Assembly (NCBI GenBank): GCA_943356495.1
Contig: CALRFF010000002.1
Coordinates: 12,596-76,595, forward strand
Source: Candidatus Nomurabacteria bacterium
GTDB lineage: Bacteria > Patescibacteriota > Minisyncoccia > Phycocordibacterales > SBAW01
Direction: 5' to 3'
DNA length: 64,000 nt
Shown: in pieces, positions 1 to 64,000 of the stretch
Layout: every line of letters begins with the position of its first letter
Numbering within the stretch: the first letter of the stretch is position 1
Program-made: the position numbers and the translations under genes
Notes under the pieces: generated by a model
The model's database searches: none
What the model was told of the DNA's origin: nothing
The model's input: the letters and a program-made list of their open reading frames with translations, nothing else

Positions 1-21
1 TACGTGCCATTTATTTGGTCA

Positions 22-52
22 AATGAAAACCTGCCTTGCCGGCAGGCAGGCG
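22..52 (-). terminator. Rho-independent terminator downstream of the M50 protease gene (GC palindrome copy 1 plus T-run on minus strand)
   Basis: Hairpin CCTGCCTTGCC/GGCAGGCAGG at 30-50 followed on the minus strand by TTTTCATTT; lies 30 nt after the stop at 80. Confidence 0.6.
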
Positions 53-79
53 CCCCGAAGGCGTTGCGCACACTCTATC

Positions 80-727
80 TTATAGAGACAAGCCTGTCAA
101 AAGAGTAAAGAGCGTCTGTAGTACGGGCGTAAACACCGGCTGTAAAATAAAGGTAAAGATAAGGATAACGACCAGTATCATCGGCAGCATGCCAATGCGT
201 TGAAAGTTGATAAGGAACGTTTCGTACGAACGCGCAAGACGGTTAGAGACGGCCTCAAACACCCCGCCAAGCACCTTGCTGCCGTCGAGCGGCGGCAGCG
301 GGATAAGGTTAAACAGCGCGAGCAGCATGTTTATATAGACTATCGTCCCAAAGGCCGTTACTAGGTCGGGCCCCAGTACCGCGCCGGCAAAACGGATAGT
401 TAAGCCGAATATAAGCGCAAGTATGATGTTAGTGGCCGGCCCCGCAAACGCCACATAGGACTCGTCATACTTGCCTTTTAGGTTGTAGGGATTGTACGGC
501 ACCGGTTTAGCGTAGCCAAAAAATATCGGCGAGTGCGACAATACCAACAGCAGCGGCAAAACAATGGTGCCCACCGGATCGACGTGCGAAATAGGATTGA
601 GTGTGAGCCTCCCCTGCAGGCGCGCGGTCGGGTCGCCAAGCCAGTTGGCCATGTAGCCGTGCGCCACCTCGTGGAGTATTACCGAGACAAACAATATAAG
701 GAGCGCAAAAATAATATCCGGTTGCAT
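80..727 (-). CDS. Site-2 protease family (peptidase M50) membrane metalloprotease
   Basis: HEVAH (HExxH) in a TM helix and NLIPLPPLDG LDG motif; start chosen at internal MQPDII with TATTGT 6 nt upstream. Confidence 0.75.
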   Translation of the reverse strand: MQPDIIFALLILFVSVILHEVAHGYMANWLGDPTARLQGRLTLNPISHVDPVGTIVLPLLLVLSHSPIFFGYAKPVPYNPYNLKGKYDESYVAFAGPATNIILALIFGLTIRFAGAVLGPDLVTAFGTIVYINMLLALFNLIPLPPLDGSKVLGGVFEAVSNRLARSYETFLINFQRIGMLPMILVVILIFTFILQPVFTPVLQTLFTLLTGLSL

Positions 728-757
728 TTCGTGACAATAATGATAGCATAGTGCGGC

Positions 758-1000
758 ATGGCAAAAGTTTGCGACATAACGGGCAAAACTTCCAAAGTAG
801 CCGGCGGCTACTCTAACCGCGTGCGCGCCACCAAGTTTAACCCCACCGGCAAGGTGCGCAAGCAGCCGAACATGCAAAAAAAGCGCATTTTCGTGCCGGA
901 GCTTAACCGCGCGGTCACTATCACCGTTTCAACCCAAGGCCTTAAGACCATCGCCAAAAACGGGGCATACAAGACGCTCAAGAAAGCCGGCCTTATCTAA
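758..1000 (+). CDS. rpmB: 50S ribosomal protein L28
   Basis: 80 aa, MAKVCDITGK..NRVRATKF..RIFVPEL, typical L28. Confidence 0.85.
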   Translation: MAKVCDITGKTSKVAGGYSNRVRATKFNPTGKVRKQPNMQKKRIFVPELNRAVTITVSTQGLKTIAKNGAYKTLKKAGLI

Positions 1001-1141
1001 TTTTTTCGAAATAAAAAGACCGCCGCGGCTCTGACTTTAGAAGACATGGGCCCCTCCAAGGCATGCCTTGTTAAGATGGTACGCACGGTTACTAAAACCC
1101 CTTCTGCCGTTACAGTACCACGCAATGTTATACTGGCAACC

Positions 1142-1735
1142 ATGCAATACACAGAGAAAAAGTTTGTAATTCCTACGCTCGACGGTATATCAGCCAAGTC
1201 GGTCGAGGAACATCTCGGACTCTACGGCGGCTATGTCAAAAATTTTAACGCCATCAGCGCGGCCATCGAAGGGTTGCTTAGCGACCCGGACAAAAACGCG
1301 CTTGCCATAGCCGAGTTGCGCCGCCGACATTCCTTTGAGTTTGACGGCATGAAGCTCCACGAGCTGTATTTCCCCCAACTCGAGGGCGGCGCGCAGCCTA
1401 TCGGTGCAGAATCGGCGCTCGCACAAGCACTCACCAAACACTGGGGTGGTGTTGAGTCGGCAGTGGCACGCGTACGACAAACAGCCATGATGCGCGGGCC
1501 GGGCTGGAGCAACTTGTACTACAACCCCGAAAACGGCGCTTTTCATATGAGTTTTGTGGGCGAACAGCACCAAGGGCACTTTGCGACACTCCCTATAGTC
1601 CTTGCGCTCGATGTATGGGAGCATGCGTATCTTTTAGACCACGGCGCGGCGGGCAAAGCCGCCTATGTCGACGCCTTTTTTAAGAATTTAAATTGGTCGG
1701 TAATCGAAGATAGATTCGTACCGCTAACCAAGTAA
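1142..1735 (+). CDS. Fe/Mn superoxide dismutase
   Basis: LDVWEHAYLLD motif and HELYFPQL, N- and C-terminal SOD domains; start at MQYTEKKF internal Met. Confidence 0.85.
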   Translation: MQYTEKKFVIPTLDGISAKSVEEHLGLYGGYVKNFNAISAAIEGLLSDPDKNALAIAELRRRHSFEFDGMKLHELYFPQLEGGAQPIGAESALAQALTKHWGGVESAVARVRQTAMMRGPGWSNLYYNPENGAFHMSFVGEQHQGHFATLPIVLALDVWEHAYLLDHGAAGKAAYVDAFFKNLNWSVIEDRFVPLTK

Positions 1736-3023
1736 GCGGTACATACACAAGCGCCGCTACAACCCAAGGGAACGGCGGTATCGTTATATGCGAAAGCGGC
1801 AGAACGCTTGCCGTCTGCGCCACAAACATAAGCCACCGCAATGCAAGGTCTGAAAGTAATGCGGGGAGAAGCCCGAGAAGCGGGTGTATAAACCCTAACA
1901 GGCCCGCAACAAAACCAAAAAGCATTGCAAACGGGATAAACGGCAACGCGACAAGGTTCGCGGGCAATGCGACGAGAGACAGCACGCCGGTGTAGTACAG
2001 CAGTGCGGGCAAAATGTACATTTGTACCGCAATAGTTGATGCGGCTATTGATTGCAGCTGCGGAAACCCGCCAAGAAACGGGCGGAGCCGCTGCTCGATT
2101 GCGGGCGCAAGCGTAATAAGTCCGAACGTTGCAAGAAAACTGAGTATAAAAGACGGATCATACAGTACGACCAACGGATTAAGAAGTACCAGCACTACCC
2201 CGGCGGCCGCAAGTGCGCGCAAAGCCACTGCCGGCCGCCGCAAATACCGCGCCAGCACGGCAATAAGCGCCATAATGCCCGCACGTAATGACGTGGAGCC
2301 TGCGCCGGTCATCAGCACAAAAAACAGCATTAGCCCGATGCCCAGCATGTACTGCGCGGTGCGCGGCAAAAATCCGGTGGCGCGCAACACCGCCTCGGCA
2401 ACAATAGAAATGTTGTAACCCGATAGCACGACCACGTGTATAAGCGAGGCAATAATAAACGCGGTCGTCAGCTCCTCCGACAGACCGCGCCGCTCGCCGA
2501 GCAAAATCCCCTCAAGTAAATGTGCGTCTTGCGCGGGCAGTATCCGCTCTATCGAGCGTTCAAACGCGTGCTTAGCGCTGTAGAGCAGACCGAACACCGT
2601 AGGATTGCTCTCTATCCGCTCTACCAACACCGCCTTTTGCATCAATGCCGAGACGCCGCGCACCCGCAAGTACCCGGGGTAATCAAAGACGCGTCCCGTG
2701 TCGGTAAGGAATGCCCGGGGCGTCTCAAGCGCACCGCGCAACACCACCGTATCGTTATACGAAACGGCTGTTCCTTTGGGCAACACGGCGAGCAGTGTAC
2801 CGCTGCCCGATACATCATCTACGCCGTGTACCCGTACCATAACGCGTACTGCCGCCTCGCGAACATCGGGATCGGCGCTTACCACGCCCTCAAGCATTAC
2901 GACGCTGCCTATATAACGCGGCAGACTTTGGGCCGCTTCGCTTGAAAATAAAAACTCTACCCGCACTATAAACAGCAGGGCGAAACACAAGACTCCTACT
3001 GCAAGCGCTGGTGCCTTCGGCAT
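1680..3023 (-). CDS. comEC: ComEC/Rec2-like DNA internalisation channel (short form, no C-terminal metallo-beta-lactamase domain)
   Basis: N-terminal DUF4131-like region plus polytopic competence domain (VVLSGYNISIVAEAV); 447 aa; start 2 nt after rnhA stop. Confidence 0.7.
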   Translation of the reverse strand: MPKAPALAVGVLCFALLFIVRVEFLFSSEAAQSLPRYIGSVVMLEGVVSADPDVREAAVRVMVRVHGVDDVSGSGTLLAVLPKGTAVSYNDTVVLRGALETPRAFLTDTGRVFDYPGYLRVRGVSALMQKAVLVERIESNPTVFGLLYSAKHAFERSIERILPAQDAHLLEGILLGERRGLSEELTTAFIIASLIHVVVLSGYNISIVAEAVLRATGFLPRTAQYMLGIGLMLFFVLMTGAGSTSLRAGIMALIAVLARYLRRPAVALRALAAAGVVLVLLNPLVVLYDPSFILSFLATFGLITLAPAIEQRLRPFLGGFPQLQSIAASTIAVQMYILPALLYYTGVLSLVALPANLVALPFIPFAMLFGFVAGLLGFIHPLLGLLPALLSDLALRWLMFVAQTASVLPLSHITIPPFPWVVAALVYVPLTWLAVRIYLRLPTNLNS

Positions 3024-3025
3024 GT

Positions 3026-3736
3026 CTACGATGAAAATGCGGCGATGATCTCGGCCTCTTCGGCCGCGGACAGTGCTTTTTTGTAGCGCGCGGAGCGGCC
3101 GCGCACGCGGGCCTCGCAGTCGGCCCATGTTTTATGTATCTCAACCACACCGTCGACGACACTTATGTATGAAAACGCTTTTGCTTTAGAGCGCGCACTC
3201 GAAGAGGATTTCGATTTTTGTTTTACGTGGTCAAACGACAGATCGGAAATATCTACCCCATAGCCGCTTGCCGGACCGGAGTACAACACTACTTTTTTAC
3301 CTTCCGCAAAGTCCGATGCAATAGTGTCGACGCGCTCGTTGCCCGCAATGCCTACGTGCCCACCTACATAACGCCACTCAATATCGCGCCCGTGCGCGGC
3401 CACGGCCGCGTCGAGCGACTGCCACAAGTCTTGGTTGATAACCGGTTTTTTGTCTTTGGTCTTCCAGTCGTTTTTCTTCCAGCCGTGTATCCACTTGGTA
3501 ATACCGTTAATAACGTACGAAGAGTCAGTATGGATAATTGTTTGTCCGCCCACGCCCACATGCCGCTCGCGCAGCGCTTCTATTGCAGCGCGCAACTCCA
3601 TACGATTGTTGGTAGTTAATTTTTCGTAGCCGCCAAGCTCGGTCACCTGCTCGCGGGCGAGCACAATAGCGCCCCACCCGCCCGGGCCGGGGTTGCCTTT
3701 GCTCGCGCCGTCGCAAAAAATCAAAATAGTTTCCAT
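3026..3736 (-). CDS. rnhA: Ribonuclease HI with C-terminal hybrid-binding-like (Cauli_VI type) domain
   Basis: CDGASKGNPGPGGWG, TDSSYVINGITKWIHGWKKN and GHVGIAGNERVD RNase H motifs; C-terminal YISVVDG..IHKTWADCEARVRGRSARYKK..EEAE resembles the RNase H1 hybrid-binding domain. Confidence 0.85.
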   Translation of the reverse strand: METILIFCDGASKGNPGPGGWGAIVLAREQVTELGGYEKLTTNNRMELRAAIEALRERHVGVGGQTIIHTDSSYVINGITKWIHGWKKNDWKTKDKKPVINQDLWQSLDAAVAAHGRDIEWRYVGGHVGIAGNERVDTIASDFAEGKKVVLYSGPASGYGVDISDLSFDHVKQKSKSSSSARSKAKAFSYISVVDGVVEIHKTWADCEARVRGRSARYKKALSAAEEAEIIAAFSS

Positions 3737-3738
3737 AC

Positions 3739-5403
3739 TTACAATATATCAACGACACGGATACGGCTCCCGCCGCGCCAGCCGGCCTCGACGTGCCCTA
3801 CCACATCAACTTTCTCCCCCGCTACCGCTTTTTTGGTAAACGACTCGGGTGTAGCAAAAAAAGACATTGCCTCTATAGCCGCACTGCCTTGCCCGAGCGT
3901 AAGCCCTAAATGATTATGTGTCTTACCAAAGGCGCGCACCGTAGTGATAGACACTGCAGGAAATATAAATAACGGCTTAGTGTTGCCCACGCCAAACGGC
4001 GCCAGTTGTTTTATGTTGTTGTACGCGCGGAACACTTCGGCAAGCTCGAGCTCGCGGTCAAGCAGTATCTCCTCGACGACGGCATTTTGGTTACGCACGC
4101 TTTCGTACGCGGCACTAAGTTTGGGGCCCAACTCATGCACCCGCTCTTCGAGCACCGAGAATCCTCCCGAGGCCGAATGTCCGCCGAAGTGGTCAAACAC
4201 TTCGCGTGCGGCGCCCATTAACTCCACCATATTGACCGAGCCATCGCTGCGGCAGCTGCCGCGCAGCTCCTCACCGCCCTGCCGGCCCCACAAAAATACC
4301 GGCTTTGCGTGCGCCTCGACCAATGTGTTGGCCACTAAACCTAAAATACCGGGGCGCCAGTTGGGGTTGCCCATGACTATAATGGGGCTTTTGGTCAAAT
4401 CGCTTTCCGACACACGCTTGTTGACCTCTTTAACCGTAGCGGCGACCAAGCCTTTGCGTTCGTCGTTAATGTGATTAAGGGCTATGGCGCGCTCCATTGC
4501 TTCTTCCTCGGTTGTCGCGGCAAGCAGCTCGGCGGCGGTTTGCGGCCGCTCCATGCGCGAAGCCGCGTTGATGCGAGGACTGAGCATAAACGTAATATCA
4601 TCCTCGGTAAGCGACGCGGTATGTATTTTTAGTAGCTTAAGCATTGCGGCGATGCCGGGGCGGCGGCCGCGGCGCATGACACGCAGCCCCGAGTGTGCGA
4701 GCATCCGGTTTTCCCCCACCAACGGCACCATGTCGCTCAGTGTCGCAATGCCCACCAAATCGAGCAGCCACTTTTCTTGCCCTTCGCCAAAGCCCGCGGG
4801 TCGCTCTTTGACGAGCAGCGCTTGCACCAACTTCCACGCGACGCCCGCGCCGCACAAACCGTCAAACGGATATTTGCTGTCGGGGCGCTTGGGGTTGATA
4901 AGCGCAAACGCTTCAGGCACGTGCTCGAGCGACGGAACCAGGTGGTGGTCGGTTACTATCGTGTCGATTCCTTTTTTGTTGGCGTGGGCAATTTGTGCGA
5001 CGTCGGTCGTGCCGAGATCGAGCGTAATCATTACTTTGACTCCCGCCGCGGCAAGTTCGTCTATGCCTTCGGTGTTCAACCCGTACCCTTCGGTGTGGCG
5101 ATGCGGTATGTAGTGTGTGACACTAAGCCCCATCGTGCGCAGAAACTCCACCAACATAACGCCGCCCGGTATCCCGTCGCAGTCGTAGTCGCTCCACACC
5201 GCCACCTTCTCGTTATTTTTTTTCGCCGAAAGAATCCGCTCTACCGCCTTGTGCATGTCAGGCAGTAAAAACGGGTCATGGCTGTCGCGGATAAAGTCGG
5301 GAGTAAGAAACTGCTCGTGCAAAAGAGGCTCAACGCCGCGGGAAAGAAGTAGATGTGCCACAAGGTCGTTATGCAGGGAATCGCGTACCTTGTAGGACCT
5401 CAT
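3739..5403 (-). CDS. recJ: Single-stranded-DNA-specific exonuclease RecJ
   Basis: DHH and DHHA1 motifs (SDYDCDGI, ITLDLG, TDHH); overlaps rnhA start, forming recJ-rnhA-comEC operon. Confidence 0.85.
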   Translation of the reverse strand: MRSYKVRDSLHNDLVAHLLLSRGVEPLLHEQFLTPDFIRDSHDPFLLPDMHKAVERILSAKKNNEKVAVWSDYDCDGIPGGVMLVEFLRTMGLSVTHYIPHRHTEGYGLNTEGIDELAAAGVKVMITLDLGTTDVAQIAHANKKGIDTIVTDHHLVPSLEHVPEAFALINPKRPDSKYPFDGLCGAGVAWKLVQALLVKERPAGFGEGQEKWLLDLVGIATLSDMVPLVGENRMLAHSGLRVMRRGRRPGIAAMLKLLKIHTASLTEDDITFMLSPRINAASRMERPQTAAELLAATTEEEAMERAIALNHINDERKGLVAATVKEVNKRVSESDLTKSPIIVMGNPNWRPGILGLVANTLVEAHAKPVFLWGRQGGEELRGSCRSDGSVNMVELMGAAREVFDHFGGHSASGGFSVLEERVHELGPKLSAAYESVRNQNAVVEEILLDRELELAEVFRAYNNIKQLAPFGVGNTKPLFIFPAVSITTVRAFGKTHNHLGLTLGQGSAAIEAMSFFATPESFTKKAVAGEKVDVVGHVEAGWRGGSRIRVVDIL

Positions 5404-5426
5404 TTCAAAAAGTATATACTGGAAGT

Positions 5427-5735
5427 ATGGAAAACTGCATTTTTTGTAAGATAGTGCGCGGTGAGATACCCACACACTTTACGTATGAAAACGAGTATGT
5501 GGTCGCCTTCCCCGATATACACCCCAAAGCGCCGGGGCATACGCTCGTAATCCCTAAGGAGCATCATCAATGGTTTTACGAAGTGCCTAAAGAGACCGCG
5601 GACGAGTGGTTTGGTGCGGCACAGATGCTCGGACTCAAATTAAAAGAGGAAACGGGAGCCGATTATTTGCAACTTTCCATCATCGGCAAAGACGTGCCCC
5701 ACGCGCACATCCACCTTATACCGCAGAAGCTCTAA
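5427..5735 (+). CDS. HIT-family (histidine triad) nucleotide hydrolase
   Basis: MENCIFCKI..., HAHIHLIP histidine triad; TATACT 6 nt upstream of ATG. Confidence 0.8.
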   Translation: MENCIFCKIVRGEIPTHFTYENEYVVAFPDIHPKAPGHTLVIPKEHHQWFYEVPKETADEWFGAAQMLGLKLKEETGADYLQLSIIGKDVPHAHIHLIPQKL

Positions 5736-6807
5736 GAGCCTCTATACCCGGCAGGGTGCCGTCGGCCAAAAATTGCAGCATTGCGCCGCCGCCGGTAGAA
5801 ACAAAAACTTTCTGCGGGTCAAATTTGTATTTTTCTACCGCCGCGGCGGTGTCTCCTCCGCCCACAACCGCCGTACCGGTGCTCTGTGTAAGTGCTCGTG
5901 CAAGCGCCTCGGTGCCCTCGGCATAGCCCTGCTCGTACATACCCAACGGGCCGTTCCACAACACAAACGGCGCTGTAGAAATTTTGCCGCTCCACAATGC
6001 GGCGGTTTGCGGACCGATATCTATCAGACTTTCGTTCTTGCGGATGTCTACCACGCTGCCCGAGCGCTCGGCGTTGCTGCCTATTTCGGCAAACACGGCG
6101 TCGGTCGGTACTACCAAACGCTCGTCAGCCGCTATTGCGGGCGGAACCGGTGTTGCCGACACCAGCGAACCGCCAAACGGGAGCCCGCGCGCTTTGATAA
6201 CATCGTTGGCAAGTGCGCCGCCAAGTAGCACTTCGGCATAGAGTGAAAGTAATTTCTGTATCAACGGCACCTTTGTTTCAAACTTTGCACCGCCTATAAC
6301 CGCTACCGAGCCTGCGGGCGGCGTAAGTGCGGCGGTCAGTTTAGTCACCTCTTCCATAAAACGCAGGCCCGCGTAGCTTGGGAGCAGCTTCGGTACGCCG
6401 GCAATCGAGGCGTGTGCGCGATGTGAGTCCGCAAACGCTTCGTTTACATACACATCGCCGAGGCTTGCCAGCTCTTGTGCAAGCCCCAGGTCGTTGGCCT
6501 CCTCGCGCGGGTCGAAGCGCAGGTTCTCGCGCATCTCAAACGGTACCGTGGTCAGTTCGCGGAGACGGGCCTCGACCGGCGCAAGACGCAAAGACTCAAC
6601 CACCTTGCCTTCGGGTCTTCCTAAACTTGTAAGAATGATTACGGTTGCGGCGCCCGCGGCATGGAGATAGTCGAGTGTAGGCAACACCGTGCGTATGCGC
6701 AGGTCGTTGGCCACTGCGCCGTCCTTAAGAGGCACATTAAAGTCCACGCGCACGAGCACGCGCTTGCCTGCAACCTCCGCCTCGGTAACACTTTTTATTT
6801 TTTGCAT
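5716..6807 (-). CDS. pgk: Phosphoglycerate kinase
   Basis: RVDFNVP N-terminal signature, 363 aa. Confidence 0.9.
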   Translation of the reverse strand: MQKIKSVTEAEVAGKRVLVRVDFNVPLKDGAVANDLRIRTVLPTLDYLHAAGAATVIILTSLGRPEGKVVESLRLAPVEARLRELTTVPFEMRENLRFDPREEANDLGLAQELASLGDVYVNEAFADSHRAHASIAGVPKLLPSYAGLRFMEEVTKLTAALTPPAGSVAVIGGAKFETKVPLIQKLLSLYAEVLLGGALANDVIKARGLPFGGSLVSATPVPPAIAADERLVVPTDAVFAEIGSNAERSGSVVDIRKNESLIDIGPQTAALWSGKISTAPFVLWNGPLGMYEQGYAEGTEALARALTQSTGTAVVGGGDTAAAVEKYKFDPQKVFVSTGGGAMLQFLADGTLPGIEALRASAV

Positions 6808-7553
6808 GCGGAAATAATTTCAACAAAGGAAGTAACATCGGCACTCGCGTGGCCTACAAGCAGGCCCGCGATGTCGCCCTCGGCGATAAGTGCGGCGGCG
6901 TTTGCAGGCTCCACCGAGCCGCCGTAGAGCACCGGCACCTTAAGCGCCGATTTACGGTCAAGCACGTCGGCCAATGTTTTGCGTATAAAAATCGCCATCT
7001 CGCGGACCTCGGCGGACGTTAGCGCGGAGTCTGCGTGCTTGCCTATCGCCCACACCGGTTCGTAGGCAACTACGAGCTTGCCGGCGAGCGACTGTGCGCC
7101 GGAGAGAGCTGACCGTATTTGTTCGGCGATAAAAGAAAAATGCCCTCCGTCTTCGGTGCGCTCCAACTCGCCGACACACAAGACCGGCACCAGCCCTGCC
7201 GATGCGGCAGCCACCAACTGGCCGTGCACCGCGACATTGTCCTCGCCTAGGGCGCGGCGCTCGGAGTGCCCGACAAGGGCAAACGTGCCTCCTGCGGTTT
7301 TAACCATGGCGCCGGACACCCCGCCGGTCTGCGCGCCGGAGAGCCCCGAAACTGTTTGAGCGCCCACACGCACCGCAGAACTTTCTAACATTGCCGACAC
7401 AACCGGAATAAAAGGTGCGGGAACGGCAAGTGCTACTTCGACACCGCTTATGCCGCGCACTTTACGCTTAAGCACACGGGCAAAGTCCTTGGCGGACTCG
7501 GCGCTCTCTATATACATCTTCCAGTTACCAATGACGAGACGTTTGCGGGTCAC
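6795..7553 (-). CDS. tpiA: Triosephosphate isomerase
   Basis: GNWKM, AYEPVWAIG, YGGSV motifs. Confidence 0.9.
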   Translation of the reverse strand: MTRKRLVIGNWKMYIESAESAKDFARVLKRKVRGISGVEVALAVPAPFIPVVSAMLESSAVRVGAQTVSGLSGAQTGGVSGAMVKTAGGTFALVGHSERRALGEDNVAVHGQLVAAASAGLVPVLCVGELERTEDGGHFSFIAEQIRSALSGAQSLAGKLVVAYEPVWAIGKHADSALTSAEVREMAIFIRKTLADVLDRKSALKVPVLYGGSVEPANAAALIAEGDIAGLLVGHASADVTSFVEIISACKK

Positions 7554-7568
7554 AGGGCAAATATACCA

Positions 7569-9050
7569 CTATTCGTTCCCTTCCTTTTCTTGAGCAAAAC
7601 GGAGCACTTCGGCTACGCTTGTTTGGCCGGCAGCGGCCTTATAGAGCGCGTCTTCGTACAGGTTAAGCAGAGGTTCGCCGCCCACCACCACTTCAAACAG
7701 GCCTACATGACCTTGATACCCACCGTCGCACTCGCTGCAACCGGTAACCGCCGGGTATCCGACCTCTTTCCAGATACGCTCTTTGTCTATAGCATCAGCT
7801 TCCTTAAGCGCGGCAAGCACTTTTGCAAAATCAGCATGCGGCTCGAGCGGCTCGAGGTGCCGGCGCTCAAGTGTGCGGGTAGCGCGGGTTTGTTTTTGAC
7901 ACAGTTTGCGCACCAGCCCCGTGCGTACGAGCACATCGGGCGCGGGGAAAAGCCGCTCATCGGCGACACCGGCAAGCACGAGTATGCCGCGCTTGCCTGC
8001 GGCAGCGGCAAGATCGGCGGTCGCTTGATCGGCAACGGCGTCGAGCATGACCACATCGGGGTCTTGGCGCAACACCGCGCGCAGCGCGCCGGCCATACTT
8101 AGACCCCCCGCGGGGTCGGCCTGAGTTTGTGCTACATACGGTAAACGGCTTGCTACTTTTTTTTCAACACTGGCGAGGGAAAGCTCGGGGGTATTGAGCA
8201 GGTCGAGCATCGTATACAACAGCGTAGTGCGGCCCGAACCTTGCGGGCCGGAGACCACCACCAATCCTTTACGGTCGTGTAATGCCGCACGTAAAGCCGT
8301 AGCGCCCGCACCGTGCAGACCCAAGCCTTCGAGCGTAAAGCCTTTGCTGGTCGAGTCTTCGCGCAACAACCTAAGTATCAATTTTTCGCCGCCCACTACC
8401 GGTACGGAAGAAACCCGTACCGACACCCCGACACCGAAGCCTAAGTCGGCTTTAAAACGGCCTTCTTGCGGCAAGGTTTTAGAACCGATGTTCGCAAGCG
8501 AGCGCACTGCGCCGATAACGCCGGCACCGGCGGCAGGGAGCTGCATTGCCTCGCGCAACTGTTTGCCGAGCCGATAGCGCACCAAGACGCCGCGGCCCGT
8601 AGTGTCTATATGGACTTCGCTCGCCTGTTGGGCCATCGCGTGGCGCAGCAACGTTTCGAGCATGGTGCGCGGATTAGACGACTGTGTTAACACGGCGCCG
8701 TACTTTTCCTTAAGGGTTTTTTGGTACAGCAGCAGCGCGCGGCGCAAAGAATCGGCGGTGGTAAGCCGCGGGACTACTCTTTTGCGCAGCTGCTGGCGCA
8801 AAGGCTCGAGCACCCCTAGGTCTTGTAGGTTAAGCAGTGCCACTTCGAGCGTGTCACCCTCTGTTTTATAGGCAACCAGCTGGTGAGCACGGCAGAGCGG
8901 CTCGGGCAGCATCTGTAAAGCCTCTACCGATATGTCGTCGCGCTCTAAGGTGACAAACGGTACCCCGAGCTCGTGGGCAAGCGCGTGCCGGCGCTCATCC
9001 TCGCTCAACAGTTCATTTTGTAGCCACCCTATAGAACGTTCCATTGACAC
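7569..9050 (-). CDS. PilB/GspE-family secretion ATPase paralog with degenerate catalytic motifs
   Basis: T2SE N-terminal domain and C-terminal C..C zinc-finger region as in GspE; Walker A reads GPQGSGRTT (Lys replaced by Arg); Asp/His boxes replaced (DAVAD.., GVADE instead of TLHTN). Confidence 0.7.
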   Translation of the reverse strand: MSMERSIGWLQNELLSEDERRHALAHELGVPFVTLERDDISVEALQMLPEPLCRAHQLVAYKTEGDTLEVALLNLQDLGVLEPLRQQLRKRVVPRLTTADSLRRALLLYQKTLKEKYGAVLTQSSNPRTMLETLLRHAMAQQASEVHIDTTGRGVLVRYRLGKQLREAMQLPAAGAGVIGAVRSLANIGSKTLPQEGRFKADLGFGVGVSVRVSSVPVVGGEKLILRLLREDSTSKGFTLEGLGLHGAGATALRAALHDRKGLVVVSGPQGSGRTTLLYTMLDLLNTPELSLASVEKKVASRLPYVAQTQADPAGGLSMAGALRAVLRQDPDVVMLDAVADQATADLAAAAGKRGILVLAGVADERLFPAPDVLVRTGLVRKLCQKQTRATRTLERRHLEPLEPHADFAKVLAALKEADAIDKERIWKEVGYPAVTGCSECDGGYQGHVGLFEVVVGGEPLLNLYEDALYKAAAGQTSVAEVLRFAQEKEGNE

Positions 9051-9181
9051 TATTATATAGTATGAAGTAGACTATAGAAGTCTGGAAACTGCCCTGAGGG
9101 GGCGGTTATTTTTTTACCGGATTTAAGGGAACACTTATGTCCCTTAACGGGATGAGAAAAATTAAATAACAAAATTAATAT

Positions 9182-10381
9182 ATGTTTGACCTTAAAGTAA
9201 TAAACTCGGTTTTGGGCGAGCTCGAGGAGGAGCGCGGCATACCGCGCGAGAAAGTAATCGAGGCTATCGAGGCCGCGCTTGCGACCGCGTACAAAAAAGA
9301 ATACGCAAAAAAAGGGCAGGTCATACGCGCGCAGATAGACCTTAACACCGGCACCACCGAATTTCAGCAGATAAAAACCGTAGTCGATGACACGACCGTG
9401 CGATTTATTACCGAAGAAGAGGAGGCAAACGAGGAGCCGCGGGAGCCCGAGCTAGATGCCGAGGGCAACCCTATCGCGCCCCTGCCCCGCTACAACGAAG
9501 AGCAGCATATAAAAATAGAAGACGCCAAGTTTATTAAACGTGACGCCAAAGTAGGCGACGACCTTGTCTTCCCGCTCGAGGCTAAGGGCGACTACGGCCG
9601 CATTGCCGCGCAAACCGCCAAGCAGGTAATCATCCAGAAAATTCGCGAGGCGGAAAAGGTCTCGGTCGTGGCCGAGTACGGTGCGCGCCAAGGCGAAATT
9701 GTGTCGGGTACCGTGCAGCGCATGGAGCGCGGCAACATTTATGTCGACTTGGGCCGCGCTACCGGCATACTCCCCTACGACGAGCAGATACCGGGCGAGC
9801 GTTACCGCCAAGGCGAGCGTATTCGCGCACTTTTGTACCAAGTAGAGGAGTCGCCCCGCGGTATCTACCTGCGCCTGTCGCGTGCCAAGGGCGAGTTTTT
9901 GGCGAAACTCTTCGAGATGGAGGCCCCCGAAGCCGCGCACGGCACAGTTGTCTTTAAGTCTATTGCGCGCGAGGCGGGCAGCCGCTCTAAAGTAGCCGTC
10001 GCCTCGACCGACCCGCATGTCGACCCGGTCGGCTCGTTGGTCGGCCAGCGCGGTGTCCGCGTATCGACCGTCACGTCCGAACTCGGCGGCGAAAAGATAG
10101 ACATCATCGAGTGGAACGAGGACCCGAAAGCATTTATCCAAGAAGCCCTTTCTCCGGCGCGGATTCTTGAGGTAAGCCTCGATGAAGAGGAGCACAAAGC
10201 GACCATTAAAGTCGCCGAGGACCAGCAGAGTCTCGCCATCGGCCGCGGCGGTCAGAACGTGCGCTTGGCGGCCAAGCTTACCGGCTGGCGCATCGACATC
10301 CAGTCGCAGGGCGGCAAGGTGGTAGAGGGGGTAGAAGGCAAAGACCTCCCCGCTCCCGAAGCTATCCCCCCGATTGAGTAA
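9182..10381 (+). CDS. nusA: Transcription termination/antitermination factor NusA
   Basis: N-terminal domain, S1 and two KH domains recognisable; 399 aa. Confidence 0.9.
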   Translation: MFDLKVINSVLGELEEERGIPREKVIEAIEAALATAYKKEYAKKGQVIRAQIDLNTGTTEFQQIKTVVDDTTVRFITEEEEANEEPREPELDAEGNPIAPLPRYNEEQHIKIEDAKFIKRDAKVGDDLVFPLEAKGDYGRIAAQTAKQVIIQKIREAEKVSVVAEYGARQGEIVSGTVQRMERGNIYVDLGRATGILPYDEQIPGERYRQGERIRALLYQVEESPRGIYLRLSRAKGEFLAKLFEMEAPEAAHGTVVFKSIAREAGSRSKVAVASTDPHVDPVGSLVGQRGVRVSTVTSELGGEKIDIIEWNEDPKAFIQEALSPARILEVSLDEEEHKATIKVAEDQQSLAIGRGGQNVRLAAKLTGWRIDIQSQGGKVVEGVEGKDLPAPEAIPPIE

Positions 10382-10404
10382 CTATTAAGTAGTACAATAT
10401 TCTT

Positions 10405-10935
10405 ATGAATCTCTGGCACGACATTGCTCCGGGTACGCCTGAAGAGCTGAACGTTATTATCGAGATACCCAAAGGCTCACACAACAAGTACGAGGTAGAC
10501 AAAGACACCGGCCTTATCAAGCTCGACCGCGCCAACTACTCCGACGCGGCCTACCCGTTTGACTACGGTTTTGTACCGCAGACGCTGTGGGACGACGGCG
10601 ACCCGCTCGACGTAGTGGTGCTCACCACCTACCCACTCGCCCCGGGCATCTTGGTGGCGGTGCGTCCGGTTGCCGTGATGGACATGATCGACTCGGGCGA
10701 AGGCGACGCTAAAATCATCGCCGTACCGGTCGAGGACAAGCGATGGGAGGACGTGCAGGACCTTGCGGATGTTAACAAACACTCGCTTAAAGAGTTCCAG
10801 CATTTCTTCGAAACCTACAAAGCGCTCAAGGGCAAGCCCGCGCCGGTAGAGATCCGCGGCATCCAAGGCAAGGCCGAGGCTGTTGCCGCCATCAACAAAT
10901 CTATCGAGCTCTACAAACAAAAGTTCGCTAAGTAA
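10405..10935 (+). CDS. ppa: Inorganic pyrophosphatase
   Basis: DYGFVPQT and DGDPLDV motifs, 176 aa. Confidence 0.9.
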   Translation: MNLWHDIAPGTPEELNVIIEIPKGSHNKYEVDKDTGLIKLDRANYSDAAYPFDYGFVPQTLWDDGDPLDVVVLTTYPLAPGILVAVRPVAVMDMIDSGEGDAKIIAVPVEDKRWEDVQDLADVNKHSLKEFQHFFETYKALKGKPAPVEIRGIQGKAEAVAAINKSIELYKQKFAK

Positions 10936-10983
10936 TATCCACACTCAAAAAAGGGCGCCGGCGGCAGCAGGTATACTTAAGGC

Positions 10984-11787
10984 ATGAAACGCCTTATACA
11001 CACTGCAGCTATTATCGGCGCCCTTTTGCTTGCTCCCGCTTTGGTGTTTGCACAAGAAACATCCGTGGACGCACAAGCAACCGTGACCGCATCGACCAGC
11101 CGTCCGCTCCCTAAGCCTAAACTGGGGCCCGCTATTAAAAACACTATCCAAGATACCCGCGCCGGAGTAAAAAACCTTGCTTCTACCACACGCGAGGCAG
11201 TTAAGTCCCGTGTTGATGCTATACAGAATCTTATAGGCGAACACAAGCTTGATGTGCAGGCGATAGTAGAGCTTAAACGGCAGGGCGTAGGGAGCTCCAC
11301 ACCCGAGGAGCGCGAAGCGGCGCGCCTCGAAACCCGCCAAAAAATAGAAGACAGGCGTGCGGAAGTGCAGGCCCGCGTCGAGGCCGCTAAAGCAAAGGCC
11401 GCGGAAAAGTTTAGCGAGGCGGTACAAAAAAATGTCGGTGCCATCGTCGACCGTCTTACCAAGGCAATCTCCGACCTTAGCGCTATCGCCGAGCGCATAG
11501 ACGCCCGTATTAAAGAGCACGAGGCCAAGGGTACCAATATGAACATATCGGCAAGCTTGCTCGCCACAGCGCGCATCGACATAGCCTCTGCGCAGGACAA
11601 AGTAACTGCCGTTGGTACCGCACTAACCACGGCACTTTCCGCTACTAACCCCAAAGAAGCCGTGGCGCCGGTGCGCGCGGCGGTAAAGGATGCCGAGGAC
11701 GCGCTCAAGGTAGCAAAAGACTCCCTTAAAAAGACCCTCGAGTCGATGCGCGCCGAGGCACAGGCCACTACAACGACGACTATTTAA
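10984..11787 (+). CDS. Secreted alpha-helical/coiled-coil protein of unknown function
   Basis: Signal peptide (LLLAPALVFAQE), Ala/Lys/Glu-rich helical repeats; no recognisable domain. Confidence 0.5.
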   Translation: MKRLIHTAAIIGALLLAPALVFAQETSVDAQATVTASTSRPLPKPKLGPAIKNTIQDTRAGVKNLASTTREAVKSRVDAIQNLIGEHKLDVQAIVELKRQGVGSSTPEEREAARLETRQKIEDRRAEVQARVEAAKAKAAEKFSEAVQKNVGAIVDRLTKAISDLSAIAERIDARIKEHEAKGTNMNISASLLATARIDIASAQDKVTAVGTALTTALSATNPKEAVAPVRAAVKDAEDALKVAKDSLKKTLESMRAEAQATTTTTI

Positions 11788-11808
11788 TTAATTAGTAATT
11801 ACATTCTC

Positions 11809-12168
11809 ATGCCTCCTCAAACACCTATCGCCCCGCAGCCCGCAGCCCCCGCTCCTACGCCCGCACCTACGCCGATTACCCCGCCGCCGGCAGCTCCGCC
11901 TGTACCAGCACCCGTCCAACCTGTAGCGGCGGCTGCAGCAGGAAACGGCGCTGTATGGGGCAGTGTCGCCGCGCTAGCCGTGGTATTACTGCTTGCGGCC
12001 GGCGGCACATACTACTACTTCTACGTGTTAAACAGCGCTCCCGCATATACCGCACCGGTCGTCCAAGAACAAAATCCTACCAACGAAGACGCCATACAGG
12101 CCGACCTCGACGCCGCAGCAAGCGGCAGCTCGCAGTCCGATGTAGACGCGCTCAGCGGCTCTCTGTAA
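11809..12168 (+). CDS. Pro/Ala-rich membrane-anchored hypothetical protein
   Basis: Low-complexity PAPTP repeats then one TM helix; codon usage consistent with genome. Confidence 0.4.
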   Translation: MPPQTPIAPQPAAPAPTPAPTPITPPPAAPPVPAPVQPVAAAAAGNGAVWGSVAALAVVLLLAAGGTYYYFYVLNSAPAYTAPVVQEQNPTNEDAIQADLDAAASGSSQSDVDALSGSL

Positions 12169-12219
12169 GACTCACAAAAAAGATGCTGTGGATAGCGCCT
12201 TTGGCGCTATACTGGCGGC

Positions 12220-12384
12220 ATGGATGAGACACCTCTTTCAGCCGAACAGAACGAGCATGGCATCGGCCCGACGCTCGGCATTGTGGTCGTGGTTATATTA
12301 GTTGCTATAGGCGGCATCTATTTTTTTATCGAGGAGAGCAAGCGGCTGCATACGCCGCCCGTTGAAGAGCATTTGAACGCTTAA
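12220..12384 (+). CDS. Small (54 aa) single-TM hypothetical protein
   Basis: ATG ORF MDETPLSAEQNEHGIGPTLGIVVVVILVAIGGIYFF...; TATACT exactly 6 nt upstream of ATG (leaderless pattern); below ORF-track threshold. Confidence 0.35.
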   Translation: MDETPLSAEQNEHGIGPTLGIVVVVILVAIGGIYFFIEESKRLHTPPVEEHLNA

Positions 12385-12401
12385 GAAAATGATGCTACTA
12401 T
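12373..12401 (+). promoter_or_regulatory. Sigma70-type promoter for tig: TTGAAC-N17-TACTAT, hexamer ends 6 nt before ATG (leaderless)
   Basis: TTGAAC 12373-12378, TACTAT 12396-12401, ATG 12408. Confidence 0.55.
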
Positions 12402-12407
12402 CGCGCG

Positions 12408-13466
12408 ATGTCCGAAAAAAACAGTAGCCTAAAAGAAACGGCCGAAACTTTTGTACGTAAAGAGCTGCCCGAGTCGGAAATAGAGTTTGTGGGCGAGGTG
12501 CCCGCCGAGAATATTGCCCCCTACAAAGAGCAGGCCTTGGCGCATATATCACAGAGCATCGAGCTACCCGGTTTTCGCCCCGGCAAAGTACCCAAAGACA
12601 TGGCTCTTAAAAAAGTCGGCGACATGGCCGTACTCGAAGAGGCGGTAGAACTTTTTGTAAAAGATTTTTACCGCGAGTTTATCGACACCGTACAGGTAGA
12701 GGCCGTCGGCCGCCCGGACATACGCATTACTAAGCTTGCGCCCGACCAGCCGGTCGGGCTGACTATCCGCGTAACCACGTATCCGGAAGTTACGTTGCCC
12801 AAACACTGGAAGGACTTGGCCGAAAAAATTGCGCTTGAACCGTCGCTGCCCGCTACCGAGGAAGAGGTCGCCAAAACACTCGAGGACCTGCGCCAGTCAC
12901 GCAAGAAAGACGGTTCGCCAGCCGGCGAAGTGCCCGAGCTTAGCGACGAGTTTGCCAAGTCGCTCGGCGCGTTTGACAGCGTCGCGCACTTGCGGGAGCA
13001 AATTACCAAAGGTATTACCGAAGAAAAGGCCCGTTCGGCGCGCGATGCCCGCCGCGGCAAACTTATCGACGCGCTGCTCGAGCAGACCACCGTGGCCGTG
13101 CCGCGCCTGTTTATCGAAAGCGAGCTCGAAAAGATTTTGGCCCAAATGCGCGAGGACGTGACGCGTTTTGGTATGACCTTCGACGATTATCTGAAACGCA
13201 CCGAAAAAACAGAAGAAGCGCTCCGCGACGACTTTCGCGAGCAGGCTAAAAAGCGCGCCAAGCTACAGTTAACTCTCAACAAGGTCGCGCAAGAAGAGAA
13301 AGTGGAGGCCGACCCAACCGCGGTCGAAGCCGAAATGAAGCATGCGATAGAACACTTCCCCGATGCCAACCCCGAGCTGGTCAAAATCCACATCGAAACA
13401 GTCATGCGCAACGAAGGCGCGCTTAAAATTTTGGAGGGAGAACTAAAAGGAGAGCCTCTGAAATAA
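12408..13466 (+). CDS. tig: Trigger factor lacking the central FKBP/PPIase domain
   Basis: Ribosome-binding signature GFRPGKVP; N-domain joins directly to C-domain (PELSDEFAKSLG...); 352 aa versus ~430 canonical; followed by clpP. Confidence 0.8.
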   Translation: MSEKNSSLKETAETFVRKELPESEIEFVGEVPAENIAPYKEQALAHISQSIELPGFRPGKVPKDMALKKVGDMAVLEEAVELFVKDFYREFIDTVQVEAVGRPDIRITKLAPDQPVGLTIRVTTYPEVTLPKHWKDLAEKIALEPSLPATEEEVAKTLEDLRQSRKKDGSPAGEVPELSDEFAKSLGAFDSVAHLREQITKGITEEKARSARDARRGKLIDALLEQTTVAVPRLFIESELEKILAQMREDVTRFGMTFDDYLKRTEKTEEALRDDFREQAKKRAKLQLTLNKVAQEEKVEADPTAVEAEMKHAIEHFPDANPELVKIHIETVMRNEGALKILEGELKGEPLK

Positions 13467-13505
13467 AAATAGCCTCGGCTCCTACTATTTGTTATAGTGT
13501 CGCGT

Positions 13506-14132
13506 ATGAAAGACTCAAACATCTACAACCAGCTGGTGCCGATGGTCGTCGAAAAGTCGCCCTTGGGCGAGCGTGCCTATGACATCTTTAGCCGCCTGCT
13601 AAAGGAGCGCATCATCTTTTTGGCCGGGCCTATCGAGGACTACACCGCCAACTTGGTTATCGCCCAGCTGCTCTTCCTCGAGTCCGAAGATCCTAAAAAA
13701 GATATCCAGCTGTACATCAACTCCCCCGGCGGCTCGGTAACCGCGGGGCTCGCGATGCTCGACACGATGAACCATATTAAGCCCGATGTCGCGACGGTGT
13801 GCGTCGGCATAGCGGCGTCGGCCGCGGCGATTATCCTTGCCGCCGGCGCCAAAGGCAAGCGCTACGCGCTCCCTAACGCCGAGGTTATGATCCACCAGCC
13901 GTGGGGCGGGGCGCAGGGCCAAGCCACCGACATCGAGATTACGGCCCGCCACATCATCGCCACCCGCGCCCGCCTTAACAAAATACTCTCCAAGGCGACC
14001 GGCCAGACTATAGAAAAGATAGAAAAAGACGTCGAGCGCGACTACTTTATGTCCGCCGAAGAGGCTAAAAAGTACGGTCTTATTGATGAAATCTTCACCC
14101 AAAAAGGGGTGGTAGCGGCTGCCAAAAAATAG
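13506..14132 (+). CDS. clpP: ATP-dependent Clp protease proteolytic subunit
   Basis: [19 protein letters not shown], catalytic Ser/His/Asp context (IGIAASAA, MIHQP); ATG 13506 preferred over GTG 13497 because TATAGT sits 7 nt upstream. Confidence 0.9.
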
Positions 14133-14181
14133 TGGTATTGTGGGGAAGTGCTTTTCTTAATGAAATTTATGCTTTCTTCAT

Positions 14182-15711
14182 ATGTCTATAAAAATAATAC
14201 TCCTGCTACTCGGGGGCTCGGCGCTCGTGGGCGCGGTGATTGGCTACGTATTCCGCTGGCTCCTTCTTTTAGCTCGTAAAGGCTCGATAGAGGTCGAAAT
14301 AAAACACATACTCTTAGACGCCCGCGAAAAAGCGGAGCGGATTACCGCCGATGCCGAAGCTGCCGCGCGCGAAAAGGTTGCGTTAGCGGAAGGCACCTTG
14401 GGCGAAAAGGAAGAAAAACTGCTTAAGCAGGAAGAGCGTGTATTTAAACGCGAAGAGTCTTTGGACAAAAAGCAGGCCGAGCTCGACGCGCAGGTCGAGG
14501 GCATAAAGACGAAAATAGAGGAGGTCCGCACCATTAAAGAGCGTGCCGAGGCGCTGGTAAGCCAGCGCGGCGACGAGCTTGCCAAGGTGGCTGGACTTAC
14601 CAAAGAGCAGGCCAAACAAGAACTTATACGCGAAATGGAGCGTGAGAACGAGGAAGACCTGATGATGCGCGTGCAAAAGCTCGAGCGTGACGGTGCCGAA
14701 AAGCTCGAGCGTCGCGCCAAGGAAATTTTGACCACCTCGATACACCGTCTTGGCAACTCGGTGGCCGCCGACACGATGGCCACCGCTATTACTATCCCCA
14801 ACGACGACATTAAAGGTAAAATCATCGGCAAAGAAGGGCGCAACATTAAAGCGTTCGAGCGCGCTTCTGGGGTAGAGGTTATTATCGACGACACACCCGG
14901 TTCTATCGTACTTTCAAGCTACGACCCGCTGCGCCGCGCAATCGCCCGCATGGCGCTTGAGAACCTTATTATCGACGGCCGCATCCAGCCCGCAAAAATT
15001 GAAGAAACGGTAGAAAAAGCGAAGGCTGATGCCAATAAAATTATTAAAGAAAAGGCCGAGGCCGCCGCGTTTGAAACCGGCGTGCTTAATCTCGACCCGC
15101 GCCTGCTTATGATCTTGGGCCGGCTGCACTTCCGTACCTCCTACGGGCAGTCGGTGTTGCAACACAGCATCGAAATGGCGCACATCGCCGGCATGATTGC
15201 CGAGGAGTTGGGTGCCAACCCGCAGGTTGCCCGCGCCGGCGCGCTGTTGCACGACATCGGCAAAGCGCTCGACCACGAGGTGCAGGGCACCCATGTAGAA
15301 ATCGGCCGCCGCATACTGCAAAAATTCGGTGTGAGCGAAGAGGTGGTTAAGGCTATGCAGGCGCACCACGAGGAATATCCGTACGAAACGGTAGAGAGTA
15401 TTATCGTGCAAGTAGCCGACGCTATCTCCGGCGGGCGCCCCGGCGCACGCCGCGACAGTGTCGAGCAGTACATCAAACGCTTGCAGGACATCGAGGCTAT
15501 CGCCAACTCCTTCGGCGGGGTCGAGAAATCGTACGCTATTTCCGCCGGCCGCGAGGTGCGCGTGTTTGTTAAACCGGAGGAAATGTCGGACTTTCAGGCG
15601 CGCGAGTTGGCGCGCAACATCGCCAAGCGCATCGAGGAGGACCTTAAATACCCCGGCGAAATAAAAGTAAACGTTATCCGCGAGCTGCGCGCTATCGAGT
15701 TTGCGCGCTAA
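14182..15711 (+). CDS. rny: Ribonuclease Y
   Basis: N-terminal TM helix, coiled coil, KH domain, HD domain (LLHDIGKA); 509 aa. Confidence 0.9.
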   Translation: MSIKIILLLLGGSALVGAVIGYVFRWLLLLARKGSIEVEIKHILLDAREKAERITADAEAAAREKVALAEGTLGEKEEKLLKQEERVFKREESLDKKQAELDAQVEGIKTKIEEVRTIKERAEALVSQRGDELAKVAGLTKEQAKQELIREMERENEEDLMMRVQKLERDGAEKLERRAKEILTTSIHRLGNSVAADTMATAITIPNDDIKGKIIGKEGRNIKAFERASGVEVIIDDTPGSIVLSSYDPLRRAIARMALENLIIDGRIQPAKIEETVEKAKADANKIIKEKAEAAAFETGVLNLDPRLLMILGRLHFRTSYGQSVLQHSIEMAHIAGMIAEELGANPQVARAGALLHDIGKALDHEVQGTHVEIGRRILQKFGVSEEVVKAMQAHHEEYPYETVESIIVQVADAISGGRPGARRDSVEQYIKRLQDIEAIANSFGGVEKSYAISAGREVRVFVKPEEMSDFQARELARNIAKRIEEDLKYPGEIKVNVIRELRAIEFAR

Positions 15712-15776
15712 GGTTGCTAAATAGGCCGCTCGGGCGTATCGTTTTCTTAGACTGGTCTTAATGCGGGGAGGGTTGT

Positions 15777-16205
15777 ATGCGAGTGTTCTTCGCTATCGAC
15801 GAAAAATCCCACATCGGAGCCTCGACGATCCGAAAACTGCTGTCGTTGCAGCTCTCGAACAGGCGCTACGAGATTCTGCGGCTTGGCGACGAGCACTTTC
15901 ATTGTTCGCGCGGCAGTCTCGACGCGCTGTTTACCGTAGCGACGTTCGAAGGAAGAAAGATACTGAGCCGCTACGCCGACGCCACGGCCTGCGTTGTTAT
16001 CGCAGGCGCAAAAGCGAGGGACATACACTGCAAAGGCCAAACGGCCCCTCTCGACTATGGGGTTGTGGTGACTCCGCGCTTGGCGATAGGACGCCTACTC
16101 AACCCAAAAATACGGGGTGAGGTCTACTGGGCATCAAGTCCCGCGCTGCAGCCCGAGCTTGCCGAAGCGGCAATCGAGCTCGCCGGCTTTGAACTAACGA
16201 GCTGA
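15777..16205 (+). CDS. Hypothetical protein (142 aa), possibly RNase H-fold/YqgF-like
   Basis: Longest ORF in region with genome-typical codon usage; weak resemblance only; followed by strong terminator. Confidence 0.35.
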   Translation: MRVFFAIDEKSHIGASTIRKLLSLQLSNRRYEILRLGDEHFHCSRGSLDALFTVATFEGRKILSRYADATACVVIAGAKARDIHCKGQTAPLDYGVVVTPRLAIGRLLNPKIRGEVYWASSPALQPELAEAAIELAGFELTS

Positions 16206-16208
16206 TAC

Positions 16209-16240
16209 CCGGCCCCACCTAAGGTGGGGCCGTTTTTTTG
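16209..16240 (+). terminator. Rho-independent terminator
   Basis: GGCCCCACC taa GGTGGGGCC followed by TTTTTTT. Confidence 0.85.
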
Positions 16241-16342
16241 CCCCTTTTGGCCCTGTGGACTACTCCAAATGGCTCTATTGCAAGGTTTTTTGAGGGGGGT
16301 ATACTACCCCCACAGGGTTTGGTAGAGGTTTTCCATTATCGT

Positions 16343-16400
16343 CTAGCGAAGCGAGAGAACAAAAGCTTGCTTTTGATTCCGAGCGAGCGACGACGATATG
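16343..16400 (+). repeat. Copy A of a three-member structured intergenic element family (GA-rich flanks plus variable perfect hairpin), directly upstream of hup
   Basis: CTAGCGAAGCGAG..CAAAAGC tt GCTTTTG..CCGAGCGAGCGACGACGATATG; aligns with copies at 20404-20472 and 25003-25060. Confidence 0.6.
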
Positions 16401-16431
16401 AATTATTATTCATATCAATTAACTATCCATC

Positions 16432-16704
16432 ATGAATAAGCAGGATATTGCAGAGAAGGTGCACGGCGTACTTGGTACCACCAAGGCAGACGCCGAACGC
16501 GCCGTCGAAGCCATGATAGAAGGCATTGTCGGAGAGCTCAAAAAGGGCGGCGAAGTCTCCGTGGCCGGTCTTGGCATCTTCAAGACCAAAATGCGCGCCG
16601 CACGCCAAGCGCGCAACCCGCGCACCGGCGCGACCGTACAGGTCCCCTCGATGCGTGTGCCGAAGTTCCAACCGGCAAAAGCGCTTAAAGAAGCGGTAAA
16701 GTAG
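16432..16704 (+). CDS. hup: DNA-binding protein HU
   Basis: 90 aa, GFGKF-like arm (GLGIFKTKMRAARQARNPRTG), classic HU/IHF fold sequence. Confidence 0.9.
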   Translation: MNKQDIAEKVHGVLGTTKADAERAVEAMIEGIVGELKKGGEVSVAGLGIFKTKMRAARQARNPRTGATVQVPSMRVPKFQPAKALKEAVK

Positions 16705-16724
16705 CCAGACAGGATCCTCTCAAA

Positions 16725-16760
16725 ACAAAAAACCCCGACCAAAGTCGGGGTTTTTTGTTG
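16725..16760. terminator. Bidirectional rho-independent terminator between hup and the convergent DUF3298-like gene
   Basis: AAAAAACCCCGAC caaag TCGGGGTTTTTT, U-runs on both strands. Confidence 0.85.
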
Positions 16761-16761
16761 C

Positions 16762-17517
16762 TTACTGGATATCCTTAAGTTGTATCCGCACTTCAAAGCT
16801 CCCCACCGCATAGGCGGCTACTTGGTAGGGCGGCAAGGCCAGCACCAGCGTGTCGCCGTCTATAACAAAGGTAGAAAAGTTTTCTACCTTAGGGGCAAGG
16901 CCTTCGGCAAAGATTGAGCCGCTTACATCGTCTACTCCGGTGCGGGCCTTCATTTGAGCGGTTACGTCGTTAGAGACAAGCAGTGATAGTTCCTCGAGCC
17001 CGTTGGGGTTTGTGGCAAGTATGTCGGTAATGCCTAGCTGTTTACCCTGCTTATCAAACACAAAACTCATAAAGTACGCGTTCGGGTGCGCGCCGAGCGT
17101 ATCCTCATAAATCGCATATAAGTACGACACCGTGTCCGCGCCCGCATAGGCCTTGTACTCCATACCCAAAGCATATTTACGGTCGACGCCCAAGCCCTGG
17201 ATCTTTATATCCTCGGCAGTAAGTGCGGCAAAGTTGCCGTTTTCTTTAAACTCGGCGATGCGCTCTGCTATAGCGCTCTCAATAGTCATACGGACCTTTG
17301 CGTCCGCTGCCGGCGATAACTCAGTCGAAAAAGGGTACAGCGCTTCTATCGTATAGTAGGCTTCGTTTTCGTGATACACCATACTCCCCTCGCCTAGCTG
17401 CTCCCCTTGCAGCACCGGCGTATACACAACACTTTGCGGCGCCTTAACTAAACTTAGGCCCCACACTACCCCCGCGGCTACTATCACAAGCCCTACAATT
17501 GCGAGAAATTTATTCAT
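16762..17517 (-). CDS. Membrane-anchored DUF4163/DUF3298 (RsiV-like) domain protein
   Basis: N-terminal TM then ~230 aa beta-rich domain resembling the DUF4163+DUF3298 pair; start at MNKFLAIV. Confidence 0.5.
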   Translation of the reverse strand: MNKFLAIVGLVIVAAGVVWGLSLVKAPQSVVYTPVLQGEQLGEGSMVYHENEAYYTIEALYPFSTELSPAADAKVRMTIESAIAERIAEFKENGNFAALTAEDIKIQGLGVDRKYALGMEYKAYAGADTVSYLYAIYEDTLGAHPNAYFMSFVFDKQGKQLGITDILATNPNGLEELSLLVSNDVTAQMKARTGVDDVSGSIFAEGLAPKVENFSTFVIDGDTLVLALPPYQVAAYAVGSFEVRIQLKDIQ

Positions 17518-17542
17518 ATATTCGGAGTATATCAATCTTTTG

Positions 17543-17613
17543 TGCGGGATGGGAGAATCGAACTCCCAACTACAGTTTGGAAAACTGTCGTTTTACCACT
17601 AAACTAATCCCGC
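17543..17613 (-). tRNA. tRNA-Gly (anticodon UCC)
   Basis: Cloverleaf: GCGGGAT acceptor, anticodon loop TTTCCAA, T-arm GGGAGTTCGATTCTCCC; CCA not encoded. Confidence 0.85.
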
Positions 17614-17636
17614 TTTTCGGTATACTGAGAGTATAT

Positions 17637-18779
17637 ATGGAAGTTATATATGCGCTACTGCATCAGGCGCTCGCCGTGGTTATAGGCGTGCTTGTTGCAC
17701 TTGGATCATTTTTTACCGGACACACAGAGACGGCACATGCACCCCTCCCCGTCCCTGCCGCAACAACTACAGCAACAGCCTCTTTTCCGGTTGCCTCGAG
17801 CGCACCAAAAACTATCGCGACCAGTACTCCAGCAAAAAATCCTCCTCAAAAGTCCTCGGATCTCCTGTCCGAGCCGAAAGCTGCCGGCTCGGCAGGCCAG
17901 ACTTTTGCTCCAGATTCTTTGCCTACGTTTTCAACGGAGCAATTAAATACATTGGCGCGCGGGGCGTTGGTTAATATTTTGTGCACTACCCTTTCAGGCG
18001 GCTCGTTTAACCCCATATCGGGCTCGGGCGTCGTAGTAGACAGCCGCGGCGTCATACTTACCAATGCGCATGTTGCGCAATACTTTTTATTGCGCGACTA
18101 CCCTACCACCAACAGCATCGATTGCGTCGTGCGTACCGGCAGCCCCGCCCAGCCGCGCTATCGCGCAGAGCTGTTGTACCTGCCGCCCACGTGGGTAGTG
18201 GCAAACGCCGCGCAGATAAAAAAAGACACGCCGACAGGCACGGGCGAGTTTGACTACGCTTTTTTGCGCATTACAGGCAGCACCAACCCGCAAGGCACTA
18301 TTCCCTCTTCGTTTGCAGCCTTGCCGATGGAGTCGGGCGACCCATACGTACAGCAACGGATATTGTTGGCGGCGTATCCCGCCGGATTTTTAGGCGGCAT
18401 TGCCATAAGTCTTAATCTCTACCCTACCTCGGCGCTTGCCACCGTGGGCGACGTATACACCTTTGGCGGCGAGACGAACATCGACCTCTTTTCGCTCGGT
18501 GGCACGGTAGTCGCACAAACCGGCTCTTCCGGAGGCGCAGCCGTCTCCGCCCAAGGCAAACTTATAGGACTTATAGCCACCGAGGTGCCGGGGGCTACTA
18601 CCGCCGAGCGCGACCTGCGCGCTATTACTATGGCCCACATAGACCGCAGCTTACGTGCCGCCGGACAAGGAGGCATACTCACGCTACTTTCTCGCGATGT
18701 CGTACAGTTTGCCGCCGAGTTTAACGCCGCCACCGCCCCGATAGAAACAAGACTTCTTCTCGACGCGCTTACGAAGTAG
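17637..18779 (+). CDS. Secreted trypsin-like (S1 family) serine protease
   Basis: TM/signal, Pro/Thr-rich linker, catalytic His (LTNAHVA), GSSGGAAV serine motif; ORF start inside tRNA rejected, start at MEVIYALL. Confidence 0.7.
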   Translation: MEVIYALLHQALAVVIGVLVALGSFFTGHTETAHAPLPVPAATTTATASFPVASSAPKTIATSTPAKNPPQKSSDLLSEPKAAGSAGQTFAPDSLPTFSTEQLNTLARGALVNILCTTLSGGSFNPISGSGVVVDSRGVILTNAHVAQYFLLRDYPTTNSIDCVVRTGSPAQPRYRAELLYLPPTWVVANAAQIKKDTPTGTGEFDYAFLRITGSTNPQGTIPSSFAALPMESGDPYVQQRILLAAYPAGFLGGIAISLNLYPTSALATVGDVYTFGGETNIDLFSLGGTVVAQTGSSGGAAVSAQGKLIGLIATEVPGATTAERDLRAITMAHIDRSLRAAGQGGILTLLSRDVVQFAAEFNAATAPIETRLLLDALTK

Positions 18780-19647
18780 CGCTCCACCGGGCAAAAATGC
18801 CGCAAGGCAAGGCGCGGCCCGCAGTATCGGCAATGGCAAGGTCGCCGTACTCTATTTCGCCGCCGAATTTTTTTACAAACTGCTCGAGGTTGTATGCAAA
18901 CGCCAGCGATGAGTAGCCGGCTGCGTATCCGTTGATTAAAAAGAATGCAGGTGTGTCGCTCAAAAGCTCACCGCACAACTTAACAAGCTCGACAAAATCT
19001 TCTTCTATCTTCCACAACTCTTTTTTTGGGCCGTGGCCGAACGCCGGCGGGTCCATAATTATCCCGTCGTACTTTGCCCCCCTTTTTATTTCGCGTTTTA
19101 CAAATTGCAGCGCGTCCTCGACAATCCAACGGACAGGTTTGTCCTCCAAACCGGAGAGTGCGGCATTTTCGCGCGCCCACGCGACCGCAGTTTTACTTGC
19201 GTCGACATGCGTTACCGATGCGCCCGCTTGCGCCGCGGCAAGCGTCGCCCCGCCAGTGTACCCAAAAAGATTTAAAACAGTGTTTGGTTTTTGCGCGGCA
19301 ACCCACTCCCAGTTAGACAGTTGTTCAGGGAAAAGTCCTGTGTGTTTAAAGCTAGTAGGCTTAATTAAAAACTGCAGACCGCCAAGAGTTATCTGCCAGC
19401 TCTTCGGTAACTCTTTTTCAATCCACTTCCCCTGCCTACCGGCAGGCAGGCTTCCCTGCCCTTTTGTTCTTTCGTAGCGGCCTTGGGCTTTGGCCCACTC
19501 GGCTTCGCCCAACTGCTTTTGCCACAAAGCCTGCGGGTCGGGGCGCGCCAATAGTACATCGCCAAAACGTTCAAGCTTCTCTTCCCCACCGGAGTCGAGC
19601 AGCTCGTAGTCTTTGCTTGGGTTGGTGGTGAGGGTTATCTGTTTCAT
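18769..19647 (-). CDS. Class I SAM-dependent rRNA methyltransferase, RlmI/RlmK-like
   Basis: VLNLFGYTGGATLAAA SAM-binding motif and IIMDPPAFG; 292 aa; contains GC palindrome copy 2 in frame. Confidence 0.7.
   Translation of the reverse strand: MKQITLTTNPSKDYELLDSGGEEKLERFGDVLLARPDPQALWQKQLGEAEWAKAQGRYERTKGQGSLPAGRQGKWIEKELPKSWQITLGGLQFLIKPTSFKHTGLFPEQLSNWEWVAAQKPNTVLNLFGYTGGATLAAAQAGASVTHVDASKTAVAWARENAALSGLEDKPVRWIVEDALQFVKREIKRGAKYDGIIMDPPAFGHGPKKELWKIEEDFVELVKLCGELLSDTPAFFLINGYAAGYSSLAFAYNLEQFVKKFGGEIEYGDLAIADTAGRALPCGIFARWSATS
19430..19450. repeat. GC palindrome copy 2, embedded in frame in the methyltransferase CDS (encodes LPAGRQG)
   Basis: CCCTGCCTACCGGCAGGCAGG. Confidence 0.6.
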
Positions 19648-19655
19648 GTGAAATA

Positions 19656-19729
19656 TGGTCGGGGCGCCCAGAATCGAACTGGGTCATTCTGCTCCCAAAG
19701 CAGACGTACTACCGGTATACGACGCCCCG
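19656..19729 (-). tRNA. tRNA-Pro (anticodon UGG)
   Basis: Acceptor CGGGGCG/CGCCCCG, anticodon loop TTTGGGA, T-arm GGTTCGATTCTGG; CCA encoded. Confidence 0.85.
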
Positions 19730-19748
19730 AATGTCTTTTATGTGTCCT

Positions 19749-20144
19749 TTAGAGTATTACGTTCTCTATAACCTCTACTTTAGCCCGCCGAGTCGAAAAA
19801 TCCAAGTAAACACAAGCTAAATCGATCTGCCACGGCCGCCGCTCGGGTACATGGTGGTCCAATAGATAGGTTTGCACTGCCCTATGGAGCCTTTTGAGCT
19901 TAGCAGGATGCATATTTTCCTCCGGCCTTATCCGCAAACTGGCAGATGTTTCGCGTGAAACCGACTTTACCTCGACAAAACTAAGCAAATCCCCTTTTTC
20001 TGCAACGATATCTATCTCTCCCCAAGGCTTGAGGTAATTACGCTCAAGTACCCGAAATCCCCTTTTTTCGAGCCATTTACAGGCGACATCCTCCCCTATA
20101 TCGCCTATTTTCCTCTTTATTGTCCTTTTGGAGTCAGTTTTCAC
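19749..20144 (-). CDS. YraN/UPF0102-family endonuclease
   Basis: 131 aa, IGDIGEDVACKWLEKRGFRVLERNY..GEIDIVAEKGD..VFVEVK matches YraN family. Confidence 0.8.
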   Translation of the reverse strand: MKTDSKRTIKRKIGDIGEDVACKWLEKRGFRVLERNYLKPWGEIDIVAEKGDLLSFVEVKSVSRETSASLRIRPEENMHPAKLKRLHRAVQTYLLDHHVPERRPWQIDLACVYLDFSTRRAKVEVIENVIL

Positions 20145-20332
20145 GGGAAACGTCTAAATATGTTACTAAGTAACAAAAACGGCTATTTTACCTGAAAAAG
20201 GCATGAAGGACAGGTTTTTAGTGTCTTTTAATGCACATGTCCCCAACCTTATCCACAGCTTTTGGGTTTTTTGTTGCCCCAAAAGGGGATTTTTGTCCCC
20301 ACCCTTGCTGTCTTTGAGAAACTGTTACTGCT

Positions 20333-20406
20333 TGGTGCGGTCAGGGAGAATCGAACTCCCGCCTGCTCCTTGGCAAGGAGCCGTCCTACCACTAAACTAT
20401 GACCGC
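20333..20406 (-). tRNA. tRNA-Gly (anticodon GCC)
   Basis: GCGGTCA acceptor, anticodon loop TTGCCAA, T-arm GGGAGTTCGATTCTCCC, CCA encoded. Confidence 0.85.
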
Positions 20407-20472
20407 GAGTGAGGTATCGAGTACAAGCTTGCTTGTACTTCGACCGAGCGAGCGGGGCATATCGAAGATATG
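20404..20472 (+). repeat. Copy B of the structured intergenic element family, forming the spacer between tRNA-Gly(GCC) and tRNA-Arg
   Basis: GCGAGTGAGG..CGAGTACAAGC tt GCTTGTACTTCG..CCGAGCGAGCGGGGCATATCGAAGATATG. Confidence 0.55.
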
Positions 20473-20514
20473 ACCGCTTGCGATGAAGACTATATCATAA
20501 AATCTGACCTCTTG

Positions 20515-20586
20515 TGCCTCCGGAGGGACTCGAACCCCCAACAACTGCTTCGAAGGCAGCGATGATATCCATTTCACCACAGAGGC
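20515..20586 (-). tRNA. tRNA-Arg (anticodon UCG)
   Basis: GCCTCTG acceptor, anticodon loop CTTCGAA, T-arm GGGGGTTCGAGTCCCTC; CCA not encoded. Confidence 0.8.
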
Positions 20587-20606
20587 CTGCCTGCCGGCAG
20601 GCAGGC
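20585..20606. repeat. GC palindrome copy 3 (GCCTGCCTGCCGGCAGGCAGGC), abutting 5' end of tRNA-Arg and 17 nt upstream of cca
   Basis: Perfect 22-nt palindrome sharing the 13-mer CCGGCAGGCAGGC with copies at 30-50 and 19430-19450. Confidence 0.7.
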
Positions 20607-20622
20607 GTGCTAGAATCATGCC

Positions 20623-22095
20623 ATGCAACTGCGCCCCAGCCAAATACCCGCCGAGGTACTGCGGGTGGTGGAGGGCCTAACAAAAGGGGGGTTTGAGGCA
20701 TGGGTAGTAGGGGGGTGCGTACGCGACCTTTTACTTGGCCGCCGACCTAACGACTGGGATATCACGACCAACGCCAACCCCGAGCAGATACAAGCCTTGT
20801 TCGAAAACACCTTTTATACCAACGAATTTGGCACCGTCGGTGTAGTAAACGACGCTGTTGTGGACGAAACGCTAAAGGTGGTGGAAGTTACTCCCTATAG
20901 GCTAGAGGGGAGGTATAGCGACGCCCGACGCCCGGACAGTGTCATTTTTAGCCAAAAAATAGAGGACGATCTTAAGCGTCGCGACTTTACTATCAATGCG
21001 CTTGCTTACGATCCCACTAAAGGACAGTTAATCGACCTGTATGACGGTATAAAAGACATCTCTGCGGGCCTTATACGGGCCGTAGGCGAGCCAAAATTAC
21101 GTTTTGACGAGGATGCACTGCGCATACTGCGCGCCGTGCGTATCGCCGCCCAGTTGAGTTTTACGATAGAGCTAAAAACAGAGGAGGCAATGGGGGAGAC
21201 CGCCGCCCAGCTAGGAAAGATCTCTAAAGAGCGCGTCCGCGACGAATTTGTACGTATTATCAACTCGCAAAAGCCTATGGATGCCCTTATTTTGAGCCAT
21301 AAACTGGGCATTTTGCAGTACATACTGCCGGAGCTCGAGGAGGGGATAGATGTCGAGCAAAATCAGGCCCATAAATACGATGTATACGAGCACAACTTAC
21401 GCGCACTCCAACATGCAGCCGATAAGGAGTGGGGTTTCGACGTCCGGCTAGCCGCACTACTGCACGACATAGGAAAACCCAAAAGCCGGCGCTGGTCGGA
21501 CGACAAAAAGGACTGGACCTTCCACGGCCACGACGTCGTAGGGGCAAAAATGGCCAAAAAGATTCTTACGGACCTTAAATTTTCACGTGAAACGATAGAA
21601 AAAACGGTAAAGATGGTGCGTTGGCACATGTTCTTTAGCGATCCGGAGAAGGTAACGCTCTCGGCGGTGCGCCGTATTATCGTTAATGTTGGCAAAGAAA
21701 ACATAGATCAGCTTATCGAGCTGCGTATCTGCGACCGTATAGGCACCGGCCGGCCTAAAGCACAGCCGTTCCGCCTACGTAAATACCAAGCGATGATAGA
21801 CGAGGCTTTGCGGGACCCTATATCGGTCGCCATGCTCAAAATAGACGGTCACCGGTTGATAGAGATGGGGGAGAAGCCCGGCCCACGGCTGGGTTGGACG
21901 CTCCACGCATTGTTGGAGGAGGTGCTCGAAGACCCTACAAAAAATACTGCCGAATATTTGGAAGGGAGGGCAGACGAGCTGCTTGAGCTGACTGACGCTG
22001 AGCTCAAAACGCTCGGCGTAGAAGGTAAGGAAAAGAAAGAGGAGCTAGAGGAAGCGGAGATAAAAGACATTCACAAGAAGCATTTCGTAGACTAA
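20623..22095 (+). CDS. cca: CCA-adding tRNA nucleotidyltransferase with HD domain
   Basis: GGCVRDLLLG..DWDI head motif, HD domain LLHDIGKP; 490 aa. Confidence 0.85.
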   Translation: MQLRPSQIPAEVLRVVEGLTKGGFEAWVVGGCVRDLLLGRRPNDWDITTNANPEQIQALFENTFYTNEFGTVGVVNDAVVDETLKVVEVTPYRLEGRYSDARRPDSVIFSQKIEDDLKRRDFTINALAYDPTKGQLIDLYDGIKDISAGLIRAVGEPKLRFDEDALRILRAVRIAAQLSFTIELKTEEAMGETAAQLGKISKERVRDEFVRIINSQKPMDALILSHKLGILQYILPELEEGIDVEQNQAHKYDVYEHNLRALQHAADKEWGFDVRLAALLHDIGKPKSRRWSDDKKDWTFHGHDVVGAKMAKKILTDLKFSRETIEKTVKMVRWHMFFSDPEKVTLSAVRRIIVNVGKENIDQLIELRICDRIGTGRPKAQPFRLRKYQAMIDEALRDPISVAMLKIDGHRLIEMGEKPGPRLGWTLHALLEEVLEDPTKNTAEYLEGRADELLELTDAELKTLGVEGKEKKEELEEAEIKDIHKKHFVD

Positions 22096-22380
22096 CAAGA
22101 GTATAAAAGACACTTGTCCACAGGTATGTCCTTTACAGTGTCCTTTATAACCGTATTATTACTCTTAGATAAAAAGTTTAGCTAATTCCTTTAACCCTGT
22201 AGGAGTTGGTATTAAACATCAGTTCATTCGTTCACGACATGTCAGGGTCGTTTCTTAATCTCATTGTCAACGTCGAGCAGTGTGGTATTCCCTCACTCTT
22301 CGAAAAAATTGTGGAATTTACCACACGTTAGTTCTTCGCAGAACCGCAAGGTTCCCGGTTTAAGAAACACCGACCCCGTA

Positions 22381-22414
22381 GCCCGCCAACCTCTGTGGCG
22401 GGCTTTGTATTTCT
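22381..22414 (+). terminator. Plus-strand rho-independent terminator ending a ~290-nt AT-rich untranslated region after cca
   Basis: GCCCGCCAACCTCTGTGGCGGGC then TTTGTATTTCT; on the minus strand the hairpin is not followed by a U-run. Confidence 0.6.
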
Positions 22415-22415
22415 A

Positions 22416-23219
22416 CTACTTAAGCTCTATAACCACCGGGCAGTGGTCGGAGCCGTAGACCTCGGGCAGGATGTACGCCTTTTTTAAACGGGGGAGGAGT
22501 TTTTTAGAGACGAACCAGTAGTCGATGCGCCAGCCGACGTTGCGTGCCCGCGCATTGGCCCAGTGCGTCCACCACGTATAGTGACCGTTACCTTTAGGTA
22601 CAAAGTGACGGAACGAGTCTGCAAAGCCGGCTTTTATTATATTGTCGATGCCCTCGCGCTCCTCATCGGTAAAGCCGTGCTCGCCGACGTTGGGCTTGGG
22701 GTTGGCTAGGTCATCCTCGGTGTGCGCAACGTTGAGGTCGCCGCTAAAGAGGACCGGCTTTTGTTTATCAAGACGCTTCATGTACTCGAGAAACGCCGGA
22801 TCCCATTGCTTGTGTCGCAGACTAAGCCGCGAGAGATCGTCTTTGCTGTTGGGTGTATAGGAAGTAACGACAAAAAAGTCTTCGAGCTCGACGGTAACCA
22901 CACGTCCCTCGCGGTTGGGGTCGCCATAACTGTCGTCGTGCAATTTATATTTTTTGCACAGATCCTCCGGCAGACCGTGCATCTCATCTATTACTTCGAT
23001 GTCCTTTTTTACAAAAATGGCCGTGCCGCTGTAGCCTTTTTTCTCAGCACTGTTCCAATATTCCTCATACTCTTTTAAATCAACTTCCGCTTGCCCCCGC
23101 TCGGCCTTGGTTTCCTGCAAACAAACAACATCGGGCTTATACGCCTTCATAAAAGCTTGGAAATCACCCTTCTTAACGACCGCGCGTATGCCGTTGACGT
23201 TCCATGACGCAAGCTTCAT
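22416..23219 (-). CDS. xth: Exodeoxyribonuclease III
   Basis: WNVNGIRA, LQETK, GSDHCPV endonuclease/exonuclease/phosphatase motifs. Confidence 0.9.
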   Translation of the reverse strand: MKLASWNVNGIRAVVKKGDFQAFMKAYKPDVVCLQETKAERGQAEVDLKEYEEYWNSAEKKGYSGTAIFVKKDIEVIDEMHGLPEDLCKKYKLHDDSYGDPNREGRVVTVELEDFFVVTSYTPNSKDDLSRLSLRHKQWDPAFLEYMKRLDKQKPVLFSGDLNVAHTEDDLANPKPNVGEHGFTDEEREGIDNIIKAGFADSFRHFVPKGNGHYTWWTHWANARARNVGWRIDYWFVSKKLLPRLKKAYILPEVYGSDHCPVVIELK

Positions 23220-23326
23220 ATCGAGACAATACCATATTGTTCTTTCATAAAGTCTTCAGACAAGCTTGGCTATACATACGAGCGGACTGCACCTCTGTCG
23301 GAAGGGGAGAGAAAGTGAAAAGACTC

Positions 23327-23617
23327 ATGGCTGCCCAACCTGACTTGACGACCGCCCAAGCGCGTCTTGACGCTTTGCTGCCGGACCCGCGGGGCAAAAC
23401 CCTTATCGAGCTCATACAATGGGTTATTGCCAACGACTCGGACTATAAGGGCCTGGAGGAACGGGAAATCTTTGTCAAAGCCTGCGGCGACCCGAAGGAA
23501 GGCCTAGCCAAATACAAAGAGGCCTGCAAAACCGGTGACGACGTATGCGTACGCACTTTCTGCCTCGCACGTATGCACAAGCTAACAAAAGGCATACTTG
23601 CCCAACCCCTCGCCTGA
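23327..23617 (+). CDS. Hypothetical protein (~96 aa)
   Basis: ORF with typical codon usage; start uncertain (ORF extends upstream over xth start). Confidence 0.3.
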   Translation: MAAQPDLTTAQARLDALLPDPRGKTLIELIQWVIANDSDYKGLEEREIFVKACGDPKEGLAKYKEACKTGDDVCVRTFCLARMHKLTKGILAQPLA

Positions 23618-23639
23618 AATACGGCGGGGGATTTCTTTA

Positions 23640-24521
23640 TTATTTTCTTCGTTGACCGTGGAATTTTTTGTGTATCTCGCGCAAGTGTTTGTCGGTAACG
23701 TGCGTGTAGACCTGTGTAGTGGCGATGTTGGCGTGGCCGAGGAGCGCCTGCACACTGCGCAAGTCGGCGCCGTTTTCTAAAAGGTCAGTGGCAAAGCTGT
23801 GACGGATAACATGCGGAGTTACTTTGCGGGTAATACCGGCCGCGATAGCGTGTTTTTTGACTATGCGCTCAACCGAGCGCGGAGTAAGAGGAAAGAGCGC
23901 GTCACTGTCGAGGTCGGTACGCTTTTTTTCGTACGCTCTCAAAGCCTCCTTCGCACCACTACTTAAAAATACTACCCGTATTTTTTCGCCTTTGCCGCGC
24001 ACGCTAAACTCGTCGCGCGAAAGATCGAGGTCGCGGTTGAGCCGGCATAGCTCGCTTACGCGCAAACCGGTGCTAAACAGAAGCTCCATAATCGCCTTAT
24101 CGCGCAGTGCCGCGAGGCCCGTGCCCTTAACATTGATTAAACGGTTTAACTCGTCTGTCGAAATCAAATCCAAATCTCTCGCGCCCACTTTAGCCAACTC
24201 GATGCGCTCGGGATTTAAACTTTCAAAATCGCGCTTGCGCAAAAACTTTAAAAACGCGCGCAAACTGATCATGTAGTAGTTTTGCGTCTTATGCTTCATC
24301 GTGCCGGTCGTACCCGCCTGGCGATTAAGGTGTATGCGGAATTCGCGCACCATCGCCTCGGTAATTTTGGCAGGGGAGGACACCTTAGTGTGGGTAAGAA
24401 AGCGGGTGAGGTACCTATCATAATTCTCGACCGTCTTAATAGAACGGCCCTTCTCTATCTCCAGATACTCCAAAAACTGGTTCTTGAGCTCGTGTAGTTG
24501 GTTTGGTGCCATGCGTCGCAC
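23640..24521 (-). CDS. Tyrosine recombinase, XerC/XerD family
   Basis: N-terminal SAM-like core-binding domain; C-terminal catalytic R..HxxR..Y (HVIRHSFAT, LGHANIATTQVYTH). Confidence 0.8.
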   Translation of the reverse strand: MRRMAPNQLHELKNQFLEYLEIEKGRSIKTVENYDRYLTRFLTHTKVSSPAKITEAMVREFRIHLNRQAGTTGTMKHKTQNYYMISLRAFLKFLRKRDFESLNPERIELAKVGARDLDLISTDELNRLINVKGTGLAALRDKAIMELLFSTGLRVSELCRLNRDLDLSRDEFSVRGKGEKIRVVFLSSGAKEALRAYEKKRTDLDSDALFPLTPRSVERIVKKHAIAAGITRKVTPHVIRHSFATDLLENGADLRSVQALLGHANIATTQVYTHVTDKHLREIHKKFHGQRRK

Positions 24522-24579
24522 AATATTTTAGCACTCTTTTTGCCATATTCTATATATATGGTGTTTTGCGGGGCACCCC

Positions 24580-24608
24580 TTGCGGAAAAGTCGTGCGCGT
24601 GATAGAGT
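24580..24608 (+). promoter_or_regulatory. rpsO promoter TTGCGG-N17-TAGAGT, hexamer 6 nt before ATG; upstream GGGGCACCCC hairpin may be an S15 autoregulatory leader
   Basis: Spacing and hexamers read directly; leader function inferred. Confidence 0.4.
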
Positions 24609-24614
24609 GCTGAC

Positions 24615-24881
24615 ATGCTGACCAAGCAGAAAAAGGCTAAAACTATAAAGGAATCCGCTGTTCATGATAAGGACACCGGCTCTCCCGAGGTGCAAATCGC
24701 CCTTTTGTCGAAGGGAATTGAAGAGCTTACCTCGCATTTGAAAAAGCACTTGAAGGACAAGCACAGCCGCCGCGGTCTCCTCCAGATGGTGGCCGATCGC
24801 CGCACCCATTTGAAGTATTTGGAAGGTAAAGACAAAAAGCGCTACAACGCTATTGTGAAGAAGCTCAGTTTGAAGAAGTAA
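24615..24881 (+). CDS. rpsO: 30S ribosomal protein S15
   Basis: GSPEVQIALLS..HSRRGLLQMV..RYNAIVKKL. Confidence 0.9.
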   Translation: MLTKQKKAKTIKESAVHDKDTGSPEVQIALLSKGIEELTSHLKKHLKDKHSRRGLLQMVADRRTHLKYLEGKDKKRYNAIVKKLSLKK

Positions 24882-25002
24882 ACTTTTTTGGGCGTTTGTG
24901 TAAGAGCTTCACTACTTCTTCGTATATACTAAGGTAAGGTCTATTTTGTATTGGTTGGCGCGTTCTTTTTATTTTGTTCGTAATTGTTTTAATTTTTATG
25001 GC

Positions 25003-25060
25003 CTAGCGAAGCAGGCAAACGAAAGTTTACTTTCGATTTGCTGCGAGCGACGGACATATT
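25003..25060 (+). repeat. Copy C of the structured intergenic element family, directly upstream of the NYN-domain gene
   Basis: CTAGCGAAGCAGG..GCAAACGAAAGT tt ACTTTCGATTTGC..TGCGAGCGACGGACATATT. Confidence 0.6.
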
Positions 25061-25066
25061 CCTAAT

Positions 25067-25735
25067 ATGGCTATCATTAAGCATAAAAGCCAGCGTGTCG
25101 GCATTTTTATAGACACGCAAAACCTGTATCACTCGGCGAAGAATCTTTACAAAAGCAAAGTTAACTTTGGCGCAGTAGTTAAAGAAGCAGTGGCGGGGCG
25201 CAATCTTATCCGCGCCATCGCCTATGTTATCCGCACCGAAAGCGAGGAGGAAAAGGGTTTTTTTGAGGCCCTGAACAAGCTGGGTATCGAAACCAAAGTC
25301 AAAGACATCCGTATCTTCGCCGGCGGCGCCAAAAAGGCCGACTGGGACATCGGCATGGCTATCGACGCCGTGGCGATGGGCCAAAAGCTCGACACAGTAA
25401 TCTTGGCAACCGGCGACGGCGACTTTGTACCTTTGGTTGAGTATCTTAAGTACACCTACGGTGTACAAGTTGAGGTTATAGCCTTCGGCAAATCGTCCTC
25501 GGGCCAGTTGCGCGAGGCGGCCGACGACTATATCGACATATGCGAAGACCCGCGTGCCTTCCTTATAGGCTTTCGCGGCGGGGTAGGGCGCTACCTCGGG
25601 CTTGGCGGCAAGTCCGGCAATGGTGGCGGCAAAGAGGGCCGCATAGACGCCGACACCAGTATCGAAACCACCGAAGCGCCCGAGGAGTGGAACGGCCAAG
25701 GGGAGGACCCCGCTATCCGCATGTCGGGTGAATAA
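25067..25735 (+). CDS. NYN-domain (LabA-like/DUF88) protein with Gly-rich C-terminal tail
   Basis: VGIFIDTQNLYHS.., AIAYV.., LATGDGDFVPLV NYN/PIN-like motifs. Confidence 0.7.
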   Translation: MAIIKHKSQRVGIFIDTQNLYHSAKNLYKSKVNFGAVVKEAVAGRNLIRAIAYVIRTESEEEKGFFEALNKLGIETKVKDIRIFAGGAKKADWDIGMAIDAVAMGQKLDTVILATGDGDFVPLVEYLKYTYGVQVEVIAFGKSSSGQLREAADDYIDICEDPRAFLIGFRGGVGRYLGLGGKSGNGGGKEGRIDADTSIETTEAPEEWNGQGEDPAIRMSGE

Positions 25736-25753
25736 CTAAAACATTTAATTTTT

Positions 25754-25792
25754 GAAAAGCCCTGATGCTCCTTGCGAGCATAGGGCTTTTTC
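25754..25792 (+). terminator. Rho-independent terminator
   Basis: AAGCCCTGATGCTC cttgc GAGCATAGGGCTT then TTTTCG. Confidence 0.7.
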
Positions 25793-25830
25793 GTTACTGT
25801 AGCGGCAGAAGGAAACTACAGGGGAGAGTC

Positions 25831-26202
25831 ATGAACGACCAAACAATGAAACTGTGCCCGCAGGGTGTTTGCGTGTGCGGCGCCAGTTCGACAAACAACT
25901 ACCAGCACGACCCGGACTGCCGCTCCAATGCGCCGTGGCCGATTGAGCACACAGCCCATTACTGGAACTACGGTGCCCAAGATGCACTGAGCGGCAAGCT
26001 ACACCAACTCGTGGGTATGCTTAAGCTTACCCAGCCGAGCGTTCAGCAGAAAGTCGCTTATATGCAGGGGTGGTTCTGCACTCGGCGCAAGCTGCATCGC
26101 GGGTCGGAGCGCACTCTGCAGTCGCTCGACCAAGCCATCGACCTTGCCAAAGGCCGACAGCAGCGCGACCACGTCACGCTCGATCCCAGCCCCGCCACAT
26201 AG
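25831..26202 (+). CDS. Cys-rich hypothetical protein (123 aa), monocistronic
   Basis: GGGGAGAG Shine-Dalgarno 3 nt before ATG (unlike most neighbours); flanked by terminators on both sides. Confidence 0.45.
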   Translation: MNDQTMKLCPQGVCVCGASSTNNYQHDPDCRSNAPWPIEHTAHYWNYGAQDALSGKLHQLVGMLKLTQPSVQQKVAYMQGWFCTRRKLHRGSERTLQSLDQAIDLAKGRQQRDHVTLDPSPAT

Positions 26203-26220
26203 GCGGGGCTTTTTCTTTTT
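26189..26220 (+). terminator. Rho-independent terminator (stop codon lies in loop)
   Basis: GCCCCGCC acatag GCGGGGC then TTTTTCTTTTT. Confidence 0.85.
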
Positions 26221-26245
26221 ACGTGCTTTCTGTTACAGTTTCACG

Positions 26246-28360
26246 ATGAAAACTAAAAGTTATTCGCTTGAGGTGGGCGGCAAGCAGATGGTCGCCGAGT
26301 TTACCGACCTGGCCGAACAGGCTAATGGCTCGGTAATACTCCGCTACGGCGACACGGCTGTACTCGCCACTGCGGTTATGAGCGGCCGCACACGCGACGA
26401 CATCGATTATTTTCCCCTCACCGTCGATTACGAGGAGCGCTTCTACGCCGCAGGTACCATAGGCGGCAGCCGTTTTATGCGCCGCGAGGGCCGGCCGTCT
26501 GACGCCGCAATACTCAGCGGCCGCATCGTTGACCGTACTATCCGCCCGCTCTTCCCTCAACATATCCGCAACGAAGTACAAGTAGTCATTACTATGTTGG
26601 CGCTGGGGGACGAAAAACCCGCGACGATCGCGGTCAACGCTGCGTCTATTGCGCTCGCGGTGTCTGACATACCGTGGAATGGACCCGTTGCGGCAGTGCA
26701 CTTGGTCGAAAAAAACTTCGACCTTGTTGCCTGCGGCAAAGACGGCACTATTAATATGATCGAGGTCGGCGCGCAGCAGGTTGACGAGGCAACCATTGCA
26801 AACGGTTTTGCCAAGTCGGTAGAGGAGCACAACAAAATCTTGGCGTGGCAAAAACAAATTATCGCCGAGCTGGGCAAACCTAAGCGCGATGCGACCAAAC
26901 CCGAGTTGCCGGCCGAGGTTGCGCAACTGTTTGAGGCCGAATTTGCCGCCAAGGTAACGCCCGCGGTCTTTTGCGGCATTGCCGGCAAAGACGAAATCCA
27001 TCACCTGACCGACGCGTGGATGGCCCGCGCTAAAGAGATAGAGACGCTTAAAGACATTAAATCCGGCGTACTCAAACGTTTTATCGAAGACAAAGTAGAC
27101 GAAGAGATCCATCGCGGCGCAATAGAGGACAACAAGCGCGCCGACAACCGCCCGTTCGACCAGCTGCGCCCGCTGTTTGCCAAAGCCGGCGGCGTTTCGC
27201 CGGTACTGCACGGCTCGGGGATCTTTTACCGCGGCGGTACGCACGTGTTTACCGCGCTTACCCTCGGCGGCCCCGGCGACAGCCAAGTCATCGATACGAT
27301 GGAGGAGCACGACGGTAAAAAACGCTTTATGCATCACTACAACTTCCCGCCGTACTCGGCGGGGGAAACCGGCCGCATGGGCGGTGTTAACCGCCGCGCC
27401 ACCGGCCACGGTGCCCTTGCCGAAAAAGCTTTGGCCGCGGTTATACCCGATGCAGTCGACTTCCCCTACACCATACGCTTGGTCTCCGAGTGTTTGGCGA
27501 GCAACGGCTCGACCTCGATGGGCTCGGCTTGTGCATCGACGCTCGCGCTCATGGACGGCGGCGTACCGATAAAAGCGCCGGTTGCGGGTATTGCGATGGG
27601 TGTCATGACCCACAACGGCAAACACAAAGTGATGACCGATATCCAAGGCCCCGAAGACGAATTTGGCGGCATGGACTTTAAGGTGGCGGGTACGCGCAAC
27701 GGGGTTACCGCGATACAGCTCGACATCAAACTCGACGGCATCCCGCTCGAGGTACTGACCGAGGCTCTGCAGGGCGCAAAAGTTGCCCGCGCGCAGATAC
27801 TCGACGTGATAGAGAAGGAAATTGGTGCACCGCGCGCAACCATTAGCCCACGCGCGCCCGAAATTTTGACTATGCGCGTCAAACCCGACCAGATCGGTAT
27901 GGTTATCGGTGGTGGTGGCAAAACAATCAACGGTATTAAAGATGTATGCCAGGTAGATGATATTACGATAGAAGACGACGGCTCGATATTTATCACCGGC
28001 AAAAACGGTAGCGCCCAAAAAGCCAAAGTCATGATCGAGGCTATTGTTAAAGAGTACAAAGCGGGCGAGGTCTACGACGGCGAAGTTACCCGCATGATGG
28101 ACTTTGGCGCGTTTATGCGCGTCGGGGTGGGCAAAGATGCCGAGGGGCTGGTGCATGTTTCTGAAGTGGCGCCGTTTCGTATCGACAAAATAGGCACGGC
28201 GCTTAAAGTGGGGGACAAAGTCCGCGTTATGATAAAGGAGATAGACGACAAAGGACGCATCAACCTGTCTATCAAAGCCGTAGACCCCGAGTGGGCAACA
28301 AAAAAAGGCCTTACCCCAAGCACCAATGCCGGACCAACCAGCAGACCCCCTAGATCCTAA
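26246..28360 (+). CDS. pnp: Polyribonucleotide nucleotidyltransferase (PNPase)
   Basis: Two RNase PH domains, KH (MVIGGGGKTINGI) and S1 domains; start at MKTKSYSL with TACAGT 6 nt upstream. Confidence 0.9.
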   Translation: MKTKSYSLEVGGKQMVAEFTDLAEQANGSVILRYGDTAVLATAVMSGRTRDDIDYFPLTVDYEERFYAAGTIGGSRFMRREGRPSDAAILSGRIVDRTIRPLFPQHIRNEVQVVITMLALGDEKPATIAVNAASIALAVSDIPWNGPVAAVHLVEKNFDLVACGKDGTINMIEVGAQQVDEATIANGFAKSVEEHNKILAWQKQIIAELGKPKRDATKPELPAEVAQLFEAEFAAKVTPAVFCGIAGKDEIHHLTDAWMARAKEIETLKDIKSGVLKRFIEDKVDEEIHRGAIEDNKRADNRPFDQLRPLFAKAGGVSPVLHGSGIFYRGGTHVFTALTLGGPGDSQVIDTMEEHDGKKRFMHHYNFPPYSAGETGRMGGVNRRATGHGALAEKALAAVIPDAVDFPYTIRLVSECLASNGSTSMGSACASTLALMDGGVPIKAPVAGIAMGVMTHNGKHKVMTDIQGPEDEFGGMDFKVAGTRNGVTAIQLDIKLDGIPLEVLTEALQGAKVARAQILDVIEKEIGAPRATISPRAPEILTMRVKPDQIGMVIGGGGKTINGIKDVCQVDDITIEDDGSIFITGKNGSAQKAKVMIEAIVKEYKAGEVYDGEVTRMMDFGAFMRVGVGKDAEGLVHVSEVAPFRIDKIGTALKVGDKVRVMIKEIDDKGRINLSIKAVDPEWATKKGLTPSTNAGPTSRPPRS

Positions 28361-29435
28361 GAGCTTTCTCCTCCCCAAAAAAGAGGGCGGTCCTTCGCCT
28401 ATCTCTGCCCAGCGCGTAAACGCGGGGGAGCTTTTGGCACAGGAAGTTAAAGCTGAATTACCGAAAGCGCCAGTGCCTGTCGCCAGCGCTCCAGCCGCAC
28501 CAAAAAAAGAAGAGTCGCAGGTGCGCGCAGTCCAAACATACACCAGCGATATCAGCCGCGTCGTCGAGCAAGGCGGTGTTTCGACCGTTTCTATCGCCGC
28601 GGCCGAGGCCGAGCGCCGCCACAAAGGCACCGAGGATGGGGTGGTAGAAGTGGCGCGCCAACCCGCGCAAGACGGCCCTTCGCGCCTGCGCTTGGTGCTT
28701 ATCGCCACCAGTATTATCTTTGTGTTGTCGGGCATTATTATACTGGCCGCGTTTTTGATACCGCCGGCTGCGCCACAGCAAGCGGCAGAGCCGCAGACGC
28801 CGTTTATTGCGGTCGATAAAACAACCCCTATTGCCACCGACGGCACGGGTGCACGCGATATTGTAATGACCGAGCTCGAGGCGGCACGCGAGCAGGTTAA
28901 CCTTTCCTTAGGGTTGATAGAGCGTCTGCTGCCCGCCACCCCCAACGCCATAACCGGCCTTGCCGACGCACTACCCGCACAAAAGTTTTTTGAGCTTATC
29001 GCCCCCAACATGCCGGTGGACCTGCTGCGCACCGTAGCGCCGGTGTTTTTGCTGGGCGTGCACTCGTTTGATGAAAACCAGTCCCTGTTGATACTGCGCG
29101 TCGACTCCTACCAGCAGGCCTACTCGGGGTTGCTCGCGTGGGAGCACACCATGCCGCAGGAGCTTGCACCGCTGTTTACCCGCCGGCCAAGCCTGCACAT
29201 ACCGGGTACCGCGCCGGCGCCCACCGCCTCGACCACTCCGCAGTTTATACAAACAGGGTTTGTCGACCGCGTGGTCGAAAACCATGACGCCCGCGTGTTG
29301 GAAAATAGTACCGGCGACATATTGCTGCTGTGGACATTCTTGGACCGCAATACGGTCATTATTACGACCAACGAGTTTACCTTGCGCGAGGTATTGCGCC
29401 GCCTTACCACCGCCGCATTGGTGCCGAGGATGTAG
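28326..29435 (+). CDS. Single-pass membrane protein of unknown function
   Basis: 369 aa; Pro/Ala-rich N-terminus, one TM helix, conserved-looking C-terminal domain; overlaps pnp 3' end in another frame. Confidence 0.5.
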   Translation: MPDQPADPLDPKSFLLPKKEGGPSPISAQRVNAGELLAQEVKAELPKAPVPVASAPAAPKKEESQVRAVQTYTSDISRVVEQGGVSTVSIAAAEAERRHKGTEDGVVEVARQPAQDGPSRLRLVLIATSIIFVLSGIIILAAFLIPPAAPQQAAEPQTPFIAVDKTTPIATDGTGARDIVMTELEAAREQVNLSLGLIERLLPATPNAITGLADALPAQKFFELIAPNMPVDLLRTVAPVFLLGVHSFDENQSLLILRVDSYQQAYSGLLAWEHTMPQELAPLFTRRPSLHIPGTAPAPTASTTPQFIQTGFVDRVVENHDARVLENSTGDILLLWTFLDRNTVIITTNEFTLREVLRRLTTAALVPRM

Positions 29436-29465
29436 ACAACGGAGCCGTGTGCTATACTCTTTTGC

Positions 29466-29780
29466 ATGAATAATGCAGAATTGAAAATAAAATTAGAGGA
29501 AGAATTAGATGTAGTGAGCCAAGAGTTGGCCGATTTGGGTGTGGAGGATATTGACCACACCGCCACCGAGCCCGACGAGCTGGCCGACCGCATGGAGGCC
29601 GCCGAGGAAAGCGCGGGGGAGACCGCGGTGCTTAGCGCCCGCCGCAAAGAGATAACCGCGGCGCTTGCCCGCATGGCAGACGGCACCTACGGTATATGCG
29701 AAGAGTGCGGCGAGAAGATAGAGGAGGACCGCTTGGAAGCCAACCCCGCTGCCCGCACCTGCCGGGCGCACATGGAGTAG
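29466..29780 (+). CDS. DksA/TraR-family zinc-finger protein
   Basis: Coiled-coil N-terminus, C-terminal CEECGEKI...C zinc-finger region; 104 aa. Confidence 0.7.
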   Translation: MNNAELKIKLEEELDVVSQELADLGVEDIDHTATEPDELADRMEAAEESAGETAVLSARRKEITAALARMADGTYGICEECGEKIEEDRLEANPAARTCRAHME

Positions 29781-29896
29781 GGCTCCATAAAACGAAGTTT
29801 CCAGGAACGCAGAAAATTTCCTGCTGATAAATTTTCCTAATGCACGGCCTCGACAGGCCTGCATACATTCCTGAAAACTTGTTTTACTCCGCTGCG

Positions 29897-29925
29897 AAAA
29901 CCCGCCAAGGCGGGTTTTCTTGAAC
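29897..29925 (+). terminator. Rho-independent terminator, 117 nt after the dksA-like stop
   Basis: AAAACCCGCC aagg CGGGTTTTCTTG. Confidence 0.75.
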
Positions 29926-29934
29926 CTAAAAAGA

Positions 29935-29969
29935 AAAACCGGCGGACTTTCGTCCGCCGGTTACTTTTT
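29935..29969 (-). terminator. Rho-independent terminator of the minus-strand hypothetical gene
   Basis: Minus strand reads AACCGGCGGAC gaaa GTCCGCCGGTT TTTCTTTTT starting 6 nt after the stop. Confidence 0.85.
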
Positions 29970-30351
29970 ACTTCTGATCGAACAGAAACTGATGCTTCAG
30001 ACCGAAGGGCATATTGACCGTCTCGGTAAAGTTGACCAGTTCAAGGATCGGCCTCTGGGGCACCGGGGGAGGAACACGGAATTCGAGAGTAAAGAACCCC
30101 TTTGCCCAGTCGGTCGTAACCAAAACCCACGACCCCGGTCCGGGCGCTGACAAGAGCCCATTTTCATACCTGACCAGAATTTCGCCCAGACGGTTATGAT
30201 CAAAAGGGACGAGGCCCTTCTTTTCAGCCTTCTGGACAATCTCCTTGAACAGAATCCGATCCTGAGCAACGCTCGACAGGGGAAGTTCGCCAGGCGACAG
30301 GGGACGGCTGGTGGCCGCTAAAACAGTGCGCGCGTTCTGGGACAAATTCAT
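29968..30351 (-). CDS. Hypothetical protein (127 aa)
   Basis: ORF with own terminator, divergent from the TrmB-like regulator; no recognisable domain. Confidence 0.45.
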   Translation of the reverse strand: MNLSQNARTVLAATSRPLSPGELPLSSVAQDRILFKEIVQKAEKKGLVPFDHNRLGEILVRYENGLLSAPGPGSWVLVTTDWAKGFFTLEFRVPPPVPQRPILELVNFTETVNMPFGLKHQFLFDQK

Positions 30352-30432
30352 CTTGCTCTCCTCGGGTTAAGAAGCGTCTGGATTGACCTTCTGCTCTATA
30401 TTTTGCGCTTAATTGGAGTAAAAGTCAATACT

Positions 30433-30512
30433 TAGTCATGGTTTTTATTGCAGTTTTTGATGATTAAAATGCTTGACAAACAAAGAATATTTGCTATCTT
30501 AGTCATATATTT
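30433..30512 (+). promoter_or_regulatory. Divergent promoter/operator region: TTGACA-N16-TATCTT promoter and two CTTAGTCAT direct repeats, second inside an AGTCATATATTTATGACT palindrome
   Basis: Read directly; AT-rich relative to flanks. Confidence 0.5.
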
Positions 30513-31247
30513 ATGACTGTTTACCTAAAAGATGCAATTAAAGGAGGGCTCTCCGCTAAGGCTTCCGCAGTCTATGTTGCCCTCTTAGAGGCGGGAGTAG
30601 CCTTGCCGCCCAAGGCCCTTATTTTGCGCACCAAGCTCCACCGGCAATATGTCTACGACGCCTTGAGGGAGCTGAAAGATCGCCGGCTCGTCGTGACCGA
30701 GGGACAAGGGCACCGTATAAAATATGTCGCTGGGAGCCCAGAAAAACTCTTGCAAGAGGCCGAGAAGGCGCGCCTAGATGCACATGACGCCGTACATGAG
30801 TTGATGAAACTCTACGATCGTTCGCCGGCCGGTGTTGTAGAAATCATCCGCGGACGCGAGGCCGCGATGGAATATGACCTGCGTTCAGTACAAGAAGCGG
30901 AAGACGGAGACCCGCTCGACATCATCGGAGGCGGTGGCCTGCGCTGGGTACACATGGTAGGAAAAGAATTCGAAGAGAAGTGGGGTCGGATTGGCAAAGC
31001 AAAACATATAAAACTGCGCTACATCGGTACAGAAGAGGAAAAGCGCTACAACCGCGAGGAGAGCCCGCTCGAAAATGAATCGCGCGCTATCCCAGGAATT
31101 GGAGATATTGTTACTGTCGTAATCCGCAAAGAAAGTATGCACTTTTGCATTTATGAACCGGAAGTCATGTATGTATTCGTAAAAAATAAAGACGCGGTCA
31201 AAAGCCAACGCGCATTGTTTGAGGTGTTGTGGACCGCGGCAAAATAA
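30513..31247 (+). CDS. TrmB-family winged-helix transcriptional regulator
   Basis: N-terminal wHTH (AVYVALLEAGVALPPKALILRTKLHRQYVYDALRELKDRRLV) typical of TrmB; 244 aa. Confidence 0.6.
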   Translation: MTVYLKDAIKGGLSAKASAVYVALLEAGVALPPKALILRTKLHRQYVYDALRELKDRRLVVTEGQGHRIKYVAGSPEKLLQEAEKARLDAHDAVHELMKLYDRSPAGVVEIIRGREAAMEYDLRSVQEAEDGDPLDIIGGGGLRWVHMVGKEFEEKWGRIGKAKHIKLRYIGTEEEKRYNREESPLENESRAIPGIGDIVTVVIRKESMHFCIYEPEVMYVFVKNKDAVKSQRALFEVLWTAAK

Positions 31248-31375
31248 CCGACGGTATACTAAATCATAGAAGACCAAGCGGAGGGCGGCGTGAGCAAATA
31301 TATAGTCGACGCATTTTGCGGGTATCCCTTCAAACGTAAAAAGGGAAAGAAGAAACACAAGAAGAAAAAGAAAAA

Positions 31376-31406
31376 GCAGCGCCCCAGCTCGGGGCGTTTT
31401 TCTTTT
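31376..31406 (+). terminator. Rho-independent terminator
   Basis: GCGCCCCAGCTCGGGGCG then TTTTTCTTTT. Confidence 0.8.
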
Positions 31407-31441
31407 GAGCGGGCGATGAAATCTTCATTTATACTGTTTGC

Positions 31442-32995
31442 ATGCAGTACGCCAAGGTGTACGGGGCTCAATCATCAGCATTAACTCCCTATCTCGTGGA
31501 GGTCGAGACGGATATTTCTGCCGGACAATTGCACAAATTTGATATCGTGGGTCTTCCCGGCAAAGCTGTTGAAGAGGCGTTGGACAGAGTTGCGGCGGCG
31601 ATAAAACATTCTGGATTTAAATCTCCAAAAGTAAAAAACCAAAAGATTGTTATATCGCTGGCGCCCGCGGATTTAAAAAAAGAGGGGCCGATGTTTGACC
31701 TGCCGATAGCGCTTTCTTACCTGCTTGCGGCCGATGATATCAAGTTTGACCCAGACCCATATGTGTTTGTGGGGGAGCTGTCGCTCGACGGACAAGTAAG
31801 GGGAGTGCGCGGACTGTTACCTTTGGTCGCCGAGGCAAAGCGCAAAAAGAAAAAGGCTATCTTTGTACCAAAAGAAAACGAGTTAGAGGCCGCGCTGGTA
31901 GGTGGTATCGAGGTCTATGGGGTAGAGAGCTTGCAGGAAGTAATCGGATTTTTAAATACCAAAAAATCTCAAGATAAAAAGAAGGTCGGGCAAGAAATAA
32001 AGCTTAGAGCCGCGCCGCAGACCAAGCTACCGGTACCCGACATAGAAACACAATTTTCGTTCGAGGATATACGCGGACAAGAAGGCGCCAAGCGCGCGGC
32101 GGTTATCGCCGCGGCCGGCGGACACAACCTGGGGTTGAGCGGCCCGCCCGGCACCGGCAAAACTATGTTGGCCCGCGCGCTTGCATCGGTACTCCCGCCG
32201 CTTAGCTTCGACGAAGTGTTGGAAGTTAACGGCATACACTCGGTGGCCGGAGCATTGCGCGGCGAGCTGATGGTGATGCCGCCGTTTCGCAGCCCGCACC
32301 ACACATCTTCTTACGTTTCGATAGTCGGCGGCGGTTCGACGCCGCGCCCCGGCGAGGCAACGCTTGCACACCGCGGCGTATTATTTCTCGACGAATTTCC
32401 TGAGTTTGAGCGGCGGGTCATCGAGGCGCTGCGCCAGCCGCTTGAAGATCGGGTAATTAGCGTAGCGCGCGCCAAGGGCACGGCGCAATTTCCCGCGCGG
32501 TTTTGTTTAGTCGCTGCTATGAACCCCTGCCCGTGCGGCAACTACGGCCACCCGGAAATTTCTTGCATATGCACGCCTATCGCGCTCGAGCGCTATCGTC
32601 GCAAAGTATCGGGCCCGATTGCCGACCGCATTGACCTGTGGAGCACGATGGGGCCGGTCGAGCTAGGCGAGCTGGGCAAGCGCAACCCGCACGGGACAGA
32701 AACCGCCGCCGCGCGCGGCCGTATACTCAAGGCCCGCGCCGCGCAAGAAAAACGGTTTAAAAAGTCAGGCAAAACAAATAGCGACCTTAGCCCCCGCGAG
32801 CTCGACGAGCTGGTGCCCCTGCGTCCAACCGTGCGAGTGGTGCTGGAAAAGGCGGGTACGCGGCTCAACCTAAGCCCGCGCGCATTCCATCGCGTCATTA
32901 AAGTCGCGCGCACCATCGCCGACCTCGACGAGTCGCCCGACATTAACGAGTCGCATATTTTAGAGGCCTTGCAATATAGAGAAAGAAAAAGTTAG
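31442..32995 (+). CDS. comM: YifB/ComM-family Mg-chelatase-like AAA+ ATPase
   Basis: Lon-like N-domain, Walker A GPPGTGKT, ChlI-type AAA core, C-terminal domain; TATACT 6 nt upstream of ATG. Confidence 0.85.
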   Translation: MQYAKVYGAQSSALTPYLVEVETDISAGQLHKFDIVGLPGKAVEEALDRVAAAIKHSGFKSPKVKNQKIVISLAPADLKKEGPMFDLPIALSYLLAADDIKFDPDPYVFVGELSLDGQVRGVRGLLPLVAEAKRKKKKAIFVPKENELEAALVGGIEVYGVESLQEVIGFLNTKKSQDKKKVGQEIKLRAAPQTKLPVPDIETQFSFEDIRGQEGAKRAAVIAAAGGHNLGLSGPPGTGKTMLARALASVLPPLSFDEVLEVNGIHSVAGALRGELMVMPPFRSPHHTSSYVSIVGGGSTPRPGEATLAHRGVLFLDEFPEFERRVIEALRQPLEDRVISVARAKGTAQFPARFCLVAAMNPCPCGNYGHPEISCICTPIALERYRRKVSGPIADRIDLWSTMGPVELGELGKRNPHGTETAAARGRILKARAAQEKRFKKSGKTNSDLSPRELDELVPLRPTVRVVLEKAGTRLNLSPRAFHRVIKVARTIADLDESPDINESHILEALQYRERKS

Positions 32996-33002
32996 ATAGG
33001 GT

Positions 33003-33608
33003 ATGCACCGGACTTCTATCAAACACTTATCTAAGGATAAGCACTTGGGCGCGTTTATCCGCGGCTACGGGCCATTGCAATTTCGGCGCGACCACACGCA
33101 AGAACCGTTTCAGGCATTGTGTGAGTCTATTATCTATCAGCAAATTTCAGGCAGCGCGGCCGCGACAATTTTGGCGCGCTTTAAAGCACTGTGGCGAAGA
33201 AAAAAATTCCCTACACCTGCAGATGTACTAAAAATAAAAGTAGACAAGCTGCGCAGTGCAGGCGTTTCTCAACAAAAGGCGGCATATCTTAAAGACTTGG
33301 CTAAAAAATTTACCGACGGCACCGTCGACCCCAAACAATTCCCCACGATGACCGATGCCGAGATTATCAAACACGTTATGGCCGTTAAGGGAATAGGCGA
33401 GTGGACGGCGCAGATGTTCCTCATGTTTACGCTCGCGCGCCCCGACGTGCTGCCGACGGGCGATCTTGGTATACAAAAAGCGTTTCAAAAACTTTTTTCG
33501 CTGCGGAAAAAACCGTCGCCTGCGCGTATGGAAAAGTTGGCGCGCGTCTGGGCCGGCCACCGCACCGTGGCGTGCTTTTATCTGTGGCGCACACTCGACA
33601 GTAAGTAG
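33003..33608 (+). CDS. HhH-GPD DNA glycosylase (AlkA/3-methyladenine glycosylase II-like)
   Basis: HhH motif (VKGIGEWTAQMFLMF) and catalytic Asp context (DLGIQKA). Confidence 0.75.
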   Translation: MHRTSIKHLSKDKHLGAFIRGYGPLQFRRDHTQEPFQALCESIIYQQISGSAAATILARFKALWRRKKFPTPADVLKIKVDKLRSAGVSQQKAAYLKDLAKKFTDGTVDPKQFPTMTDAEIIKHVMAVKGIGEWTAQMFLMFTLARPDVLPTGDLGIQKAFQKLFSLRKKPSPARMEKLARVWAGHRTVACFYLWRTLDSK

Positions 33609-33662
33609 GGTTTCATGCCAAGGGTAGGGAACTTTTGTTTGCGGGCTATGTTATACAGAGGT

Positions 33663-33971
33663 ATGACCAAAAATCCTTTTATAAACGCGGGGGCGGCGGC
33701 TGTGTATATCGGGGGAGTGGTGCTGTTCATCAGCTCCTTGCCCGGCCCTGACCCCGACACGGTGCTTATGCCTATCACTATGCTGTCGCTCTTGGTGCTC
33801 TCGGTGCTTGCTATGACATACTTCTTTTTCCTTGTGCCGGTGCAGCTGTATTTCGACGGGCATAAAAAAGAGGCCGTGAGCCTTTTTACACAAACAACGG
33901 CCATCTTCGCCGTCTTTGTGGCCGCGCTCCTCGGCGCACTCTTGTTATTTATTTCCTACTCGACGGTTTAA
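33663..33971 (+). CDS. Small polytopic membrane protein (start uncertain: 33615, 33648 or 33663)
   Basis: Three predicted TM helices; no recognisable domain. Confidence 0.4.
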   Translation: MTKNPFINAGAAAVYIGGVVLFISSLPGPDPDTVLMPITMLSLLVLSVLAMTYFFFLVPVQLYFDGHKKEAVSLFTQTTAIFAVFVAALLGALLLFISYSTV

Positions 33972-35050
33972 TTTGCAAACGGGTTGACCGCGCCGCGGAC
34001 CTCGAAGTGGAGGTGCGAGCCGGTCGAGGCGCCGGTCGAACCGACCTTGCCTATTATTTCGCCCTGATCAACCGACGCGCCGACCGAGGTCGAGACACGG
34101 CTGAGGTGCGCGTAGAGTGTCTGCGTACCATTACCGTGCGACACCACTACATAGTTACCGTAACCGCCGTTCCAACCGCCGCCCGAGCGAGCGACAATAA
34201 CCGTGCCGGCGGCGGCGGCGTACACATTGTTGCCGGTCGGCGCACCGAAGTCGACACCATTCCAACCGTGGAGACCTTGCGTAATGACGCCGCCCTGCAG
34301 CGGGCGGGAGAAGTAGCCGGAGAGCGCCGGGCCCGAGCCGCCTAGGAAAGGTTCCCCGCTCTTAAGTACTTTAGAAATTGCTTTCGTGCGCGCGGTCGCG
34401 GCAACTTGCGCGGCCGTGGGCGGCGCTTCGCCGTTGGGGACAATCACCACATCGCCGACCGCAAGTACGGCATCATCGGCAAGGTTGTTAAACTGCGCTA
34501 TCTCGCCCGCATCGGCTTTGTGCTTTTTAGCAACCGACGCAAGCGTATCGCCTTTGGCTACCGTGTAGCGCACGCCGGTGACCGGCAAAATAATAAGCTG
34601 GTCGCCTTCTTTAATAACACGCGTATTGTTGGCCCAGACAATGGTGTTGACCGTAACACCGAACATTTTGGCAATGCCCGCGAGCGTGTCGCCTTGGTGC
34701 ACGGTGTACACCGAGATGGCAGAGCTTTGCGGCGCATTGGCGATGTCGGCTGCGGTGCCCTCCGGGCCTTCTTGGGGAAGGAGCGCCGAGCCCTCTACTA
34801 CGTTTACCTCGCCGCCGCCGACCGACGGGCTTGGGTCGATGTTAACGGCAGGGGACAAAAGGGGCACCGTCTGTGAGTTGTATGAGCCGCCGGCCGCGCG
34901 CGTCTCGGTCGCCGTGTGCGACAACAAAGAGCCGAGCGAGAAAAAGCTCGCCGCCGCGGCAAACGGGGCGAGCATAGCGTAAGAGGCGCTGGCTACCACG
35001 GCCATATGCACCAATGCTTTTTTGCACTTATGTAGAAAACTTGAGTTCAA
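33968..35050 (-). CDS. LysM-domain M23-family peptidoglycan endopeptidase
   Basis: Two LysM repeats (YTVHQGDTLAGIAKMFGV.., YTVAKGDTLASVAKKH..) then M23 domain with HLHFEV motif. Confidence 0.85.
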   Translation of the reverse strand: MNSSFLHKCKKALVHMAVVASASYAMLAPFAAAASFFSLGSLLSHTATETRAAGGSYNSQTVPLLSPAVNIDPSPSVGGGEVNVVEGSALLPQEGPEGTAADIANAPQSSAISVYTVHQGDTLAGIAKMFGVTVNTIVWANNTRVIKEGDQLIILPVTGVRYTVAKGDTLASVAKKHKADAGEIAQFNNLADDAVLAVGDVVIVPNGEAPPTAAQVAATARTKAISKVLKSGEPFLGGSGPALSGYFSRPLQGGVITQGLHGWNGVDFGAPTGNNVYAAAAGTVIVARSGGGWNGGYGNYVVVSHGNGTQTLYAHLSRVSTSVGASVDQGEIIGKVGSTGASTGSHLHFEVRGAVNPFAN

Positions 35051-35250
35051 AGGGGTATTTTAACCTGATTTCTGCGTGATTCCGCTAAAAAATGGCTCAA
35101 CTAGGCCATATTTGTAGCTCCCATCCCTGTACTTAACCACTATTACAGGTGCCAACCCGCGGGTCAACGCTTGTACGTGAAGGGTGGGGATAACTGAAGC
35201 CAAAATGAACAAAAAACCTTGTAAATCAAGGGTATTGGGGGTACCCTTGC

Positions 35251-37104
35251 ATGATGAAGCAGGGTGCCAATCTTAACACTGCACAACAGGAAGCCGTTTT
35301 GGCAACAGAGGGACCGCTTTTGGTACTGGCGGGGGCGGGGGCGGGCAAGACAAAAGTGATTGCCGAGCGCATTGCCCAAATAGTAAGGCAGGGCATAGCA
35401 CCCGAAAAAGTGCTGGCAATCACCTTTACCAACAAGGCTGCGGGGGAAATGCGGGAGCGGATTATCCCCGGGCCCTTTGTATCGACCTTTCATAGCCTTG
35501 GGCTCGTACTTATAAAGGAGAACTACCGCCTGATGGGGCTCAAGCGCTTTCCTTCTATATATGATCGGGCGGACTCCCTGCGGGAAATGAAGCAGGCGCT
35601 CAAAGCGATAGGCGCCGAGGACATCGAGCCGCGGGCGGCGCTGGCTATGGCGAGCCGGCAAAAAGGGGCGGGCGTTACGGCAAGCGAGTATGCCGAGGGT
35701 CCCGAAAGTCCGTACGAGCGGCAGATAGCGCTGGCGTGGCTTAAGTACGAACAAGCACTAGGCAAAGACAGCGCCATGGACTTTGACGACCTGCTACTGC
35801 GCTCGATGCGCCTGTTGCGCGACAACCCCGAGGTGCGTAAAAAATATCAGGAGCGTTGGACCTACTTGCACATCGACGAATACCAAGACACCAACGTGGT
35901 ACAAGCACAGCTCGCGGAACTTTTGGTGGGCCCCGCGCGCAACATCTGCGCGGTCGGCGACATCGACCAAACTATTTACGGCTGGCGCGGCGCGGAGATA
36001 GCCAACATTTTGTCGTTCGAAAAAAAATATCCCGGAGGGAAAGTAGTATTTTTAGAGCAGAATTACCGCTCGACCAAAACTATATTGGCCGCGGCCAACG
36101 AAGTGATAGCAAAAAATATCTACCGCCGCGAAAAACATTTGTTTACCGACAACCCCGACGGCGAACCGCTGAGTTTGTATATTGCATTCGACGAGTTGGA
36201 CGAGGCGGGTTTTATCGCGCGCAAAATAAAAGAGCTGGTAGCAGAGGGTAAACAGCCGCGAGACTTTGCCGTGCTGTACCGCGCCAACTTTCAGTCACGC
36301 GCAATAGAAGAGCAGCTGCTTGCCGCCGACGTACCGCACCAAGTGCTTGGCACGCGCTTTTTTGAGCGCAAAGAAGTTAAAGACGTGCTGTCGTTTATCC
36401 GCGGCGCCGTACAAGGCGGTGCGGTAGACATTGCGCGCGCGGTGGGCGCCATACCGCGCGGAATAGGGAAGGTAACACTTTTAAAAATGCTGTCGGGCGA
36501 GCCGGCGGGCGAAAAGGCTGCTGCTTTTTACCGGCAACTGCAAAAAATAAAAGAGGCCGCAGAGCTGTTGCCGCCCTCGCAGCTAGTGCGTTTGGTTATC
36601 ACCGAAAGCGGTATGGAGCGCCATTTTAAAGAAGACAAATATGAGGGTGCCGAGCGGCTAGAGAACCTGCGTGAGCTGGCGACACTTGCGGCGCGCTACG
36701 ACAAACTGCCTATAGGCGAGGGGTTGCAGGCATTTTTGGAGTCCGCGGCGCTCGCGAGCGACCAAGACGAGCTTAAAGACGAGCAAAATGCCGTGCGCCT
36801 AATGACCGTCCACGCGGCCAAAGGGCTCGAGTTTGTACAGGTGTTTATTACGGGGCTTGAAGAGGGTTTGTTTCCGTACGAGCGGCAGGACAGCGACGCC
36901 GCCGACAAAGAGGAGGAGCGCCGCCTGATGTACGTAGCGCTTACTCGTGCGCGCGAAAAAATATTTTTGTGCTACGCTTCGTACCGCACAATATTTGGCG
37001 CCAAAATGCCTACGGTACCGTCGCAATTTTTGGGCGACATTTCCGACGACCTAAAACAAAACGAAAATCCGGAGCGCTTGGGCCGCACAATTTACCTCGA
37101 CTAA
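35251..37104 (+). CDS. pcrA: UvrD/PcrA-family ATP-dependent DNA helicase (compact form)
   Basis: Walker A AGAGAGKT, motifs II (DEYQDTN), IV, VI; 617 aa. Confidence 0.85.
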   Translation: MMKQGANLNTAQQEAVLATEGPLLVLAGAGAGKTKVIAERIAQIVRQGIAPEKVLAITFTNKAAGEMRERIIPGPFVSTFHSLGLVLIKENYRLMGLKRFPSIYDRADSLREMKQALKAIGAEDIEPRAALAMASRQKGAGVTASEYAEGPESPYERQIALAWLKYEQALGKDSAMDFDDLLLRSMRLLRDNPEVRKKYQERWTYLHIDEYQDTNVVQAQLAELLVGPARNICAVGDIDQTIYGWRGAEIANILSFEKKYPGGKVVFLEQNYRSTKTILAAANEVIAKNIYRREKHLFTDNPDGEPLSLYIAFDELDEAGFIARKIKELVAEGKQPRDFAVLYRANFQSRAIEEQLLAADVPHQVLGTRFFERKEVKDVLSFIRGAVQGGAVDIARAVGAIPRGIGKVTLLKMLSGEPAGEKAAAFYRQLQKIKEAAELLPPSQLVRLVITESGMERHFKEDKYEGAERLENLRELATLAARYDKLPIGEGLQAFLESAALASDQDELKDEQNAVRLMTVHAAKGLEFVQVFITGLEEGLFPYERQDSDAADKEEERRLMYVALTRAREKIFLCYASYRTIFGAKMPTVPSQFLGDISDDLKQNENPERLGRTIYLD

Positions 37105-37106
37105 TT

Positions 37107-37832
37107 ATGTTAAAGAAAAAAAGCTTAGGTCAACATTTTTTAAACGCGCAAAGTTATTTGCGTGCCGTTGCCGACGCGGCAGAGATCGCGGCGGGGGAGC
37201 GCGTGCTTGAGATAGGCCCCGGCGAAGGCGCACTGACCGCGGTGTTGCTCGAGCGCGGCGCGCATGTAACCGCTATCGAAAAAGATTCCCGCCTGATACC
37301 CCTGCTTAAAGAAAAATTCGCCGGCAAGAAATTTGAAGTGGTAGAAGACGATGCGTTAATGTATGAACCACAGTTACAAAACTATAAAGTAGTGGGGAAT
37401 ATCCCGTACTATATTACCGGCGCATTACTGAAGAAATTTCTTTCCGGCGAGGTACAGCCGAGCGCCTTAGTGTTCTTGGTACAAAAAGAAGTTGCCGAGC
37501 GCATTGCGCGGTCAACAAAAGAAAGCATTCTCTCGCTTTCGGTAAAAGCATACGGGGAACCTACATATATTAAGACCGTGCCGGCGGGAGCATTTTCTCC
37601 GCCGCCCAAAGTAGACTCGGCGATTCTGCGCGTTACCGGCGTATCAAGAAAAAACTTTGCAGACAAACAGCACGAAGCGCGTTTTTTCGAACTCCTTAAA
37701 AAAGGATTCGGGCAGAAGCGAAAACTGTTGAAATCAAATCTCAAACCCCTGCTCGGCGAACGCGCCGAAGCATTGGGAGCTGTCCGTGCTGAAGATATAA
37801 GCCTAGGGGAGTGGCTAAAGTTGTCGGCTTAA
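37107..37832 (+). CDS. rsmA: 16S rRNA (adenine1518/1519-N6)-dimethyltransferase
   Basis: LGQHFL.. N-terminus, SAM motif LEIGPGEGALT, VVGNIPYYIT; start at MLKKKSLGQHF internal Met. Confidence 0.85.
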   Translation: MLKKKSLGQHFLNAQSYLRAVADAAEIAAGERVLEIGPGEGALTAVLLERGAHVTAIEKDSRLIPLLKEKFAGKKFEVVEDDALMYEPQLQNYKVVGNIPYYITGALLKKFLSGEVQPSALVFLVQKEVAERIARSTKESILSLSVKAYGEPTYIKTVPAGAFSPPPKVDSAILRVTGVSRKNFADKQHEARFFELLKKGFGQKRKLLKSNLKPLLGERAEALGAVRAEDISLGEWLKLSA

Positions 37833-38158
37833 ATACTGACGCCGTCTATTTGTATACGCTGGCCGACAAAAGGTACTTTGCCCACGACACAACCATAGGG
37901 GATATCAGCGACACCCAAAATCTGCTGCGCCACATGGACCGGCGGCAGCCCAATTGTAAGGGGTGTCCATATATAGGTGATAGGAAAGAGCCCTGCAGGC
38001 AAAATTTTAATCCAGACGGCCGGGCCACTAAGGCTCATACACGGAGTAATAGCCAGAATTTTACCCCCAAAGGAGGTCCCGAGCGCCGAAGCGTACAACG
38101 GCACCAAAAGAAGTGCCCCTGCAAGCAATCCGGCAAAAGACACAATGAAGCGATGCAT
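37829..38158 (-). CDS. Small secreted protein (signal peptide with ASA cleavage site, ~85-aa mature, 2 Cys), divergent from the secretion operon
   Basis: MHRFIVSFAGLLAGALLLVPLYASA...; TATAAT exactly 6 nt upstream of its ATG on the minus strand. Confidence 0.5.
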   Translation of the reverse strand: MHRFIVSFAGLLAGALLLVPLYASALGTSFGGKILAITPCMSLSGPAVWIKILPAGLFPITYIWTPLTIGLPPVHVAQQILGVADIPYGCVVGKVPFVGQRIQIDGVSI

Positions 38159-38182
38159 ATTTACATTATATAATGAATACAA
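38159..38182. promoter_or_regulatory. 24-bp divergent intergenic region with palindromic CATTATATAATG serving as -10 element for both the small secreted gene (minus) and the 11-gene secretion operon (plus)
   Basis: TATAAT-N6-ATG on minus; TATAAT-N8-ATG on plus. Confidence 0.5.
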
Positions 38183-39076
38183 ATGAGCCTTCAGACATAC
38201 CTGCCCAGTGCAAAATTTGCCGTCATGGCGGGGGCGATAGCACTCTCGGGCGGGTTAGTGGTAGCGGCGCAGTATGTAACCAACCCCGCGCCCAGTACTG
38301 CGGGGCTTAGCGCCGAAGCGCAGGCGGCCCAAGCGGCGCAGTCGGCAAACTGGCAGCAGGTCTTGCGCGACATAGAGTCCCAGTCGGGTATTAAAGCGCC
38401 CGAGGCGCCCAGTACCGACACGGTTAACGCCCTGCTTACCGCGGCGCAAAGCACTAATCTTACAACCCAAGTAGGCAGAACCTTGCTGGTAAGCCTTAGT
38501 AACGCCAACGCCCAAGGGCTTGGCAGCGATATCCCGACACAAGAGCAGCTCATTGCCGAAGCAACCGCCCAGCTCGACGCGCAAGCAAGCGGGCCGGCAT
38601 ATGCAGTAGGCGATTTGCAGATAACAGTCCAAAGCAGCGCGTCGGTGCGAGCCTATGGCAACGCCATAATGAAGGCACTTAACGCTCACGGCGGCGCGAG
38701 CGCCCAAAACACCTATCTTGCGATAGGCGCTATCACCGACTCCCAAAATGCCGCGGCTATTGCGGAGCTAAAAACAATAGGGGCGGCGTACCGTGCGCTT
38801 GCCGAGGCTATTGCCGAAACCCCCGTACCCCAAACCTACTCTCCGTTGCACCTACAACTCGCCAACGACTTTGCCGCTATCGCCGCAAGCTATCCGGACA
38901 TGCAAACCATGCTCGACGACCCACTGCGCGGACTTGCGGGGGTGCAGCGCTACAGCGCTCTTATTGACGAAGCGAGGCGCGTGTTAACAAACATCGCTCA
39001 GTTATTGAGTAAAGACGGTATACTTTTCAGTAAAGACGAGCCAGGCGCTGCCTGGAGCGGCTTGCTTGCCACGTAA
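38183..39076 (+). CDS. Operon gene 1: membrane-anchored Ala/Gln-rich protein of unknown function
   Basis: N-terminal TM helix (AVMAGAIALSGGLVVAA), 297 aa, no recognised domain. Confidence 0.55.
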   Translation: MSLQTYLPSAKFAVMAGAIALSGGLVVAAQYVTNPAPSTAGLSAEAQAAQAAQSANWQQVLRDIESQSGIKAPEAPSTDTVNALLTAAQSTNLTTQVGRTLLVSLSNANAQGLGSDIPTQEQLIAEATAQLDAQASGPAYAVGDLQITVQSSASVRAYGNAIMKALNAHGGASAQNTYLAIGAITDSQNAAAIAELKTIGAAYRALAEAIAETPVPQTYSPLHLQLANDFAAIAASYPDMQTMLDDPLRGLAGVQRYSALIDEARRVLTNIAQLLSKDGILFSKDEPGAAWSGLLAT

Positions 39077-39081
39077 CTTTC

Positions 39082-41046
39082 ATGAACCGACGAACCCTTA
39101 TCACTATCCTGATCGCGGTCCTTGTGGCCGTCGTCATCGGGGCGCTGTGGTTGTGGTTTTTTAGAGGGGTCGGGACCGCGCCAGCGCCGCAAACAGGCTC
39201 CTTCGGCACCGGACAAACCCGCAATACCGGAACCACCGGCGCAAGCACCACGCCCACCAACATACCGAGCTCTATCGGACAGACGACTTCTACGGGAGGG
39301 TCAGTTACCCAAAGCGGCATTTATGTTTCGGGTATAACCGGCGGCGGCGCAGGCACCACCACAGGCGCCGCTGCGGTGCCCGGCGTTAGTTGGCTGGCGG
39401 GGGGCGCGGGCGGGATAAGCGGCGGATCGGGTACCGCATTTAACCCCAGCACCATAAACCAACTTAACAACGGACAGGTGGGCGGGAGCGTTAATGTGCT
39501 GGGCACCTTTACTACCCCGGGCGGGAGCAGCTCCGGCGGGGGAGGTCTCGGCATCGGCGGCTCGGCGGCCATTATCGCCGGCACTGCGGTCGCTTGCACC
39601 GCATTTTTACTGGGCGGAGCCGCCGGCATGTTTACCAGCTCGTCGTTTGTCGCCGTACAAGTTAACGCACCCACCGACAACAATAAAAAGTTTATGGACT
39701 GCATCGCGCGCACTATTGCGCGCGCGGCGATACAGCAAATAACGGCAAGCGTCGTCAACTGGATAAACTCCGGATTTAACGGCAAGCCCTCCTTTGTCAC
39801 CAACTACCAAAGCTTTTTTGCGAACGTGGCCGACCAAGCGGCGGGAGAGTTTATAAAAACGCAGACCAACTTTGCGCCGTACTGCACCCCGTTCCGCACG
39901 CAAATACAAATAGCGCTCGCCCAAAGCTACGCGCGCCGCAACAACGCGCAGTCGTGTACCCTTTCTACTTTATTAAGCGGTACAGGCATAAACCTATTCG
40001 GTAAAAACACGGGGGGCACTACCGGTTGGGGAAATTTTATCTCCTTTACCACCGTACCGAGCAACAACCCCTACGGCTCCTACATGAGCGCGCAGGCACA
40101 ACTGCAAAGCACGCTCTTGCAAGCAAACCAAAATGCTAATCGCAACATTTCTACCGGCGGGTTCCTTAACTTCCAGCAGCCGTACGATTGCCAAGCCACC
40201 GTGCCGCAGGCGGGAGAAACAGCGGGCACTAATGGCGGCGGAGGTGCGGGGGGCAGTATAAACTTCGGCGGCTCATCACAAAACTACGGCTATTCCTGCC
40301 CGTCCAACTGCAAGTGCAAAATTACGACTCCCGGAGGCATTATCGAAAGTTCATTAAGCAAAACGCTCAGCGTGTCGCAAGACACGCTTACGCAGGCGGG
40401 CATCTCGGGCAGTTTTGACGCTATTATCAGCGCGCTTATAAGCCAATTGATGACCCGCGCGCTCCAAGGCGGCGTGTCTAACCTTAGCGGCACCAGCGGC
40501 TATGCTTCGTACTACCTGACCGCCGACCAGCAGGCGGCGCAAACAAACGGGCAAGGGCTCCTTACCCAACTGCAAGGGTTGGTGGTAATGGCGCAGCAGT
40601 TCGGACAAAACAAGCAGGGCAGCGCGCAGGATATACAAAATGCGCAGAGCCAACTTAATGGCCTTGCCAACTGCTGGCAAACGGCCGCGTCCTCGACGGC
40701 ACTTACCGATACCAAACAAAATATCGCCTTCAACAACGCGCAGAACGCGCTTGCAACATTGCGCTCTTACGACGGGCAAATTGACAGTATCAACGGCCAG
40801 ATAACCCGGGCCAACGCGGCCGTGGCGCTGTTGCAAGACCTACAGACTCGTACGCTCGGCGTCGGTTCGACGGCAGAGGTGTCGGCTATACAAAACGCGC
40901 TTGCCGCCGCCGAGGCGCGGGGCGGTATCATAGGACAAGCGGACATTACCACCGCGGCGCAAGACCGCACGACTCTGCAATCGCAGCTAAACTCTCTCAG
41001 CAGAACAGTAGACTCGCAGCTCTCCCAATGCTATGCGTTCCAATAA
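39082..41046 (+). CDS. Operon gene 2: large surface protein with TM anchor, Gly/Thr-rich linker, Cys-containing globular region and C-terminal Gln-rich coiled coil
   Basis: 654 aa; N-terminal TM (LITILIAVLVAVVIGALWLWFF); paired cysteines; no recognised domain. Confidence 0.6.
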   Translation: MNRRTLITILIAVLVAVVIGALWLWFFRGVGTAPAPQTGSFGTGQTRNTGTTGASTTPTNIPSSIGQTTSTGGSVTQSGIYVSGITGGGAGTTTGAAAVPGVSWLAGGAGGISGGSGTAFNPSTINQLNNGQVGGSVNVLGTFTTPGGSSSGGGGLGIGGSAAIIAGTAVACTAFLLGGAAGMFTSSSFVAVQVNAPTDNNKKFMDCIARTIARAAIQQITASVVNWINSGFNGKPSFVTNYQSFFANVADQAAGEFIKTQTNFAPYCTPFRTQIQIALAQSYARRNNAQSCTLSTLLSGTGINLFGKNTGGTTGWGNFISFTTVPSNNPYGSYMSAQAQLQSTLLQANQNANRNISTGGFLNFQQPYDCQATVPQAGETAGTNGGGGAGGSINFGGSSQNYGYSCPSNCKCKITTPGGIIESSLSKTLSVSQDTLTQAGISGSFDAIISALISQLMTRALQGGVSNLSGTSGYASYYLTADQQAAQTNGQGLLTQLQGLVVMAQQFGQNKQGSAQDIQNAQSQLNGLANCWQTAASSTALTDTKQNIAFNNAQNALATLRSYDGQIDSINGQITRANAAVALLQDLQTRTLGVGSTAEVSAIQNALAAAEARGGIIGQADITTAAQDRTTLQSQLNSLSRTVDSQLSQCYAFQ

Positions 41047-43519
41047 ATACATAATTTATTTTTTTGCGCTCGTGGCGCTTATAGTGGCCCCCGTGAGCCT
41101 GACTTCTTACAAGGGCACCTTAAAAATTGAGCCTGCAAAAGTCCAGGCTGCCGTTATTTGCAAACAAGGGGGGAGTTTTACTTCTTTTCCGAGCACTTGT
41201 CCCTTTGGCTTTACCAATGCTTCAGAAAGCGAGTCCGCTGCTTATACAAACAATCCCGCGAACGCAGCCGACTTGGCCCGTACTAAAAAAGCGGAGACTG
41301 ACCCATATGGCACAGCCAACAATGCTTGTTCAGGCCTCACCGGATGTCTTGCTTGGGTTATGTATTGGATAGGCCCCGGCTTTGCTTCGTGGGTAGCCTC
41401 AATAGCAGCTTTTTTCTTTAATTACATAGTCAAGATTTCTCTCAACAGCACCGCCTATGCGCTCGGGTTTTTGACCACCAGCTGGAGTTTAGTACTCAAC
41501 CTCGCCAACATGTTCTTTATTTTTATTCTCATATATACCGCGTTCGTAATTATGCTGAAGGCGGAGACCACGCGCACCATGCAAACACTGGCGTGGGTTA
41601 TCGCAATCGCGCTGGTGGTTAACTTTAGCTTTTTCTTTACGCGCGTAGTGATAGACGCGGGGAATATTCTTGGCGTACAGTTTTACAACGGCATCATCGC
41701 ACAACCTAATATAGCAGGGGTGACTATCACCAACGAGCCAAATGCGCCTGTTGATATCACACGCGGCATCATGCAAGCGCTCGGGGTAGAAAAACCACTT
41801 ACACAACAAGGATTTACAAACGCACAGGCAGTAACAGGCAACAATGCATGGAGCACTCTACTTGTTTTAACAGTCGTATTTCTCTCTACCGCGGTCATGT
41901 TTTGGATGCTCGCGCTTGGACTGATAATGATTGCCATCAAGTTTCTTATCCGTATTGTAGGATTATGGCTCGTGCTTATCGCCTCACCGATCGCTTTTGT
42001 TTCTAAAACACTACCAAAAACCCAACATTTTTTTGAGATGTGGTTGCGAACGCTGGTAAGCTTTGCCTTCTATCCGGCGATATTTCTCTTTATGTTCTAC
42101 GTACTCAACATGTTTGTGGCGGACCTTGCAGGCAACAAATTGTTTGCGGCACTCTCAAGTAAGCAGGGCATGGCAACAGATTTAAATCCATTGCCGCTTA
42201 TCGCCCAACTTGCGGAAATATTTATCCGCATGGGATTCCTTATCGTCATGATGTACATCATGCTTAAGGTTGCCGATTGGATTATGGACCAAGCCGGCGG
42301 TATGGCGGGCACGATTATGAACAAAGCGAGTGGGGCTATTTTGGGCGGCGGCTTCCGTGGAGCCGGAGTTGCACTTCGTGCCACGTCAGCGACTGGTGCA
42401 TTTGCTGGACGTAACGTAGGAGGTCGCGGAGCATTTGCGACACTACAAAATTCAACAATTAAATCTTGGGAAGGACAGAGTGGCCTGCGCGGTACTTTGT
42501 GGCGCGGCCTCACAGGTGTCAGCAAAGGTACTTGGGATATACGTAACGCCCCTGGTGGCAGCATATTGAAAAAAGCCACCTCAAAAATCGTAGGCGATGT
42601 CAATGTTGGTACTGCAAGTAAACGTAACTTTGCCAAAACAGTCGCCGACAAGGCCAAGCGTGACGAAGAACGTGGAAAGACCCTTAAAGCGTCCGAAGGG
42701 GAAATCTGGAATGCACAACAAGACTTCCAAAATAGGTATGATACACGAAACGGCCCAGGTTCCTACACAACCAGAATAAACGACCTACAGACACGTATGC
42801 GAATGGCGCGGGAGGAGGCTGTGCGACAGCACGCTAGAGCAGCTCTCGACCCAGCAGGAGCGGCAGGATTTAAAGCACTCGCTAGAACTAACGAGAATGA
42901 AGAAAGACGGCTGGCTGGAGAACTTAAAAACCATACCGAGCAAGGTAAGAAAATCGCAGAAGATTTTGCAAAAACACGCATAATGCAATTTGCCGATAGG
43001 CTCGATAAGAGAAATGTTGAGGGTAATATGTTTAATCCGTCATGGGGTCATGTCGAAGGCGCTGCGCGACTCAGAAAACTGGTTGAAGGAAAAACTTCTA
43101 CCCAAAAAATTAAGGATGCTGTGAAAGAAGCCACTGAAGAAGATGGTGATGATCACCCGCCAGCGGGAGGTGGCGGTGCAGGAGGTGGAGGACATGGCCC
43201 CACAGCACCGGCAGGAGGAGCACATGGTGCGGGCGGAGGAGGTTCGGCCTTTACCAAAGCGGCCGGTACTGAGCATGCGCTTGCCGACGCAATAAGAGAG
43301 GCCAGCGAAAAAACACATAAAGACTTTAAGAATTTGGAGAAAAGTCTGCATGAAGCTGCGGGGAGTAACGGACCTGCCCATGTTCCCACAACAGAGCCCA
43401 CTCTCAATGTTAAAAAAATGAGCCAAAACATCGCCGACCGTCTTGGCGAACATCTGCAGCCGGGTAATACGCCGCCTACTACCCCCAAGCCGCCCGAAAA
43501 ACCGGAAGAGAAGAAATAA
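41033..43519 (+). CDS. Operon gene 3: VirB6/TrbL-like polytopic membrane protein with signal peptide, extracellular Cys domain, ~8 TM helices and Gly-rich cytoplasmic tail
   Basis: 828 aa; architecture (periplasmic N-domain, multi-TM core, long C-tail) is the VirB6/PrgH pattern; assignment by topology not motif. Confidence 0.5.
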   Translation: MRSNKYIIYFFALVALIVAPVSLTSYKGTLKIEPAKVQAAVICKQGGSFTSFPSTCPFGFTNASESESAAYTNNPANAADLARTKKAETDPYGTANNACSGLTGCLAWVMYWIGPGFASWVASIAAFFFNYIVKISLNSTAYALGFLTTSWSLVLNLANMFFIFILIYTAFVIMLKAETTRTMQTLAWVIAIALVVNFSFFFTRVVIDAGNILGVQFYNGIIAQPNIAGVTITNEPNAPVDITRGIMQALGVEKPLTQQGFTNAQAVTGNNAWSTLLVLTVVFLSTAVMFWMLALGLIMIAIKFLIRIVGLWLVLIASPIAFVSKTLPKTQHFFEMWLRTLVSFAFYPAIFLFMFYVLNMFVADLAGNKLFAALSSKQGMATDLNPLPLIAQLAEIFIRMGFLIVMMYIMLKVADWIMDQAGGMAGTIMNKASGAILGGGFRGAGVALRATSATGAFAGRNVGGRGAFATLQNSTIKSWEGQSGLRGTLWRGLTGVSKGTWDIRNAPGGSILKKATSKIVGDVNVGTASKRNFAKTVADKAKRDEERGKTLKASEGEIWNAQQDFQNRYDTRNGPGSYTTRINDLQTRMRMAREEAVRQHARAALDPAGAAGFKALARTNENEERRLAGELKNHTEQGKKIAEDFAKTRIMQFADRLDKRNVEGNMFNPSWGHVEGAARLRKLVEGKTSTQKIKDAVKEATEEDGDDHPPAGGGGAGGGGHGPTAPAGGAHGAGGGGSAFTKAAGTEHALADAIREASEKTHKDFKNLEKSLHEAAGSNGPAHVPTTEPTLNVKKMSQNIADRLGEHLQPGNTPPTTPKPPEKPEEKK

Positions 43520-43540
43520 TTACCCCTAACCACAAGGCTT

Positions 43541-44092
43541 ATGGACACTACCGTTGCAGCACAAATAGAAAAACGCCTTGCCGAGCTCCCTGAAGACGTC
43601 CGCGCGGCTGTTATGTCGGTCGAGTGGGAAGAAAAGGTACGACAGATAGCCGGCAAACACGCCTTGCATATAGACCAGACCGGCGCGCTGGGCGACACCA
43701 CTCTTATGGCGATGCTCGGGTTCTTCGATATGGCCGACTTTCCGGTCCATCTCACTGAGGAGCTTAAAATACCTACTGATCAAGCCGCCGCCATAGGGGG
43801 AGAGATAACGGCTGAGGTCTTCAGACCCATACGCGAGTCGCTCAAAAAGTTTACCGAAGGAAACAAAGCGACTATACCCGCTCCGACGGCACCCAAACCC
43901 GACCTTGTAGCCGCCGAGGCCATGTTACAAGCCAAAACAGTGAGTGCACCCGCTCCGGCGGTGCCCGCCCAACCCGTAGTACCCCAAAAAACTGTCCCTA
44001 CAGCGGCGCCTGTCATGCCGCCAATAGCAAAACAAGAGCCGCCGAAGCCCGGCGCGTATGCCGCCGACCCGTACCGCGAGCCGCCGCTATGA
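43541..44092 (+). CDS. Operon gene 4: soluble protein with Pro-rich C-terminus, unknown function
   Basis: 183 aa, no TM, no recognised domain. Confidence 0.5.
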   Translation: MDTTVAAQIEKRLAELPEDVRAAVMSVEWEEKVRQIAGKHALHIDQTGALGDTTLMAMLGFFDMADFPVHLTEELKIPTDQAAAIGGEITAEVFRPIRESLKKFTEGNKATIPAPTAPKPDLVAAEAMLQAKTVSAPAPAVPAQPVVPQKTVPTAAPVMPPIAKQEPPKPGAYAADPYREPPL

Positions 44093-44116
44093 AAACCTAC
44101 GCTATACTTGTAAGTA

Positions 44117-44557
44117 ATGGCGCAGTACCAAGTACCCCAGTTTATTGAGGTTGAGGATAAGATTTTCGGCCCCCTGACGCTCAAGCAATTTATCTATCTT
44201 GCCGGCGGGGCGGGGATATGTCTTATGTTCTTTACGCTTCTGCCGTTTTGGCTGATGTTTATCTTGTCTGTACCGGTTATGTCCTTTTCGGCGGCACTCG
44301 CCTTTTACAAAATAAACGGGCGGCCGTTTATCGTGGCGCTTGAGCATGCGGCATCATATACCTTTGGCAGCAAGCTTTATTTGTGGAAGCAGCGCGAGGC
44401 AAAAGCCAGTACCGAAGTGCAAAACGCCCCCGCGACAGCTGCGCCGGTGCCCAGACTCTCTAACAGCAAGCTTAAAGATCTGTCGTGGTCGCTCAATATT
44501 AAAGACCGCAACCAAATGGGCGTCACGTCGACGGAGCGCAGCGGGTTTGAAGTCTAA
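44117..44557 (+). CDS. Operon gene 5: PrgI-family (VirB3-like) two-TM protein
   Basis: N-terminus YQVPQFIEVEDKIFGPLTLKQFIYLAGG followed by two TM helices, the PrgI/VirB3 signature; sits immediately upstream of VirB4 as in Gram-positive T4SS. Confidence 0.6.
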   Translation: MAQYQVPQFIEVEDKIFGPLTLKQFIYLAGGAGICLMFFTLLPFWLMFILSVPVMSFSAALAFYKINGRPFIVALEHAASYTFGSKLYLWKQREAKASTEVQNAPATAAPVPRLSNSKLKDLSWSLNIKDRNQMGVTSTERSGFEV

Positions 44558-44562
44558 TTACT

Positions 44563-45216
44563 ATGGCTACCAATACCTCTCCACAAGTTACGGCGCAGGC
44601 AACACAGGACTTTGTGCCTATAAAAGAGGTGCGCGACGGCATTGTAATACTTAAAGACGGCTCCCTACGGTCACTACTTATGGCGTCGAGCATCAACTTG
44701 GCGCTCAAGTCGCAGGACGAACAACAGGCGATTATCGGGCAATTTCAAAATTTTCTTAACTCGCTGGAGTTTACAGTGCAGTTTTTTGTCCAAAGCCGCG
44801 AGTTGGACATACGCCCCTATATCGCCCTGCTTGAAGAGCGGTTGGTGGCCGAGCTTGATGACCTGATGAAGATACAGATACGCGAGTACATTACCTTCAT
44901 TAAAGACTTTACCGAGCGGGCCAATATTATGACTAAAAACTTTTTTATCGTCGTGCCGTACGACCCCGCGCTTATCGCGCGCGGTACGGGCATCGCATCG
45001 TTTATCCCCGGGAGAGGCAGTTCTTCGACCACGCTTACCGACGAGCAGTTTGAGCAGTACCGCACCCAGCTCGAGCAGCGTATCGCCGTTATCGAGCAGG
45101 GGCTGGTGCGCACGGGCGTGCGCGTAGTGGGCCTAGGGACCGAAGAGGTGATAGAGCTCTTTTACAAACTCTTTAACCCCGGCGAACTAGAGAAGCCGCT
45201 GCAGCTCGTTAAATAA
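44563..45216 (+). CDS. Operon gene 6: VirB4 N-terminal-domain-like protein (separate ORF)
   Basis: FVPIKEVRDGIVILKDGSLRSLLMASSINLALKSQDEQQAIIGQF matches the extreme N-terminal region of Gram-positive VirB4/TrsE-type ATPases; stop TAA at 45214-45216, next ATG at 45218 in another frame. Confidence 0.55.
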   Translation: MATNTSPQVTAQATQDFVPIKEVRDGIVILKDGSLRSLLMASSINLALKSQDEQQAIIGQFQNFLNSLEFTVQFFVQSRELDIRPYIALLEERLVAELDDLMKIQIREYITFIKDFTERANIMTKNFFIVVPYDPALIARGTGIASFIPGRGSSSTTLTDEQFEQYRTQLEQRIAVIEQGLVRTGVRVVGLGTEEVIELFYKLFNPGELEKPLQLVK

Positions 45217-45217
45217 T

Positions 45218-47035
45218 ATGAAAGGCTTTGACTTCTTAAAATACAAGCACGCGCCCGAGCAACCGTCGCAGATGGCGCCTATACTCCCCGAGCAGATATA
45301 CAAGCAGGGAGTCTTGGAGCTGCAAGACGTCATAGCCCCCAGCGCGCTTAAGATAACCCCGCGCGAGATAAACTTAGGCGACAAAATCGCCCGCACCTTC
45401 TTTGTGATGTCGTACCCGCGCGTCCTTACCGACAGCTGGTTCGGGCCAATCATCAACCTCGACCGCGTGCTCGATGTGTCTATTTTTATCCACCCCATCG
45501 ACTCGGCCGAGATACTGAAGAAGTTTCAAAAAAAAGTTGCCGAGGTACAAAGCCAGATTATGGCTCGGGAAGAAAAGGGTATGGTCCGCGACCCGATACT
45601 CGACACCGCCTACAAAGACCTCGAAGACTTGCGCGACCAGCTGCAGCAGGCGCAGGAGCGCATCTTTGACGTCGGCGTGTACATCACCATCTACGGCACG
45701 ACGGTCGAAGACCTGGACAAGGCCGAGTCCGAAATTAAGTCCATGCTCGAGTCGCGTCTGGTGTACGTAAAGCCGGCGCTCTTCCAGCAAGAGCAGGGCT
45801 TTAAGTCGGTGCTGCCGCTGGGCCACGACGAGCTCGGCGTAAATTCAAAGCTTAACTCTTCGCCGCTTTCGAGCATCTTCCCGTTTGTGTCCTTTGACCT
45901 CACTTCTGACAAGGGGATTCTCTACGGCGTTAACCGTCACAACGCGTCGCTCGTGCTCTTTGACCGCTTTAGCCTCGAGAACTACAACTCCGTTATCTTT
46001 GCCAAATCGGGCTCGGGCAAAAGCTATGCGACCAAGCTCGAAATACTGCGTACCCTGATGTTTGATACCGAGGTTATTGTTATCGACCCCGAGCGCGAGT
46101 ACGAGTTCCTTAGCCAAACGGTAGGGGGGCGGTACTTCAACATTTCGCTCAACTCAGAAAACCATATCAACCCGTTCGACCTGGCCGCCCCGCGCGAGGA
46201 CGAGTCGCCCGCCGACGTATTGCGCAGCAACATTGTGGCGTTGGTAGGTATGTTCCGCATTATGCTCGGCGGGCTCACCCCCGAGGAGGACGCCATCATG
46301 GACAAGGCAATTACCGAAACCTACGCGCTCAAAGATATTACGGTGGACAGCAACTTTGCCGAGATAGAGCCGCCGCTCCTTTCTGACTTCGAATTGGTGC
46401 TTGCGGGCATGCAGGGCAGCGAATCGCTGGTGCAGCGCCTTAGTAAGTACACCAAAGGCACGTGGGCCGGGTTTATTAACCAGCCGACCAACGTCGACTT
46501 AAACAAAAAGTTCGTCGTCTTTTCGGTGCGCGACATGGAAGACGACCTTAAACCGGTCGCGATGTATCTGATTACGCATTACATATGGAACGCGGTGCGC
46601 AAAAATCTTAAAAAGCGTCTGCTGGTTATCGACGAGGCATGGTGGATGATGAAGTCCGACGACACGGCGTCGTTTCTATACGGCATGGCCAAGCGCGGAC
46701 GCAAATACTTTCTTGGGCTTGCAACCATTACCCAAGACGTAGATGACTTTTTAAAGTCGCCGTACGGCCTGCCGATGATTACCAACTCTTCTATCCAAAT
46801 ACTGCTCAAGCAGTCGCCCACAACCATCGACACGCTGCAAAAAACCTTTAACCTTTCCGACGAAGAAAAATATCTACTGCTTGAGTCTGACGTAGGAGAG
46901 GGGATATTTTTTGCGGGGCTTAAGCATGTTGCCATCAAAGTCATAGCCTCGTACACCGAAGACCAGATAATTACCTCCGATCCCTCCCAAGTACTGGCGC
47001 TTAAGCGCGCACGGACCGAAGGCTCGGCACAATAA
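45218..47035 (+). CDS. Operon gene 7: VirB4-family type IV secretion ATPase
   Basis: Walker A AKSGSGKSYATK, Walker B LLVIDEAWWMM, VirB4 middle-region motifs (RTFFVMSYPR, DVSIFIHPI); 605 aa. Confidence 0.85.
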   Translation: MKGFDFLKYKHAPEQPSQMAPILPEQIYKQGVLELQDVIAPSALKITPREINLGDKIARTFFVMSYPRVLTDSWFGPIINLDRVLDVSIFIHPIDSAEILKKFQKKVAEVQSQIMAREEKGMVRDPILDTAYKDLEDLRDQLQQAQERIFDVGVYITIYGTTVEDLDKAESEIKSMLESRLVYVKPALFQQEQGFKSVLPLGHDELGVNSKLNSSPLSSIFPFVSFDLTSDKGILYGVNRHNASLVLFDRFSLENYNSVIFAKSGSGKSYATKLEILRTLMFDTEVIVIDPEREYEFLSQTVGGRYFNISLNSENHINPFDLAAPREDESPADVLRSNIVALVGMFRIMLGGLTPEEDAIMDKAITETYALKDITVDSNFAEIEPPLLSDFELVLAGMQGSESLVQRLSKYTKGTWAGFINQPTNVDLNKKFVVFSVRDMEDDLKPVAMYLITHYIWNAVRKNLKKRLLVIDEAWWMMKSDDTASFLYGMAKRGRKYFLGLATITQDVDDFLKSPYGLPMITNSSIQILLKQSPTTIDTLQKTFNLSDEEKYLLLESDVGEGIFFAGLKHVAIKVIASYTEDQIITSDPSQVLALKRARTEGSAQ

Positions 47036-47037
47036 TT

Positions 47038-47625
47038 ATGAAAGGCTTTTTACTTATACTTTTTGCACTGTTCATAGACGGCTTACAGGCCATGCTTATG
47101 CTTGTCTTTACGGTCATGCAGTTTGTCACGCCTATTGGAGGTGGAATTGCCGGTGCTTTGGCGGCCGGGCAGTATTGCTGGAGTATCTCTTCAGGTATTT
47201 TTAGCGGCGCTTACAGTTGGGCCTCATGCGCGCTAACTGGTGGGGTTGTAGGTGCAGGGGTGAGTGCTTTTGCTATACCTATAGGCGTCGCTGTCGATGT
47301 AGCCATAACTATTACCTTCGGTGGCGTGTTGGTTATGGTGCTGGCATGGATGGGGATGTTTTACCCCGGTACCGTATTGGGAGTCTTTTTTGGAGAGTCT
47401 ATTCCGATTATTAACATCTTGCCCGGCTGGACACTGATGACCTGGCGCTGCTTGCACAAAAAGAATCAGGAAGAAAAAGATAAGCGTAAAGGTTTTAGCG
47501 GAGCAATGCCGGGAGTGTCGCTCAACGCTGTGCCGGGCCGCGAGGACACTGCGTTTGAAAAAGCCCAATGGGCCACGCGTAGAATCAACGACTCCCGCCA
47601 GGTAGACGGTATACGTCATGCATAA
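47038..47625 (+). CDS. Operon gene 8: Gly-rich polytopic membrane protein
   Basis: 195 aa, 4-5 predicted TM helices; unknown family. Confidence 0.5.
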   Translation: MKGFLLILFALFIDGLQAMLMLVFTVMQFVTPIGGGIAGALAAGQYCWSISSGIFSGAYSWASCALTGGVVGAGVSAFAIPIGVAVDVAITITFGGVLVMVLAWMGMFYPGTVLGVFFGESIPIINILPGWTLMTWRCLHKKNQEEKDKRKGFSGAMPGVSLNAVPGREDTAFEKAQWATRRINDSRQVDGIRHA

Positions 47626-48640
47626 CTTCCGCCCTATATTTTTTATACTTGCCGCCCTGCTGTATGCGGGTACCGTACACGCGCAAGGCTCGGGCGTGGA
47701 CCCGGTGCAGTACATTATTGCGCCGGAAACTCCGGGGCCCAATGCTCCGGTGCAGATAACCGTACAAGGGGTGGGGAGCTTCCTCGGTGACGCAACCATC
47801 ACCTGGAGCGTGGGCGGCAAAACGGTTGCGAGCGGCACGGGTTTAGCCGCGTTTAGCTTTACCACCGGCGAGCTGGGCACGCAGAGTATAGTGCGCCTTA
47901 CTATCAGCTCGGCAACGCAAGGGCTTATTACGCGAACCTTTACCTTTACGCCGTCGGTCATCAACCTTGTATGGGAGGCGGACACCTCGGTACCGCCGCT
48001 TTTTGCCGGCAAGGCGCTGTACAGCGCAGGCTCTCCGCTGCGGGTGGTGGCCTTTCCGACCGTTATTGTGGCGGGTAAAAAAGTTGCCGCCGAAAGTCTG
48101 TCGTACCAATGGTCGGTAAACGAGCAGCCGGTGCCCGCGTTGTCGGGCACCGGCAAACATATACTGACCTACACGGGCGACCAGTTACAAAGCGCCGAGG
48201 TGGTGTCGGTGGAGGTATATTTTGGGAGTCTAAAGGTCGGGCGCGCCGAAATTGCCGTACCCGCAAGTGAAACACAGGTGCTGTTGTACCACAAAGATGC
48301 ACTGCGCGGAGTCGTGTGGGACAACAGTATGCCCGCAAGCATTGCGCTCGGAGGAAAAGAGCTTACGCTGCAGGCACAGCCGTACTTTTTTGCCAACACC
48401 GCATTAAAAGGCGGCGCGGTGTCATGGACATGGACACTCAACGACGAGGTGGTTACCGGCCCCGACTCGGCAAAAGGCCTGCTTACCCTGCGCCAAACCG
48501 GCGAAGGGAAGGGGAGCGCGTCACTTACGGTAGAGCTGCAAAACCAAAACTCATCGCAGTTGGTGCAGTCGGCAAAAACGATACTTAGTATTATCTTCGG
48601 CAGCGCGCAATCGGGCTTTTCTTCCTTCTTCGGCCTATGA
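47618..48640 (+). CDS. Operon gene 9: secreted beta-rich protein
   Basis: Signal peptide (LAALLYAGTVHAQG), 340 aa, Thr/Ser/Val-rich. Confidence 0.55.
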   Translation: MHNFRPIFFILAALLYAGTVHAQGSGVDPVQYIIAPETPGPNAPVQITVQGVGSFLGDATITWSVGGKTVASGTGLAAFSFTTGELGTQSIVRLTISSATQGLITRTFTFTPSVINLVWEADTSVPPLFAGKALYSAGSPLRVVAFPTVIVAGKKVAAESLSYQWSVNEQPVPALSGTGKHILTYTGDQLQSAEVVSVEVYFGSLKVGRAEIAVPASETQVLLYHKDALRGVVWDNSMPASIALGGKELTLQAQPYFFANTALKGGAVSWTWTLNDEVVTGPDSAKGLLTLRQTGEGKGSASLTVELQNQNSSQLVQSAKTILSIIFGSAQSGFSSFFGL

Positions 48641-49146
48641 AATATCTAACCAAAGAAAAAATACAGGGAATACTGCTGGCGGGGATTACATACACTCCGC
48701 TTGAGCCCTTCCCCAACGCCACGACGGCCACATACAACTCACTCGGCCTGTATCTTAATTTTGTGTTTAAGATTTTGCTTTCTTTGGGGGCCATGGTGGC
48801 AGTAGTAACGCTCGTATTCGGAGGCATAGCCTACATGGTGTCCGAAATTGCGGACAAAAAAACCGAGGCAAGAAAACGCATACAGGCGGCACTCCTCGGG
48901 CTCTTTCTGCTACTGACTTGCTGGCTCATTTTGTATGAAATCAACCCAAATCTGGTTAAATTCTGTCTACCCGGTCTCGACGCCGCTTGCCAGGGGGCTA
49001 TGGCTCCCTCCACTGCGCGCCCTGCCGCCCAGCCTTCGACCGCAAGTGTTGCCCCGAAGCCAGACAACGCAGACAAGGCTGATTGTGAGTCGGTAGCCGG
49101 CAGAACCTTGCATGCAACCGGTCCGGGCACGTGGGAATGCAGATAA
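48637..49146 (+). CDS. Operon gene 10: VirB2/TrbC-like pilin candidate
   Basis: Two hydrophobic helices flanking a short charged loop (SEIADKKTEARKR), the T-pilin topology, preceded by a leader region; 169 aa with Cys-containing tail. Confidence 0.45.
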   Translation: MKYLTKEKIQGILLAGITYTPLEPFPNATTATYNSLGLYLNFVFKILLSLGAMVAVVTLVFGGIAYMVSEIADKKTEARKRIQAALLGLFLLLTCWLILYEINPNLVKFCLPGLDAACQGAMAPSTARPAAQPSTASVAPKPDNADKADCESVAGRTLHATGPGTWECR

Positions 49147-49150
49147 CATT

Positions 49151-50392
49151 ATGAACAAAACGTACCTATATTACATCGGGGGGACCATAACAGCAGTAGT
49201 AATTTCAGGCGTACTTGCGTTCTTTATTTTCTCGAACGGCCCGGCGACACAAACACAAGGACCGGCCGGTAGTGGTTTCGGCTCAACTGAAAATACAACA
49301 ACTAACGCCGGGGCCTCCGGCACTAACGGAGGGGCAGGGGGAGTGTCACAAAATACCGGCGCGCAAACCTCTCAGCAAAAAATATTCAAAATTTCAGACG
49401 GCCCGGTCGCAGGCGCCACGTTTGTACAGACACTGCGCCCCACGACAACCCTGGCGCGCTTTGTAATGGCAGAAAATGGTCACACGTTCGACCTGGTACT
49501 CGACTCGCAAGGCGCGGTTCCTAAAGCGCTATCCAATACCACTATCCCCGGCGCCCAGAGTACGCTTTGGGTAGAAAAAGGCAATGCCACTGTATTGCAA
49601 TACCTCGACGGTACAACGCCTAAAACTGTGTACCTTGGATTTGCAACAAGTAGCGCTTCTACCAACCCGATCGTGCGCCTGCAGTTTTATCCAGACGGCA
49701 TCGTGTCGTTTGCGGGTTCGCCCGACGGAACGCAGGTTGCCTATCTGTTGCGCACCGCAAGAGGGGTGGACGCCTACACAGCAAAAACGGACGGCACCCA
49801 AGGCAAACGGCTCTTTTCGCTCCCGCTCTCAGAGGTGCAGCTGCGCTGGCCGGCGCAAGGCACCTTGCTTGCACATACCAATGCCGCTGTCGGCGTGCCG
49901 GGGATTGCCTTTGCCATAGACGCAAAAACGGGCGTAGTAACCCCGCTCGTATATGCGCCGGGGCTGACCGCAACAGCCGACCTCACTTTTGACCATGTGA
50001 TGTACCAAACCACACCAGCTAGTTCCGGTATGCGGGCAACCTACTCGCGCGAGGTCAGCTCGGGCACCAACCGTGCGCTTTCATTTGATCCCTACCCGGA
50101 GAAATGTATACAGAGCCCGCGCGCCGCAACCGTACTGTATTGTGCAACTCCGCTCGACTACGTAGCTACAACCTACCTTGATATGTGGCACCAGGGTGCA
50201 GCGAGCACTGCAGACAGTGTTATTTCATTTGACCTTGTGGCAGGCACCTCGCAGATACTCGCAACGCCGGGTGGGGCCGAAGGGGGAGTGGCTACCGATA
50301 TGTTGCAGCTCGCAGCCTCGGGAGACGGGCGCTATCTGCTGTTTGTATCAAAATACGATCGCTCCCTGTGGGGCGTTAGGCTCCTGCCGTAG
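49151..50392 (+). CDS. Operon gene 11: membrane-anchored protein with Gly/Thr linker and TolB-like beta-propeller (PD40-type repeats)
   Basis: N-terminal TM, SPDGTQVAYL and SGDGRYLLFVS PD40-like repeats. Confidence 0.5.
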   Translation: MNKTYLYYIGGTITAVVISGVLAFFIFSNGPATQTQGPAGSGFGSTENTTTNAGASGTNGGAGGVSQNTGAQTSQQKIFKISDGPVAGATFVQTLRPTTTLARFVMAENGHTFDLVLDSQGAVPKALSNTTIPGAQSTLWVEKGNATVLQYLDGTTPKTVYLGFATSSASTNPIVRLQFYPDGIVSFAGSPDGTQVAYLLRTARGVDAYTAKTDGTQGKRLFSLPLSEVQLRWPAQGTLLAHTNAAVGVPGIAFAIDAKTGVVTPLVYAPGLTATADLTFDHVMYQTTPASSGMRATYSREVSSGTNRALSFDPYPEKCIQSPRAATVLYCATPLDYVATTYLDMWHQGAASTADSVISFDLVAGTSQILATPGGAEGGVATDMLQLAASGDGRYLLFVSKYDRSLWGVRLLP

Positions 50393-50849
50393 CGCCCGCT
50401 TTATATTTGAGTACGATATGGCGGAATTTACCCTCGCCGGCGGACTCGGTTTTGATCTCGGCGTCGTCGGCGAACAATTCATGCACCACCAGCCGCTCAT
50501 ACGACGACATCGGCGGCAGCTCTACATCATGTTTAAACAATCGTGCGCGCTGCGCCAGCATAAGCGCGTTTTTACGTACGACCTCAAGCTGGTTCTCGTG
50601 GTAATCGTTGATGTCTATAAGGAAATTTGCGGCTTCTTCGCCGTGCTTTTTTTCAACCATGCGGCGGGCGATAGTGTTGAGCGCCCGCAACGATTCGCCG
50701 TCTTGGCCGACAATGGCCTGCGCGTCGGGGGACTGCACGCGGACCACCGTGCGAGGTCCTTCTGACAGCGCAATTGAGTCGGTAGAAACCCCGAGCTTAC
50801 TAAACAGTTCTGTAACAAATGCGTGGAGATCGGGCATGGGTTTAACCAT
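50376..50849 (-). CDS. jag: Jag/KhpB-like RNA-binding protein (Jag-N, KH, R3H)
   Basis: Position after yidC; R3H-like C-terminal region; start ambiguous (50849 or 50837). Confidence 0.7.
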   Translation of the reverse strand: MVKPMPDLHAFVTELFSKLGVSTDSIALSEGPRTVVRVQSPDAQAIVGQDGESLRALNTIARRMVEKKHGEEAANFLIDINDYHENQLEVVRKNALMLAQRARLFKHDVELPPMSSYERLVVHELFADDAEIKTESAGEGKFRHIVLKYKAGATAGA

Positions 50850-50862
50850 ACCCCGACCTGAA

Positions 50863-51576
50863 CTACTTCTGCAACTTGTGCTTAATAAGCCACTCTTGTC
50901 CCAAGGAAATGAGGTTGCCGGCAATAAAGTAGACGCCTACCGCAGCAGGGAAGAAGTACCCAAATACGCCGAGGAGCCCCGGCATAAGGTAGAGCATCAT
51001 AGCGCTCTGCATCTTTTGAGCCGCGGCCTTTTCAGGGGAAAGGGTGGTTTGAGAAACGTTGGTGCGCGCGAGCGTCAGCTTGATAGTAAGGTATTGCGTA
51101 ATGCCAACCAACGCAGCCACTACGATATGGTGAGGGGTCAGAAGGTCGATAAACCCAAGGAAGTGCGTATTAACCACGGCCGGCACCTGCACAAATGAGT
51201 AGAGCAGATGCTCCTCAATGGCCGGAAAGCCTTCACGAAACATTGCGTAATACAGCGCAATGAGCACCACGAGCTGTATCGCCAACGTACCGATGCCCGC
51301 GAGGGGATTAACTTTATGTTTTTTTAACAGCTCAAGGCGCGCCTTGGTAAGCTCCTCGGGCTTGTCTTTAAGTTTTTTTGTAACCTCATCGAGGTCGGCC
51401 TGCATGGCCTGCATACCCATTTGGGTGCGAATGGACGAGGTAAACACCGGATACAGTACCGCGCGCATAATAATAGTGAGCGCAATAATCGCGAGTCCCA
51501 CGTCGCCGCCCGGCACCACCCCGATAAGAAACACAAACAGGTTATAGATAGGCTGTATGAAGTAGGTGGTAAACAT
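50863..51576 (-). CDS. yidC: Membrane protein insertase YidC (short form)
   Basis: Five-TM core typical of YidC/Oxa1; conserved position between rnpA and jag. Confidence 0.85.
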   Translation of the reverse strand: MFTTYFIQPIYNLFVFLIGVVPGGDVGLAIIALTIIMRAVLYPVFTSSIRTQMGMQAMQADLDEVTKKLKDKPEELTKARLELLKKHKVNPLAGIGTLAIQLVVLIALYYAMFREGFPAIEEHLLYSFVQVPAVVNTHFLGFIDLLTPHHIVVAALVGITQYLTIKLTLARTNVSQTTLSPEKAAAQKMQSAMMLYLMPGLLGVFGYFFPAAVGVYFIAGNLISLGQEWLIKHKLQK

Positions 51577-51582
51577 ATAGGT

Positions 51583-51837
51583 TTAATTACGGACAAAAAG
51601 CGCCAAAAGTCCTTTGTGCGGCAGGTCGAACCCCTTAAGGTCGCGATAGGCCTTACGGCGCATACGGTTGCGCTTGGTGGCAAGGCGGGCGGTCTTTTTA
51701 GACACAATGACCGCAACCCCGAGCGGGGCGCGGCCATCAAGGTATTTGCCGGTATAGGGGCCTACTTTCAGGCTTTTACCGCGGGCAAGCACCTCTTTAA
51801 CCTCTAACGCACGCAATCGCGAACGTTTGGGGAGCAT
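51583..51837 (-). CDS. rnpA: Ribonuclease P protein component
   Basis: 84 aa basic protein, conserved position after rpmH. Confidence 0.75.
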   Translation of the reverse strand: MLPKRSRLRALEVKEVLARGKSLKVGPYTGKYLDGRAPLGVAVIVSKKTARLATKRNRMRRKAYRDLKGFDLPHKGLLALFVRN

Positions 51838-51842
51838 AGGAG

Positions 51843-51977
51843 TTAGGCTGAGAGGCGAGCGCGGCCCTTGCGGCGGCGGCGGGCAAGCGTAGCGCGGCCT
51901 GCGGGGGTAGCCGCGCGCTTAAGAAACCCGTGGGAACGGGCCCGTTTGCGCTTTTTGGGCTGGTACGTTTGTGACAT
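51843..51977 (-). CDS. rpmH: 50S ribosomal protein L34
   Basis: 44-aa ORF absent from ORF track: [44 protein letters not shown]. Confidence 0.85.
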
Positions 51978-52075
51978 GTGTCAACTATACCGTATCCCCA
52001 GTTTCTCCACAACAAGTGCACACCTGTAGGAATTTTGACGGACGGGGCAATGGCGCGTATTCTTTAATAACTTCA

Positions 52076-53419
52076 ATGACAACCACAAAAGAACTTTGGG
52101 AAAACGCACTGGTAGAGCTCGAGCTCACCATATCGCGCCCGAACTTTAATACGTGGTTCCGTGACACACACATTACGCGCTTTGAGGAGGGGGTAGTATA
52201 CCTTGGCGTCCCGTCGCAGTTTGCCCGCGACTGGCTTTCCTCTAAGTTCCATAAGGATATTCTGCGGAGCCTGCGCGTGCTCTCGGAAAGTGTCCGCAAT
52301 GTCGAGTATGTTATTTCGCGCGGCCCCAAACGCACAGAGGAACCGCGCACCGTACCGCCCCCCGTTACCGAGCTGCCGCTCGAGCCGGTGCATGCTCGCA
52401 CCAACCTCAACCCACGTTTTACCTTTAACAATCTGGTGGTTGGGCCGTTTAATGAGCTCGCAAATGCCGCTGCACAGGCCGTAGTACGCAAACCGGGCAT
52501 CGCGTACAACCCCTTACTGGTCTACGGACCGACCGGGTTGGGCAAAACACACCTCGTGCAGGCTATCGGCAATCACTTCCGCCTCCAAGCGCCCGACCGC
52601 AAGGTGTATTACGTCACTTCGGAAAAGTTTTCTATGGACTATGTCTCCGCTCTACAGGAGGGGGGCGGCAAAATAACAAGCTTTAAAGAAAAATACCGCC
52701 AGTATGACCTGCTTATTATGGACGATGTACAGTTTTTGGCCGGGCGCGACAAGATAAAAGAAGAGTTCTTCCACCTCTTTAACTACCTGCACGACAACAA
52801 CAAGCAGTTGGTCTTTTCTTCCGACCAGCACCCAAACGTCATACAAAACCTTGAAGACCGCATAAAAAGCCGTCTCTCGGCCGGCATGATCGTCTCAGTA
52901 ACGCCCCCAGACCACCAGTCGCGCTTGGCAATCGTGCGGGCTAAGGCCTCCGCACATAACTTTATTCTTGCCGACGAGGTGCTGGAGTATTTAGCTACCA
53001 CTATTGCGGGCAATGTACGCGAGCTCGAGGGCGCGCTTAACACGCTTTTGTGCCAATTTGAGATGCGGGGGACGCCGCTGTCGCTTGCAGACGCTAAAAC
53101 ACTCCTACGAGGCTCCGGCGCCACACAAAAGAAGGCGGTGTCGGTGCAGGAAGTGGTTAAAACGATAGCCAACTTTTACGGAGTAGAGGAGGGGAGTATT
53201 TACGAAAAGACGCGCCGCAAAGAGGTAGTGCGCCCCCGGCAAGTCATTATGTTTTTGTTGCGGGAAGACTTCCGTATTTCCTTCCCCACTATAGGAGAGA
53301 AGCTCGGCGGCCGAGACCACACCACCGTCATACACTCCTGCGACAAAATAAAGAACGATTTACGCCAAGACAGCATACTTTCCAACGAACTCCACCAAAT
53401 TCGCCTCATGTTGAAATGA
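52076..53419 (+). CDS. dnaA: Chromosomal replication initiator DnaA
   Basis: AAA+ Walker A GPTGLGKTHL, box VII, C-terminal DnaA-box-binding HTH; start at MTTTKELW. Confidence 0.9.
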   Translation: MTTTKELWENALVELELTISRPNFNTWFRDTHITRFEEGVVYLGVPSQFARDWLSSKFHKDILRSLRVLSESVRNVEYVISRGPKRTEEPRTVPPPVTELPLEPVHARTNLNPRFTFNNLVVGPFNELANAAAQAVVRKPGIAYNPLLVYGPTGLGKTHLVQAIGNHFRLQAPDRKVYYVTSEKFSMDYVSALQEGGGKITSFKEKYRQYDLLIMDDVQFLAGRDKIKEEFFHLFNYLHDNNKQLVFSSDQHPNVIQNLEDRIKSRLSAGMIVSVTPPDHQSRLAIVRAKASAHNFILADEVLEYLATTIAGNVRELEGALNTLLCQFEMRGTPLSLADAKTLLRGSGATQKKAVSVQEVVKTIANFYGVEEGSIYEKTRRKEVVRPRQVIMFLLREDFRISFPTIGEKLGGRDHTTVIHSCDKIKNDLRQDSILSNELHQIRLMLK

Positions 53420-53620
53420 TGTGGATAGCGATGTATAACAAGAGTCTCCTACACACTACCCACACTTCTATGCACAGTTTTCCTCAGAAATGTGGCGGTA
53501 GCAGGGGATCAGATAAACCTTATGTTTAAACAATAAAGTAACTTATCCCCCTTACCCACAAGGCTAATAGTAATAAGGTTTATATATACAACCCTTTCCA
53601 CACAACTCTTTTAAACCCGT
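53420..53620. promoter_or_regulatory. Candidate oriC in the dnaA-dnaN spacer
   Basis: DnaA-box-like TGTGGATAG (53410-53418), TTATCCCCC (53544-53552), TTTCCACAC (53596-53604) plus AT-rich TAATAGTAATAAGGTTTATATATACAA unwinding-type stretch. Confidence 0.55.
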
Positions 53621-54718
53621 ATGAAATTCGAAACCACTACAGACCAATTACTACAAGGAGTTACAACCGCAGCACGGTTTGTAGAACGCCGGGCAAACTT
53701 GCCGGTATTGGCCGCTATACTTATTACCGCCGACGGTAACCGTATTATTTTACGCGCGACCAACCTTGAGTGTGGGGTAGAGATTTCTGTACCAGGTAAG
53801 GTGTCGGTAGATGGGACGGTGGCGGTGCCGGGGGGAGTACTTGCCGGTTTTTTAAGCAATGCGCGCGGCAAGTCAGTGTTGGTGGAACTTAAAGGCGAAC
53901 TATTAAAACTTCATACCGAGCGTGCGGAAGCATCTATTAAAACTATCCCGCATCAGGACTTTCCGGTGCTGCCGCGCGTACCCGCCACTAACTCTTTTGG
54001 GCTTAAGGCCCAGGACTTCGTAAAGGCTATACGGGGGGTTGCGTACTGCGCGTCTATGTCGGCGGTCAAACCCGAGCTCCAAAGTGTGCTTTTATGGGCT
54101 GAGGGGGCAAAATTAACTGCGGTTGCCACAGACTCCTTCCGCCTTGCGGAAAAGACGGTGGCGCTGCGCAAAGGCGGCAGTATTCCGCAGTTGTTGGTGC
54201 CGGCGCGTAACGCGGCCGAGCTTATGCGTATACTCGAAGGTGTCGCCGGTGATGTGGAGATTTACTACAGCGAAAATCAAATTTCTACCCAAACGGACAG
54301 CACCTACTACACCAGCCGCCTGCTCGACGGCGCGTTTCCTAACTACAAACAAATACTGCCTAAAAGCTTTTCGACCGAGGCGGTAGTGTTGCGTGAGGAC
54401 TTTGGCGGGGCGCTTAAATCACTGTCTATTTTTGCGGACAAATTTGCGCAGGTATCTCTTTCTATTGAGCCGGCTAAAAAGGCCATTCTTCTTTCTTCGC
54501 GCAACCCCGACGTGGGCGAGCAGACCAGTACCGTTAAGGCGACTGTCTCGGGCGACGGCGCAGCGATGTCGTTTAACGGTCGCTACTTGGCCGACAGCCT
54601 GCAGTCTATCAACGGCGACTCGGTGCGGCTCTCGAGCAACGGTCCCGGCAAAGCAATGCTTATTAAAGATGCCTCCGACGACTCCTTTTTGTACCTCGCA
54701 ATGCCGATGAACCGCTAA
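53621..54718 (+). CDS. dnaN: DNA polymerase III beta sliding clamp
   Basis: Three-domain clamp, 365 aa, conserved position after dnaA. Confidence 0.85.
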   Translation: MKFETTTDQLLQGVTTAARFVERRANLPVLAAILITADGNRIILRATNLECGVEISVPGKVSVDGTVAVPGGVLAGFLSNARGKSVLVELKGELLKLHTERAEASIKTIPHQDFPVLPRVPATNSFGLKAQDFVKAIRGVAYCASMSAVKPELQSVLLWAEGAKLTAVATDSFRLAEKTVALRKGGSIPQLLVPARNAAELMRILEGVAGDVEIYYSENQISTQTDSTYYTSRLLDGAFPNYKQILPKSFSTEAVVLREDFGGALKSLSIFADKFAQVSLSIEPAKKAILLSSRNPDVGEQTSTVKATVSGDGAAMSFNGRYLADSLQSINGDSVRLSSNGPGKAMLIKDASDDSFLYLAMPMNR

Positions 54719-55251
54719 TGGCACTCTATTTCATTACGGGCAGTAAAAATAAGGTGGCAGAGGTTAAGGCCGTACTTCCCGAGATTGAGCAACTGGAGAT
54801 TGACTTGCCCGAAATACAGGAGCTTGATGCACACAAAATAATCGCAGCCAAGATCTTCGAGGCACGTCGACATCACAGCAACGCGTATATGGTGGAGGAT
54901 ACATCGCTGTATCTGGATGGAATGAACGGTCTACCAGGGCCCCTGAATAAATGGTTTCTTAAATCTATAGGGGAGGCCGGACTCGTTAAGCTCGCACAAA
55001 CTTTTGGTAGTGCAGGCGCGGCGCGCACCATAATCGGGTACGCCGACGAGACGGGCGCGGTAGAATTTTTTGAAGGAGAGACGCGTGGTGTAGTTGTACC
55101 TCCGCAAGGAGTGAGCCATTTTGGGTGGGATGCCATTTTTGTGCCTGAAGGACAGAGTAAATCGTATGCAGAAATGTCGATGGAAGAAAAAAATGCCATT
55201 AGCCACCGCGGCAAAGCACTCAAAAAATTGGCAGAATTTCTAAAGAAGTAA
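54718..55251 (+). CDS. rdgB: Non-canonical purine NTP pyrophosphatase (RdgB/HAM1 family)
   Basis: TGSKNKVAE N-terminus, SHRGKAL C-terminal motif. Confidence 0.8.
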   Translation: MALYFITGSKNKVAEVKAVLPEIEQLEIDLPEIQELDAHKIIAAKIFEARRHHSNAYMVEDTSLYLDGMNGLPGPLNKWFLKSIGEAGLVKLAQTFGSAGAARTIIGYADETGAVEFFEGETRGVVVPPQGVSHFGWDAIFVPEGQSKSYAEMSMEEKNAISHRGKALKKLAEFLKK

Positions 55252-55283
55252 AAAGACTACGATATATCGTAGTCTTTTTATTG
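55251..55283. terminator. Bidirectional rho-independent terminator between rdgB and the convergent PBP gene
   Basis: AAAAGACTACGATAT/ATCGTAGTCTTTTT, 14-bp perfect stem. Confidence 0.85.
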
Positions 55284-55291
55284 TCTCGTTT

Positions 55292-57523
55292 TTATTGAGG
55301 AATAATGGAGCCGCCGCTGGGGGAGAAGGCGGGGTTAAAGCTAGGGGGCACGTAGGGAATAGTCTGCGGCTGGTTGGGGCTCGAAGGGCCAGAATAGCCT
55401 CCTGCAGCGCCGTAGCGCGCTACTACGGGCGGATCCCACAGACGGAACTGGGAGTCCGTATTGGGGTTGCTCGGCGCGGGGCCCAGCGGGTCGGCTTTAT
55501 TAACCCAGTACAAAATTTCGTGTATCTGGCCGTCGCTTCCCGGTACCTGCCACTGGCCGCGCAGCACGGGCTTGAGTTGCGAGGTGTCTGTTTCGGTGCG
55601 GGTAAAGGATTCCGCGGGGACTTTGGTAAGAGCGTAGTTCATAAACTCGCTCCACGCGGGGCCGACGATAAAGCCCGAGACGCGCTTAACCATCGAGCTG
55701 TTGTCGTTGTTGCCCGCCCATACACCGACCGCAAGGTTGGGGGTGTAGCCGACCGTCCATGCGTCGCGGTAGTCGTTGGTGGTACCGGTCTTCATCGCCA
55801 CGTCGCGGCCGGGGAAGGCAAAGAGAGAATTTTCCCCCAGCGGCGCGCGGGCAACAGGGTCGGAGAGTATATCGTTTATGTCTTCTGCGGCATGTTGGGC
55901 AAGCACCTGCGAGCCGATGGCCTCGGTGTTGTCCTCTATGACATGTCCGACCGAGTCCTCTATTTTAAGTACCGCAAGCGAAGGGAAGTGCGTGCCGTTT
56001 TGTGCAAACGCGCCGTAGGCGCTCGTCATTTCAAGCAAGCTCACTTCGCCGCCGCCGAGCACCAATGTTAGGCCGTATTGGTCCGCTTGCCCAAGCGTGG
56101 TAAGTCCCATCGCTTTTGAAAGTTTAAGCACGTCGTTGATGCCGGCAAGGTACAGCACTTTAACCGCGGGTACGTTGATAGACTGCGCCAACGCCTCGCG
56201 CAGGCTCATCGGTCCGCGGAACTGGTTGTCATAGTTGACCGGCGCATAACATCCGGTGTCCGGGTCGGTAGTAAAGTCGTCGGCCTTACAGCCGGTAGAA
56301 AACTGGGTTTGCACGTCAAACACAACGGTGGCCGGGGTGTACCCTTCGCTAAACGCTTGCGCGTAGGCAAAGGGTTTAAAGGCCGAGCCCGGCTGACGCT
56401 CGGCGAGCGCGATATTGTAGTTGCCCTCTATGGCGTCGTCAAAATAGTCGCGCGAGCCCACCATGGCCAATATGTGGCCGGTCTTAGGGTCAATGGCGAC
56501 AAGTCCCATGTTGGTGGCGTTGTATTTGTCGACGTTGGCAAGCGCATTGCGGTTAACTATCTCCTCGGCATGGGTTTGCAGGTCTACATCGAGCGAGGTA
56601 GTTATCTTCCATCCGCCGGCGTCGAGTGCGTCTTGGCCGTACTTGTCTTCGAGGTACTGCTGCACATAAAAGACAAAGTGCGGCGCCACTATCGAGTTTT
56701 TACGCTGCGGCAAAAAGTCCACTGTAGCTACTTTGGCTTCGTCGCGCTGCGTTTCAGTGATGTAGCCATGCTCAAACATTTTGTCGAGCACCAAGTTTTT
56801 GCGCGCGTCGAGCCTGTCTTTGTGGTTGCCGTACGGCGAATAAAAAGTGGGGGCGGGCATCACGGCGGCAAGATAGGCGGCCTCGGCGATAGAAAGGTCG
56901 CTCGCCGCTTTGCCAAAAAAACCTTCCGACGCGGCCTCGGCACCGTACATAGGCCCTCCATAGGGCGCTTGGTTTAAGTATATTTCGAGTATTTGGTCTT
57001 TGGTAAGCGTACGCTCGAGCTTGAGCGCGAGTATCCACTCTTTGAGTTTGCGGGTAATACTTTTATCGTTGGTCAGCAGCGTCAGCTTTACCACCTGCTG
57101 GGTAATAGTGGAACCGCCCTGGTCAAACTTGAGGGTTGTAAGGTCGACAAACAGCGCGCGCATAATACCCATGGGTGAAATACCGCGGTGTTGGTAAAAT
57201 GCCGGGTCTTCAATCGCAATGGTCGCCGCCTGTATGTTGGTGCTTATCTTGGTAAGCGGCACCACGGTGCGATCGACGTTTTGGTTAAGGTCGTACAGCA
57301 GTACCTGCCCGGTGCGGTCAAATATCTGCACCGACTGGTCTATGCGGCGGTTTTCGAGTGCGGAAAGGTCGGGTATTTGGAGCGTGGCGGCCCACAGCAT
57401 GGTGCCCCCTACAAACACCAAACCGGCGCTTATGACCCATATACCGATGAGCCGCCAGTGATGGCGGACAAAGCGCAAACCGTCTTTGAGCCCCCGGCGG
57501 GCCCTAAGGAGAAACCGGTGCAT
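55292..57523 (-). CDS. Class A penicillin-binding protein (glycosyltransferase GT51 + transpeptidase)
   Basis: GT51 motifs (EDPAFYQHRGISPMGI), transpeptidase SxxK/SxN/KTG context; ATG at 57523 (MHRF) has TATACT 6 nt upstream; TTG at 57541 possible. Confidence 0.85.
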   Translation of the reverse strand: MHRFLLRARRGLKDGLRFVRHHWRLIGIWVISAGLVFVGGTMLWAATLQIPDLSALENRRIDQSVQIFDRTGQVLLYDLNQNVDRTVVPLTKISTNIQAATIAIEDPAFYQHRGISPMGIMRALFVDLTTLKFDQGGSTITQQVVKLTLLTNDKSITRKLKEWILALKLERTLTKDQILEIYLNQAPYGGPMYGAEAASEGFFGKAASDLSIAEAAYLAAVMPAPTFYSPYGNHKDRLDARKNLVLDKMFEHGYITETQRDEAKVATVDFLPQRKNSIVAPHFVFYVQQYLEDKYGQDALDAGGWKITTSLDVDLQTHAEEIVNRNALANVDKYNATNMGLVAIDPKTGHILAMVGSRDYFDDAIEGNYNIALAERQPGSAFKPFAYAQAFSEGYTPATVVFDVQTQFSTGCKADDFTTDPDTGCYAPVNYDNQFRGPMSLREALAQSINVPAVKVLYLAGINDVLKLSKAMGLTTLGQADQYGLTLVLGGGEVSLLEMTSAYGAFAQNGTHFPSLAVLKIEDSVGHVIEDNTEAIGSQVLAQHAAEDINDILSDPVARAPLGENSLFAFPGRDVAMKTGTTNDYRDAWTVGYTPNLAVGVWAGNNDNSSMVKRVSGFIVGPAWSEFMNYALTKVPAESFTRTETDTSQLKPVLRGQWQVPGSDGQIHEILYWVNKADPLGPAPSNPNTDSQFRLWDPPVVARYGAAGGYSGPSSPNQPQTIPYVPPSFNPAFSPSGGSIIPQ

Positions 57524-57543
57524 TAGTGTAGTATATAACAAAT

Positions 57544-58731
57544 ATGGGGTTTTTCAGCCGCAAGCCAAAACTCAACACTACGGGCACCTCTATGAAGTTA
57601 TCCGGAATTCTCCGCGAGCGCGGGTATGTACACCAACACTCCGCAGGGCTCGAAGAAATAACCGACGGTGCGCAGCGCACGGTGTACCAAGGTTTTGATC
57701 CTTCGGCGGATTCCTTGCATGTAGGTAATTTGATGGGCTTGTTGGTGATGCGCCGCTTTTTGGAGGCCGGACACAAAGTACTATTTGTATTGGGCGGCGG
57801 CACCGGCATGATAGGGGACCCGTCCGGTAAAAGCGAAGAGCGTGTACTGCTCACACCCGGCCAGGTTGCTCATAACGGCAAGCTCATCGCAAAACAGGCT
57901 GCAGCGTTGCTCGGCTCCGGCGACTTTCGCGTGGTCAACAACGCCGACTGGCTCGGTAAAGCGAACCTGCTTGAGTTTTTGCGCGACGTAGGCAAACACT
58001 TTTCGGTAAACGCAATGATCCAACGCGACTCGGTCAAAGAGCGTCTTGACGGCCGCGAGCAGGGGATCTCATACACCGAGTTTTCCTATATGTTGTTGCA
58101 AGCGTATGACTTCCTGTATCTACACGAGCATTACGGCTGTGATTGGCAACACGGCTCGTCCGACCAATGGGGCAATATTGTCTCCGGTATCGATCTTATC
58201 CGACGCAAAACCGGTAAGACGGCATACGGGACTACCCACGGGCTATTGATAAATAAATCAACCGGAAAAAAGTTTGGTAAAACCGAAGGAGGAGCTGTAT
58301 GGCTTGACCCGACAAAAACGAGCCCGTTTGAGTTTTACCAATTTTGGCTCAACACCAGCGACGCCGACGTGGAGGAGTATCTGCTTAAGATGACGCTGTT
58401 GCCTAAAGCCGACATCGACGCGGTCATGGTGGAGCAAAAAGCCGCCCCTTCCTCGCGCGCTGCGCAAAAAAAGCTGGCCTACGAGGTCACCACTTTGGTG
58501 CATGGGGCCTCAGAGGCGGACAAAGCGCGAGACTTCAAAAATATACCCACCATACTTGCAGGCAAGTTACGCGATGCGATTAAAGATGTTTCGACAAGCG
58601 AATTGCGCCGGTTGGTTGAGCAGGGGGGTGTCTCGATCGAAGGCGGCGAAAAGATAACCACCATCGACGAGCAACTGGTTGCCGGCAGCACGGTGCGCGT
58701 GGGTAAGAAAAAGTTTTACCGGGTCGAATAG
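57544..58731 (+). CDS. tyrS: Tyrosine--tRNA ligase
   Basis: HVGN (HIGH-class), KFGKT (KMSKS), C-terminal S4 domain; TATATA 6 nt upstream of ATG 57544; alternative start 57592. Confidence 0.85.
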   Translation: MGFFSRKPKLNTTGTSMKLSGILRERGYVHQHSAGLEEITDGAQRTVYQGFDPSADSLHVGNLMGLLVMRRFLEAGHKVLFVLGGGTGMIGDPSGKSEERVLLTPGQVAHNGKLIAKQAAALLGSGDFRVVNNADWLGKANLLEFLRDVGKHFSVNAMIQRDSVKERLDGREQGISYTEFSYMLLQAYDFLYLHEHYGCDWQHGSSDQWGNIVSGIDLIRRKTGKTAYGTTHGLLINKSTGKKFGKTEGGAVWLDPTKTSPFEFYQFWLNTSDADVEEYLLKMTLLPKADIDAVMVEQKAAPSSRAAQKKLAYEVTTLVHGASEADKARDFKNIPTILAGKLRDAIKDVSTSELRRLVEQGGVSIEGGEKITTIDEQLVAGSTVRVGKKKFYRVE

Positions 58732-58765
58732 CAAACCCCCGCAGGTGCGGGGGTTTGCTATTTAC
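58731..58765. terminator. Bidirectional rho-independent terminator
   Basis: GCAAACCCCCGCA ggtg CGGGGGTTTGC then TATTT. Confidence 0.85.
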
Positions 58766-58942
58766 AACTCTTCTTCCTCTTCGACTGCGGGGACTTCCGT
58801 CTCCTCAGCTTCTTCCTCTTCGCTAAGGCCGTCTTCGTCCAGTTCCGGCTCGTCGAGCAAGAACTCCTCTAACTCGTCCATGGTTTTGCGCTGGTTACTT
58901 ACTAATTTTTTTAAAGGGACAAACACCAGAAGTTATATCAAC

Positions 58943-59425
58943 TTATCGGCGCGACGCAAGGCAGGTAATCCCCACGGCAATAGCATCAAGCTCGTCGTCA
59001 AGCCGGGGGCGCTTGGGCAGCTCGATAAGTTTAGGCACCATAAGCGCAATGGCGGCCTTGCTGCTGCCTCCGTGGCCGGTCACCGCCACCTTAACTTCGC
59101 TCGGGGTGTACTGGTAGACCTCGAGCCCGCGTGTTGCGGCCAGATAGGTTAAGACTCCGCGTACCTCGGCTACTTGCATAGCGGTCTTTGCGTTCTTTTC
59201 AAAAAAGACTTCCTCAAGCGCTACGGCTCCGGGCTGCCACTCCTGTATAAGCGCTTCGGCGGCGGCGCCCACTAACTTCAGACGTTCGTGAAAAGGAAGG
59301 TCGGCGGGCGTGCGCACACACTCGGAGTGCAGCAGCACCTCTTTACCTTTTTGCTTTTCGAGCACGGCCGCACCTAGGCGCTCGTAGCCGGGGTCAAATG
59401 CGAGTACTCGGGTGTTACGCGGCAT
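58943..59425 (-). CDS. ruvC: Holliday junction resolvase RuvC
   Basis: VLAFDPGYERLGAAV.. catalytic Asp, 160 aa. Confidence 0.85.
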   Translation of the reverse strand: MPRNTRVLAFDPGYERLGAAVLEKQKGKEVLLHSECVRTPADLPFHERLKLVGAAAEALIQEWQPGAVALEEVFFEKNAKTAMQVAEVRGVLTYLAATRGLEVYQYTPSEVKVAVTGHGGSSKAAIALMVPKLIELPKRPRLDDELDAIAVGITCLASRR

Positions 59426-59945
59426 TGGTGTAAATGTCGTTTACATCGTCGTGGTCCTCCAGCGCATCGCTTAGCTCCGCCATTTTTTGGGCATCTTCGT
59501 CGCTCAACTCAATAGGGGAGAGCGCCTCGAGTTTGCCCTCCGTGTTTTTAGTAAACGCCCACATAGCGGCACCGGGGTTGGCAAGCGAACCGCCGTGAAG
59601 CGAGAGAAGATGCTTCAATTCTTGCACCGTGCGGTTGCGGCTGTCGGTGTAGCCCTCTATCACCAACGCGCAGCCGCCGGGACCGTAAGCCTCGTATACT
59701 ACCTGCTCGACCGCGGCGCCCTCGCCCGAGCCTTTGGCTAGCGCGCGTTCTATATTGTCGGCGGGCATGTTGGCGGCCTTGGCTTTCTCTACCGCGGTGC
59801 GCACTCCGGCGGCATTGCGGTCGCCTTTGGATTTTTTTATCTCGATGGTGATAAACCGCACGAGCTTGCTAAAGGTTTTTGCCTTTTGGGCGTCGGTCTT
59901 GCCTTTAACGTGCTTGAGCTTGGCCCATTTGCTATGTCCTGCCAT
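59415..59945 (-). CDS. YebC/PmpR-family protein (short form)
   Basis: MAGHSKWAKLKHVKG N-terminus diagnostic for YebC family; 176 aa. Confidence 0.8.
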   Translation of the reverse strand: MAGHSKWAKLKHVKGKTDAQKAKTFSKLVRFITIEIKKSKGDRNAAGVRTAVEKAKAANMPADNIERALAKGSGEGAAVEQVVYEAYGPGGCALVIEGYTDSRNRTVQELKHLLSLHGGSLANPGAAMWAFTKNTEGKLEALSPIELSDEDAQKMAELSDALEDHDDVNDIYTNAA

Positions 59946-59961
59946 ATCAAAAGAGAATACT

Positions 59962-60963
59962 CTACAAAAGTTTTTGGTTCAAATCTTTGGGGACCTCTTT
60001 ACCTAAATGCTCATACGCGCTTGCGGTGGCGACGCGGCCGCGGGGCGTGCGCTCGATGAGGCCGAGTTGCAAGAGAAACGGCTCGTGCACCTCGGAGATG
60101 GTGGCAGGCTCTTCGGAGAGCGCCGCGGCAAGCGCGTTAACGCCGGCGGGGCCGCCGTTAAAACGCTCTATCAGTACGGCGAGGAGTTTGCGGTCGAGCG
60201 GCGTAAGACCAAGGGCGTCAACCTCGAGCATGCCCAAAGAGTCGTCGACCATTTGTTTAGTAAGCCCCGAACGTTTAAGTTGCGCGTAGTCGCGGGCGCG
60301 CTTAAGCAGATAGTTAGCGGTGCGCGGGGTAGCGCGGGCGCGCTTGGCAATTTCTTGCACGCCGTCTTTGTCTATTTCAACGCCGAGTATGCCGGCCGAG
60401 CGCTTAACAATTTTGGCGATATCATCCTCGCTATAAAACTCGAGCCTAAAGGTGCCGCCGCTAAAACGGCTGCGTAGCGGTGCCGAGAGGTCGGCGACAC
60501 GCGTGGTGGCGGCAATAAGCGTAAACGGCGGCAGGGGCAGTTCAATGGTGCGCGCGCTCGGGCCTTTGCCGATAATAATGTTGAGCATGCCCGACTCCAT
60601 AGCGGGGTAGAGCACCTCTTCGATGCTGCGGGAAAGCCGGTGAATTTCGTCGATAAACAAAATGTCTCCGCTGCCCATGTTGGTAAGGAGGGCGGCCAAG
60701 TCACCGACTTTTTCAATGGCAGGCCCCGAGGTCGAGCGCAGTTGGCCACCCAGTTCGTGAGCTATTAAGTGGGCAAGAGTGGTCTTGCCGAGCCCTGGGG
60801 GGCCGTAAAAAAGGATATGTTCGGGCGGGGAGGAGCGCTCTTTGGCGGCCGAAATAAGGATATGAAGGTTGTTTTTGATGCTTTCCTGCCCCACATACTC
60901 GTCCCACGACGAGGGGCGTAGGGTGGCGTCCAAAAAGACAGGATCTTCGGCAGGGCTTGACAT
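59962..60963 (-). CDS. ruvB: Holliday junction branch-migration helicase RuvB
   Basis: Walker A GPPGLGKTTLA, sensor motifs, C-terminal winged helix. Confidence 0.9.
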   Translation of the reverse strand: MSSPAEDPVFLDATLRPSSWDEYVGQESIKNNLHILISAAKERSSPPEHILFYGPPGLGKTTLAHLIAHELGGQLRSTSGPAIEKVGDLAALLTNMGSGDILFIDEIHRLSRSIEEVLYPAMESGMLNIIIGKGPSARTIELPLPPFTLIAATTRVADLSAPLRSRFSGGTFRLEFYSEDDIAKIVKRSAGILGVEIDKDGVQEIAKRARATPRTANYLLKRARDYAQLKRSGLTKQMVDDSLGMLEVDALGLTPLDRKLLAVLIERFNGGPAGVNALAAALSEEPATISEVHEPFLLQLGLIERTPRGRVATASAYEHLGKEVPKDLNQKLL

Positions 60964-61211
60964 GGAAATGATAGTATGCTAGGCTCTTTAGTAGCAGTGC
61001 TCTCCCACCGGGGGATTTTTTGTTGGGAAGAGTACACCCTCAAGCAATACGACTTAACCGTTTTGACACCGTACCGAGGACGTTCCGGCCTTTTGTTTAT
61101 TCAAACTGCCGCGGGGACTATCCTTATCTACGCCTGTCGCTTCATCGCTTGCGATGATGTGTATTGCTTGGTGGTGTACTCGCCCTAACCCTTTCAACTT
61201 TACACCCCCAG

Positions 61212-61245
61212 AAACCGCACGCAAGATGGCGGTTTTCTGTTTTTA
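61212..61245 (+). terminator. Plus-strand rho-independent terminator closing the ruvB-pilB spacer
   Basis: AAACCGC acgcaagatg GCGGTTT then TCTGTTTTTAT. Confidence 0.5.
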
Positions 61246-61255
61246 TGTCGTCTAT

Positions 61256-62938
61256 TTAGGCCAGCGCGTCGAGGTCTACCACGCGGCGTAGCTCATCAAG
61301 AGAGGTAACCCCGCGCAGAATTTTGATAATCCCGTCTTCCGGCATAGTGGGGATACCCTGCGGGCGGGCCGCCGCTGCCACCTCGCGCTCGCTCGGCTTG
61401 TTGCGCAAAATTTCTTCGATAGCGCGGTCCATAAACACCGCCTCAAAAATACCGATGCGGCCTTTGTACCCGCGCCCGTGGCACGCCTCGCACCCCTGTG
61501 GGTTAGCGTCGTATAGGTTGGCGGTGTCGCCGGGTACCAACGCGCGGTCGACTACATTTTTTAATATGCGGTCGATAAGCGCGCGCTCCTCGGTTGTGGC
61601 GGGGCGTTGTTTTTTACATTTCTCGCACAGTTTGCGGACCAAGCGCTGCGCGAGCGCGACATTGACCGACGAGGACAGCACCTTTTCTGAAACCCCGAGG
61701 TCAATCAGGCGGGGGAAGGAGCCCGCGGCATTGTTGGTGTGGAGCGTCGAGAACACGAGGTGGCCGGTAAGCGCGGCGTTAATCGCCGTTTCGGCCACCT
61801 CGGCGTCGCGGATTTCGCCGACCATGATAATGTCGGGGTCCTGCCGGAGCGCGCTGCGCAAACCGTTGGCGAAGGTGTAGTTTTTTTTATCGACCTGTGT
61901 CTGCACAATGCCCTGCAGGTGGTACTCGATAGGGTCTTCGATGGTAATTATTTTGGTCGAAGGGGAGTTTACTTTGCGCAAAAAAGCGTACAAGGTGGTG
62001 GTTTTACCCGAGCCGGTCGGGCCGGTCGTGAGTATCATGCCGTTAGGCTTGGTAATTTCTTTTTCGATCCGCAGGCGCAGTTTTTCCTCCAACCCCAGCT
62101 GCTCGAGCGGCACTACTATCGACTGCGGGTTAAGGATACGCAGCACCACCGTCTCGGCATAGTTACCGGGGAGCACCGAGGTGCGCAACTCTATCTCGTC
62201 GCCTTTTATTTTTATCGAAAAGCGGCCGTCCTGCGCGTCGCCGTCAACGTTGAGCTTAAGGCCCGACAAGAGCTTAAGGCGGCTGAGCATCAGCTTGTAG
62301 GTGTCGTGGTCGAAGGTGAGTGCGTCGGTAAGCACACCGTCTAAACGGTAGCGCAGACGCACCGCCGCGTCCTCCGGCTCAAAGTGCACATCACTAGCGC
62401 CGGTAGCAAGCCCGCCCGCTAAAATAACTTCCAGTATCCGCGTAATGCGGTATGCACGCTTAAGCTCGACCGCCTCTTGTATAAGTTTTCCTACGTCTTC
62501 GAGCCCGCTCACTTTTGCCAGCAGCTCCTCAAGCTCTTCGTTGGAAAGCTCAAACACCCCCGCCTTGGTTTGTGTGGCGTAGGAAAGGTCGGCATAGCGC
62601 TGATACGCGCGGGCAAGGCTGGCCTGTGAGCACATAAACACCGTTACGGCAAAGCCTTTTTCGGTCAGTTTGGCGACGATTTGTTTGACGGTCGGATGTT
62701 CGGGCGCGCGCGCGGCAAGCGACACGCGTTTGCCCACTTGGCCAAACACCGCCACCTCGGCGGCGCGCGCCTCTTGCTCGCCAAGCAGGCGCAAAGCGTC
62801 GACATTGACCGCCACCAAAGAAAGGTCGACGTACTCGACGCCGTATTTATGCGACAATACCTGCGCCAACTCCTCTTCCTCGCGGCGGCGCAAAAAGTCT
62901 ATGCGTTTCTCCTGCTCTTGGTCGGCAAAAACTACCAT
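61256..62938 (-). CDS. pilB: PilB/GspE-family type IV pilus/secretion assembly ATPase (canonical motifs)
   Basis: Walker A GPTGSGKTT, Asp box, Walker B IIMVGEIRD, His box STLHTNNA, C-terminal tetracysteine CxxC..CxxC. Confidence 0.85.
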   Translation of the reverse strand: MVVFADQEQEKRIDFLRRREEEELAQVLSHKYGVEYVDLSLVAVNVDALRLLGEQEARAAEVAVFGQVGKRVSLAARAPEHPTVKQIVAKLTEKGFAVTVFMCSQASLARAYQRYADLSYATQTKAGVFELSNEELEELLAKVSGLEDVGKLIQEAVELKRAYRITRILEVILAGGLATGASDVHFEPEDAAVRLRYRLDGVLTDALTFDHDTYKLMLSRLKLLSGLKLNVDGDAQDGRFSIKIKGDEIELRTSVLPGNYAETVVLRILNPQSIVVPLEQLGLEEKLRLRIEKEITKPNGMILTTGPTGSGKTTTLYAFLRKVNSPSTKIITIEDPIEYHLQGIVQTQVDKKNYTFANGLRSALRQDPDIIMVGEIRDAEVAETAINAALTGHLVFSTLHTNNAAGSFPRLIDLGVSEKVLSSSVNVALAQRLVRKLCEKCKKQRPATTEERALIDRILKNVVDRALVPGDTANLYDANPQGCEACHGRGYKGRIGIFEAVFMDRAIEEILRNKPSEREVAAAARPQGIPTMPEDGIIKILRGVTSLDELRRVVDLDALA

Positions 62939-62946
62939 AAGGTATA

Positions 62947-63420
62947 TTGTACCGTATGCAGAAAGTGCTTTTAAAAGATCTGTCCGAGTTTGCGGGCAAC
63001 GTACTTGCCACGGTATGGATGGGCGGGCCGCAACACAAAGCTACTATCATCGCTTTGCGCGGCGACTTGGGCGCGGGCAAAACCACCTTTGTGCAGGCGC
63101 TGTGCAAACGGCTTGGTATTACGGCAACCGTGCAAAGCCCGACCTATGTGTTAATGAAAAGCTACCCGCTTGAGGGTCCGACCACGACATTCGGCGCGCC
63201 GCGCCGCTTTAACCGCGTTGTGCACATAGATGCGTACCGGCTTGAGAAGCCTCAAGAATTCTCCGCGCTCAAACCCGAGCAGTTTTTGCAAGACCCGAGC
63301 GCTCTGGTGTTGGTCGAGTGGCCTGAAAAGCTCGGCACCCTGTTGCCCAAGCCTACTCTGACGGTCGTTTTTTCGGCAGAGGCGGCGGGGGAGGGAGAGA
63401 GGTATATTGAGGTGATATGA
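62947..63420 (+). CDS. tsaE: tRNA threonylcarbamoyladenosine biosynthesis ATPase TsaE
   Basis: P-loop GDLGAGKTTF, 157 aa. Confidence 0.8.
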   Translation: MYRMQKVLLKDLSEFAGNVLATVWMGGPQHKATIIALRGDLGAGKTTFVQALCKRLGITATVQSPTYVLMKSYPLEGPTTTFGAPRRFNRVVHIDAYRLEKPQEFSALKPEQFLQDPSALVLVEWPEKLGTLLPKPTLTVVFSAEAAGEGERYIEVI

Positions 63421-64000
63421 AGAAGCGGCTGGTTATACTCGACACCCACGCGATACTGCATCGGGCATATCACGCTTTACCGGAGTTTAGCTCCAGCAAG
63501 GGCGAGCCTACCGGCGGACTGTACGGGCTTTTGTCGATGCTTATAAAGATAATCAACGACCTGCGGCCCGACTATATAGTCGCGGCTATCGACCTTCCCG
63601 GCGCCACCTTTCGCGACGCGGTGTACAAAGAGTACAAAGGCACGCGTGCTAAAACCGACGACGCGCTGGTGATGCAGATTAAAAAGACGCCCGGCGTGCT
63701 CGAAGCCTTTGGTGTGCCGGTGTACTCGGCTAAAGGGTTTGAGGCCGACGACGTGATAGGTACGATGGTTGAGACGCTGAAGAAAAAGAAAGACCTAGAC
63801 ATTGTTATCGCCTCGGGTGACAAAGACGCACTTCAGCTTATCGACGGCACGCGCGTACAGGTCTTTACGCTGGGCAAGGGTCTTAACGACACGGTGATGT
63901 ACGACGAGGCAGCCGTTAATGCGCGCTACGGCTTTGGCCCCGAGGTCATAGCCGATCTAAAAGGTATTGCGGGTGACCCTTCGGATAATATTAAAGGCGT
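63416..64000 (+). CDS. 5'-3' exonuclease (PolI N-terminal/FEN domain), 5' partial at window end
   Basis: LVILDTHAILHRAYHA, GGLYG, FEADDVIG motifs; runs off the window. Confidence 0.8.

Follow-up and report, generated by a model that had tools for sequence, protein, structure and literature searches.

The question raised by positions 38183-50392 of the DNA analysed here (a stretch of 64 kb, called the window in the following) is which kind of machine this operon encodes, and what the machine may do for its owner. The original prediction was a minimal, VirB4-centred T4SS and a candidate novel subtype, serving DNA uptake or cell-cell contact rather than conjugation. The organism is an ultrasmall bacterium of the Patescibacteria (CPR), class Paceibacteria, and is close to Adlerbacteria. 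Among the best 120 of 8000 scored VirB4 matches, all are at least 91% identical to the VirB4 of the operon, and the names given are exclusively Patescibacteria, Paceibacterota, Adlerbacteria or Nomurabacteria. The operon was compared with the loci of 80 related species-level genomes (Paceibacteria-type MAGs); the presence of individual genes was counted on 42 full-length loci.

Architecture of the operon and its T4SS core

Eleven closely packed ORFs are found on the plus strand, all of them where the original prediction had placed them. The junctions from g1 to g11 measure, in this order, +5, -14, +21, +24, +5, +1, +2, -8, -4 and -35 (or +4) nt, which bears out the proposed 0-25 nt spacers and overlaps. 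The GC content matches the surroundings as claimed (51-58% for the operon, 49-59% for the window). The term "minimal" is misleading: ten of the eleven genes, present in 36-42 of the 42 full loci, are nearly universal in the class, and besides VirB4, PrgI/VirB3, a VirB6-type protein and a VirB2-like pilin, seven proteins without a T4SS family are encoded. The operon is an elaborated system and not a stripped-down one.

The protein g7 (45218-47035, 605 aa) comprises the middle and the C-terminal ATPase domains of VirB4. It scores 383.8 bits against the NCBIfam model conju_CD1110 (cutoff 325), matches Pfam P-loop_TraG (3e-27) and the solved VirB4 C-terminal domain 4ag5 (1.9e-41), and carries the Walker A and Walker B motifs at residues 262-269 and 468-473. 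By these profile searches it is the bona fide VirB4 that had been proposed. The alignment with a Clostridium plasmid VirB4 covers residues 205-754 of the latter (32% identity, 6e-88). The preceding gene g6 (44563-45216, 217 aa) encodes a VirB4 N-terminal domain of the TrsD type as a separate protein; its score against NCBIfam TrsD (6.8e-10, 39 bits) is far under the model cutoff of 200, which makes it a distant TrsD relative. Further matches of g6 are to positions 2-117 of the CD1110 model of VirB4 and, with its family profile, to residues 20-194 of the VirB4 of the Clostridium plasmid, a protein of 783 aa (hhalign 85.7%, E 5.5e-6). A single full-length plasmid VirB4 is thus colinear with the pair g6/g7, which shows the protein to be split into TrsD and an ATPase body. 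The TrsD of staphylococcal pGO1/pSK41 is likewise a free-standing VirB4 N-terminal homologue next to the ATPase gene; g6, however, is distant from it, universal across the bacterial class and 56-85% identical among the related loci.

The PrgI/VirB3 homologue g5 (44117-44557, 146 aa) possesses two membrane helices, exceeds the cutoff of Pfam PrgI (1.9e-10, 41.6 bits, cutoff 27) and is 44-70% identical across related loci. Its family was predicted correctly, its position directly upstream of VirB4 was not, as the 217-aa g6 lies between them. The polytopic membrane protein g3 (41033-43519, 828 aa) has 8-9 hydrophobic segments and a hydrophilic C-terminal tail of ~330 aa ("extended VirB6"), and is strongly conserved among related loci. 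Its own sequence gives no significant VirB6 match and no direct Pfam match, whereas 4 of 34 positional orthologues match Pfam TrbL/VirB6 (best 6e-5); therefore, the VirB6-type assignment is transitive and positional. On the basis of these segments and orthologues the predicted VirB6-like protein holds, and its site upstream of prgI agrees with monoderm T4SS operons.

Judged by sequence, g3, g5 and g6/g7 constitute the inner-membrane core of a monoderm (MPF-FATA-type) T4SS. The operon additionally encodes a VirB2-like pilin, as assigned by profile: g10 (48637-49146, 169 aa), which consists of two hydrophobic helices with a basic loop between them and a Cys-containing C-terminal extension, scores above the cutoff of Pfam T4SS_pilin PF18895 (1.1e-8, 35.4 bits, cutoff 26.6), in line with the expected two-helix pilin-like protein. 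MPF-FATA modules (CD1110/CD1115-type), exemplified by Clostridium perfringens pSXP-169_2 (locus L081), have a VirB4 of the same family at the identity given above, and share with the operon PrgI/VirB3 upstream of VirB4 and the lack of outer-membrane VirB7/9/10. In contrast to the operon, the plasmid has MobC, relaxase, VirD4 and an SLT hydrolase adjoining virB4, and its VirB4 is one 783-aa protein instead of TrsD plus a 605-aa ATPase. Moreover, MPF-FATA systems lack the VirB2-like pilin, as do monoderm conjugation systems (PMC12857230).

Surface and family-less proteins

The proteins g1, g2, g4, g8, g9 and g11 are assigned to the machine by conserved synteny only. g1 (38183-39076, 297 aa) has a single membrane helix at the N-terminus and, on the outside, an Ala-rich domain that is probably helical; it belongs to no family, with no match in Pfam, NCBIfam or PDB-profile searches, and is found in 38 of the 42 full-length loci. 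Bacterial TSP3 calcium-binding repeats occur in 9 of 34 orthologues (best 3.5e-10). In the membrane-anchored surface protein g2 (39082-41046, 654 aa), a linker rich in Gly, Thr and Ser, a conserved "WINSGFNG" domain with Cys and a helical bundle at the C-terminus can be distinguished; its orthologues bear lectin, Ig and fn3 domains. g4 (43541-44092, 183 aa), which is without a membrane segment and without a match in Pfam, NCBIfam or a PDB profile search, occurs in 41 of the 42 full-length loci; its ~100 N-terminal residues are conserved, a Pro-rich linker comes next, and the motif DPYREP at the C-terminus is invariant.

The gene set varies in g8 (47038-47625, 195 aa), which encodes a small, Gly-rich, polytopic membrane protein and was detected in 16 of the 42 full loci. 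The exported or N-terminally anchored g9 (47618-48640, 340 aa) is predicted to consist of three tandem Ig/fn3-like beta-sandwich domains. In one locus (L003) g8 and g9 form one ORF, and g8-g9 and g9-g10 appear as single proteins in other genomes; these apparent fusions may stem from frameshifts or faulty assembly. g11 (49112-50392, 426 aa; 413 aa if the ATG at 49151 is used), present in all 42 full loci, is predicted to carry a beta-propeller of the TolB/PD40 type, joined by a linker to a membrane helix at the N-terminus. The likeness to TolB is weak but consistent and upholds the proposed propeller: the NCBIfam TolB match is 8.9e-5, the twelve best of fourteen PDB matches of the family profile are TolB (8e-4 to 1e-2), and orthologues match PD40 and DPPIV_N.

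Chromosomal setting and missing components

The order uvrD-ksgA-[g1..g11]-yidC-dnaA-dnaN is kept in the 80 related genomes. In these loci VirB4 is 76-94% identical, which is more than DnaA (48-86%) and DnaN (33-74%). No integrase, tRNA or repeat boundary adjoins the operon edges; thus the claim that such boundaries are missing is correct at the edges, while a XerC/D-type tyrosine recombinase is located 13.7 kb upstream in the window. The four tRNAs are each at least 17.6 kb upstream. Since the same housekeeping flanks recur in 80 genomes and element boundaries are lacking, the operon is part of the core chromosome, as had been argued: it is fixed beside oriC, inherited vertically and conserved across the class Paceibacteria.

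Among about 55 window proteins, no Pfam match to VirD4/T4CP, relaxase, VirB8, SLT or VirB11 was found; tblastn with the VirD4, relaxase, MobC and SLT of a plasmid likewise gave nothing, and the 80 loci contain no relaxase, T4CP, MobC or SLT up to 10 kb from virB4. The predicted absences are therefore real for the window, but two related enzymes have to be noted. A T2SSE-superfamily ATPase (7569-9050, minus strand) is PilB/GspE-like and not VirB11, as its MshEN domain indicates, and an M23+LysM peptidoglycan hydrolase (33968-35050) is encoded on the opposite strand 3 kb upstream of the operon. Monoderm T4SSs normally require VirB8-like and VirB1-like parts, and none were found in the 64-kb window.

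The local absence of relaxase and T4CP makes a conjugation module unlikely, as originally proposed. An ordinary conjugative or integrated mobile element, whose relaxase, oriT and coupling protein reside elsewhere in the genome, is highly improbable and already close to refuted. In its favour, the VirB4 is a member of the CD1110 family, which is typical of conjugative elements in Firmicutes, and the inspection covered 64 kb of the genome; in addition, VirD4-like genes are common in Patescibacteria and in most of these genomes sit far from virB4 (Quinonero-Coronel 2025, PMC12102498), so that a distant T4CP may exist. Against such an element argue the constant flanks and gene order, a VirB4 more conserved than DnaA, the matching GC content, the operon edges and an identity to plasmid VirB4s of only 29-35%. 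Of 3,035 Patescibacteria genomes, only 103 were found to have a relaxase (PMC12102498). Unlike MPF-FATA conjugative modules, the operon is fixed in the chromosome.

Comparison with the known Patescibacteria T4SS

The operon is a real 11-gene T4SS, but it is a correct rediscovery and not a new kind of machine, since the system was described already in papers of 2023-2025, which also give it monoderm (MPF-FATA) ancestry (PMC10633639, PMC12102498); the supposed novel subtype is this published clade. Among 3,035 Patescibacteria genomes, 2,417 were reported to have VirB4; TrsD, PrgI/VirB3, VirB6 and PF18895 pilins accompany it, a relaxase does not, and the Paceibacteria T4SS was placed near dnaA/ksgA/rnpA/rpmH (PMC12102498). 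The site next to dnaA is common to the operon and the clade, and its neighbours ksgA, yidC, dnaA and dnaN are those reported. In Southlakia epibionticum a homologous cluster, including its pilins, is essential for epibiotic growth (Wang 2023, PMC10633639). This cluster (SEML1_0005-0019) shares the order VirB6 - x - PrgI - TrsD-like - VirB4 - ... - exported Ig-like protein; both have PF18895 pilin(s) and neither has a relaxase or T4CP. It differs in having six arrayed pilin genes instead of one, two VirB6 instead of one, and lysozyme/peptidase genes after virB4 as well as an NTF2/VirB8-like gene, both of which the operon lacks. For g1, g2, g4, g8 and the g11 propeller no counterpart is stated in Southlakia, and the 2025 survey lists them as unannotated genes only (PMC12102498).

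Possible function

The predicted comEC, recJ, rnhA and comM-like genes were all located (1680-5475 and 31442-32995). They carry little weight, because each is set apart from the operon by housekeeping genes: comEC/recJ/rnhA lie on the opposite strand at a distance of 33-36 kb, and comM lies upstream at about 5 kb. A machine importing DNA as in Helicobacter ComB or archaeal Ced, which would feed recombination or nucleotide salvage, is rather unlikely, even though ComB and Ced are precedents for T4SS-type DNA import, CPR bacteria cannot make nucleotides, and neither relaxase nor T4CP is found near virB4 in the window and the 80 loci. T4SS loci of the class ABY1 adjoin comF, recG and radA, and the survey's authors propose import of DNA or other macromolecules (PMC12102498). 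Helicobacter pylori ComB likewise combines VirB2/3/4/6 with the lack of relaxase and coupling protein in a genome with comEC; however, it is diderm and has ComB7-10 (VirB7-10), of which no equivalents were found in this operon. The match of g7 to CedB is weak and local (1.9e-8, 33 bits), far under the 700 bits that the model requires. For a type IV pilus route, a PilB-type ATPase is encoded in the window itself. In Southlakia, the Patescibacteria relative studied by experiment, competence and the essential role of the T4SS come apart: competence relies on type IV pili together with ComEC, and comEC can be deleted whereas the T4SS is essential, so that any import would be ComEC-independent. The DNA-uptake idea, which is already published, is thus weakened by the sole experimental system.

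A pure pilus or adhesion organelle, with the VirB4 core reduced to a pilus-assembly motor and the pilus, together with g2, g9 and g11, attaching the cell to its host while no substrate passes, is improbable too. In studied systems pilus biogenesis is driven by the ATPase VirB4, the surface-protein orthologues bear lectin/Ig modules, and no coupling protein that could recruit substrates was found in the window. The presence of a pilin, absent from monoderm conjugation systems (PMC12857230), also fits. But the large extended VirB6 channel protein is kept and strongly conserved, CPR bacteria already adhere by type IV pili, and protein secretion is retained by T4SSs that have no T4CP, such as Ptl and Brucella VirB (PMC12102498).

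New details are the three Ig-like domains predicted for g9, the TolB-like propeller predicted for g11, and the recognition of g1 and g2 as surface proteins anchored in the membrane; calcium-binding repeats are found in orthologues of g1, lectin/Ig domains in those of g2. Very probably, the operon encodes a monoderm-type Patescibacteria T4SS, a putative pilus or conduit with surface proteins for macromolecule exchange between epibiont and host. The VirB3/VirB4/VirB6 complex would use ATP to extract pilin from the membrane, and the pilin would assemble into a short conjugative-type pilus or conduit. Surface proteins specific to the class, namely g1, g2, g9 and g11, would carry this structure through the wall onto the host bacterium, g1 and g2 presumably as anchored helical proteins, the latter with lectin/Ig modules that seem swappable among relatives. 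The machine may then move macromolecules between epibiont and host; exchange of proteins or other macromolecules at the host interface would rank before ComEC-linked DNA uptake, and conjugation would come last.

Operon layout and genomic position

The operon noticed in the original prediction was borne out with minor corrections: eleven ORFs, designated g1 to g11 in their order, lie on the plus strand at 38183-50392, and their junctions are overlaps of up to 35 nt or gaps of up to 24 nt. As had also been stated, the operon (51-58%) resembles the remainder of the window (49-59%) in GC content. The operon is located between uvrD/pcrA-ksgA on one side and yidC-dnaA-dnaN on the other; therefore, it adjoins the replication origin. 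This chromosomal position near dnaA, dnaN and ksgA, with no relaxase gene in the neighbourhood, is the one that characterizes the Patescibacteria clade of type IV secretion systems (T4SSs). Scanning for promoters and terminators was uninformative, as 5 promoter-like sites were found and 10 were expected.

Between ksgA and g1, a gap of 350 nt contains a divergent ORF of 117 aa (37829-38182, minus strand) with a signal-peptide-like N-terminus. By means of tblastn, relatives were detected in 15 related loci (31-43% identity); where both genes could be located, these relatives lie near ksgA and upstream of g1. The ORF may encode a small secreted protein using the operon's promoter region.

A monoderm-type core with a split VirB4

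The protein g7 (45218-47035, plus strand, 605 aa) possesses a Walker A motif at residues 262-269 and a Walker B motif at residues 468-473. In Pfam it matches P-loop_TraG (3e-27), AAA_10 and DUF87, and it reaches 383.8 bits with the NCBIfam model "VirB4-like conjugal transfer ATPase, CD1110 family" (conju_CD1110), whose cutoff is 325. Further matches are TrwK of R388 and 4ag5, the solved C-terminal domain of VirB4 (1.9e-41). With these motifs and the CD1110 score, g7 is a VirB4 of the monoderm (CD1110/MPF-FATA) type, and the assignment made from the sequence was upheld. The accompanying statement that a PrgI protein is encoded directly upstream of VirB4 is wrong, because g6 (217 aa) intervenes between prgI (g5) and virB4 (g7).

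The product of g6 matches NCBIfam TrsD (6.8e-10), which places a TrsD-like gene next to virB4. Positions 2-117 of the CD1110 VirB4 model are matched by g6, whereas the match of g7 starts only at position 175. As a reference we used the 783-aa VirB4 of the Clostridium perfringens plasmid pSXP-169_2, which carries a conjugative module: the g6 family aligns with residues 20-194 (hhalign, 85.7%, E 5.5e-6), and g7 with residues 205-754 (32% identity, 6e-88). As judged from these alignments, g6 and g7 are colinear with one monoderm VirB4; consequently, the ATPase is split. That the two might be paralogous copies was ruled out, as BLASTP of g6 versus g7 gave no match.

Two further components, a PrgI/VirB3 protein and a VirB2-like pilin, are encoded close to virB4: g5 belongs to the PrgI family (Pfam, 1.9e-10) and g10 to T4SS_pilin (PF18895; Pfam, 1.1e-8), both above the gathering score. 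VirB4, PrgI and the PF18895 pilin all exceed their model cutoffs, and the identification of the operon as a T4SS holds. For the other eight operon proteins, no significant Pfam match was obtained. One of these, g3, comprises 828 aa with 8-9 hydrophobic segments and a hydrophilic tail of about 330 aa. The protein itself gave no direct VirB6 family match; among its positional orthologues, 4 of 34 matched Pfam TrbL/VirB6 (best 6e-5), and topology and position fit VirB6. Due to these orthologue matches and its position upstream of prgI, g3 is transitively assigned as a putative extended VirB6. When the families of g3, g1 and g4 were compared by hhalign with the unannotated proteins of the Clostridium conjugative module, no relative was found. 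In summary, the operon encodes a core of the monoderm type, made up of VirB3, a VirB4 in two pieces and a putative VirB6, together with a VirB2-like pilin.

Conservation of the locus

With each GTDB species represented by one genome, a scan yielded 80 loci with virB4, and the gene order uvrD-ksgA-g1...g11-yidC-dnaA-dnaN recurs throughout them. Per-gene presence was counted by family detection in the 42 loci having full 10-kb flanks: g11 was found in all 42, g3, g4 and g5 in 41 each, g9 in 39, g1 in 38, g6 and g10 in 37 each, g2 in 36, and g8 in 16. Databases contain thousands of VirB4 relatives; the best 120 listed share 91% identity or more, and the organism names given among these are all Patescibacteria, Paceibacterota, Adlerbacteria or Nomurabacteria. 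VirB4 of the 80 loci showed 76-94% identity, compared with 29-35% to plasmid VirB4s. Together with the organism names, this comparison of identities is strongly consistent with a place of g7 in the monophyletic Patescibacteria clade of VirB4. In the same loci, the values for DnaA (48-86%), DnaN (33-74%), UvrD and YidC were lower. Purifying selection at this core-genome locus close to the origin is strong.

No other protein encoded in the neighbourhood is as strongly conserved as VirB4, and such constraint is unusual for a secretion ATPase.

Absence of conjugation parts and of element boundaries

It had been proposed that the apparatus belongs to the core genome and does not serve conjugation, and both readings stood. 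Housekeeping flanks are conserved across the related loci; the distribution is not patchy, and no integrase, att or tRNA boundaries were found. Judged from this synteny, the operon is a vertically inherited core-genome operon and not an integrated element, and on the same grounds a reading as ICE or plasmid was rejected. The nearest recombinase is a tyrosine recombinase of the XerC/D type (23640-24521, minus strand, 293 aa), 13.7 kb from the operon, and four clustered tRNA genes (Gly, Pro, Gly, Arg; 17542-20586) are at least 17.6 kb away. Because of these distances (at least 13.7 kb), neither constitutes an element boundary.

That the operon is a conjugation module is very unlikely, as neither the 64-kb window nor the 10 kb on either side of virB4 in the 80 loci yielded a relaxase, a T4CP (VirD4/TcpA) or an oriT. 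Pfam scans of the approximately 55 window proteins revealed no VirD4/T4CP, relaxase, VirB8, VirB11 or SLT; they did reveal genes that the original prediction had left out, namely those of a PilB/GspE-type ATPase, an M23/LysM hydrolase and the XerC/D-type recombinase. Similarly, when VirD4, relaxase, MobC and SLT of the plasmid served as tblastn queries, neither the window nor the 80 loci gave a match; the positive control, the plasmid VirB4, was detected. None of the 11 operon proteins matched NTF2 or, as a VirB1-type wall hydrolase would, SLT, CHAP or lysozyme. The NTF2/VirB8 fold is absent from the models of g2 and g9, and a check of g1 and g4, by sequence profile only, did not detect it either.

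Surface proteins and proteins without family

Family sequence profiles of g1, g2, g3, g4, g9 and g11 were run against all PDB chains. Only weak TolB matches (g11) and Ig-like matches (g9) resulted; nothing was found for g1, g2, g3 and g4. The 261 homologues of g2 are all unnamed or hypothetical proteins, and the few organism names given are Patescibacteria. In an AlphaFold model of residues 181-654, a C-terminal bundle of long helices is predicted very confidently (pLDDT 97), and a helical domain containing invariant cysteines moderately so. Orthologues bear F5/8-type-C lectin (7 of 34), Ig-like, fn3 and DUF4141 domains. Since most of them have a single N-terminal transmembrane segment with the conserved domain directly following, and since several long ones carry their extra length C-terminal to the conserved core, we read g2 as a probable membrane-anchored surface protein with lineage-variable binding modules. 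A second hydrophobic stretch would place the conserved domain in the cytoplasm; this topology was rejected because of the single N-terminal segment of most orthologues, the invariant cysteines in the domain and the C-terminal extra length. DUF4141 (Pfam) was matched by 2 of 34 orthologues (1.3e-5); this family is that of a protein from a Bacteroides conjugative transposon whose gene lies between traJ and traG, and these matches may indicate a distant link of g2 to a T4SS component of another class.

In the single-pass protein g1, the outside domain is rich in Ala; TSP3 calcium-binding repeats occur in 9 of 34 orthologues. For g9, the model consists of three tandem Ig/fn3-like domains (confident, pLDDT 88.8), for which no specific structural relative was found, and g11 shows a weak but consistent similarity to TolB/PD40 propellers. 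No transmembrane segment is present in g4, whose C-terminal DPYREP motif is invariant and for which family and profile searches found no relative. The small, Gly-rich polytopic g8 is the sole variable member of the operon. In one related locus (L003:11812-13446), g8 and g9 read as one ORF of 545 aa, and in a protein from relatives (P0332), g9 and the pilin g10 read as one of 544 aa. These apparent fusions would fit a functional link; they could also be frameshift or assembly artefacts at overlapping junctions.

Comparison with described systems

Much of the diversity of bacteria belongs to the Patescibacteria, which live attached to other microbes. McLean is said to have described a T4SS in Saccharibacteria in 2020. 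For the same group, Wang et al. 2023 (PMC10633639) reported a T4SS whose origin-adjacent cluster SEML1_0006-0019 is essential for epibiotic growth according to Tn-seq; this cluster includes essential pilins and is without recognisable coupling or relaxase proteins. Quinonero-Coronel et al. 2025 (PMC12102498) found VirB4 in 2,417 of 3,035 Patescibacteria genomes, forming a monophyletic clade nested in MPF-FATA. In their survey TrsD is widespread and the most abundant component, PrgI/VirB3, VirB6 and PF18895/VirB2-like pilins are widespread too, relaxases occur in only 103 genomes, T4CP-like genes are mostly far from virB4, and the T4SS of Paceibacteria is located near dnaA, dnaN, ksgA, rnpA and rpmH. 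In a 2025 review (PMC12857230), the T4SSs of Patescibacteria are listed as the most recent additions to the T4SS superfamily. Thus, every headline feature of the operon is already contained in published papers, and the claim of a novel subtype fails (PMC10633639, PMC12102498).

Compared with the cluster of the Saccharibacteria relative Southlakia epibionticum, the operon has one pilin instead of six and one VirB6 instead of two, and it is without the lysozyme, peptidase and NTF2-like genes found there; g1, g2, g4, g8 and g11 are additions of the Paceibacteria operon. According to PMC12102498, some of the VirB1-like proteins in Patescibacteria contain M23/LysM domains. At 3 kb upstream of the operon, the window encodes an M23 peptidase that has LysM repeats (33968-35050, minus strand); its link to the T4SS is doubtful, because of the 80 related loci only 6 gave a tblastn match to it. 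A family-less ORF of 937 aa (26219-29032, minus strand), antisense to the PNPase gene (26144-28360, plus strand), is almost certainly a spurious ORF of GC-rich DNA.

The proposed role in DNA uptake

The original prediction favoured DNA uptake, pointing to the competence-related genes of the window and to the ComB system of Helicobacter. The genes comEC, rnhA, recJ and comM are indeed present, but do not support the argument, as all of them are set apart from the operon, comEC/rnhA/recJ by 33-36 kb and comM, on the upstream side, by about 5 kb. ComEC (1680-3128, minus strand, 482 aa) has DUF4131 and Competence domains and no match to the metallo-beta-lactamase nuclease domain. About 100 nt of its ORF are shared with the rnhA ORF (3026-3736) upstream, which is why the true start may be later. 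A PilB/GspE-type ATPase with T2SSE and MshEN domains (7569-9050, minus strand) points to a probable type IV pilus system in the same genome, and a type IV pilus route has been shown to mediate competence in Saccharibacteria. In Southlakia, competence requires ComEC and type IV pili, and deletion of comEC is viable while the T4SS is essential; these findings weaken uptake linked to ComEC. ComEC-independent import by the T4SS is possible, and the authors of PMC12102498 favour it.

ComB of the Helicobacter type has a ComB7-10 (VirB7-10) envelope core in addition to ComB2-4 and ComB6, whereas the operon is without a family match to VirB8, VirB9 or VirB10. The archaeal Ced system, consisting of a CedB ATPase and CedA membrane proteins, does not correspond to the operon either: g7 scored 33 bits with the CedB model (cutoff 700), and only a P-loop stretch of 70 residues was matched.

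Proposed function and significance

By analogy with T4SSs that have been studied, VirB4 would be anchored by VirB3, with TrsD as its N-domain, and would power the extraction of pilins and their polymerisation on the VirB6 platform; the surface proteins g1, g2, g9 and g11 would span the wall and contact the host. Among the possible functions, we rank a host-interface transfer machine of unspecified direction first, followed by DNA import, a pilus serving adhesion only and, last, conjugation. A more specific reading, to which we assign a low probability, is that of an essential, ComEC-independent host-to-epibiont import conduit. Here, a surface module specific to Paceibacteria (g1, g2, g9, g11) would take the place of VirB1, VirB8 and the adhesins, and would be linked to the VirB3/VirB4(TrsD)/VirB6 core and a VirB2-like pilus. 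Within this module, g2 would recognise the host or form a VirB5-like tip, and its lectin/Ig modules would be swapped between lineages to match hosts.

To our knowledge, the chromosomal T4SS of Patescibacteria is the only one essential for its own carrier. The operon adds no new kind of system; it is a clean Paceibacteria example, with ten co-conserved genes and a VirB4 more conserved than DnaA, and with it several surface parts specific to the class are described at the level of folds for the first time. These class-specific components constitute the residual value of the finding, and are natural targets for studying how the machine reaches the host cell.

What the first reader, a model, noticed from the sequence alone, without database searches (positions are those of the whole stretch)
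44563..47035. VirB4 appears split into a 217-aa N-terminal-domain ORF and a 605-aa ATPase ORF separated by TAAT-ATG in different frames
ORF 44563-45216 carries the sequence pattern of the extreme N-terminus of Gram-positive VirB4-type ATPases (FVPIKEVRDGIVILKDGS...LALKSQDEQQAI). The next ORF starts 2 nt later in another frame and carries the rest (RTFFVMSYPR...Walker A...Walker B). Together they make 822 aa, a normal VirB4 size. This is either a genuine two-polypeptide VirB4, a programmed +1 frameshift, a recent pseudogenising frameshift, or an assembly error. A frameshift would disable the only ATPase of the operon.
Basis: partly seen in the sequence, partly recalled or inferred. Interest (0 to 1): 0.55.

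Follow-up and report, generated by a model that had tools for sequence, protein, structure and literature searches.

The report
Separate TrsD-like and VirB4 genes
The apparent "split VirB4" is the normal, already described gene pair of the Patescibacteria type IV secretion system, a small TrsD/TraC-like protein followed by a shorter VirB4 ATPase, and it is not a frameshift, pseudogene or assembly error.

Summary
ORF A (44563-45216, 217 aa) ends in TAA, one base follows, and ORF B (45218-47035, 605 aa) starts in the +1 frame. ORF A is homologous to the N-terminal ~215 residues of single-chain monoderm VirB4 proteins. ORF B carries the rest, with Walker A and B motifs.

The split is ancient and conserved, not a lesion. 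In 78 of 80 related species genomes the two genes are separate and adjacent. The stop-to-ATG spacing runs from -14 to +442 nt (median 4), and all three relative frames occur. That rules out a recent frameshift, programmed frameshifting and assembly error. The identical 217-aa protein occurs on 10 contigs; in the two places shown, from different samples, the 1-nt junction is the same. Firmicutes plasmids carry the same PrgI / TrsD-like / VirB4 trio.

A naturally fused 797-aa form in Candidatus Colwellbacteria confirms collinearity. Pfam (PF26593 TraC-like), NCBIfam (TrsD/TraD) and a 2025 paper (PMC12102498) already describe this component as the commonest T4SS protein of Patescibacteria.

Verdict: real, functional and already known; low interest. 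The unresolved part is what TrsD does. My inference is that it is a trans-acting VirB3-docking module of VirB4.

The parts
44563..45216 (+). TrsD / TraC-like protein (217 aa). It is a stand-alone homologue of the first ~215 residues of single-chain monoderm VirB4.
   Evidence: NCBIfam TrsD/TraD E 6.8e-10, plus N-termini of the CD1110 and Mbov_0397 VirB4 models. Precomputed Pfam family PF26593 TraC-like. At least 8000 homologues; the best 120 are all 200-228 aa stand-alone proteins. 39% identity to residues 5-214 of the fused 797-aa Colwellbacteria protein. AlphaFold model pLDDT 82.6; the top 14 Foldseek PDB hits are all TrwK/VirB4 chains, E 1e-4 to 6e-3, and the next hit is E 0.2.
45214..45220 (+). 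Gene junction TAA-T-ATG: stop of the TrsD-like gene, 1 nt, then the start of virB4 in the +1 frame.
   Evidence: The same kind of junction (-14 to +12 nt) occurs in 64 of 78 orthologous loci, in all three relative frames. The B frame is open upstream only back to 45191.
45218..47035 (+). VirB4 ATPase, short form (605 aa): second half of the VirB4 N-terminal region plus the RecA-like ATPase domain.
   Evidence: NF045971 CD1110 family, 383.8 bits (cut-off 325), profile positions 175-733 of 752. Pfam P-loop_TraG, AAA_10 and DUF87. Residues 231-587 match the 4AG5 VirB4 C-terminal domain (E 1.9e-41) and residues 115-553 match TrwK 288-735. Walker A at 46001-46024 and Walker B at 46619-46636.
44117..44557 (+). 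PrgI / VirB3-like small membrane protein (146 aa), ending 5 nt upstream of the TrsD-like gene.
   Evidence: Pfam PF12666 PrgI, E 1.9e-10. The same PrgI / TrsD-like / VirB4 order is seen in Clostridium botulinum pCBG. PrgI-like and TrsD-like parts are fused in one ORF in L078.
41033..43519 (+). 828-aa protein with many long hydrophobic stretches and a low-complexity C-terminal tail; presumed VirB6-like channel subunit (inferred).
   Evidence: No significant family hit. The assignment rests on the hydrophobic stretches visible in the translation (read by eye, no topology prediction run) and on its position. A 780-aa hypothetical protein sits at the equivalent position of the Pontibacillus cluster. 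The literature reports VirB6 homologues in these clusters.
48637..49146 (+). VirB2-like T4SS pilin (169 aa).
   Evidence: Pfam PF18895 T4SS_pilin, E 1.1e-8.
38183..50392 (+). Whole tightly packed T4SS gene cluster: 11 same-strand ORFs with junctions of -14 to +24 nt. It lies between ksgA (36969-37832) and the origin-region genes R3H/jag, yidC, rnpA and rpmH (minus strand) and dnaA (51971-53419).
   Evidence: Synteny near dnaA/rnpA/rpmH/ksgA is as described for Paceibacteria in PMC12102498.

Best explanation
Two genuine, separately translated genes of a chromosomal monoderm-type (MPF-FATA-like) type IV secretion system in a Patescibacteria (Paceibacteria / Adlerbacteria-like) genome. ORF A is a TrsD / TraC-like protein, the free-standing counterpart of the first ~215 residues of single-chain VirB4. 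ORF B is the remaining VirB4: the rest of the N-terminal region plus the Walker A/B ATPase domain. The fission is ancient and under purifying selection. The two cistrons are packed stop-1 nt-start, like every other junction in the operon, so they are co-transcribed and probably translationally coupled (inferred). Inferred mechanism: the TrsD-like protein binds in trans to the VirB4 hexamer and to the PrgI/VirB3-like membrane protein encoded just upstream. It thereby supplies the membrane-docking module that single-chain VirB4 proteins carry in cis. The ATPase then energises assembly of, or transport through, the VirB6-like channel and VirB2-like pilus.
For: SHOWN. (1) Anatomy. (2) Collinear homology: A matches CD1110 positions 2-117 and B matches positions 175-733. 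Gram-negative VirB4/TraC profiles only start matching B at profile position 269, which leaves an N-terminal part about the size of A unaccounted for in B. (3) A natural fusion P0248 (797 aa) occurs as three members from three Colwellbacteria contigs. A residues 11-211 align to P0248 5-214, and B residues 31-595 align to P0248 226-791. (4) Conservation of the split: 78 of 80 species loci have a separate A (210-232 aa) and B, gap -14 to +442 nt, relative frames 43/22/13, A identity 63-93%. The top 120 homologues are all 200-228 aa. Only 1 of the 150 best 50%-cluster representatives is full length. (5) Reproducibility: the identical protein is on 10 contigs. The two places shown, an ENA and an NCBI sample whose neighbouring genes differ, have the same 1-nt junction. 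(6) The same trio occurs in Firmicutes plasmids: Pontibacillus (275 aa + 622 aa 'CD1110 family' VirB4) and C. botulinum pCBG (PrgI, 258-aa 'TraC family protein', 621-aa ATPase), each pair overlapping by 11 nt. (7) Fold: the top 14 PDB hits are all TrwK/VirB4. (8) Literature: TrsD is remotely homologous to the VirB4 N-terminus, is the most abundant T4SS component in Patescibacteria (2,272 homologues, 1,664 beside virB4), and is listed as essential in Ca. Southlakia epibionticum ML1 (PMC12102498). INFERRED: trans-assembly and VirB3 docking. The support is the conserved PrgI / TrsD / VirB4 order, a single PrgI-TrsD fusion ORF in L078, and, from my own knowledge, the R388 cryo-EM structures in which VirB3 wraps the VirB4 N-terminal domain.
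Against: No biochemical function is assigned to TrsD anywhere. The ORF A score on the NCBIfam TrsD/TraD model (39 bits) is far below its curated cut-off (200), so it is a distant relative and not a member of that narrow subfamily. Foldseek gives no target coordinates, so the structural match to the N-terminal part of TrwK specifically is inferred from collinearity. TM-scores are modest (0.47-0.56). A profile of ORF A homologues finds no PDB sequence. The PrgI-TrsD fusion is a single locus and could be an indel artefact. Physical interaction of A with B or with PrgI was not tested.
Confidence: 0.93

Rival explanations
1. A recent pseudogenising frameshift in a formerly single-chain virB4, which disables the ATPase.
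For: The two ORFs are collinear with single-chain VirB4 proteins and lie in different frames 1 nt apart.
Against: 78 of 80 related species have the same two ORFs with intact ATG starts aligned to B residue 1, 63-93% protein identity, and varied gaps and frames. Both ORFs are full length and the catalytic motifs are intact. No close relative among the 80 loci is fused.
Confidence: 0.01
2. A programmed +1 ribosomal frameshift produces a single 822-aa VirB4.
For: B is in the +1 frame relative to A, and the B frame is open for 8 codons upstream of its ATG (45191-45217).
Against: Among orthologues the relative frame is 0 (13 loci), +1 (43) and +2 (22). Gaps reach 442 nt, and in three loci an unrelated ~120-aa ORF is inserted between the genes. 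There are stop codons in every frame and no conserved slippery motif. B always has its own ATG at the homologous position.
Confidence: 0.01
3. An assembly or sequencing indel error at the junction.
For: The assemblies holding this sequence are metagenomic, and these can carry indels; the 80 related loci are MAG-derived.
Against: The identical 217-aa and 605-aa proteins are recorded on 10 and at least 4 contigs. The two places shown, ENA ERZ27280196 and NCBI GCA_943354885.1, differ in neighbouring genes yet share the same junction. The junction class is reproduced in 78 other genomes.
Confidence: 0.01
4. ORF A is an unrelated accessory protein, and VirB4 proper simply starts at 45218.
For: My Pfam copy gives no hit for A. 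A profile of A homologues finds no PDB sequence. Short VirB4 proteins of ~600-670 aa are annotated as complete in Firmicutes.
Against: There are significant HMM matches to the N-termini of two full-length VirB4 families. A aligns at 39% identity over 211 residues to the N-terminus of a fused VirB4. The structural hits are exclusively TrwK/VirB4. The precomputed Pfam family is named TraC-like.
Confidence: 0.04

Closest known systems
TrsD + VirB4 pair of the Patescibacteria T4SS (Quinonero-Coronel et al. 2025, Microb Genom, PMC12102498; Ca. Southlakia epibionticum ML1, Wang et al. 2023)
   Same: It has the same components (PrgI/VirB3-like, TrsD-like, VirB4, VirB2-like pilin, large multi-TM protein). 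The TrsD homologue lies next to virB4. The chromosomal location is the same, near dnaA, rnpA, rpmH and ksgA.
   Different: Nothing substantive; this locus is one more example. I did not run the paper's CONJScan TrsD profile, so membership rests on NCBIfam and Pfam hits and on homology to annotated Patescibacteria proteins.
TrsD/TrsE of staphylococcal pGO1/pSK41 and TraD/TraE of pIP501 (NCBIfam NF041427 TrsD/TraD family)
   Same: A small ~200-aa protein is encoded immediately upstream of a short VirB4 ATPase. ORF A matches model positions 12-142 of 201 at E 6.8e-10.
   Different: ORF A scores 39 bits against a curated cut-off of 200, so it is a distant relative outside that subfamily. Those systems are plasmid conjugation machines with a relaxase. 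The Patescibacteria system is chromosomal, usually lacks a relaxase, and includes a pilin.
Single-chain monoderm VirB4 (CD1110 family of CTn2, Mbov_0397 family of Mycoplasma ICEs) and the 797-aa Colwellbacteria VirB4
   Same: A followed by B is collinear with these proteins over essentially their whole length.
   Different: Here the N-terminal ~215 residues are a separate polypeptide. The break falls in a poorly conserved linker: an ~11-residue linker in the fused form, and the first 30 residues of B are unaligned.
TrwK/VirB4 of R388 (PDB 7O41, 7O42, 7O43, 8RTB, 8RTD)
   Same: ORF B aligns by sequence to TrwK 288-735. The ORF A model matches only TrwK chains by fold.
   Different: Identity is 13-17% with TM-scores around 0.5. 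TrwK is a single chain in a diderm system. The VirB3-VirB4 contact seen there is my basis for the inferred role of ORF A; it was not tested here.
VirB3-VirB4 fusions of some Gram-negative systems (recalled from memory)
   Same: They show that domain boundaries at the VirB3 / VirB4 N-terminus interface are evolutionarily plastic. L078 shows a PrgI-TrsD fusion ORF.
   Different: The event goes in the opposite direction, fusion rather than fission. This comparison was not examined with the tools.

Membership tests
VirB4 ATPase (monoderm, CD1110-type) | Whole-protein score above the curated cut-off of the family model | tested here: met
   ORF B scores 383.8 bits on NF045971 against a cut-off of 325, E 1.6e-114.
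VirB4 ATPase (monoderm, CD1110-type) | Walker A and Walker B motifs in a RecA-like C-terminal domain homologous to solved VirB4 structures | tested here: met
   AKSGSGKS at residues 262-269 and LLVIDE at 468-473. Residues 231-587 match 4AG5 at E 1.9e-41.
VirB4 ATPase (monoderm, CD1110-type) | Full-length coverage of the model, including N-terminal positions 1-175 | tested here: not met
   ORF B covers positions 175-733 only. Positions 2-117 are matched by ORF A. The single-chain architecture is therefore absent, and the pair together covers the model.
TrsD/TraD family (NCBIfam NF041427) / Pfam PF26593 TraC-like | Significant match to the family model | tested here: inconclusive
   NF041427 gives E 6.8e-10 but only 39.1 bits, well below the cut-off of 200. 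PF26593 TraC-like is assigned in precomputed annotations to this exact protein and to all 120 top homologues, but that model is not in my Pfam copy.
TrsD/TraD family (NCBIfam NF041427) / Pfam PF26593 TraC-like | Stand-alone ~200-aa protein encoded directly upstream of a short virB4, downstream of a PrgI/VirB3-like gene | tested here: met
   The same arrangement is seen in 78 of 80 related loci and in Firmicutes plasmids.
TrsD/TraD family (NCBIfam NF041427) / Pfam PF26593 TraC-like | Homology to the N-terminal portion of VirB4 | tested here: met
Patescibacteria T4SS (PMC12102498) | Co-occurrence of VirB4, TrsD, PrgI/VirB3, VirB6 and a VirB2-like pilin, often near dnaA | tested here: met
   VirB4, TrsD-like, PrgI and T4SS_pilin have hits. 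dnaA, rnpA, yidC and ksgA flank the cluster. VirB6 is inferred only, with no family hit.
Patescibacteria T4SS (PMC12102498) | VirB4 falls in the Patescibacteria-specific clade of the VirB4 phylogeny | not tested
   No tree was built. The closest homologues are all Patescibacteria MAGs.
Frameshifted pseudogene | Orthologues in close relatives are a single uninterrupted ORF | tested here: not met
   None of the 78 informative related loci is fused.
Programmed ribosomal frameshift gene | Conserved frame relationship and conserved slippery/stimulatory site across orthologues, with no independent start for the downstream part | tested here: not met
   All three frame relations occur, gaps run from -14 to +442 nt, and an ATG is conserved at B residue 1.

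The most novel reading that the evidence does not exclude
The detached TrsD-like module may be more than a passive piece of VirB4. It could be a regulated adaptor whose separate synthesis lets the cell set how many VirB4 subunits are docked to PrgI/VirB3 at the membrane. This would parallel the two populations of VirB4 (VirB3-bound and unbound) in the R388 machine. In that reading it gates assembly or activity of a T4SS that is essential for the epibiotic life of Patescibacteria. The occasional re-fusions (Colwellbacteria TrsD-VirB4; L078 PrgI-TrsD) would then mark its two binding partners.
Probability: 0.25. Interest if true: 0.45.

Novelty: already known. Interest (0 to 1): 0.12.

Why it matters
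For annotation, it prevents a functional and probably essential T4SS ATPase from being flagged as a pseudogene or assembly error. It also shows that 'short' VirB4 genes should be read together with the upstream TrsD/TraC-like gene.

For biology, the locus is one more instance of the origin-proximal T4SS of Patescibacteria, which is essential for epibiotic growth in the one species tested. The function of TrsD is still unassigned. The fission and fusion pattern assembled here gives a concrete, testable hypothesis: TrsD is the trans-acting VirB3-docking domain of VirB4. The pattern comprises split forms in most Patescibacteria and some Firmicutes plasmids, TrsD-VirB4 fused in Colwellbacteria, and PrgI-TrsD fused in one genome. 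This refines what is known rather than adding a new kind of system.

Tried and rejected
- Pfam scan of ORF A at E up to 10 gave no hit, because PF26593 is not in the local Pfam copy. The family name came from precomputed annotation instead.
- Sequence searches of ORF A against PDB chains found nothing meaningful, either as a single sequence or as a 63-sequence profile. Only the fold comparison found TrwK.
- Frameshift, programmed frameshift and assembly error were considered and rejected on comparative evidence.
- I checked whether the 729-aa minus-strand ORF in L078 was the VirB4 orthologue. It is not. The real orthologue lies further upstream on the minus strand and carries an intein-like insert.
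- The 828-aa ORF gave no VirB6 family hit. Its assignment stays an inference.
Full report
**1. Observation**

The sequence is as described. ORF A runs 44563-45216 (217 aa, ATG start, TAA stop). A single T follows at 45217, and ORF B starts with ATG at 45218 and ends at 47035 (605 aa). B is in the +1 frame relative to A, and its frame is open upstream only back to 45191. ORF B contains Walker A (AKSGSGKS, residues 262-269) and Walker B (LLVIDE, residues 468-473).

**2. What the two ORFs are**

- ORF B is a VirB4 ATPase. It scores 383.8 bits on NCBIfam NF045971, 'VirB4-like conjugal transfer ATPase, CD1110 family' (cut-off 325), but covers only profile positions 175-733 of 752.
- ORF B has Pfam P-loop_TraG, AAA_10 and DUF87 domains.
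- ORF B residues 231-587 align to the crystal structure of the Thermoanaerobacter VirB4 C-terminal domain (4AG5, E 1.9e-41). Residues 115-553 align to TrwK 288-735.
- ORF A has no hit in my Pfam copy. It does match NCBIfam 'TrsD/TraD family conjugative transfer protein' (E 6.8e-10).
- ORF A also matches the N-terminal parts of two full-length VirB4 models: CD1110 positions 2-117 and Mbov_0397 positions 100-233.
- Precomputed annotations assign ORF A and all its top homologues to Pfam PF26593 'TraC-like'.

So A followed by B is collinear with single-chain monoderm VirB4.

**3. Independent confirmation of collinearity**

A profile-free scan of 1.84 billion cluster representatives found 2398 relatives of ORF A. 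Of the best 150, all but one are short proteins of 116-443 aa. The exception, P0248, has 797 aa. ORF A residues 11-211 align to P0248 5-214 (39% identity), and ORF B residues 31-595 align to P0248 226-791 (56% identity).

In that protein the two parts are joined by a linker of about 11 residues. P0248's cluster has three 797-aa members from three contigs. The two that carry a name are annotated as Candidatus Colwellbacteria MAGs, so the fusion is real.

An AlphaFold2 model of ORF A, built on a 63-sequence alignment, reached mean pLDDT 82.6. Its 14 best Foldseek matches in the PDB are all TrwK/VirB4 chains of the R388 T4SS (E 1e-4 to 6e-3, TM about 0.5). The next match is at E 0.2.

**4. Is the split a lesion or the normal state?**

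I fetched 80 loci from different species genomes that encode relatives of ORF A at 63-93% identity. I then located the stop of the A-like gene and the start of the B-like gene in each.

| Feature across the 80 loci | Result |
|---|---|
| Loci with a separate A-like ORF (210-232 aa) followed on the same strand by a B-like ORF | 78 |
| Start of the B-like ORF | ATG aligned to residue 1 of ORF B |
| Stop-to-ATG distance | -14 to +442 nt, median 4 nt |
| Loci with exactly 1 nt between the genes | 21 |
| Loci with a distance of 12 nt or less | 64 |
| Relative frame of B to A (0 / +1 / +2) | 13 / 43 / 22 loci |
| Fused loci | 0 |

The two exceptions are a contig that ends just after the A-like gene (L041) and a rearranged locus (L078).

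In three loci (L055, L068, L074) an unrelated ORF of about 120 aa sits between the two genes. A frameshift mutation, a programmed frameshift or an assembly error cannot produce this pattern.

The identical 217-aa protein is recorded on 10 contigs. The two places shown come from different samples (ENA ERZ27280196 and NCBI GCA_943354885.1). Their neighbouring genes differ, yet both have the same 1-nt junction. The top 120 of at least 8000 homologues in the 5.8-billion-protein set are all 200-228 aa.

**5. The junction is not special within the operon**

All ten junctions between the eleven same-strand ORFs from 38183 to 50392 are between -14 and +24 nt. Examples are 5 nt between the PrgI-like gene and ORF A, 2 nt between ORF B and the next gene, and overlaps of 4, 8 and 14 nt elsewhere. 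TAAT-ATG is simply how this compact operon is built. It is compatible with translational coupling, which is an inference.

**6. The arrangement outside Patescibacteria**

A tblastn search of ORF A against plasmids found 75 records, mostly from Firmicutes. Two were examined.

| Record | Genes in order | Junction between the A-like gene and the ATPase |
|---|---|---|
| Pontibacillus plasmid | 275-aa hypothetical protein (ORF A homologue), then a 622-aa 'VirB4-like conjugal transfer ATPase, CD1110 family' | 11-nt overlap |
| Clostridium botulinum pCBG | PrgI family protein, then a 258-aa 'TraC family protein' (ORF A homologue), then a 621-aa 'ATP-binding protein' | 11-nt overlap |

The split trio is therefore an old and widespread monoderm layout.

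**7. Literature**

Quinonero-Coronel et al. 2025 (PMC12102498) report several relevant points.

- TrsD is present in the pGO1 prototype subclass of MPF-FATA and has no assigned function.
- TrsD was the most abundant T4SS component found in Patescibacteria: 2,272 homologues, 1,664 of them associated with VirB4.
- The TrsD homologue of Ca. Southlakia epibionticum ML1 is listed as essential.
- In Paceibacteria these clusters lie near dnaA, dnaN, rnpA, rpmH and ksgA.

The window shows exactly that synteny. ksgA lies at 36969-37832, the T4SS cluster at 38183-50392, then R3H/jag, yidC, rnpA and rpmH on the minus strand, and dnaA at 51971. The finding is therefore an instance of an already described arrangement.

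**8. Mechanism (best-supported, partly inferred)**

What is shown: two separate conserved genes, A homologous to the VirB4 N-terminal module, and B an intact ATPase.

What is inferred: the TrsD-like protein associates in trans with VirB4 and with the PrgI/VirB3-like membrane protein. It thereby provides the membrane-docking function that the VirB4 N-terminus performs in cis in single-chain systems.

Support for the inference:
- The PrgI / TrsD / VirB4 gene order is invariant.
- Fusion cases link TrsD to VirB4 (Colwellbacteria) and to PrgI (L078, one 403-aa ORF whose residues 2-143 are 51% identical to the window's PrgI-like protein).
- From my own knowledge, the R388 structures show VirB3 wrapping the VirB4 N-terminal domain.

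No tool here tested protein-protein contact.

**9. Verdict**

The feature is functional, ordinary for its lineage and already published. Interest is low. The only open question is the unassigned function of TrsD.

Noticed in passing
L078 1-3240 (minus strand; CAYJVW010000020.1): The virB4 orthologue is interrupted in frame, inside the Walker A motif (..FAKSGAGK | SARWDAP ... GMFVHN | SYTTKLEIL..). The insert is about 570 aa and carries LAGLIDADG-like motifs (LLGWIASEGT, YLQAYFEGDGG). It is probably an intein with a homing endonuclease in the VirB4 P-loop.
   Followed up: partly
L078 3425-4636 (+): A single 403-aa ORF fuses a PrgI/VirB3-like part (residues 2-143, 51% identical to window 44117-44557) to a TrsD-like part. 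It is divergently oriented from virB4. This is either a Rosetta-stone hint that TrsD works with VirB3 or an indel artefact; only one case was seen.
   Followed up: partly
L055 4688-5087, L068 4315-4756, L074 4640-5050: An ORF of about 120 aa (YKDLxVWQK...IPSNIAEG...) is inserted between the TrsD-like gene and virB4 in three different genomes. From memory it resembles the four-helix-bundle '23S rRNA intervening sequence protein' family. This was not checked against a family library.
   Followed up: no
P0248 / P0271 / P0272 (Candidatus Colwellbacteria, 797 aa): A naturally fused TrsD-VirB4 single chain occurs within Patescibacteria, in three contigs. Whether this is ancestral retention or a secondary re-fusion is unknown.
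   Followed up: partly
P0148, P0152, P0182 and other 300-443-aa representatives: Some TrsD-like proteins carry long low-complexity, Pro/Gln/Ala-rich C-terminal tails of 100-230 residues after the conserved ~210-aa core.
   Followed up: no
window 39082-41046 and 41033-43519 (+): The 654-aa protein is Gly/Thr/Ser-rich with one N-terminal hydrophobic segment. The 828-aa protein has many long hydrophobic stretches and a Gly/Ala/Pro-rich tail. Neither has a family hit. In a strain with an identical TrsD-like protein the second one is 743 aa and the pilin is 306 aa instead of 169 aa (L084), so these surface parts vary while TrsD and VirB4 stay identical.
   Followed up: partly
window 47038-47625 (+): A 195-aa Gly/Ala-rich hydrophobic membrane protein lies directly after virB4, with no family hit. 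It is 153 aa in L084. It may be a second pilin-like or VirB2-like protein.
   Followed up: no
window 33968-35050 (-): A LysM + Peptidase_M23 protein lies about 3 kb upstream of the T4SS cluster on the opposite strand. It is a candidate for the cell-wall hydrolase (VirB1-like) role discussed for Patescibacteria T4SSs. The Pontibacillus plasmid cluster has a DD-metalloendopeptidase right after virB4.
   Followed up: no
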